Shown piece by piece: positions 1 to 32,115 of a stretch of 32,115 nt of DNA. The notes below the pieces were generated by a model that worked only from the letters and a program-made list of their open reading frames with translations, ran no database searches and had not been told where the DNA came from. Positions within the stretch are counted from its first letter, which is position 1. Each line of letters opens with the position of its first letter. A program made the position numbers and the translations under genes. Location: sequence record SRR31156797_12723; one strand, given 5' to 3'.

Positions 1-711
1 GATAACAGTGGCAGTATTTCCACCAAAATCACCAAATGCATAATTAACTGTAAATGATTCAAAGTCGATTGGAAGTGTAACCGGATCAGAAGCAGCAGAA
101 ATGGTAATGATCTCCGTGTATTCTGTGGTTGCTTCACCACCGGAACGTGCAATCACTTTTACTTCGTAATCGCCTGGTTCCTCATATTGATGAGTTGCAG
201 TTTCATCAGGAAGAATAGTCACCGGTACTTCATCCTCAACATCACCAAAATATACATCCAGAACCGCAGCGTATTCTGCTGTTGCTGTAACATTAACGAT
301 TCTTGGATTAACATCATCCGTGGTTATACTTACTGTAAGGTTTTCAGGCGCTTTAAATGACACCGTTAAATCCTCAGAATAGCTCGTAGTAAGACCGGTA
401 ATACCGATACCGGTAATTTCCACGGTGTAAGTACCTTCACCATAAGTATGTGTGATCTCTTCACTCAGGCCAAATTCAGTGGCTACTTCATCTTCAACAT
501 CTCCGAATTTTACCATAAAACCGGTAACGCCTTCGGCCTGTGGCATAATGGTTACCAAACCTGTGTTATCCTGTGTAATATCATAAGTCACAGAAATATT
601 TGCAGGAGCAGTAACATTGTTCAGCTTTTCGAGGTTGTCGATTTCCTTTTCGCAGGAAACTGCAAAAAGCAACACAACAACTATTGCAAATATGTTTTTC
701 AGTTTATTCAT
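1..711 (-). CDS. PKD-like repeat surface lipoprotein, putative glycan-binding protein downstream of SusD (3' end runs off the window)
   Basis: Not in the ORF track; translated by hand from ATG at 711: MNKLKNIFAIVVVLLFAVSC-EKEIDNLE... It has a lipobox (AVSC) and two repeats of FGDVEDEV...THxY..G.Y.V, and stays open to base 1 (...LPIDFESFTVNYAFGDFGGNTATVI). It starts 21 bp after the susD stop. Confidence 0.85.
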   Translation of the reverse strand, partial: MNKLKNIFAIVVVLLFAVSCEKEIDNLEKLNNVTAPANISVTYDITQDNTGLVTIMPQAEGVTGFMVKFGDVEDEVATEFGLSEEITHTYGEGTYTVEITGIGITGLTTSYSEDLTVSFKAPENLTVSITTDDVNPRIVNVTATAEYAAVLDVYFGDVEDEVPVTILPDETATHQYEEPGDYEVKVIARSGGEATTEYTEIITISAASDPVTLPIDFESFTVNYAFGDFGGNTATVI

Positions 712-732
712 TGTACTCAATATTTTATTTGA

Positions 733-2217
733 TTAGTAACCAGAATTTTGTGTCCAGTTTCCACTTGAGAAATTCAATTCTTCTATTGGAATCGGGAACA
801 CCTCATTTTTACCGGCAGTAAATCCTTCAATTTCATCAGCAGCTTTTCCTGTTCTTACCAGGTCGAAGAAACGATGGCCTTCACCCATGAGTTCCACATG
901 ACGTTCGTGCCATATGGCATCTGTAAGCGCAGCACCAGTAGCGGTAACATCATGATCGTTGTTACCAAATGCCCTGGCGCGGACCATATTGAGGTATTCC
1001 TGAGCTTTGCTATCGTCAATACCTCCACGGTTAAAAGCTTCGGCAGCCATCAGCAGCACATCAGCATAACGGATAGCGCGGTAATTATTTGGATTTGTGA
1101 GGTTGAGATCAGGCTGTGCATCTTCGCTTCTTTTACGCGGAAGATACTTTCGGTTGAAATAACCGGTGTGCTCATTACCTGTTGTGTAGGAGGCTCCCAT
1201 GGTATCGGCCCATGCCTGGATATCGAGGATGGTAACACCAAGACGAAGGTCGCCGCCTTCAAAAGCATCAACAGCTTTTTGTACAGGAACATTAAAGCTA
1301 AATCCTGAAGTGAACAATGGCCCATCGTAGCTACGAACGCCACTAAAACCAACGGCCACATTTCCTTCAACACACTGAAGGCATCCAAAACCAGCGCCCT
1401 CGACTTCAGTATACTGAACTTCAAAAACGGATTCAGGTCCGTTTTCGCCTTCCATCTCCCACATGTCGTTGTAGTTTGTGGCCAATGAATAGTTGCCATC
1501 CATAATTACGGCATCAAGCACAGATGCAGCTTCTGCAAATTTATCCTGATAAAGGTATGCTTTGCCAAGCAAAGCCTGAGCGGCACCTTTGGTTGCTCTT
1601 CCCACTTCGGGAGCAACAGGTGAAAGCACCTCAGCAGCGTAGATTAGATCTGCCTCGATTTGTGCATAAACATCCCCAACAGGTGAACGAGGTATTGAGG
1701 TTTCGTCACCAAGTGCAAAACGTTCATCAACTTTTACCGGAACCGGTCCAAACCATTTAACCAGTTCGAAATAGTAATAGGCCCTTAGAAACCTGACTTC
1801 GGCAATCATTTGTTCCTTGTTGTCAAAATCGGTTTTATCCTTAAATTCCATAAAATAGTTGCAACGCTGAACCCCGGCAAACATCCAGTTCCAGATATCG
1901 TGAAGATTGCTGTTTGTGGGCGTGTGGGTCATATCGTCAACTTGCTGCCATCCGATAACATCTGTTGGGCTTTCACCGCCGCAAAGTGTATTGTCAGAGG
2001 CAATTTCACCAAGTATAACATTGGCATAAGTAGGTTGCAAAAGGTCGTAGGATGCAACCAGGGCGTTGTAGTAATCTGTTTCAGAATTGAAATAATTTTC
2101 GGAGTCGATTGAATACTCCGGGGACACTTCTACAAAATCATCAGAGCAAGAAAGGAAGAATGCTGTGATCGTGAAAAGGCCCGCTAACACTGTTTTGTTA
2201 AATATATGCTTTTTCAT
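733..2217 (-). CDS. susD: RagB/SusD family nutrient-binding outer membrane lipoprotein
   Basis: Lipobox FLSC followed by acidic SDDF. SusD motifs AEVRFLRAYYYFELV, GRATKGAAQALLGKAYLY, IRYADVLLMAAEA, ERHVELMGEGHRFFDLVR and C-terminal QNSGY. Lies directly downstream of susC. Confidence 0.96.
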   Translation of the reverse strand: MKKHIFNKTVLAGLFTITAFFLSCSDDFVEVSPEYSIDSENYFNSETDYYNALVASYDLLQPTYANVILGEIASDNTLCGGESPTDVIGWQQVDDMTHTPTNSNLHDIWNWMFAGVQRCNYFMEFKDKTDFDNKEQMIAEVRFLRAYYYFELVKWFGPVPVKVDERFALGDETSIPRSPVGDVYAQIEADLIYAAEVLSPVAPEVGRATKGAAQALLGKAYLYQDKFAEAASVLDAVIMDGNYSLATNYNDMWEMEGENGPESVFEVQYTEVEGAGFGCLQCVEGNVAVGFSGVRSYDGPLFTSGFSFNVPVQKAVDAFEGGDLRLGVTILDIQAWADTMGASYTTGNEHTGYFNRKYLPRKRSEDAQPDLNLTNPNNYRAIRYADVLLMAAEAFNRGGIDDSKAQEYLNMVRARAFGNNDHDVTATGAALTDAIWHERHVELMGEGHRFFDLVRTGKAADEIEGFTAGKNEVFPIPIEELNFSSGNWTQNSGY

Positions 2218-2227
2218 GGTTTTCGAA

Positions 2228-5200
2228 TTAGATATTTAAGTTAAATCCAAAAATGTATGTCCTGGCCGCCGGATAAAATCCATCGTCGAATCCGGAACCT
2301 ACAGGAGCACCGCTTGATGCAGCAGGATCAAAGCCTTTGTATTTTGTAAATGTGAAGAGGTTATTTACAGCCACATAGAACCTGACTTCCTTAATACCGA
2401 TTTTCATGGTTGTATTTTCCGGAATGCGGTATCCGAGTTGCATACGTTGAATTCGTGCATAAGACCCATCTTCGACATAATAGGTTGAAAATACATTATT
2501 AGAAGTAGCTGCAGTGGTTACCCTTGGAACTTCATTGCTTGTGCCAGGGCCTGTCCATCGATCCATGATGTAGCTCATGCGATTAACATTGGGCTGAGTA
2601 CGCTCGTAATTTCTTACGATATCGTTTCCGAGGCTGGCAAAAATATAGGTTGTAAAATCGAAATCCCTGTACTTCAGGGTAAGGTTCAGGCCCATTACTG
2701 TTGAAGGGATCGGGTCACCAATGTTTGTTCTGTCATCTGAGTTGATTACACCATCACCGTTGATATCAACAAAACGAATATCTCCCGGTTGTGCTTCAGC
2801 ACCCAGGGCAACCTGCGATGGATGTGCATCAACTTCATCCTGTGTCTGGAAGATACCATCGGCCTGGTAGCCATAAAAATATCCAATTGGGAATCCCACT
2901 TCCATACGTGCCGGTAAAGGCTGGCCAACACTAAAGCCACCACCTTCAACAAAACCGGTTCCGTTATTTACCTCAGTAACCTCATTATTAAGTGCGGTGA
3001 GGTTATAATTTACCTGATAGCTGAAGTCGTTGCCAATCATTCCACGATAACCAACTGAAAATTCGAAACCACTGTTACGCACTGTACCGGCATTTGCCGT
3101 TGGTGCGGCACCACCAGGGGCAGCTGTCCCGAAAATACCGGAAACAGGAATATTACTGATCAAAAGGTTTGCTGTTTCCTTATTAAAATAGTCGGCAGTA
3201 AATTCTATACGGTCGTTGAGAAAATTCATATCAATACCAACATCAAATTGCTTGGATTCTTCCCATTTGATACTTGGGTTTGCCAAAGGACCAATTGCAC
3301 GGCCATTTACAAGTCCACCATTAAACACATAGGTTGCCTCTCCGTTGAGGGTAGAAATATACCTGTAATCACCAATCTTGTCAGATCCGAGAATACCATA
3401 ACTGGCTCTTAATTTCAGCAGATTCAGGGCTTTGTATTGATCCATAAAATCCTCTTCGGAAATAACCCATCCAACTGTTGCAGATGGAAAATATGCCACT
3501 GCATTGTCAGGGCCGAATTTTGTTGAAGCATCACGCCTGATCATCACCGAAGCCAGATATTTACCCTGGTAGTCATACTGACCACGAGCAAAATAAGAAA
3601 GTCGGCGTTGGTCGTAAACCCATGAGCCTACAGTTTTGGATTCAACCAAACCGTTTGCGAGACTGATGTCGGCAAATTCCCACGAATTGTTAGGAACATC
3701 CCATCCAGTACCGTTCAGATTATCACCCCAGGTTTTGAAAACTGTTGTACCAACTGTACCTACAATATGGTGGTCATTGTTAAATGTATTATCATAGGTA
3801 ACAAATGCATCGAAAGTGTAGTCGTTGTAAGTATTACGTTCCTGGTAAACACTGCTTCTGTTAACATTGAAAACCTTACTTGGACCGTAATCCACAATTT
3901 TAGTAAACGACTTGTATTTTGTGTTTGCGGTATTAAAACCTATACGAGCAGTAGCAGTGAAATGCTCTGCAAATTTCGCTTCAAGGCCTACATTACCGTT
4001 CCATTTGTCTAAGTCGTAATCATTATATGTATTGGCCAATTGTTGAAGCGGGTTAGCCACCTCAATACCAACATCGGCAGGAGCTGCAAAATAAGTACCG
4101 TCAGGATTATAAATCGGGTATGTTGACGGCATGTTGATGGCATTGAAGAGTATAGAACCCAACCCAAAATCGTTGAACGACTTCCTGTCCAGGTGTGTGT
4201 AGGTAAGCGTTGTATTTACTTTAAGCCATTCAGATAAATCAGCACCCAATGCCACTCTTGCGGTATTCCGGTTATAACCTGATTTGTCACCACCAACAAT
4301 ACCCTCCTGGCGTAAATCTGAAGCACTGATCGAATAATTCATTTTGCTAGAACCACCCGCAACCCTGATATCATTATCAAAAATAGGAGCTGTTTCGAAA
4401 AGTTCGTTTTGCCAGTTTGTTCCTTCTCCTAAGCCTGAAACGTCAGGGAAAGGAAGGTCTTGTCCATTTGCAGCATAACTTTCGTTCAGGATCACTGCAT
4501 ATTCAGTTGCGTTGAGCAAAGGAAGTTTACGCGTGGTTTGCTGCAAACCCATTGAGCTGTTGATGTCAACTGTGGTAGGCGCATCACGCTTCCCGCTTTT
4601 AGTTGTTACTAGGATAATACCGTTGGCACCTACAGTACCATAAATAGCTGCCTGGGCATCTTTCAAAACCGTAATGGTTTCGATGTCGTTTGGATTTAAG
4701 GTACTGAGATCACCCTGGTAACCATCGATGATTACAACAGGAGCTGCATCACCATTGGTTGAAATACCACGAATCCTGATGTCGAGGCCAGCACCTGGAG
4801 CACCAGATTGCGAGGTTACGTTGACACCGGTAACTGTTCCCTGAAGGGCTTCTTCAACTTTAACCGGTTTTAGTCTATCGATGGTTTTGGCTCCCACCGT
4901 ACTTACGGCGCCGGTTACATCCTTTTTCTTCTGCACACCGTAACCAATTACCACCACTTCTTCAAGTGCGGTAGATTCAGTCTCCAGTGTTACATCAATC
5001 GTGTTTTGTCCGGTATACTTCACCTCCTGTGATCTCATACCGATAAATGAATACACAAGTGTGGAGTCCATTGGTACGTTTTGTAACGTGTAGTTACCGT
5101 CGATGTCAGTAGTCGTACCATTAAAGGTGCCTTTAACGAGCACCGTCACACCAGGGATGCCCAATCCGTCATCCGCCGAAATTACAACACCGGAAACACT

Positions 5201-5272
5201 GCCGTCCTGCGCAATTGCAGAAAAGCCATACACCAGTATCGCAAACATTAATAGTGTAAGTTTTCTCATCAT
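2228..5272 (-). CDS. susC: SusC/RagA family TonB-dependent outer membrane transporter
   Basis: Signal peptide, N-terminal carboxypeptidase-regulatory-like domain, EEVVVIGYGVQKK, plug signature DIETITVLKDAQAAIYGTVGANGIILVTTK, GDIRFVDINGDG, C-terminal YPAARTYIFGFNLNI. Start is ATG 5272 or 5269. Confidence 0.97.
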   Translation of the reverse strand: MMRKLTLLMFAILVYGFSAIAQDGSVSGVVISADDGLGIPGVTVLVKGTFNGTTTDIDGNYTLQNVPMDSTLVYSFIGMRSQEVKYTGQNTIDVTLETESTALEEVVVIGYGVQKKKDVTGAVSTVGAKTIDRLKPVKVEEALQGTVTGVNVTSQSGAPGAGLDIRIRGISTNGDAAPVVIIDGYQGDLSTLNPNDIETITVLKDAQAAIYGTVGANGIILVTTKSGKRDAPTTVDINSSMGLQQTTRKLPLLNATEYAVILNESYAANGQDLPFPDVSGLGEGTNWQNELFETAPIFDNDIRVAGGSSKMNYSISASDLRQEGIVGGDKSGYNRNTARVALGADLSEWLKVNTTLTYTHLDRKSFNDFGLGSILFNAINMPSTYPIYNPDGTYFAAPADVGIEVANPLQQLANTYNDYDLDKWNGNVGLEAKFAEHFTATARIGFNTANTKYKSFTKIVDYGPSKVFNVNRSSVYQERNTYNDYTFDAFVTYDNTFNNDHHIVGTVGTTVFKTWGDNLNGTGWDVPNNSWEFADISLANGLVESKTVGSWVYDQRRLSYFARGQYDYQGKYLASVMIRRDASTKFGPDNAVAYFPSATVGWVISEEDFMDQYKALNLLKLRASYGILGSDKIGDYRYISTLNGEATYVFNGGLVNGRAIGPLANPSIKWEESKQFDVGIDMNFLNDRIEFTADYFNKETANLLISNIPVSGIFGTAAPGGAAPTANAGTVRNSGFEFSVGYRGMIGNDFSYQVNYNLTALNNEVTEVNNGTGFVEGGGFSVGQPLPARMEVGFPIGYFYGYQADGIFQTQDEVDAHPSQVALGAEAQPGDIRFVDINGDGVINSDDRTNIGDPIPSTVMGLNLTLKYRDFDFTTYIFASLGNDIVRNYERTQPNVNRMSYIMDRWTGPGTSNEVPRVTTAATSNNVFSTYYVEDGSYARIQRMQLGYRIPENTTMKIGIKEVRFYVAVNNLFTFTKYKGFDPAASSGAPVGSGFDDGFYPAARTYIFGFNLNI

Positions 5273-5320
5273 TTAATTTATTTAGTTTTGGAAAATTGAA
5301 TATCTGATGATTTCATGGTA

Positions 5321-5411
5321 CGAAATAAATATCAGAAACATGCTGAACCAAATTTATTACATGCTCAAAAACTCAGCAATGTAAACTTTCTACTACATCA
5401 TGATTACATCA
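5321..5411 (-). promoter_or_regulatory. susC promoter with tandem-repeat operator TGATGTAATCATGATGTAG, -33 TTTG and degenerate -7 box
   Basis: On the minus strand the 19-mer is at 5411-5393, followed by 37 nt, then AAATTTGG (5355-5348), then TTATTTCG 20 nt after TTTG. The GH16 promoter has the same layout. Confidence 0.7.
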
Positions 5412-5611
5412 CACAGATTATACTTAACTGTATTTGTGAACATTATGAATATTTATTCATACATTTTATTGTTTCACAGAATACAACAATTCTGAAAACT
5501 CCTATCGATCAAAAATATCAAAACGAATCTTAAAGATATACAGCCAATATTAATCGACTTGTTTGGTTAGTGTAACATTATAAGTGTACTTTTAACACTT
5601 CATGTATTGAC

Positions 5612-7684
5612 TTAGTGTTTCACAAACAATGCTGTTTCAACCCAGCCGTCTCCAGCAAGGATAACAAAATAAGTGCCGTTATCCCAATGATTGACAGGCA
5701 TTACTATTGGCGAATGATTAAACGACTTATTTGGAAAAATAACCCTTCCGAATACATCAACAACCTCCACACAAACCGGATGATGATTTGAAACCCGGAT
5801 ATTGATAAGATTATCGGTAGGATTAGGAAATAATACCAGTTCCATTCCCGGCGATTCACCGTGTATAGCCGAAGGAGAGTAAGTATGACCAAAACCATAG
5901 GGAAATAAAGTTTCATTTCCGGGATAATTTCCAATGATATTTATGGGTACATCAAAATAGGATTTTGGCCAGGTATGCGAAAGCTTGCCGGTAGGTTCAA
6001 AATCACCAAAAACTACATCAGCTATCCCTGATCCACCTTCACTTCCGGGAAGCCAGGCTGCAATAAATGCATCTGCATCTTCAAGTTCATCCTGTATATC
6101 CAATGGTCGTCCTGAGAGTAATATTACTGCATACGGGATGCCAGCATTCTTAACGGCCTGGAGCATTTGCTGGTCATCAGCTGAAAGGCCGAATCCGCCA
6201 ACATTTCCAATCAGATCACCGTTGCCCTCGGCATAAGGATTTTCACCAACAACAACGAGGGCATAATCTGCTGCAGGTATTTGCCCGGAATTATTGGTAA
6301 ATTCAACATTCTGATGACCAATGGCCTGCTGAACACCTTCGAGTATTGTGGTTCCTTCAGTGATTTCCCCCAGGCCACCCTGCCATGAAATACTCCATCC
6401 ACCACACATGGCGCCAACATCATCACCCTTCGATCCGGCCACCAAAACTGTGCTCGTTTGTTTAGGCAGTGGCAGCAGATCATCATTTTTAAGCAAAACC
6501 AACGATTCTCGAACAGCCTGTCTGCCCAATTCACGGTGTGATTCACACCCTACTGTGTCTGCCAGACTCAGATTTGCATAAGGATTTTCAAACAAACCCA
6601 GTTTCATTTTCGCGTCCAGTATCCTCGACACGGCGTCATCGATCCGGTTCATAGAAACTAGTCCCTCATTAACAAGTTGCTTAAGCAAATCGATGAACTG
6701 AATATAATCATCGGGTTGCATGGCCATATCCACTCCTGCATTGATGGAAGTTTTAATGGCTTCCTTAAAATCACCGTTCACCTGGTTAATCCCTTTCCAG
6801 TCGCTAATCACAAAACCGTCAAATCCCAACTCACCCTTTAACACATCATTTATCAAATAAGAATTACCATGACATTTCACACCATTCCAACTGTTATAGG
6901 AAATCATCACTGAACCAACCCCTTCATCAATAGCAGAAATATAGGGTGGTAAATGTATTTCACGAAGCTCTTCTTCAGTCAAAACAGCATTTCCCTGATC
7001 AATCCCATTTTCCGTTCCACCATCAGCTACAAAATGTTTGGCACAAGCCAGTATTCCATTGGGATCCCCGAGTGAATCGCCCTGGTAACCCTGCACAATG
7101 GCTAGTCCTAAACTGTCGGTCAAATAAGGTGATTCTCCAAAACCTTCATATATTCTGCCCCAAAATTCATTTTGAGGAACGGCAATACAGGGACTGAATG
7201 TCCAATCCAGGCCGGTGGCTTTAACTTCTAAAGCCGTAACCTTACCAATTTGTCTGACAAGGTCAGGATTTCGGGTGCAACCCAATCCAATGTTATGCGG
7301 AAAAATAACCGCGTTCACCAGGTTGTTGTGTCCGTGAACGGCATCCACACCATAAATGATTGGGATACCGAGCCTGGTAGCCAGGGCTTTTTCCTGCATT
7401 TCATTATACATCGCCACCCAGGATTCAACTGTATTAGGGTTCGGAACACTGCCCCCACCACTCAATACCGAACCCAAAAAATACTGCTGGATATCATTGT
7501 ATCCTGAACCAACAATACTGCTACGTTCAGCCTGGGTCATCTGTCCAACTTTTTCTTCAAGGGTCATTTGAGCAAGCAGGTCATCAACCCGGTCTCTGAT
7601 TGGCGCATCAGATTTCAGGTAAACCTGACCGCTTAATGTTAGCGTAAAAATGAAGCATATTACAAGTGAAAAGATATTTTTCAT
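5612..7684 (-). CDS. GH3 beta-glucosidase / beta-glucan exohydrolase with T9SS type A sorting domain
   Basis: MTLEEKVGQMTQ, GVDAVHG, FPHNIGLG, WGRIYEGFGE, ACAKHF, nucleophile motif VISDW, AWLPGSEG, LFPYGFG. C-terminal LFPNPT...DVFGR...GTYFV...FVK is a T9SS CTD. N-terminal signal peptide ends SG-Q. Confidence 0.95.
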   Translation of the reverse strand: MKNIFSLVICFIFTLTLSGQVYLKSDAPIRDRVDDLLAQMTLEEKVGQMTQAERSSIVGSGYNDIQQYFLGSVLSGGGSVPNPNTVESWVAMYNEMQEKALATRLGIPIIYGVDAVHGHNNLVNAVIFPHNIGLGCTRNPDLVRQIGKVTALEVKATGLDWTFSPCIAVPQNEFWGRIYEGFGESPYLTDSLGLAIVQGYQGDSLGDPNGILACAKHFVADGGTENGIDQGNAVLTEEELREIHLPPYISAIDEGVGSVMISYNSWNGVKCHGNSYLINDVLKGELGFDGFVISDWKGINQVNGDFKEAIKTSINAGVDMAMQPDDYIQFIDLLKQLVNEGLVSMNRIDDAVSRILDAKMKLGLFENPYANLSLADTVGCESHRELGRQAVRESLVLLKNDDLLPLPKQTSTVLVAGSKGDDVGAMCGGWSISWQGGLGEITEGTTILEGVQQAIGHQNVEFTNNSGQIPAADYALVVVGENPYAEGNGDLIGNVGGFGLSADDQQMLQAVKNAGIPYAVILLSGRPLDIQDELEDADAFIAAWLPGSEGGSGIADVVFGDFEPTGKLSHTWPKSYFDVPINIIGNYPGNETLFPYGFGHTYSPSAIHGESPGMELVLFPNPTDNLINIRVSNHHPVCVEVVDVFGRVIFPNKSFNHSPIVMPVNHWDNGTYFVILAGDGWVETALFVKH

Positions 7685-7705
7685 TATGCGTTGATTTTAA
7701 ATCCG

Positions 7706-7737
7706 TAAAGTTAAGCATGATGTGGTTGACCAACAAA
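7706..7737 (-). promoter_or_regulatory. Bacteroidota housekeeping-type promoter for the GH3 gene
   Basis: Minus strand TTTG-N20-TAACTTTA (consensus TTTG-N19-21-TAnnTTTG), ending 21 nt before the ATG. Confidence 0.55.
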
Positions 7738-7859
7738 TCGCACAAAATTGGCATAAGGATCATTATAACACTCCTGGATAAAAATATCCTATTATTGCCT
7801 GCATAAAATACAATTAATGAGTTTTTTAAAAAATTTTCCATTTCAACTGCAATGAAATA

Positions 7860-7952
7860 ATGATGTAGTCATGATGTAGATACATGATAAAAATGATGTA
7901 GAGTAAATGGGGTGGGAAATTTGGAGAACGCTAATTGGAATAGCGATATTTA
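7860..7952 (+). promoter_or_regulatory. GH16 promoter with ATGATGTAG direct repeats, -33 TTTG and degenerate -7 box
   Basis: ATGATGTAG at 7860, 7871 and 7893 (11 and 22 bp apart). AAATTTGG at 7917-7924, 37 nt after the second repeat. GATATTTA lies 21 nt after TTTG. Confidence 0.7.
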
Positions 7953-7988
7953 CACAATTAAATTAAAACACAGTAAATCTTTTGTGAT

Positions 7989-9788
7989 ATGAAAAATAAT
8001 TTTATTCCTCAGGTACACAATGCAGTCGTTTTCATCATAATTCTGTTTATATCTGCACAAAGTAGCGCACAAATTGGTAACCTGATCTGGGAGGAGGAAT
8101 TTGAAACCCTTGACAATTGGATACTGGAATACGGTAATGGTTCCTGGGGCTGGGGAAATGGTGAGCTGGAATTCTACAAACCTGAAAACGTTTCAGTAAG
8201 TGAAATTCCCGGCGAACCCGGAAGTAATGCACTAAAGATTGTTGCCAGAGAGGAGTCCGGACCTGAAATTGTCGATCAATGGGGTAATCCGCTATATCAT
8301 ACTTCGGGCAGGCTAAACACCAAATCGAAAGTTTCGGTAAAGTATGGAATGATTGAAACACGGGTTCGCATCCCTGACCTTGACCTGGGAGGCTGGCCTG
8401 CAATCTGGATGCTGGGGACGACCAATTATGCCTGGCCACGAAGTGGTGAAATTGACATGATGGAAATGGGACATACCAAGGAATTCAGGGATTTACATGA
8501 TGAACACAATGGCGGGAACGGCCAAAACAACTCCACAGTAAACCAAATGGTTGGTGCAAATGCCATTTTCTTTTCTGAAGACGCCATTACCCCCGAAAAT
8601 CCATCCGGTGCTGCAAGCATATCATGGGATCCGGATGATGACTATTGCAGGCCTTATTACAACTATGACAATCCACTCATGAACCGCTTTCTCATTTACC
8701 GTACTTATTGGGACGAAGAATCGCTGCGCTTTACCGTTGAGGATGATGGTGTTGAATATGATTTATACACAGAACCATTTTATATAGACAGTGCTTCCAG
8801 TGAATTTCAACATCCGTTTTACCTGGTTACAAATTTTGCCATCGGAGGTTTATTCACTGACACCTACAACCTTGGTGACCCGGGCAGTGGACTGCCTGTT
8901 TCAATGTCATTTCCTGCCGAGATGTATGTAGATTATATTAAGGTGTATGAATGGAATGGCCAGGGTGAAGTTCATTCCGGTCCACCACCTTTTGAAACAG
9001 GCACTTTTGGCATATTTACGGATGAAACGCCGGTTACCAATGGTCTGTTTTCAAATTATCCGGCCGAAATTTATGTATGGGAAGGAACATTATCGGCAGG
9101 ATCAATTCCGCCGTACGAAGGTGAGAATGGATTATCCTGGGTAACCAACGGACTTGGTTGGTTTGGTGCCGGAATTATGTCGGTGCAGCCAGTAAACCTG
9201 TTAAACTTTGGGGAAGGACACCTGAAATTTATGATAAAAATACCGGCAAATATCAGTTTCCAAATCGGAATAATCGATGCCTGGGGTAACCAAAACTATG
9301 TGAATTTTCCGGCAAACCAAACCACCTATGGGCTGGAGAGAAACGGTGAATGGGGACAGGCAGCCATTCCGGTTGAGGACCTTCGCGGAGAATTTATTGA
9401 CCTGAGAATGCTCTCCTACGAGTTTGTCGTTCTTGAAGTAAATGGAGCATCATGTCAATTTGCCCTGGATGATATTTTTTGGGAAGGTGGAATTACGTCA
9501 ACAAACGAGCCTGCTATATACCAGGTATCCGGAGTTGGTCTGGAGGAGAATTTCCCCAATCCGTTTTCAACATCAACAACAATCAATTATTCGCTTCAGG
9601 AAGGTGGTCAGGTTGAATTATTCGTGTATGATTTAACAGGCCGGAAGATCAAGACATTGGTGGACGAATTCCAAAACAGCGGAAATCATTCAACAAAGTG
9701 GACCATCGCTAACGAGAAGCCAGGCATCTACTTTTATGAGCTGACATCAGGGGAATTTGTTAAGGTCAAGAAGTGTATAGTACAATAG
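7989..9788 (+). CDS. GH16 laminarinase-type endo-beta-1,3-glucanase with putative carbohydrate-binding domain and T9SS sorting domain
   Basis: WGWGNGELEFY, SGRLNTK, GGWPAIWMLG, catalytic WPRSGEIDMME (ExDxxE) and EMYVDYIKVY, then a ~170-aa beta-rich domain ending FALDDIFW, then CTD NFPNPF...YDLTGR...GIYFY...KK. Confidence 0.93.
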   Translation: MKNNFIPQVHNAVVFIIILFISAQSSAQIGNLIWEEEFETLDNWILEYGNGSWGWGNGELEFYKPENVSVSEIPGEPGSNALKIVAREESGPEIVDQWGNPLYHTSGRLNTKSKVSVKYGMIETRVRIPDLDLGGWPAIWMLGTTNYAWPRSGEIDMMEMGHTKEFRDLHDEHNGGNGQNNSTVNQMVGANAIFFSEDAITPENPSGAASISWDPDDDYCRPYYNYDNPLMNRFLIYRTYWDEESLRFTVEDDGVEYDLYTEPFYIDSASSEFQHPFYLVTNFAIGGLFTDTYNLGDPGSGLPVSMSFPAEMYVDYIKVYEWNGQGEVHSGPPPFETGTFGIFTDETPVTNGLFSNYPAEIYVWEGTLSAGSIPPYEGENGLSWVTNGLGWFGAGIMSVQPVNLLNFGEGHLKFMIKIPANISFQIGIIDAWGNQNYVNFPANQTTYGLERNGEWGQAAIPVEDLRGEFIDLRMLSYEFVVLEVNGASCQFALDDIFWEGGITSTNEPAIYQVSGVGLEENFPNPFSTSTTINYSLQEGGQVELFVYDLTGRKIKTLVDEFQNSGNHSTKWTIANEKPGIYFYELTSGEFVKVKKCIVQ

Positions 9789-9843
9789 GCGATAGATTTT
9801 AACCAGGGCTTGTTGAAAAACAATGAAATTATGTTGGATGTTG

Positions 9844-9987
9844 ATATTTCGGTGCGCTGCACCTTGTTCAACTATGGGGGTGACGCTTATTTTACAAATA
9901 TTTCGCGGCTCTGCCGCTTGATAGTGAATCATTTAACAGGCATGGGTAAACTATAATAATCTTGCAAGGTACAGCGCGCTGGAACAA
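9844..9987. repeat. REP-like short hairpin repeats (two direct copies plus one degenerate inverted copy)
   Basis: ATATTTC-GGTGC-GCT-GCACC-TT (9844-9865) and ATATTTC-GCGGC-TCT-GCCGC-TT (9898-9919). 9966-9987 matches the reverse complement of copy 1 at 16/22. Confidence 0.6.
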
Positions 9988-10143
9988 AAATGCTATCGGA
10001 AAAGTGCAAGGATTTCTTAATAAACCAGAAAAAGGCCATGCATTAAACTACATAGTTGTCAATGCATTATATTGATTACCAAATTGGTGCTAATTCTTCA
10101 GTAAGTCGAATTATTAGCATCTCATCATGATGTTGATCAACTA

Positions 10144-13035
10144 TTAAAAACCCATGATGAATTCAGTGAGATTGACATCGTGCTCGAGGTTAAGCTTTTT
10201 GCGAAGGCGGTAGCGGCTGATTTCCACACCACGGGTTGAAATATTCATAAGGGTAGCAATTTCCTTACTGGAAATATTTAAACGCAGGTAGGCACAAAGT
10301 TTCATTTCGCGTGGCGTGAGGTCCGGATATTCCTCCTTTAACCGTTTCAGAAACTCTTCGTGCACATTTTCGAAATGCTTTTCAAACACCTCCCATTGTT
10401 GTTCTGTATCCATTTCACGATTTATCTTCCTGACCATGGAATTGATGTGGTTGGTAATCAGGTCGTCGTTTATTTCTTTTGAGAGTTTGTTAAGCTCCTT
10501 CTTGATTGTACTCAGTGATTTGCTCTTCTGAATCATCTGCATGGTGCTATTGGCCAGCTCCTTGTCCTTTTGCTTCATCTCTGCACGAAGTTTATCATTT
10601 CGCAGCCGGATCACCTCTTTTTCAGCCTCCAGGGCTTCTGTTTGTAGTTGCTTCTCACGATCCCTGAATAATATCTTCTGGCGTTCCTCTTCCAGTCTTT
10701 TGGATTTTTCCATGCGTATCCGAACGTACTTTCCCATCAATAAAAGAAATACGATGAATCCCAGGAAATAAACCACATATCCTTTCCAACTGAGATACCA
10801 TGGTGGTAAAATTTCGAACTGAAAACTGCTTACGCTACTTTCAGCACCAAAAATATTGATGGCTTTGACCTTAAAAATATACCTTCCGGGCCCAAGATTG
10901 GTAAATTCGCGGGTTGCCCTGTTTGTCCAGTCCAGCCAATGTGCATCAAAACCTTCAAGCTGCGTGGAAAACATCATACTGGCCGGATTTTCAAAATCAT
11001 TGGCTGCAAACTCGAACCTGATCTTATTTTGGTTGTAAGGCAGCTCCGGGTCCTCTCCAAGCACACCTGGATCACCGTGATGCAATGCCGTATCGGCACT
11101 TGAAAGTACAACGTGGCGAATATAGGAGGAAAAGGGCTGTTGATAATTTTTTGGATAGTCGGACGTGTAATGGGCAAACCCATTTTGAAGGCCAAATAAA
11201 ACATGCCCGGCATTAAGCGGATACACAAACTGAAACCCCTTGATGAACCGCCCTTCAAGCTCCCTGAACGGAACTTCAACCTTTGCATAGCTTCCATCTT
11301 CCTGTAGCCTGAACACACCCGTCTTTTCCCCGGAAAAAAACCAAACATTGCCCTCATTATCCTGTTCGAGTTTCAGTATATTTTCACCTGGGAATTTCTC
11401 ATTCAAAAGTTCATCGTTTACGAAACTATCTGATTCAGGATCATATACACGAATACCAAACTCGGTAGTAAAAACAGACTTTCCTGAAACCCGGAAAACG
11501 TTGATGTTCCGGTTTGATTCAAAACCGGCATCTTCGCCATAAAATTTAACCAATTTTACACTATCGAAATTTTCATCAAAGGCTATTTTAAAAACGCCTT
11601 TGTACCCATGTGCCATCCAAAGCTCATTTTTGCCGGCATTAGCCAATGAGCGCGATGATTCCTTAAAACCAGGGATTATCTTTTCGGACTGCCACCTGTT
11701 ATCTTTTTTCTGAAATCTCACAAGGCCTGTGTAGGTGCCACATATCACAATATCAGGTTGGCCCTCCGGTTGGATGAAGGTCCACCCTCCAAGCACATCA
11801 GAAAGTAACCGGGCCGATGTGCCCTCGATGATAAACACCCCGTTATTGTGGCCACAAAACAATGTTCCGTTTATTTCGCTAAGCTCCCAAACCTGTCCCT
11901 GCGTGCCTTCGATAAGCTTAAACCAGATATCAGTTGAACCACTAATCAGGTTTGGCCAATTGGTATAAAACAATCCTCTGTTGGTACCAACATAAAGATT
12001 ATCCTGATGTAGTATCGCTGCATATCCTGCACTCAATCCGTTGAAATAGGAAAAGTAACTGATAGGGGAATTAATCTCGACGTAATCAATACCATTATCG
12101 AGGCCCAGCCACAGATTTTTATACTGGTCTATTTTAAGACTTAATATGGTACTGTTTTGCAATCCACAATCCAGTCCGAATTTCTGCAGTTTTCGCCCCG
12201 ATGAATCACAAATCAAAACACCATCCTGGATTGTACCAAAAACATAAGTCGATTCATCAATTGTAGTGCCGCAATAAACCTGGTTATCCATCAGAAAATC
12301 GGCGGCCGGATTTTTCCATTCTTTGAGGTTTATGCCGTCAAACTCAAAAATGCCTTCGTTTGCTGTTGCAATTAATATGTTATTGCCTTTAGGCAACATC
12401 GACCAAATCAACTTTCCCTGCAACTTTTCAAGCCCGGGGACTTTAACAAGCCTCTCCCCGGCAAGGCGGTAAAGCCCTTTTTCCTGATCATTTACATAAA
12501 GTTCGCCTTTTACAAGGAAAGAAAAATGAAAAACGCCAGGCAATTTTATGGTTTTTATCTTACCACTATTATAAATCATAAGTTGCTGAAAAGTTTGAAA
12601 TACGATTCCAATGGGTAAATCATAAATCCGCCAGACATCTTCAAAAACTTCATCGTCCTCGTCAAGCAATTTCTGCAAATCGTGAAAAACCAGTTTTCCT
12701 GTGGCATCAGGTAAAAAGTAGCCGAACTGGTTGAATGCTCCGGCATAAATCCTACCATCGGCGGTAACCTTCACACTCCTGACCACAGTTCCATTAGGCA
12801 TGGGATATTTCCGCCAGTTTAACCCGTCAAACTCAACAACACCATCATTATTTGCAAAATAGGCAAGCCCGTCCGGACTGATATCAATCATCCAGGTTTG
12901 GGACCCCGCCTGAATTGTAGAAACATCATAGTTTCTAATGAATGGAATACCGATATTTTTAACACTGGCCGACAGTGAGAGTGAAAACCCGGTAAATATG
13001 ATCAGGTGAAATATATTTTTGAAAATAAGATTCAT
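10144..13035 (-). CDS. Membrane-spanning one-component regulator: periplasmic beta-propeller + Y_Y_Y domain, TM helix, coiled coil, LuxR-type HTH
   Basis: Propeller repeats (YFANNDG, NLWLGLDNGI, LWMAH), Y_Y_Y region FTNLGPGRYIFKVKA, ILPPWY followed by a TM helix, and C-terminal LTPREMKLCAYLRLNISSKEIATLMNISTRGVEISRYRLRKKL. No histidine kinase or receiver domain. ATG 13035 (MNLIFK) preferred over 13104. Confidence 0.92.
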   Translation of the reverse strand: MNLIFKNIFHLIIFTGFSLSLSASVKNIGIPFIRNYDVSTIQAGSQTWMIDISPDGLAYFANNDGVVEFDGLNWRKYPMPNGTVVRSVKVTADGRIYAGAFNQFGYFLPDATGKLVFHDLQKLLDEDDEVFEDVWRIYDLPIGIVFQTFQQLMIYNSGKIKTIKLPGVFHFSFLVKGELYVNDQEKGLYRLAGERLVKVPGLEKLQGKLIWSMLPKGNNILIATANEGIFEFDGINLKEWKNPAADFLMDNQVYCGTTIDESTYVFGTIQDGVLICDSSGRKLQKFGLDCGLQNSTILSLKIDQYKNLWLGLDNGIDYVEINSPISYFSYFNGLSAGYAAILHQDNLYVGTNRGLFYTNWPNLISGSTDIWFKLIEGTQGQVWELSEINGTLFCGHNNGVFIIEGTSARLLSDVLGGWTFIQPEGQPDIVICGTYTGLVRFQKKDNRWQSEKIIPGFKESSRSLANAGKNELWMAHGYKGVFKIAFDENFDSVKLVKFYGEDAGFESNRNINVFRVSGKSVFTTEFGIRVYDPESDSFVNDELLNEKFPGENILKLEQDNEGNVWFFSGEKTGVFRLQEDGSYAKVEVPFRELEGRFIKGFQFVYPLNAGHVLFGLQNGFAHYTSDYPKNYQQPFSSYIRHVVLSSADTALHHGDPGVLGEDPELPYNQNKIRFEFAANDFENPASMMFSTQLEGFDAHWLDWTNRATREFTNLGPGRYIFKVKAINIFGAESSVSSFQFEILPPWYLSWKGYVVYFLGFIVFLLLMGKYVRIRMEKSKRLEEERQKILFRDREKQLQTEALEAEKEVIRLRNDKLRAEMKQKDKELANSTMQMIQKSKSLSTIKKELNKLSKEINDDLITNHINSMVRKINREMDTEQQWEVFEKHFENVHEEFLKRLKEEYPDLTPREMKLCAYLRLNISSKEIATLMNISTRGVEISRYRLRKKLNLEHDVNLTEFIMGF

Positions 13036-13125
13036 GAACCGGCTGCCAATTTTTACATATTTATGCTGTAAAAATAGTAAAATGACCTGAAGATTTGCAG
13101 CCATAAGTTAATAAGCCTATGATGG

Positions 13126-13166
13126 AGAAAGAAAAACCGGGTTTCGGCATCACGCCAAAACCCGGT
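13126..13166 (-). terminator. Rho-independent terminator of the ABC exporter operon
   Basis: On the minus strand ACCGGGTTTTGGC-GTGAT-GCCGAAACCCGGT is followed by TTTTCTTTCT, 43 nt after the adaptor stop. Confidence 0.8.
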
Positions 13167-13209
13167 AAACAGTAATTATAAGAATAAAAAAAGCCTGATT
13201 CTGTTCTAT

Positions 13210-14298
13210 TTATTCCTCAACAGTACCATTCTTAATTTTATCATCCTTGTTAAGTCCTTCAAGCACCTGGATATTTATACCATCGGACAGGCCGGTTTTA
13301 ATATACCGCTTTTCGAAAACCTGAGGTTCAGTCTCGACCTCAACAAATACTGAGTCGCCTTCAAACTGGATCAGGCTTTCCTGGATAGCCATTACCGAAT
13401 CAACACGTTCGAGTACGATATCCGCATTTGCACTATAACCTGCTCTCACAAACTGGTTATCTTTTAGCTTAACAGCGGCCTTAATCTCAAACTGAATTGC
13501 ACCGTTTTCTTCAACACCTTTTGGTGCGATGTGTTCCAAAATGGCATTGAACCGCTCCTCCTCTATTGCCCCGATGGTGAGGATCAGATCCATTCCTTCC
13601 TGGATTTTACCAACCTCAGTTTCATCCACTTTACCTTCAAAAACCATTTCACCCATATCTGCCACATTGGCTATTGTAGTACCTTCATTAAAGGTGTTGG
13701 ATTCTATAACCGAGTTACCCTCCTCAACCGGCACATCCAGCACCATTCCATCAATGGTTGAACGGATCAGTGTGTTTGTTGTTTCATTCGTATTCTTGGT
13801 CTGGCCTTCTTTGATGAGCTGCAGGTTATTCTCAGCAGCATCAACTTCCTGTTTTGCCTGCCGGTATGCTATATCTGCATCTTCAAATTCCGATTTGGCA
13901 ATCACATCCTTATCGAAAAGTTCTTTCTGGCGGTTATAGTCTGACTCCGCGTTGGCCAATGAAATTTTTGCCTGTTCGAGCCTGGATTCGGCATTGTTAA
14001 GGTTGAGCATATTCGGAATGATGCGCACTTTGGCAATCAACTCACCCTTTTTCACATAATCGCCCGGCTCAACATAAAGCTTGTCAATAATCCCGGAAAC
14101 GACCGGTTTAATGGCAATTTCTTTCCTTGGAACAACTGATCCTGTTGCTACCGTCTTTTTTATTATGGTTTCGGTAAAAGCATTGGTTGTGGTAAATACC
14201 ACCGGCTTGGATTGGGACTTATCATAAAGATAATACAATGTTCCACCAAAGACTCCAAGTACAATGAGACCAATTAAAATTTTGAAAAATGTTTTCAT
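13210..14298 (-). CDS. Efflux transporter periplasmic adaptor subunit (MacA/HlyD family)
   Basis: N-terminal TM anchor, ATGSVVP...IKPVVSGII..LYVEPGDYVKKG, alpha-hairpin, IRSTIDGMV, VDETEVGKI, KTGLSDG. Confidence 0.93.
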   Translation of the reverse strand: MKTFFKILIGLIVLGVFGGTLYYLYDKSQSKPVVFTTTNAFTETIIKKTVATGSVVPRKEIAIKPVVSGIIDKLYVEPGDYVKKGELIAKVRIIPNMLNLNNAESRLEQAKISLANAESDYNRQKELFDKDVIAKSEFEDADIAYRQAKQEVDAAENNLQLIKEGQTKNTNETTNTLIRSTIDGMVLDVPVEEGNSVIESNTFNEGTTIANVADMGEMVFEGKVDETEVGKIQEGMDLILTIGAIEEERFNAILEHIAPKGVEENGAIQFEIKAAVKLKDNQFVRAGYSANADIVLERVDSVMAIQESLIQFEGDSVFVEVETEPQVFEKRYIKTGLSDGINIQVLEGLNKDDKIKNGTVEE

Positions 14299-14363
14299 AT
14301 CTGACTTTCCTGTTTTAAATGCTCGATTTATTTTGAATTAACCTGCTTAAGAAAAATTTACAT

Positions 14364-15632
14364 TTATTCATCTCTTAGTGCATCAATCGGCTTTATGCTA
14401 ACGGCTCTGCGAGCAGGGATCATACCGGCAAATGCTCCGCTTATGATCAATACCATCAGGGCTTTAATTGCCACACCGAAATCAACGGTTGGATTGCTAA
14501 ACATACCGGTTGATGCGCCTGACTGAGTCAGGAAATAATTTACCAGTTCGATGATACCGACACCAACAACCAGGCCCACATAACCTGCCAGTGCCGTTAG
14601 AAAAATGGATTCTGTAATGATTTGCGACATGATGGCAAATGGGGTTGCACCAAGTGCCCGCTGTATACCGATTTCCTGGGTTCGTTCCCTAACTATGATC
14701 ATCATGATATTACTAACGCCCACAACCCCGGCAAGCAGCGTTCCCAAACCTACAATCCAGATCAGTACATTGATGCCCCTGAAAAGGTTCGTCATTTTTT
14801 GAAACTCCTCCTGTACATTCGCCGAACCAATGGCGCGGTCATCGGCAGGGGCAATCCGGTGACGCTTTTTCATGAGCTCCTTTGCTTTGGTTTCAACCAC
14901 AGATACAGGAACATTTTCTTTTGCTGTCATGGAATACCAGCCCACAATATCTCCCATGTTATAGGTCCGTTGCAAGGTAGTGAAAGGCATAAAAACCTGT
15001 TGGTTCTCATTTTCGGCCTGCTGGTTACTTTTTTTGGATTTGCACAGTCCCACAACTTTAAACCATACGCCATTTATCCGCAGATACTTACCAATGGGGT
15101 CTTCACCCGGTTCAAACATCTCTTCATATACCCGCTGGGCAATGACAACATTTTTACGATAATCTTCAATATCCAGCTTATTGATAAACCTGCCGCTGAT
15201 CATTTCCATGGGATCGATCAGGTTATAGGCCGGGTAATCACCCTGTATCCTGAAACTACCAGTCCGCTCACCGCGCACTACATTATTATCACCATTTCGG
15301 CTAAAGCCTCTGATCCTTGGTGCGATGTACTCAATTTCGGGAATATTGTCGAGCAGGGCCTGCGTATCATCGTTTTTAAAATTGTAGAAGCGTCCTCTGG
15401 GCAGACCCTTATAAGGCTCGGTAGTCCGCTGTGTCCACATGAACATGCTGTTTGTAGCCATATCGCCCATGCCAACGCTTACTCCATTATGCAAACCTGT
15501 TCCTGAGCCCAACATGATTATCAGCATAAAGATTCCCCAAAAGACACCAAATGCCGTAAAAAAAGTACGAAGCCTATTCTTTTTAAGCGTACTAAAAATC
15601 TCTTTCCAGCTGTCAGGATCGAAGAATCGCAT
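14364..15632 (-). CDS. ABC transporter permease, MacB/FtsX family
   Basis: NRLRTFFTAFGVFWGI, periplasmic core, GVSNIMMIIVRERTQEIGIQRALGA, PARRAVSIKPIDALRDE. Confidence 0.94.
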   Translation of the reverse strand: MRFFDPDSWKEIFSTLKKNRLRTFFTAFGVFWGIFMLIIMLGSGTGLHNGVSVGMGDMATNSMFMWTQRTTEPYKGLPRGRFYNFKNDDTQALLDNIPEIEYIAPRIRGFSRNGDNNVVRGERTGSFRIQGDYPAYNLIDPMEMISGRFINKLDIEDYRKNVVIAQRVYEEMFEPGEDPIGKYLRINGVWFKVVGLCKSKKSNQQAENENQQVFMPFTTLQRTYNMGDIVGWYSMTAKENVPVSVVETKAKELMKKRHRIAPADDRAIGSANVQEEFQKMTNLFRGINVLIWIVGLGTLLAGVVGVSNIMMIIVRERTQEIGIQRALGATPFAIMSQIITESIFLTALAGYVGLVVGVGIIELVNYFLTQSGASTGMFSNPTVDFGVAIKALMVLIISGAFAGMIPARRAVSIKPIDALRDE

Positions 15633-15666
15633 TTGTTTTTATTGGTTATTTGTGTGTTCTTTTTTT

Positions 15667-15712
15667 AGACGCACGTCCGTGCGTCTTAACGAGAGACGCA
15701 TATCCGCGCTAC
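15667..15712. repeat. GTAG-type REP-like palindrome pair between the two permease genes
   Basis: Perfect hairpin AGACGCACG-TC-CGTGCGTCT (15667-15686) and a second decayed copy GAGAGACGCATATCCGCGCTAC (15691-15712) that reads GTAG... on the minus strand. Confidence 0.55.
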
Positions 15713-15713
15713 A

Positions 15714-16943
15714 TTACTCATCACGGAGTGCTTCTACAGGTTTGATGGCCGAAGCTTTTCGGGCAGGTACAAATCCGGCAATCGTTCCGGCAATCACAAG
15801 TATGAGGGTCGCACCTATCGCAATCCTGAAATCAACTTCGGGATTAGCAAAATAATCTGTACTTGGCAATGCACTTGAAACCAGTTCAAGTAATCCAACG
15901 CCCAAAACCAGCCCGATATATCCTGCAAACGCGGTTATCAGTACCGATTCCTGCAAAATCAGGCTGATGATCGACCAAGGTGTTGCACCCATCGACTTTC
16001 GTACGCCAATTTCCTTGGTTCGCTCTTTCACCACTATCATCATAATATTGCTCACCCCAACAATTCCGGCTATGATCGTACCGATACCAATAATCCAAAT
16101 GAAAAGCCTTATACCGGCAAAGAGGTCCATGAATTGTTGGAAATTTTCGATGGAATTGTATACAAATAAAGCACGCGGATCATCCGGATTGAACTTGTAT
16201 TTCCTGGCCAGTTCGCCCCTGGCCTCATCCAAAACGACATTGCTTTCTTCGGTATTGGCATTATCGAGCATCAGGCAAACATTTCTGATGTGGTTCCCCA
16301 TATTAAAAACACGTTGAGCAGTTGAAATGGGAATGTACACACGGGACACGTCACGATCACCTCCTGGATCATCGAACCAGCCAACCACCTTAAACGGCAC
16401 CCCGTTGATTTTGATATATTCGCCAACCGGTTCCATCTCCTTAAAGAGGGCTTCCTTTACCACTTTGCCTAAAACCACGGATTTCCTGAAATGATTTATA
16501 TCATAATCATTAATGTAACGGCCATTTGTAAGTTCAAGCGACTCAACATAATAGTACTCAGGTGTGATGGCGAAAATATCAAATGAACCGTATTCAGTTT
16601 TATAGGACAGATTCTGGCCATTAAATACAAATGTTCTGGAGGAACTTTTATCCACCTGGTCTATGTTGCCAAGCATGTTTTTATCGTCGTTTTCAAACCT
16701 GATAAAACGCCCTGCCTTCATGCCTTTGTAGGGCATACTTGTTATGCCGCTATTGATGGAGATGTAGTTAACAGCATCACCTTCAAATTCGCGTTTTACA
16801 CCATTTTCAAGGCCATATCCGGATCCAAGCAAAATGATCAGCATAAAAATTCCCCAGGCCACGCTGAACCCTGTGAGGAAGGTGCGTAGTTTGTTGCTGC
16901 GAATGGTACTAAATATTTCCTGCCATTTATCCAGGTCGAACAT
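15714..16943 (-). CDS. ABC transporter permease, MacB/FtsX family
   Basis: NKLRTFLTGFSVAWGI, GVSNIMMIVVKERTKEIGVRKSMGA, PARKASAIKPVEALRDE. Paralogue of the adjacent permease. Confidence 0.94.
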   Translation of the reverse strand: MFDLDKWQEIFSTIRSNKLRTFLTGFSVAWGIFMLIILLGSGYGLENGVKREFEGDAVNYISINSGITSMPYKGMKAGRFIRFENDDKNMLGNIDQVDKSSSRTFVFNGQNLSYKTEYGSFDIFAITPEYYYVESLELTNGRYINDYDINHFRKSVVLGKVVKEALFKEMEPVGEYIKINGVPFKVVGWFDDPGGDRDVSRVYIPISTAQRVFNMGNHIRNVCLMLDNANTEESNVVLDEARGELARKYKFNPDDPRALFVYNSIENFQQFMDLFAGIRLFIWIIGIGTIIAGIVGVSNIMMIVVKERTKEIGVRKSMGATPWSIISLILQESVLITAFAGYIGLVLGVGLLELVSSALPSTDYFANPEVDFRIAIGATLILVIAGTIAGFVPARKASAIKPVEALRDE

Positions 16944-16946
16944 GGT

Positions 16947-17663
16947 CTATGCTATTGGGGTTTCGGAATATGCGTGATGTTTACCGTTTTTGATATTGGA
17001 TTCGATTACACCATCTTTAAGCCGGATAATCCGGTTGGTGCGATGGGCAATATCATTTTCGTGGGTTACGATGAGGATTGTAATACCGAGATCGTTGATT
17101 TCCTTAAATATATCCATCACCTCATGCGATGTTTGAGAATCCAATGCTCCGGTAGGCTCATCGGCAAGTATTACTTTGGGTTTGGCCACGAGGGCCCTGG
17201 CAATAGCTATACGCTGTTTTTGGCCACCTGAAAGCTCGTTGGGATGGTGATCTGCCCATTCGCGTAAACCCATCCTTTCGAGATATTCCATGGCTATCAT
17301 GTTGCGCTTTTTCCTGCTTACTTTTTGGTAATAAAGTGGCATGGCAACATTTTCCAGCGCATTTTTAAAAGAAATGAGGTTGAACGACTGAAATACAAAA
17401 CCGATCAGCTTATTGCGGTATTGAGCAGCTTTGGTTTCGTTAAGTTTGGTGATCTCGTGATCATCCAGAAAATACTTGCCTTCATCATGATGATCGAGCA
17501 GGCCTATGACATTGAGGAGTGTGGATTTCCCGGATCCTGACGATCCCATGATAGACACCATCTCCCCTTTCTCAATCTCCAGATCGATCCCCTTTAGTAC
17601 ATGAAGACGATTGGAACCTGTTACGTAAGTTTTATGGATATTCTTCAGACTGATTATACTCAT
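16947..17663 (-). CDS. ABC transporter ATP-binding protein (LolD/MacB-type)
   Basis: Walker [19 protein letters not shown], signature LSGGQKQR, Walker [13 protein letters not shown]-loop VTHE. Confidence 0.96.
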
Positions 17664-17703
17664 GGTATGTTAGCTTGCAAAGGTTTATTCAATTTACCGC
17701 AAT

Positions 17704-17820
17704 ACCACTTTTTGTGCCAATGTATTTAACCTACTTCTTATCAATCAATTAAAAAATGAAAAATACATCCTCAGCAATAGTACTGTACGGTTGTGTACAT
17801 AGTGTGTGCGCAAACGTTCG
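17704..17820 (-). promoter_or_regulatory. Putative sigma54 promoter with IHF site and two upstream palindromic activator sites
   Basis: Minus strand TTGGCAC-AAAAA-GTGGT (17720-17704). TATCAATCAATTA (17739-17751) matches WATCAANNNNTTR. TGTAC-N6-GTACA at 17784-17799 and TGTGCG-N4-CGTTCG at 17805-17820. Confidence 0.55.
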
Positions 17821-17838
17821 AGTTGCAGACAGGTAAGT

Positions 17839-20268
17839 TTATTCGTACTTTAACGAATCCGCAGGATTGGTGGATGCAGCCCGGAAAGCCTGGAATGATA
17901 CGGTGATTACTGCAATTAAATATGAAATAATGGCCGCGTAAATAAATACTTTCCAATTTTCGATAACGCTGATACGATAAGCAAACTGGTTGAGCCACCT
18001 TTCCATGAGTATGAAGGCAATGGGCCATGCAATGAGGTTTGACAAGCTGATCCATTTGGTAAAATCTTTGGTTAGCATCAATGATAATCCACTGGCAGTG
18101 GCACCAAAAGTTTTCCGAACACCGATTTCTTTAGTACGTTGTTCAGCCAGGAAAGACGAAAGGCCGAATAAACCCAGGCAGGCAATGAATATGGCAACGA
18201 TTGAAAAATAGATGTACATTTTCGACAGCCGGACTTCGGCATTGTATAGTTCATCAAAAGTCTGGTCCATAAAACGGTACTCGAACGGGAAATCAGGTTC
18301 CAGTCGGCTCCATACATTCTCCACCTTTTCGATATATTCAGAAACATCGCCAGGCTGCAGCCTGATACAAATATTCCGCATATCCTGCTCCTGGAGATGA
18401 AACATGAAGGGTTCAACCTGTTCATGTAATGAGGTGAAATGAAAATCATTCACAACTCCTATTACTTCATAGGTTTTTGTGTTCATCGGGTCGTTTGGCC
18501 TGAACTTTTTACCCACTACTTCTTCACCCCAACCCAGTTTTTCCCAAAGTGTTTTATTGATGATAACCGCAGACGAATCGGTGCCATACTCGCGTGAAAA
18601 ATTCCGCCCCCTGATCAAGTTCATTTTCATGGTATTGATGTAATTATAATCCACACCCGCATAAAAAATGAGCCACGGGTCGTTGGCACTTTTACCTTCA
18701 GGGAAATATGCACTCCCATCTGTTCCACCACCAGGATTCATGGTTGAAGCACTCACTTCCTCAACAGCTGGCAACTGCCTTAATGCACTCATAATTTCAT
18801 GAACATTGCCACGGAGTCGTTCATTACGTAACTCAACAACCATAACGCGCTCCTTATCAAACCCCAGCCGCCTGTTTTGCATATAATCAATCTGTTGGCT
18901 GATTATACCGGTTCCGATAATCAGGAACACCGAAATCGCGAACTGAAAGACCACCAGTGCGTTACGTAAACTCACATTGCGCCGGCTTCCCCTGAAGCGG
19001 ATGTTTTTCAACACATTTACCGGACGAAACGAAGACAGGTAAAATGCCGGATAACTACCCGCAATAAAACCAACCACAACCGCCAGAAAAAGATATCTTA
19101 CGATCATACGCGGGTTGGTAAGGATGCTTCGTTCGAGTTGACGGTTAACTACATCACTAAAATCTGGCAGGAATATTTCAACCAACAGCAATGCAATAAC
19201 CAGTGATGTTAAACTCAGTATTATACTTTCGGCGATAAACTGCCTGACGAGTTGGTATTTATATGCTCCGTGCACTTTACGCACTCCAACTTCCTTTGCC
19301 CTTCCAGCTGATCGTGCTGTGGTGAGATTCATAAAATTGATGCAGGCAATTAACAGGATAAAAAGGGCTATGGCAGAAAATGTGTACACGTATGAAATAT
19401 CACTGGTAGGCGCAACTTCAGCCATCAGATTTGAATGCAGATGAATGTCTTCAACCGGCTGAAGGAAAGCATTGAATTCCATTTGAAAGTCCTTAAAAAC
19501 TTCGGGCGACTCACCGGATTCGATAATAATCTTATCCATGATCACCGTTCTGATTTTTTTTTCGAACGCTTTCACATCTGTCTCATCGGCCAGTTTAATA
19601 TAGGCATAGTAAGCCAGAGAACCCCAGTTATTTTTGGTATACCTGGGTTCCAGAATTTTCATGGAAGACCATGAAATTAATGCAGGAAAGTCGAAATGTG
19701 TATTTCCGGGAACATCTTCAATTACCGCTGAAACCTTTAAGGTGGTTTCATTATTGAATTTTAAAACCTGCCCTACCGGGTTTTCGTCATCAAAAAGCTT
19801 ACCGGCCAGGGTTTCTGTGAGGACGATGGTAAGGGGATTATAGAGCGCTGTTGACAAATCACCATAAACGGGTTCAAACTTAAAAATATCAAAAAAGGCT
19901 GAATCGGCCATCATAAGGTTGCTTTCGTAGATACGTTTATCCCCTGCTGATAAAAGCGCTTCCTGGCTGATGTTTCGCAAACGAACTGCACTTTCAACCT
20001 CCGGAAAGGATTGCTTAAGTGTGGGTGCAAGAGGGGCTGGAGAAACGGCAGCACTGAAAAAATCACCCGACATCCGGCCATCAACAGCTACACGGTATAT
20101 GCGTCCGGAATCCTGGTGAAACCGATCATAGTTCAGTTCATACTGCACATAAATCAGGATAAGAATACTTGCAGCCATTCCAATGGCCAATCCCAAAATA
20201 TTGATCAGTGTAAATGTCTGATTCCTAATTAAGTTGCGGGAAGCAATTTTTATGTAGTTTTTTATCAT
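17839..20268 (-). CDS. Large duplicated MacB/FtsX-family ABC permease
   Basis: MIKNYIKIASRNL...INILGLAIG, LQPVEDIHL, ACINFMNLTTARS..RAKEVGVRK, IACLGLFGL...EQRTKEIGVRK, NPADSLKYE. ATG 20268 preferred over 20298. Confidence 0.95.
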   Translation of the reverse strand: MIKNYIKIASRNLIRNQTFTLINILGLAIGMAASILILIYVQYELNYDRFHQDSGRIYRVAVDGRMSGDFFSAAVSPAPLAPTLKQSFPEVESAVRLRNISQEALLSAGDKRIYESNLMMADSAFFDIFKFEPVYGDLSTALYNPLTIVLTETLAGKLFDDENPVGQVLKFNNETTLKVSAVIEDVPGNTHFDFPALISWSSMKILEPRYTKNNWGSLAYYAYIKLADETDVKAFEKKIRTVIMDKIIIESGESPEVFKDFQMEFNAFLQPVEDIHLHSNLMAEVAPTSDISYVYTFSAIALFILLIACINFMNLTTARSAGRAKEVGVRKVHGAYKYQLVRQFIAESIILSLTSLVIALLLVEIFLPDFSDVVNRQLERSILTNPRMIVRYLFLAVVVGFIAGSYPAFYLSSFRPVNVLKNIRFRGSRRNVSLRNALVVFQFAISVFLIIGTGIISQQIDYMQNRRLGFDKERVMVVELRNERLRGNVHEIMSALRQLPAVEEVSASTMNPGGGTDGSAYFPEGKSANDPWLIFYAGVDYNYINTMKMNLIRGRNFSREYGTDSSAVIINKTLWEKLGWGEEVVGKKFRPNDPMNTKTYEVIGVVNDFHFTSLHEQVEPFMFHLQEQDMRNICIRLQPGDVSEYIEKVENVWSRLEPDFPFEYRFMDQTFDELYNAEVRLSKMYIYFSIVAIFIACLGLFGLSSFLAEQRTKEIGVRKTFGATASGLSLMLTKDFTKWISLSNLIAWPIAFILMERWLNQFAYRISVIENWKVFIYAAIISYLIAVITVSFQAFRAASTNPADSLKYE

Positions 20269-20293
20269 CCAGTTCGAATTTTCATTCCACCTT

Positions 20294-20410
20294 ATCATTA
20301 ATTATGCCATCCGGTATAACACATTGAAAAATTGATCATTACGAAAAATGGGCATCTCCCACTTTTGATTTTGGTTGGAGTTTAGGCAAAAAACTGTGCG
20401 AATACGAGCA
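20294..20410 (-). promoter_or_regulatory. Putative sigma54 promoter with IHF-like site and upstream palindrome
   Basis: Minus strand TGGCAT-AATTA-ATGAT (20309-20294), TTTCAATGTGTTA (20329-20317), and TGTGCG-AATA-CGAGCA at 20395-20410. Confidence 0.5.
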
Positions 20411-20471
20411 AGAGATATTTTTGAATAATAGTAACTATTTTGCTGGTTGTAAATATTGAGTATTGTTCATT

Positions 20472-20649
20472 GAGACCCCCTCTAACCTGCATCGCTCGCC
20501 TCGCCATGAAGCGGACCGGCAAGGCGGGCTTCCCCTATGAGAGGGAGGATACCACCGCATCGGCTGCTTCAATGGATTGTGCGTGGGGACTCCCATACCT
20601 TGCAGGGGAAAAGCTGCGCCGAAGGTATCCCTAAGTGAGGGATGGTATC
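20472..20649. repeat. GC-rich multi-hairpin intergenic element (REP/MITE-like)
   Basis: GC-rich patch in AT-rich intergenic DNA. Stems GCTCGCCTCGCC/GGCAAGGCGGGC (20494-20529), CCCT-ATGAG-AGGG and ATCCCT-AAGTG-AGGGAT (20627-20643). Imperfect inverted ends GAGACCCCCTC / GAGGGATGGTATC. Confidence 0.45.
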
Positions 20650-20708
20650 TGAAAGATTTTGGAAATAAAACTACCACCGAATTAATCACGAAAAATATTT
20701 AGAGGGGC

Positions 20709-20740
20709 AAAAAAAGAAGCCCGTCGGGTTGACGGGCTTC
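20709..20740 (-). terminator. Rho-independent terminator of the three-gene operon
   Basis: On the minus strand GAAGCCCGTC-AACCC-GACGGGCTTC is followed by TTTTTTT, 36 nt after the stop at 20777. Confidence 0.9.
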
Positions 20741-20776
20741 AGTAAAAAAAACGATTTAACATTTTGTCACTCAGGC

Positions 20777-23700
20777 TTATTCGATAACAAGCTTTTCGAT
20801 GACCAAACCTTTTTCGTTGGATGCTTTCAGGAAGTAAACTCCTTTTTCGAGTCCTGAAAGATCAATAGATGCATCACCTTTGGTAGTTGTTTCAAAAACA
20901 ACCTGACCGGCGGCATTTAAAATTTCAAGATCGTAGCCATCTGAAGCAGTGATATTGAGCTGGCCTGTAGTTGGGTTCGGGAAAGCTGTGAATGATGAGA
21001 GATCACCACCCGGAATTCCAAGTGCACCAACCTTAAGATCGGATATCAGTGAAACTGCTCCGGCTTCGAATACGCCCTGATTATAATTGCCATCAAAAGT
21101 GGCCTCAAGATGGTATACCTGGTCTTCAGAAGCTTTATAAACCATCAGGTTCATCATTTCGCCCTGGGCCAGACCATCAACAACAGCAGTTGTGAAGTCA
21201 TCACCGTTGGCAACCAATTGCAGGTTTTGATTTCCGCCTTTGTATTCGGAAATTCCGGCAATATTTCCTGAAGCGCCAAACAATCCAATATAGTCGCCGG
21301 GTTCTATATTATCAAGTGCCTTGTTATCAATCGAAATAATATGTGGATTACCAGTATTGGTTACATCCTGCCATGGTGAGTTATTTACAAATGTCTCAAC
21401 CGGTTGTGGGGAAACGGGTGCTTTTGAACTGAAGTCAACAGTCACCGGGTTCAATAAGTTGATGAGGTAACCTATGCCAGGTTCGATGGTTCCAATGGTG
21501 TTCAAACCACCTTCGGGCCAGTAAACCAGCTGGTCCTTAAGCTCGAATGCGTAAACCAGGTCATCTCCCATATCAGCAAAAATATCGGTAGGTAGTGAAA
21601 CCGGAGATAGCACAGGCATAAAGCTGATTCCCGCGGGAAGCTCAACAGTAGTTTCAGCAGGGAATCCATAGAATTCGAGCAATGTAGGTTCGATGATCTT
21701 GATCTTGTAACCTTCATACGAATTCCAGTCACCAATCAGGTTGATGTTCTGTGAAGGCCAGTAAATACCGGTATTTGAAATCAGGATCACCATATCATCT
21801 TCGATCGCTGCAAGTACAGTTTCCATAGCAGGATCTTCAGGAATGATGAAGGATGAAATTCCCAGCCACCCCACAGGAAGTTCCAGCTGCTGGTCAACTT
21901 CGCTGGCAAATGTTATCATTACAGGAATATCCATTGACGGAAGCCCCATCATGTCCATAAAACTACCCATGTACATGTAGCTGCCAAGCGGATAATCTCC
22001 GGGCACACTCAGGAACATTTCGCCATTTCCGGCAAGGAATTGCAAACCATCAACCAGCGTGAAATCCTGATCCATTTCTCCTTCAACCTTGATGTAGAAT
22101 GTAGGTTCTAGACCATTGATGATATCCCACATAATCTCTTCCCAGCCTCCAACGGCATTTTCATCAACACCACGGGCTGCCCAGTATTCGTAGAAACCAT
22201 CAGGAACTGAACCAGGATCGAGATAGAAGGGATACATATCTTCCATTAGCGGAACATTGCTAAAGGTATTTTCACCCAGGTTGAGTGCATAATGTTCAAT
22301 CAATTCATCCAACCGAACCAGATAACCATTCTGAAGGTTACCGAGGGCTGTTTCCCAAATGTTCAGATCTTCTGATACAATAAGTTCTGCTTCAAGTAGC
22401 TCAGGCCTGTAGAATGAAATCATTACCATAATTGGATTGGAAAGCAGACCACCTTCACTTTCAATTATTCCCGAGTAGACATAGTCACCGGTTGGGTAAT
22501 TACCAGGTACCTGCAGATACTGTTCACCTCCGCCGGCAAGGTATTGCAAACCATCAACAAGTGTAAACATCTGATCCTTGGCTAGATCGTCCACTTTTAT
22601 ATAGTAAGTTGGTTCGTTTCCAATAATAATTTGATACATGATTTCTTCCCAGCCTCCTACAGCATTTTCATCAACACCTTTAGCGGCCCACCATACATAA
22701 AAATCATCGGGTACAGAATTTACATCAAGGTAGAATGGATACATTCCTGTTGCCAGTGGCAAATTGGTTGCGGTTTCATCTCCCAGGTTGAAATAATAAG
22801 GATCAACATTATAATTTAACCCTTGCATATAACCACTTTCAATCGTACCGGGAACATCACTCCAATCCATTACGTTTTCCGACACTTCAAGATCGGCATA
22901 GGTAAAGAACACAAATGGGGAGCCTTCCTGGGTTATGGTAAACGTTGCTTCAGTGTTTGCAGCACCAGGTGCGCTGATGGTGATCACTGCCATCCTGTCC
23001 TGATCTGATGGGTTGGCTTCATAATTTACTGTTACCATACCATCGCCTGAACCGTCCATAACATCAGTTGTGAACCAGTTGGCACCATATGTAAGTTCCC
23101 AATCGGCACCAACCATGCCGGCAAAATCAATATCAAATGTTGTTGAGCCACTGGTGTAAGGCACAAGTACCTCAACAGGATCGATCATCATATCCGGGCT
23201 ACCCAGTTCTATATTCACACCTTTTGCCTGATCAGGTGTTTGTATGGTAACAATTCCCTGGAACAATCCCGGATCGAAAGTTAAGGTAGCCGGTGTGGTA
23301 AAAGAAACGGTTATCATTTGTGAGCCACCAGCATCAATCAGATCAACGAAAGCAGGATCGATCGTTATATCACCTGAGGGGATTACATTCCCGTTTTGGT
23401 CTGTCAAGTCAGATGCAAACAGGTCGATATCCACAAGTGGTGTTTCACCGCCTGTTTCGGTGATATCGAAGGTAAACTCATAAAATGTGCTGTATTCAAA
23501 TGGATTGAGCGACACCAGTACCGGATCCAGTTCCATTTGCGGGATTGGCGTTGGTGGCACAACAATAATCACGTTGAGACCTCCAATAGCATTCACAAAA
23601 CCGGTAGCACCAATTGGCGTAAACGGGGGAACCTCTTCCAGCAGGAAGCATTCCTCATCCGTCAACTCATCTTCAAGGTAGGTCTTATAGCAGATTTCTA

Positions 23701-25081
23701 CAGGCTCAGGATCAATGCATGTATTTTTTATCTGAATGCTATAATTTGTTGACTCCTCAACTTCCACTGTTAACTCATAAAAGTCATCGGTTGTTGAAGT
23801 CCATTCGGATAACGGGATATTGGTATACCACTGATCCCCGTCCCAACCAGCCTGGTTACCAAGCTCATCAGAGAATGAAAACTCAAAACAATCATCTGAT
23901 TTGTTCCCATAAGGGTTTGTATTCACTGACATTTTGAGCGTACTTCCAATAGGTACCGACTGTGTTTGAAGACACAATAATGCCAGTGCTGTTTCCATAT
24001 TGGCACCATAACCACCCCAGTCATCCCAGTAGTAGTTTCCATTTCCATCAGTTTTATACAAGCTTTCTACAGTGTTATACAGATATACATACCAATCACC
24101 ACCAGAGAAAATGGTTTTATTGCTGAGGGCCATGGCTTTGGAGAAACCATAAAGGTAGTAGTAATATCCGCCACCACTATAAATTTGTGAGCCGCCAATA
24201 CTTGCCGGATCGATCAATTGATAAAGTGTAAAGTTTTCCAGATAATTGAGGAATTCTGTTTTTAATGCAGAAGCACCCGCAACGCCATGACTACCTGTGA
24301 GTACTGCACCCCAAACACCAGCACATGTCATACCCTGGGGGCGGGTTCCGCATGATTGGTATCCAATGTAGGAATAGTCTCCCGAGACACATTTTCTGCC
24401 CTGGAGGTGGTTATAAACCTTTGTCCAGATATCTTTTTCAGAATAATCCAGAATATCCATAGCCAGATAAACCCATTGGTTTACCGACATATCGCCGGAA
24501 TATTCACCGGTGTAACCCCGGTTATACCGCCAGCTTACTGCATTCCAGGCTTCACTTACGTCCTGCGTATAATAGTTCATACCATTATCAACAGCGGTTT
24601 CAATATCAGTTTTTAGCTGACCGGAAATAAAACCGCCACCATCCAATGGTACTTCCAGGGCAAGTTTAAGTGAAAATATACACATGGCAGTTTCATACCC
24701 ATAATGGCTACTACTGCCGAAGGCCCCAAGATGGGTTCCACTTTGTACCTGCATTCCAAGAATGTAATCTATCGCATTTTGCACAACTGTTCCATACGTT
24801 GGGTCGTCGATATTATGGCCATTCTGCAAAAATGCCTGAAGGCATAAAGCAGAAATACCAGCGCCACCCCAGTCGCCCGGAGTCCTTGACATGGGATACA
24901 AATTGTCTGGGTCGATACTAACACCCATCTCAGGATTGTATCCCTTTGTGGTTGATTGGGAAGAAGCCAGGTAGGCCAATCCCTTGTCGATCAGGACGCT
25001 TTTTTGCGCCTGCGACTGAAAGCTCAGAAGCAGGAAACATCCTGTTAGTAAAACTAAAAGTAAACTTTTGATTTTCATCAT
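20777..25081 (-). CDS. Large T9SS-secreted multidomain protein: N-terminal prenyltransferase/squalene-oxidase-repeat (alpha/alpha barrel) domain, Ig-like and BACON domains, duplicated unknown domains, type A CTD
   Basis: Signal peptide ending SQA-Q. QW-like repeats IDKGLAYLASSQ and VQNAIDYILGMQ...GAF, plus SWRY...GDMSVNQW, GMTCAG and YYYYLYGFSKAM. BACON-like W...NW....GSGDG.VTV.Y.AN....R...ITI......TITQEG. CTD AFPNPT...NAAGQ...GVYFL...KLVIE. Start is 25081 or 25078. Confidence 0.85.
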   Translation of the reverse strand: MMKIKSLLLVLLTGCFLLLSFQSQAQKSVLIDKGLAYLASSQSTTKGYNPEMGVSIDPDNLYPMSRTPGDWGGAGISALCLQAFLQNGHNIDDPTYGTVVQNAIDYILGMQVQSGTHLGAFGSSSHYGYETAMCIFSLKLALEVPLDGGGFISGQLKTDIETAVDNGMNYYTQDVSEAWNAVSWRYNRGYTGEYSGDMSVNQWVYLAMDILDYSEKDIWTKVYNHLQGRKCVSGDYSYIGYQSCGTRPQGMTCAGVWGAVLTGSHGVAGASALKTEFLNYLENFTLYQLIDPASIGGSQIYSGGGYYYYLYGFSKAMALSNKTIFSGGDWYVYLYNTVESLYKTDGNGNYYWDDWGGYGANMETALALLCLQTQSVPIGSTLKMSVNTNPYGNKSDDCFEFSFSDELGNQAGWDGDQWYTNIPLSEWTSTTDDFYELTVEVEESTNYSIQIKNTCIDPEPVEICYKTYLEDELTDEECFLLEEVPPFTPIGATGFVNAIGGLNVIIVVPPTPIPQMELDPVLVSLNPFEYSTFYEFTFDITETGGETPLVDIDLFASDLTDQNGNVIPSGDITIDPAFVDLIDAGGSQMITVSFTTPATLTFDPGLFQGIVTIQTPDQAKGVNIELGSPDMMIDPVEVLVPYTSGSTTFDIDFAGMVGADWELTYGANWFTTDVMDGSGDGMVTVNYEANPSDQDRMAVITISAPGAANTEATFTITQEGSPFVFFTYADLEVSENVMDWSDVPGTIESGYMQGLNYNVDPYYFNLGDETATNLPLATGMYPFYLDVNSVPDDFYVWWAAKGVDENAVGGWEEIMYQIIIGNEPTYYIKVDDLAKDQMFTLVDGLQYLAGGGEQYLQVPGNYPTGDYVYSGIIESEGGLLSNPIMVMISFYRPELLEAELIVSEDLNIWETALGNLQNGYLVRLDELIEHYALNLGENTFSNVPLMEDMYPFYLDPGSVPDGFYEYWAARGVDENAVGGWEEIMWDIINGLEPTFYIKVEGEMDQDFTLVDGLQFLAGNGEMFLSVPGDYPLGSYMYMGSFMDMMGLPSMDIPVMITFASEVDQQLELPVGWLGISSFIIPEDPAMETVLAAIEDDMVILISNTGIYWPSQNINLIGDWNSYEGYKIKIIEPTLLEFYGFPAETTVELPAGISFMPVLSPVSLPTDIFADMGDDLVYAFELKDQLVYWPEGGLNTIGTIEPGIGYLINLLNPVTVDFSSKAPVSPQPVETFVNNSPWQDVTNTGNPHIISIDNKALDNIEPGDYIGLFGASGNIAGISEYKGGNQNLQLVANGDDFTTAVVDGLAQGEMMNLMVYKASEDQVYHLEATFDGNYNQGVFEAGAVSLISDLKVGALGIPGGDLSSFTAFPNPTTGQLNITASDGYDLEILNAAGQVVFETTTKGDASIDLSGLEKGVYFLKASNEKGLVIEKLVIE

Positions 25082-25119
25082 GAATCCTCCTAAATTAAAT
25101 TATAAATGGATAATGTGGG

Positions 25120-26298
25120 TTATTTAGACTTAAAAATCATCTTCCGTTTTTTCACCGTTGTGCTTTGGGGCAAACCGGCAATTTGTTCCAGTGCCAGAAT
25201 TGAATAGGCTGTAACTAATACCGGGTTATTTTCCCACCAACGGCCGTTTTCATTAATCCAGAATCCTTCCGGTTTTTGTATTTTAATGATCTGGTTGGCC
25301 AGATCGTTTCGCCAATCATGCGTGCTGCCTTCCTGGTCGGTTAAAACTTCTTCACCAAAGGCGTCCAGTGACTTGGCCATAGTTTGATAGAAATAATACA
25401 ACCCCTGGTTTCCCATTCTCGGGGTAGTTTCTACCGAATAATTCGACCTGATCCAGTTGTAGGCCTCCTGAACACGCTCATCGTCTTTTTGAACGTTTGC
25501 ATATATCAAACTCTTAAGCCCGGCATAGGTCATACTGCCATAGGAATTGGTTTCGCCCGCTTTACTTGCCCCGGGTTCATACATAAAACCACCATCATTG
25601 GCAGCGTATGCCTCAGGATTTACACTTTCCAGGTTTTGACACTTGGCCAGGAAAACCAATGCTTTATCGTAAAACAGCTTTTTATTTTGCATACGCTGTT
25701 TTTCTTCTGTTGTCAATTTTCGCTCAGGATCAACATTTTTCATATCGTCAACCGACATGGCCTCGATGGCCCACTGGAGGTTTGAAAGGTCAGGACGTTC
25801 ATCGCCACCATATCCAACACCGCCGTAAAAAGTGCTGTCGGTTGTAAAATCATCACTTTCATCAATTTGTAATCCCATCAGGAAATCCTCAGCATTTTTG
25901 ATGATTGGATCGAATTCTGCAAAATTCGCATCTTTAAATGCCATCAGGCAGATGGAAGTATTGTAATTGGGCATATCATCGAGGTAGATACCGCCATCGG
26001 GCTTTACACAACTTTTCAGGAATTCAAAACCATTTTTAATCACCGGCTCGTTGATGGTAATACTTGGATGAGCCCGTAAATAGGATGATAATACCAATGC
26101 GGTTATTGCAGGATAATGTTGCCATGAGCCATCATCCTCCTGCTGACTATGTAGCCATTTTAGGCCTTCTTTGATTGAATGGTCAATTTCCTTGGCCAGC
26201 GAAAGGTCGACTTTGGGTTCTGTAGCCTGTGCTACAGTTTGTTGAAAGGGTAAAAGAAATGCAATTAAAACCAGAAAGTAAGTAAAATATCTATTCAT
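25120..26298 (-). CDS. Exported prenyltransferase/squalene oxidase repeat (terpene cyclase/mutase-fold) protein
   Basis: Signal peptide ending TVA-Q. QW repeats GLKWLHSQQEDDGSW, GFEFLKSCVKPDGGI and IIKIQKPEGFW. Also GGVGY...PDLSNLQW, DGGFMY...YGSMTYAGL and GLYYFY. ATG 26298 (10 bp after the upstream stop) preferred over 26322. Confidence 0.85.
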   Translation of the reverse strand: MNRYFTYFLVLIAFLLPFQQTVAQATEPKVDLSLAKEIDHSIKEGLKWLHSQQEDDGSWQHYPAITALVLSSYLRAHPSITINEPVIKNGFEFLKSCVKPDGGIYLDDMPNYNTSICLMAFKDANFAEFDPIIKNAEDFLMGLQIDESDDFTTDSTFYGGVGYGGDERPDLSNLQWAIEAMSVDDMKNVDPERKLTTEEKQRMQNKKLFYDKALVFLAKCQNLESVNPEAYAANDGGFMYEPGASKAGETNSYGSMTYAGLKSLIYANVQKDDERVQEAYNWIRSNYSVETTPRMGNQGLYYFYQTMAKSLDAFGEEVLTDQEGSTHDWRNDLANQIIKIQKPEGFWINENGRWWENNPVLVTAYSILALEQIAGLPQSTTVKKRKMIFKSK

Positions 26299-26308
26299 AA
26301 AATCAAGT

Positions 26309-27040
26309 TTATAATTTCTCAATAATCAATTTGACACTTTTTCCAACAGTAAGCTGTGCTGCCTTATTCACATAGAAAAGTTCATCGTTGAACTTGGATT
26401 GAGTATTCAATTCCATCATGGCTACCGGGTCATGATAAGTGGCTATCATGGTAACATCCGGCTCAACCATTACATAGCCACTATTATGTGTTGCTGCACC
26501 GCGAAACAACCATGTGGACGGCTTTAGTGTTTGTTTTATCGACTCATCATAAATGAAATCTGCCAGTGGCTTTTTTATGGCTTTCCCATCTTTTTCTAAA
26601 GTAAGGAAAATCTTAACGGCGTCGCCATCAGTTTCAATACTGCTAAACTGATCATTATTGTTGATTTTAGAAGGATCATCAGGAACCTCATTCACAGGAT
26701 CGAGGCCCAACAATAAAAGTGCAGTCTGAAATTCGAGTGGTGAAATGTCTGTAACCAGTAAACTTTCATGAACTTTGCCTTCTTTTCTGCACAGTACCAC
26801 TTCAATGAGGCCTTCACTCATGTTTATCCTGCAGGGAATTTCAACGGTACCAAGCGAGGTATTGATCGTCATTTCACTCAGTTGATACAAATCTTCACCT
26901 ACTTTTTTCAGGATATCTTCAGGGTTTTCCTGTTGTGCTATACCCTTTTCAGAAATAATCAATAAGGGTATTACAAACAATAATATAAGCAGCGATTTGA
27001 AAATGACTTTAAAATTTCCTAGCGTTAAATCTTTTTGCAT
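26309..27040 (-). CDS. Exported protein, probably YdjY-like domain
   Basis: Hydrophobic N-terminus ending GIA-Q. Segment LIEVVLCRKEGKVHESLLVTD...FQTALLLLGL and WLFRG resemble YdjY-domain proteins as I recall them (not verified by search). ATG 27040 preferred because the ORF-track start 27082 lies inside the -7 box. Confidence 0.6.
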   Translation of the reverse strand: MQKDLTLGNFKVIFKSLLILLFVIPLLIISEKGIAQQENPEDILKKVGEDLYQLSEMTINTSLGTVEIPCRINMSEGLIEVVLCRKEGKVHESLLVTDISPLEFQTALLLLGLDPVNEVPDDPSKINNNDQFSSIETDGDAVKIFLTLEKDGKAIKKPLADFIYDESIKQTLKPSTWLFRGAATHNSGYVMVEPDVTMIATYHDPVAMMELNTQSKFNDELFYVNKAAQLTVGKSVKLIIEKL

Positions 27041-27079
27041 GTTAATGAAATTGGTACTATAATTATATACAATAACGAG

Positions 27080-27112
27080 CAAAGCTAAGAAAAAAAAACT
27101 TTCATACCTAAA
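27080..27112 (-). promoter_or_regulatory. Housekeeping-type promoter for the three-gene operon
   Basis: Minus strand TTTA-N21-TAGCTTTG with a perfect TAnnTTTG -7 box at 27087-27080. Confidence 0.6.
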
Positions 27113-27272
27113 TATCAGGACTATGTTAACAGAATTTTTATAACTTTTTATAAAATATCTAAAATACGATTACATATAGCAAATAAATACCTATATAAAT
27201 GTGTTTATCGCATTTATCTAAAAATATCCGGATTTCAGAAAAAAGAAAATCTGTTACAGGGTTGCTGTTATC

Positions 27273-27303
27273 TTTAATTTTAATGAAATTTCATTTATTT
27301 TTG
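27273..27303 (+). promoter_or_regulatory. Housekeeping-type promoter for TonB-dependent receptor 1
   Basis: TTTA-N19-TATTTTTG (27296-27303), ending 45 nt before ATG 27349. Confidence 0.55.
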
Positions 27304-27348
27304 CCCGCAAACAGAAACAAAGTATTGCAAAAATATAAAGACTGGAAT

Positions 27349-29535
27349 ATGAAAAAAAGCACACTCATTTCATCAATTCTATTTGTATTCACAATTTTCA
27401 CAGTGGCTGGTTTAAATGCTCAGGAATCAATACCTGGGCAGGATTCGTTACGACTGATCACCGTGGATGAGGTGGTGATTACTGCCAATCGTTACGACAA
27501 TAAGATCATCAACTCAGGTGCATCTGTTGAGGTTATCAGGGCTAAAGAAATCAACAAACTCCCGGCCCGAAACTTTTCTGACATGCTTGGATTTATTCCG
27601 GGCTTATATTCAACATCCACAGATGGAATGGGATTAAATCCTCAAATCAGCCTGAGAGGATTTTATGGCGGAGGTGAAGCAGAATATCTTACCGTTTTAA
27701 TTGATGGCATTCCGGTGAACGATCTTGAAACAGGGCTCGTTAGCTGGAACCAGATACCCGTGAACCAGATTAAACAGGTTGAACTGCTCAAGGGCGGGTC
27801 ATCAACACTCTATGGCGATGCTGCAATGGGCGGTGTACTCAACATCCGAACCTTGAAAAAAGACCCCGAATTCACGAATGCAAACATTGGATATGGATCA
27901 TACAACACATACAACATAGGGGCTTCGCATGGTGGAAACCTGGGAAAAGGAACCTATGAAATCTATGCAAACAACAGCGCTACAGATGGCTTTAGAGACC
28001 ACAGTAAATGGAATTCGATAAATTTTGGTGGGCGCGTAAAACTCCCCGTTAGCCGGAATTCAACGCTTGCTTTTAGCACATATAATCAAATTCTGGATTC
28101 GGAAGAACCTGGTTACCTGACTGAGGCTGATTTGAATAACAACAGGGAACAATCTTTACCCTATTTCCAGGAAGATGGTAAGGATTTCCAGAAATACCTG
28201 GCCAGCGTAAGTTTCAATAGTAAAGTAAACAAAAATGCGGACCTGGGGATAAACCTAAGTTATCAGCACAAAAACACCGAACAACACCGGACTTTCGGGC
28301 AATATCCAAACATTCTCATCAATTCAGGTGGAAATATTTTCCCGAATGGGATATACGATACTACAATTTATGGCAACACCAAACGCCGCGATCTTACCAG
28401 CGACCAGATAAACCTCGCCATCAGGATTGTGAGCAGGATTCCTGAAATCGGCGCGACGATAACCGGTGGCATCGAAACAGATTATGGTGCTTACCAGAAC
28501 GAATACAGAGACATTTTCAGGGGCTTTGATTATGACTATGCAAGCAACTATCAGCCCTGGGATTCGCTGGACACCAAAGGTGGTGGTTACAGATGGAAAT
28601 CAGCAGCATATATCAACGGAGAGATTAAGTTGGCCAGGCCATTAACACTTTTAGCTGGTCTCCGTTACGACCTGATTTCTGATGATTTTGAAGGTGATAT
28701 ACCAGATACAACATTCAGTAAAAACAATACAGCCCTCAGTCCAAAAGTTGCCTTAAATCTGAGTACAGGTGAAACTGATAAATATGCCGGAAGTATTTAC
28801 CTGAGCTACAGTCAGGCTTTTAAAGCACCCACAATCGATCAGCGCTCCGATTTTAAGCAACTGCACTATTTCGTGTTTTTCGAGGCCGGGCCAACTTATA
28901 TTCCCATGGAGATCAAAGCAAATCCTTTTTCCAACCCTGACCTGAAACCGCAAAAGAGCACGAATTACGAACTGGGAACTTACCAGTATTATCAATTTTC
29001 TGATAATTTCAGTGGAGAAGTAAATATTGCGGGGTATTTTATAACGGTGAAAGATGAGATAGATTTTGACCTCATGACCCAGCAATACAAAAACATTATC
29101 GATACCGAACACACCGGGCTGGAATCCAGCATCAGGCTGAATATTCATAAAAACTGGTCAGGGTTCCTCAGCTACAACTTTGCTGAAGTGAAATTTGCTG
29201 ATGGTGAAAATGAAGGTAAAATATTAAAAGGCATTCCAAAAAATGTTTATATGGCTGGTCTTTCCTATGCACCTCAAAGAGGATTGGGCGGTACACTGAT
29301 TTTAAACGGTGCCGATGGAATTTACCTGGATGACGCAAATACTGAGGAGTTGGACGGCCATGTAGTTATGAATGCCCGGCTGGATTACGCACTTGACTTT
29401 GCAACCATATACCTTGATGTAAATAATATCTTCAATACTTCCTATAACTCCACAGGCTATATGCTGGATGGCCAGAAGTACTTATATCCGGCCATGGGAA
29501 GGTTTTTGAAGGCTGGTGTTAACTTCCGTTTTTAA
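27349..29535 (+). CDS. TonB-dependent receptor (non-SusC; cobalamin/heme/siderophore-type architecture)
   Basis: Signal peptide MKKSTL...LNA-Q, TonB box DEVVITANR, plug ISLRGF...VLIDGIPVN...QVELLKGGSSTLYGDAAMGGVLNI, FKAPT...NPDLKPQ, VNNIFN and terminal F. Start moved from 27199 to 27349. Confidence 0.93.
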   Translation: MKKSTLISSILFVFTIFTVAGLNAQESIPGQDSLRLITVDEVVITANRYDNKIINSGASVEVIRAKEINKLPARNFSDMLGFIPGLYSTSTDGMGLNPQISLRGFYGGGEAEYLTVLIDGIPVNDLETGLVSWNQIPVNQIKQVELLKGGSSTLYGDAAMGGVLNIRTLKKDPEFTNANIGYGSYNTYNIGASHGGNLGKGTYEIYANNSATDGFRDHSKWNSINFGGRVKLPVSRNSTLAFSTYNQILDSEEPGYLTEADLNNNREQSLPYFQEDGKDFQKYLASVSFNSKVNKNADLGINLSYQHKNTEQHRTFGQYPNILINSGGNIFPNGIYDTTIYGNTKRRDLTSDQINLAIRIVSRIPEIGATITGGIETDYGAYQNEYRDIFRGFDYDYASNYQPWDSLDTKGGGYRWKSAAYINGEIKLARPLTLLAGLRYDLISDDFEGDIPDTTFSKNNTALSPKVALNLSTGETDKYAGSIYLSYSQAFKAPTIDQRSDFKQLHYFVFFEAGPTYIPMEIKANPFSNPDLKPQKSTNYELGTYQYYQFSDNFSGEVNIAGYFITVKDEIDFDLMTQQYKNIIDTEHTGLESSIRLNIHKNWSGFLSYNFAEVKFADGENEGKILKGIPKNVYMAGLSYAPQRGLGGTLILNGADGIYLDDANTEELDGHVVMNARLDYALDFATIYLDVNNIFNTSYNSTGYMLDGQKYLYPAMGRFLKAGVNFRF

Positions 29536-29784
29536 TTTGCATAATTTTACACTAAAGCATTTTTGCAATCACGGCTTTTAATTGCTGAATTCCTTTAGCA
29601 GATTCCGATAAACAAACCCGTGATTGGTTTTGGTATTAAAGACAATCCTTTGGAGACCCGGCCACTTTTTTTTCAAAACAACGTTATAGAATTTCAATTT
29701 TTTTTTAAATTCGCTATCGAATTATGAGTCCATTTAAGGCTGAGTCGTAATGAGTACACAAGTTCACCTATAAACTCCTGGCTT

Positions 29785-32040
29785 ATGAAAAAGTATTTTA
29801 CATTATTGATTTTATATACCTTAATGTATGGGATGAGTTATGGACAGGTAGTTACCGGAACCATCTACGATGCAAAATTCGACAGGCCGGTTGCAAACGC
29901 CAGCATTCAGCTTGTTGAGACAGACCAGGGTGATTATACCGACAATTCAGGACAATTCGAAATTGAGAATGTAAGTCCCGGTACATACATACTCAGGGTT
30001 TCGCTAATAGGGTATCTGGTTGATGAAAAAGAAGTTGAAGTCACCAATACCGGAATCACGGGGTATCAGGTATATCTGCAGCCCACAAACATAACCCTGA
30101 ACAACGAATTTGTGATTACTGCCCGTCGTGTTGAGACCAGTGATTTTTCTTCTCCCGAAGCCATTACGGTCCTCAACAGCAAACAGCTTAAGCAGGAATC
30201 AGCCCGTTCAACTCCTGAAGCCCTCGAAGGAGCAACCGGTGTGTATGTACAAAAAACAAATCATGGAGGCGGGTCTCCGTTTATCAGGGGCCTTACAGGA
30301 AACCAAAACCTGCTCATGATCGACGGCATCAGGCTCAATAACGCCACTTACCGCTATGGCCCCAATCAATACCTCAACACGGTAGACCCCCGGACTTTGA
30401 ACACCATTGACGTTGTGAGGGGCGCCGGGTCCATCCTTTACGGAAGCGATGCCATGGGAGGGGTTGTGAACCTGATCACCAAAAAACCTGCTTATTCGCA
30501 TGATGGATTTAAAGTTGGCGGAAATATCTTTGGCAAATGGATGAACGATGATATGCAAAAAACAGGAAGAGGCGAGATTAACATGGCCGGGAAAAATGTA
30601 GCCTTTACCGGAGGATTTACCTACAACGACTTTGGAGATATTGTGGGCGGCGATACCACCGGTACGCAAACACCTACAGGATATCAGGAATACGCAGGAA
30701 ACATGAAACTACGTATGCGCTTGTCATCAAACCAGGAACTAACGGTCGCATATCAATACGACAAACAATCAGATGTGCCCCGGTACGATAAAGTGATAGC
30801 CAACTACGACAAATATCATTTCGATCCACAAATCAGGCAACTGGGTTATGCAAGGTTAAAATCGAATTACGAAAACAAGTGGTTCCGTCAAGTTACTATC
30901 ACAGGATCATATAATATATCTGACGAAACCAGGATCAAGCAAAAAGAAGGTTCAGCAAAGGTTTCCAACGAACACGACCTGGTAAAAACTTACGGTGCAA
31001 CCGTTGAAGTTAATTCGATGCCGGGGAGGAACTGGAATTTTGTTTCCGGAGTTGAGTACTATAATGATAAAGTAAACAGCGAAACAACCGACAATGAAGA
31101 TGGCAACATCACCGAGAAACGCGGATACTACCCTGATGGAGCAACATCTTCAAGTATAGCCGTTTACACTTCTCATACTGTGGATGTAAAGAAATTTTCA
31201 TTTATTCTGGGTGGCCGTTTTAATGCTTACCAGATCAAAGCTGAAGATCCCACCTTTGAAGACGTTGATGTTAGCCCGTCGGCAATTGTTGGAAGTAGTT
31301 CGATTATATACCATCTTAATCAAAACTATAATTTTATGGGTTCTGTTTATTCTGCTTTCAGGGCTCCAAACCTGAATGACCTCAGTAGTTTCGGAAGTTT
31401 TAACGCTGGCATAGAGGTACCAAACCCCGACCTTGCCCCGGAAAAATCCCTCAATGCTGAATTGGGTGTAAAAGTTAAATATGATAAATTTTCCGGGTCG
31501 GTATTCGCATTCCACAGCAAATTAACCGACCTGATCAGCCGTGTTGAAACAACTTACAACGGACATGATTCCATTGATGGCGAAAAAGTTTATACCAAGG
31601 ATAATTTTGCAGAATCCTTTATCCAGGGACTTGAAGCCGAACTGCAATTTGAAATGACCTCCAATTTTACCGCATATGGAAATTTTACCTATACCTACGG
31701 ACAAAATGAAACCAGGGATGAACCCATGCGCCGCATTCCACCACTCAATGGAAAGCTTGGAGTTTATTATCAACACAGCTCAGGACTCTGGGGTAAGCTG
31801 GAATGGTTGGCAGCTGGCAAACAAGACAGGCTGGCCAGCGGCGACATCAGCGATAGCAGGATTCCTGATGGCGGTACTCCGGCATGGAACAGGCTGGATT
31901 TAAGGGCTGGTTACTCCTGGAATTGGATAACCGTGACAGCTGGCCTAAACAACATTATGGATGAAGATTACCGGATGCATGGCTCTGGAATAAATGGCTA
32001 TGGACGATGTCTCTGGCTTGCCCTTCAGGTGGGATTTTAA
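29785..32040 (+). CDS. TonB-dependent receptor with N-terminal carboxypeptidase-regulatory-like domain
   Basis: Signal peptide, VTGTIYD...G.YTD..GQFEI..V.PGTY, EFVITARR, QKTNHGGGSPFIRG, VVRGAGSILYGSDAMGGVVN, FRAPN...NPDLAPE, LNNIMDEDY and terminal F. Confidence 0.94.
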   Translation: MKKYFTLLILYTLMYGMSYGQVVTGTIYDAKFDRPVANASIQLVETDQGDYTDNSGQFEIENVSPGTYILRVSLIGYLVDEKEVEVTNTGITGYQVYLQPTNITLNNEFVITARRVETSDFSSPEAITVLNSKQLKQESARSTPEALEGATGVYVQKTNHGGGSPFIRGLTGNQNLLMIDGIRLNNATYRYGPNQYLNTVDPRTLNTIDVVRGAGSILYGSDAMGGVVNLITKKPAYSHDGFKVGGNIFGKWMNDDMQKTGRGEINMAGKNVAFTGGFTYNDFGDIVGGDTTGTQTPTGYQEYAGNMKLRMRLSSNQELTVAYQYDKQSDVPRYDKVIANYDKYHFDPQIRQLGYARLKSNYENKWFRQVTITGSYNISDETRIKQKEGSAKVSNEHDLVKTYGATVEVNSMPGRNWNFVSGVEYYNDKVNSETTDNEDGNITEKRGYYPDGATSSSIAVYTSHTVDVKKFSFILGGRFNAYQIKAEDPTFEDVDVSPSAIVGSSSIIYHLNQNYNFMGSVYSAFRAPNLNDLSSFGSFNAGIEVPNPDLAPEKSLNAELGVKVKYDKFSGSVFAFHSKLTDLISRVETTYNGHDSIDGEKVYTKDNFAESFIQGLEAELQFEMTSNFTAYGNFTYTYGQNETRDEPMRRIPPLNGKLGVYYQHSSGLWGKLEWLAAGKQDRLASGDISDSRIPDGGTPAWNRLDLRAGYSWNWITVTAGLNNIMDEDYRMHGSGINGYGRCLWLALQVGF

Positions 32041-32115
32041 TTAGTCTTTGCAAGAAAATACCAAATACTGCGTTACGCTCGTTTTGAAAACAGTCGATTA
32101 CAAAAGTAAACTCCT

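Follow-up and report, generated by a model that had tools for sequence, protein, structure and literature searches.

A five-gene Bacteroidales locus linking a YdjY-domain protein and terpene-cyclase-type toroids to two TonB-dependent receptors

The window analysed here, a 32,115-nucleotide stretch of DNA, contains a Bacteroidales locus of five genes that encode two TonB-dependent receptors (TBDR1 and TBDR2), two exported toroid proteins and one YdjY-domain protein. These genes probably constitute an undescribed system for the uptake of a lipid-like small molecule. That they recur together in distant bacteria suggests that they probably represent one system, and we found no description of the five-gene architecture in the literature. 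Our preferred explanation, advanced tentatively, is an envelope system arranged round a periplasmic YdjY-toroid unit, for TonB-dependent capture and uptake of a small molecule that bears an isoprenoid and may be a meroterpenoid of the ebo type. The YdjY-toroid pair is found repeatedly beside both receptor lineages, with ebo genes alongside it in some genomes. An earlier sequence-only reading of the same DNA is confirmed in its observations and partly supported in its interpretation.

Gene layout and the two receptors

Table 1. Features of the locus, with positions given in the window
Feature	Position	Strand	Remarks
Terminator-like hairpin closing the three-gene unit	20716..20740	-	Hairpin scan
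T9SS cargo protein, 1434 aa	20777..25081	-	Signal peptide, diverged toroid, acidic middle, C-terminal sorting domain
T9SS type A C-terminal sorting domain, residues 1367-1433	20783..20983	-	TIGR04183, PF18962
Tandem duplicate module, ~162 aa, residues 729-890 and 898-1058	21908..22897	-	BLASTP of halves
BACON domain, residues 661-719	22925..23101	-	PF13004, E 2.9e-7, 30.8 bits
Toroid domain of T9SS protein, about residues 25-382	23936..25009	-	hhalign against the free toroid
Free exported alpha/alpha-toroid protein, 392 aa	25120..26298	-	Signal peptide; PF13243, E 2e-8
YdjY-domain protein, 243 aa	26309..27040	-	NF040466 match; N-terminal hydrophobic signal/anchor segment, then beta-rich domain
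Divergent intergenic region	27041..27348	.	308 bp, AT-rich, no riboswitch or other Rfam match
TBDR1	27349..29535	+	Plug and barrel; ORF open from 27199; start placed by signal peptide and homologue lengths
TBDR2	29785..32040	+	Plug and barrel; N-terminal CarboxypepD_reg-like domain

Three co-oriented ORFs lie on the minus strand (26309-27082, 25120-26322 and 20777-25081) and two on the plus strand (27199-29535 and 29785-32040). The ATG starts chosen for the YdjY protein (27040), the free toroid (26298) and TBDR1 (27349) are supported by the lengths of their homologues, 392 aa for the toroid, 241-246 aa for YdjY and 733-746 aa for TBDR1. Measured from these starts, the gaps are 10 and 38 bp within the minus-strand unit and 308 bp between the divergent units, so that the ORF coordinates reproduce the arrangement originally described. 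The strong terminator noted there corresponds to a hairpin (20740-20716) of ten pairs, seven of them G-C, which is followed by a T run and lies 37 bp past the stop of the T9SS gene. A sigma-70 scan gave 24 sites against 27 expected, with a model that does not cover Bacteroidota promoters. There is no riboswitch match to Rfam in the window at the gathering threshold, nor in 26900-29900 at E ≤ 1. Signal peptides in the locus proteins were judged by eye from the translations. The locus maps showed no inner-membrane transporter that is conserved, which would fit a membrane-soluble ligand. The same window also holds a beta-glucan-type PUL.

Both receptors match PF07715 and PF00593. TBDR1 falls below all equivalog cut-offs and scores 17.3 bits for the SusC/RagA signature TIGR04057, for which 46.2 bits are needed; TBDR2 has no listing for it. 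As the sequence-only reading had observed, no SusD is adjacent in the window: the only one is at 733-2217, with none within 25 kb, the window ending 75 bp past TBDR2. None was seen beside the receptors in three related loci (L004, L005 and L094). Identification of TBDR1 and TBDR2 as SusC/RagA-type PUL receptors was rejected because the signature is below cut-off and SusD is not adjacent in the window. A BtuB/B12 locus was also rejected, the TIGR01779 scores being 144 and 128 bits against a cut-off of 599.7, with no Rfam match.

Could the locus nevertheless serve in capture of a cofactor or metal chelate, such as B12, haem or a non-isoprenoid siderophore, with the toroids as transcobalamin-like binders? 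The best scores of the receptors are to haem, siderophore and B12 receptor subfamilies, and the transcobalamin alpha domain is also an alpha/alpha barrel. We regard this as highly improbable since those scores are far under the curated cut-offs, as the TIGR01779 values illustrate, and cobalamin and other riboswitches are absent over the ranges searched. There is also no transcobalamin chain among the 50 best structural matches of the toroid, though one may rank below them.

The toroid proteins and their relation to class II terpene cyclases

The giant T9SS protein carries a sorting domain, as previously proposed, that is matched by TIGR04183 at 51.9 bits (cut-off 23) and by PF18962 at 51.1 bits. 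The BACON domain is also present in the L004 and L005 orthologues. The two halves of the tandem module share 56% identity (BLASTP, E 2e-58), and the module matches no Pfam family and no named Atlas cluster. Comparison of the two toroids by BLASTP gives a weak match (E 0.016, 22% identity over 179 residues), though hhalign aligns 287 columns with a probability of 95.6% and E 1.1e-8 (P0001 31-382 with P0002 42-383). The six motifs quoted in support of two related barrels all occur in the translations and are paired by hhalign as claimed. The N-terminal domain of the giant is thus a diverged paralogue of the free toroid. In the hhalign alignment the invariant polar residues of the free toroid are not kept in the surface toroid.

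The free toroid has at least 6325 homologues and belongs to a YdjY-linked subfamily annotated 'terpene cyclase/mutase family protein'. Structural comparison of the AF2 model (pLDDT 84.7) with squalene-hopene cyclase (SHC, 1gsz) gives Z 26.3 with an rmsd of 2.9 over 279 residues, and with 8paj Z 25.7. Drimenyl diphosphate synthase (Z 25.6) and MstE, which like 8paj is a single-domain cyclase, are further class II cyclases among the top structural matches. The fold of protein prenyltransferase beta subunits is matched as well, by 1n94_B with E 3.7e-6 (Foldseek) and by 2zir_B with Z 20.1 (VIA); a gene for a helical-repeat alpha subunit was not noticed on general inspection of the locus maps. The QW-like repeats and alpha/alpha fold of class II terpene cyclases (SHC, 8paj/8pak, MstE, drimenyl diphosphate synthase; Z 22-26) are present, and the family profile matches squalene-hopene cyclase with E 2.3e-11. 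Unlike these cyclases, the toroids of the locus are exported, single-domain and partnered by YdjY, with P-D-L-S-N at the DxDD position. By fold and profile the toroid comes closest to the class II terpene cyclases, which supports a putative isoprenoid-type ligand.

The toroid also resembles GH76 enzymes and sugar epimerases at Z 22-24, nearly the level of the cyclases (Z 26), and the wider set of GH76 enzymes, cellobiose 2-epimerases and their relatives spans Z 20-24. Together with the BACON domain of the giant protein and the beta-glucan-type PUL elsewhere in the window, this alpha/alpha6 similarity might point to an unconventional form of glycan utilisation in which the toroids would be glycoside hydrolases, lyases or epimerases. 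We think it very unlikely. The significant profile matches are to squalene-hopene cyclase, the value for pectate lyase is E 0.054 and GH families are absent. The sequence-only reading had named membership of a characterised family such as glycoside hydrolases or pectate lyases as something that would refute it, and this check went its way. Furthermore, the receptors are not SusC-type, SusD is not adjacent and no CAZyme is conserved across the related loci.

The acidic DxDD motif of the cyclases is not kept. In the HMMER alignment, at moderate posterior, P-D-V-D-D of SHC corresponds to P-D-L-S-N of the family; among 16 aligned sequences Ser172 and Asn173 are invariant and the preceding Asp is replaced in some. 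Extracytoplasmic prenyl transfer or cyclisation, which the sequence-only reading had offered as its alternative, is for this reason not favoured. About 80 columns are invariant in the same 16 sequences, a degree of conservation that seems more in keeping with catalysis or membership of an obligate complex than with passive binding. A hydrophobic signal-like N-terminal segment was recognised by eye in all 16, unlike SHC/OSC-type cyclases, which dip into the membrane from the cytoplasmic side and have no signal peptide.

Conservation of the YdjY-toroid pair and its receptors

The YdjY-like protein had been correctly recognised, since residues 72-255 of the long ORF match NF040466 at 95.3 bits (curated cut-off 50, E 3.4e-27). 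Homologues carry precomputed PF27149 assignments, and the NF040466/PF27149 domain family comprises 4406 cluster representatives at E ≤ 0.001. The AF2 model has a pLDDT of 90.7 and the beta-rich domain has no solved relative, the best structural match having Z 6.1 with no Foldseek match at E ≤ 0.001.

A YdjY HMM match occurs in 36 of 80 toroid-related loci (34 by tblastn). Ranked by match, these are 36 of the best 42 (L001-L042) and none of the 38 in L043-L080. YdjY is on the strand of the toroid in all 36 and no more than 130 bp away in 31. The related loci are from Bacteroidota, Ignavibacteria, Cloacimonadota, Calditrichota, Krumholzibacteriia, Planctomycetota, Armatimonadota, Syntrophales and Desulfobacteraceae. 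Five of ten long YdjY-bearing representatives scanned also contain a squalene-cyclase-type domain. In one natural fusion (P0331) YdjY (39-245) precedes a toroid (285-661) with 45% identity to the free-toroid family (E 1e-82); in another (P0241) the order is reversed. Synteny and natural fusions establish YdjY and the toroid as a conserved unit across several phyla. In 12 loci another toroid protein, a large one, is encoded after the free toroid, and five of seven scanned pass the Por_Secre_tail cut-off. Rather than the three co-equal genes first envisaged, YdjY and the toroid form a conserved core, and the T9SS paralogue and receptors are additions to it in some lineages.

Genes of the receptor cluster occur in 10 of the 80 loci and two of three further loci, and in all six close Bacteroidales loci with sufficient flank (L003-L006, L008, L094). 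TBDR1 orthologues share 40-61% identity in L003-L006 and L008 and 31% in L021, with a clade support of 99. Those of TBDR2 are found in L003-L005, L008, L010, L019, L021, L023, L057, L093 and L094. In Bacteroidota and Ignavibacteriota the pair is accompanied by orthologues of both, and TBDR2-type receptors accompany it also in Thermodesulfobacteriota and Verrucomicrobiota. The co-occurrence on which the original proposal depended is therefore seen in other genomes, and in several gene orders. The order is divergent in the window, L004, L005 and L094; on a single strand in L008 (TBDR1-TBDR2-YdjY-toroid-giant); YdjY-TBDR1-TBDR2-toroid-giant in L021; and YdjY-TBDR2-toroid in L093. Five of five genomes, with 26-57 candidates each, have exactly one TBDR2 match at E ≤ 1e-40, always in this locus. 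A quick tree places receptors of G144 and G044 as the sister group (support 97) of the window TBDR2 clade; in the sample concerned, neither of these genomes gave a YdjY match. The G044 receptor is in a SusCD/phosphoesterase/HD/HAD/DUF5690/oxidase locus and that of G144 in a similar, unannotated ORF layout. This placement indicates that the YdjY-linked receptors are not one exclusive clade and that the receptor family has other substrates.

The unrelated envelope or housekeeping neighbours of the pair elsewhere (LptF/G, Lnt, an Fe-S protein, an MqnA/D-like gene and MoxR/DUF58/BatA/VWA genes) suggest a more general role. The pair could be a general periplasmic module that handles polyprenyl-phosphate-linked or other membrane lipid intermediates, the receptors and T9SS protein being a lineage-specific addition for unrelated cargo. 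Such an explanation, which we rate as fairly unlikely, accounts for the absence of receptors from most loci (70 of 80), the proximity of the pair to LptF/G and Lnt genes in anammox bacteria, and YdjY fusions to an APP1-type phosphatidate phosphatase domain (one representative) and to ExbD (one). It is also in keeping with the location of E. coli ydjY between two DedA-family genes, DedA proteins being reported, in the portions of two papers available to us, as undecaprenyl-phosphate flippases and lipid transporters (PMC12893004, PMC10193950). However, the pair is missing from most Bacteroidota sampled, which is unexpected for a housekeeping function; YdjY occurs in 2 of 201 genomes in a phylum sample and 4 of 301 in an order sample. 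L021 and L093 also speak for a shared task, since in both the TBDR2 orthologue, of which there is one per genome, lies between YdjY and the toroid.

The candidate ligand and comparison with known systems

The pair directly abuts ebo-like genes in four of 80 loci (L023, L032, L027 and L035). TatD and UbiA types are present in all four and further types vary; in L023 a TBDR2-type receptor is there too. In G094 a YdjY-TBDR2-toroid locus and a complete ebo cluster (eboA-F) are on different contigs. This adjacency lends support to the non-sugar, isoprenoid-type ligand first suggested. The ebo link covers a minority of pair-bearing genomes, as EboB has no match in 33 of 38, although in MAGs such as these a gene may be present but missed, and four of the five with a match are the ebo-adjacent cases. 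Five receptor-bearing genomes (MAGs) gave no EboE and one, weak, EboC-like protein. The window has no ebo gene by tblastn with six ebo-type proteins and is on that count not an ebo biosynthetic cluster itself.

The portion of a preprint on thallusin available to us (10.64898/2026.05.21.724671) ties ebo to thallusin/saccharoquinoline biosynthesis, describes Fe(III) complexes of thallusin and reports no dedicated cyclase known for its drimane ring. The words YdjY, TonB, squalene and periplasm are absent from that portion. Could the toroids then be enzymes that work outside the cytoplasm to cyclise or hydrate a terpenoid, or to modify it in some other way, in a missing late ebo-type step or a first catabolic step, with the receptors importing substrate or product? 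The vacancy for a drimane-ring cyclase in that source (10.64898/2026.05.21.724671), the pairs situated inside ebo operons, the very strong conservation of the free toroid and the presence of drimenyl diphosphate synthase, 8paj and MstE among its top structural matches would all be explained. We nonetheless consider it unlikely, because the canonical general acid appears to be missing, with P-D-L-S-N in place of P-D-V-D-D, EboB is unmatched in the 33 genomes mentioned, and the surface toroid lacks the invariant polar residues of the free one.

For uptake of an isoprenoid-bearing molecule, the reading we prefer, we infer where the proteins are located, which way the relay runs, that they bind rather than catalyse, and what the ligand is, as follows. 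The diverged toroid of the T9SS-exported giant would capture a hydrophobic molecule, probably isoprenoid-bearing, at the cell surface or beyond it. From there the molecule would cross the outer membrane through the two dedicated TonB-dependent receptors, and in the periplasm the free toroid and YdjY may receive or process it. The most concrete candidate ligand would be an ebo meroterpenoid of thallusin/saccharoquinoline type, possibly as the Fe(III) complex, and most of the bacteria importing it would be non-producers.

Surface binders combined with TonB-dependent transporters are known in Bacteroidota, namely BtuG-BtuB, HmuY-HmuR and SusCD. In common with these, the locus places a gene for an exported or surface binder beside a TonB-dependent receptor, with a periplasmic partner. 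It differs in the fold of its candidate binders, a toroid of terpene-cyclase type, and in having two receptors, and it lacks SusD, a riboswitch and any conserved inner-membrane transporter. The surface toroid is T9SS cargo whereas SusD, BtuG and HmuY are lipoproteins. Linalool dehydratase-isomerase is a periplasmic alpha/alpha-toroid terpenoid enzyme, similar in being an exported toroid, and it acts on an isoprenoid; it is outside the 50 best structural matches of the toroid and shows no sequence relation in the profile search.

The E. coli ydjXYZ-ynjABCD operon likewise encodes a YdjY-domain protein in an envelope/lipid context, unlike the window locus in having no toroid, TonB-dependent receptor or T9SS protein. 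No function was found stated for E. coli YdjY in the available portions of the literature that names it. The window YdjY aligns with the E. coli protein over 173 columns in hhalign, with E 3e-4 and a probability of 40%.

Layout of the locus

The region 20777-32040 comprises two divergent units separated by an AT-rich spacer of 308 bp. On the minus strand the gene for a YdjY-domain protein is followed, after 10 bp, by that for an exported α/α-toroid protein (the free toroid; the two are referred to as the pair) and, after a further 38 bp, by that for a giant T9SS cargo with a diverged copy of the toroid, the surface paralogue, at its N-terminus. Two TonB-dependent receptors, TBDR1 and TBDR2, lie on the other side. 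Words resembling TAnnTTTG, a Bacteroidota promoter motif, can be picked out by eye upstream of both units, which is weak evidence in AT-rich DNA; a sigma-70 promoter scan of the window was uninformative. Rfam gave no match in the window at the gathering threshold and none at E ≤ 1 across the spacer and the receptors.

The remainder of the window holds a beta-glucan-type PUL (1-13104) and a MacB/ABC efflux set, from which we take the organism to be a member of the Bacteroidota. The nearest loci belong to Lentimicrobiaceae and Bacteroidales MAGs. The MacAB-like efflux set (13210-20298), which shares the strand of the three-gene unit, consists of an HlyD-type adaptor, two MacB-type permeases, an ABC ATPase and an 819-aa double MacB_PCD/FtsX protein; its position beside the locus is not conserved in relatives.

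Features of the locus and of the adjoining PUL
Feature	Coordinates	Strand or placement	Assignment
YdjY-domain protein, 243 aa	26309-27040	minus	NCBIfam/Pfam YdjY, 95.3 bits (cut-off 50)
Free toroid, 392 aa	25120-26298	minus	weak squalene-hopene-cyclase C-terminal match (Pfam/NCBIfam)
Giant protein, 1434 aa	20777-25081	minus	BACON domain and T9SS type A sorting domain
Terminator-like hairpin	20740-20716	minus	end of three-gene unit
TBDR1	27349-29535	opposite side of spacer, divergent	Plug and barrel domains
TBDR2	29785-32040	opposite side of spacer, divergent	Plug and barrel domains
PKD-domain protein fragment	1-720		PUL
SusD	733-2217		PUL
SusC	2228-5272		PUL
GH3 with T9SS tail	5612-7684		PUL
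GH16-like protein with T9SS tail	7989-9788		PUL
Y_Y_Y/LuxR regulator	10144-13104		PUL

The YdjY-toroid pair and the surface paralogue

Natural single-chain fusions show that the YdjY and exported toroid families act as one unit. A cyclase-type domain occurs in five of ten long YdjY-bearing representatives scanned; in one (P0331) YdjY precedes a toroid sharing 45% identity with the family of the window (E 1e-82), and in a second (P0241) the order is reversed. Among the loci examined, the best 80 of 596 confirmed genome loci, the YdjY HMM matches 36, all of them within the 42 closest to the query, and none of the 38 more distant loci, which are mostly Planctomycetota. The YdjY gene is on the strand of the toroid in 36/36 cases and no more than 130 bp from it in 31.

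YdjY has other fusion partners, and in further loci Lpt, Lnt, Fe-S, Mqn-like or MoxR/Bat genes lie next to the pair. It is against this background that a general periplasmic lipid module has to be weighed; we consider it unlikely. The partners are ExbD (ExbD/TolR in P0269), the catalytic domain of an APP1-type phosphatidate phosphatase (P0341) and NPCBM (P0309), a set suggestive of a lipid-phosphate and Ton/Tol-motor context. The pair stands beside MoxR (AAA_3), DUF58, BatA, VWA or DUF4175 in some loci from Planctomycetota, Armatimonadota and other groups (L027 3782-9814, L038 565-4464, L022).

The AF2 model of the YdjY protein is confident (pLDDT 90.7) but lacks any solved relative. The sequence has no match in the PDB (best E 1), Foldseek returns nothing for the model at E ≤ 0.001, the best VIA match is a DUF371 protein with a Z-score of 6.1, and an Atlas search yields YdjY clusters only. 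The family numbers 4406 cluster representatives at E ≤ 0.001 and its invariant residues include a G-K-x-H-E-S stretch. E. coli YdjY, the gene for which sits between two DedA-family genes, can be aligned with the window family over the whole length, weakly; the portions of the literature naming YdjY that were accessible assign it no function. The E. coli protein bears a 4Fe-4S ferredoxin-type annotation. In anammox-type loci (L029 5076-5963; cluster c33 in L026 and L039) a protein combining PF04060 Fe-S with 4Fe-4S dicluster domains is encoded directly upstream of YdjY.

The AF2 model of the free toroid (pLDDT 84.7) is an α/α6 toroid, and the best structural matches are squalene-hopene cyclase, a single-domain myxobacterial cyclase and drimenyl diphosphate synthase (Z-scores of 26.3, 25.7 and 25.6, respectively). 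Sugar epimerases and GH76 enzymes follow so closely (Z 22-24) that the fold alone leaves the chemistry undecided. The sequence profile, unlike the fold, does decide it: the sole significant match is squalene-hopene cyclase at E 2.3e-11, with pectate lyase at E 0.054. Glycan chemistry, which the epimerase and GH76 scores would accommodate, we regard as very unlikely. The P-D-V-D-D motif of squalene-hopene cyclase aligns with P-D-L-S-N in the toroid family, where the serine and asparagine are invariant and the aspartate is not; the family therefore keeps the class II cyclase architecture without the general acid. That architecture would suit extracytoplasmic terpenoid enzymes and the missing acid would not, and we think this explanation rather improbable. 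The exported toroid family has at least 6325 members.

P-D-L-S-N is also the first of the motifs that the sequence-only reading had paired between the two barrels, and the same pairing emerges from profile-profile alignment. By BLASTP the free toroid and giant protein are marginally similar (E 0.016); a profile of the first 393 residues of the giant protein with three orthologues matches the free-toroid profile with a probability of 95.6% (E 1.1e-8) over 287 columns. The invariant polar residues of the free toroid are not kept in the giant protein's copy in this alignment. Such an arrangement recurs in 12 loci of the FCB group, where the free toroid is followed by a second, large toroid protein, and five of the seven large toroid proteins scanned pass the cut-off for a T9SS sorting domain.

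The middle part of the giant protein is very acidic and carries the BACON domain and an unassigned tandem module, the two copies of approximately 162 aa (window 21908-22897) sharing 56% identity. Per 100 residues, the stretch 401-1400 contains only 0-4 Lys or Arg against 10-22 acidic residues (Asp plus Glu), and an Atlas search with this part returns only unnamed clusters (0.85 or below). In a close relative (L004) more large T9SS cargo proteins, with CARDB or CarboxypepD_reg domains and a sorting domain, flank the locus at 627-4142 and 14911-19455; CARDB is also present in toroid-YdjY fusion proteins.

Linkage to the receptors

TBDR1 and TBDR2 score far below every NCBIfam equivalog cut-off and are not SusC-type. 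The sequence-only reading had tied them to the pair by adjacency and had named conserved co-occurrence in other genomes as the test of this tie, which it passes. Receptors of the same BLAST cluster are found in 10 of the best 80 of 596 loci and in two of three further Bacteroidota loci located with the YdjY profile. Full-length counterparts of both share 40-68% identity in Bacteroidales and 31-33% in an Ignavibacteria locus, and TBDR2-type receptors also accompany the pair in one locus each of Melioribacteraceae, Syntrophales and Verrucomicrobiota. At E ≤ 1e-40 TBDR2 has exactly one match per genome, in this locus, in 5/5 genomes. Gene order depends on lineage; in L021 and L093 receptor genes lie between YdjY and toroid on the same strand.

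We tentatively favour the view that the locus is a TonB-dependent system for capture and uptake of an isoprenoid-bearing small molecule. Capture of a cofactor seems to us hardly likely. Menaquinone auxotrophy was considered and dropped, the UbiA family being present in 5/5 genomes.

In a quick SH-aLRT tree, from which fragments shorter than 550 aa (L003, L006, L019, L057) were omitted, the clade of the window TBDR2 is sister to receptors of two genomes, G144 and G044, neither of which yielded a YdjY match in the sample searched. The G044 receptor belongs to a SusCD/phosphoesterase-type locus and the receptor family therefore serves other substrates too. The G044 locus (L103, 85-15667) is conserved-looking, encodes SusC, SusD, two beta-propeller/phosphoesterase proteins, HD, HAD, DUF5690 and an FAD-oxidase, and looks like one for organophosphorus (phosphonate or phosphoester) scavenging; that of G144 (L102) has a similar ORF layout.

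The ebo genes and candidate ligands

What might the ligand be? The pair directly abuts ebo-type genes in four loci. In L023 and L032 these are of the TatD, UbiA, phosphodiesterase, DHQS-like and TIM-barrel types, accompanied by an O-methyltransferase, and L027 and L035 have subsets of them; L023 additionally encodes a two-component system and a receptor of the TBDR2 type. In one Bacteroidota genome (G094) YdjY, TBDR2 and toroid share a contig, and a full ebo cluster lies on a different one. EboB was found in only five of 38 pair-bearing genomes, which counts against a strict link, as do the unrelated neighbours of the pair in other loci. The thallusin preprint places ebo in thallusin/saccharoquinoline synthesis, mentions Fe(III) complexes and states that a dedicated cyclase is not known (10.64898/2026.05.21.724671). 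The words YdjY, TonB, squalene and periplasm are absent from that preprint, and the available part of the 2016 ebo paper mentions no such neighbours.

The boldest specific version of the uptake reading is dedicated piracy, by non-producers, of ebo meroterpenoids of the thallusin type, free or complexed with Fe(III), which we rate as improbable. The T9SS-displayed, terpenoid-binding toroid would capture the meroterpenoid, which would then enter through the two receptors and pass to the periplasmic YdjY-toroid unit. That unit, in producers, would perform or assist the periplasmic step for which the ebo pathway lacks an explanation. If true, this would give an algal morphogen its first bacterial receptor and route of uptake, and YdjY its first function.

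YdjY and the exported toroid are large families without known function, and we found no description of this system in literature on YdjY, the YdjY domain (PF27149) and squalene-oxidase-repeat proteins. The pair is now linked to TonB-dependent import, to surface display by T9SS and, in a subset of genomes, to the ebo pathway. The locus supplies testable candidates for late ebo steps and for perception of the ebo product by other bacteria, among them a candidate set of binders or receptors that would serve an isoprenoid signal or an iron carrier. It also offers an entry point to the role of E. coli ydjY.

The absence of ebo was checked in MAGs of relatives. A DHQS-type query has matches in 5/5 genomes, open frames of 341-372 aa in loci of approximately 3.7 kb that contain no further ebo gene; at about 28-36% identity they are probably aroB and were not counted as ebo.
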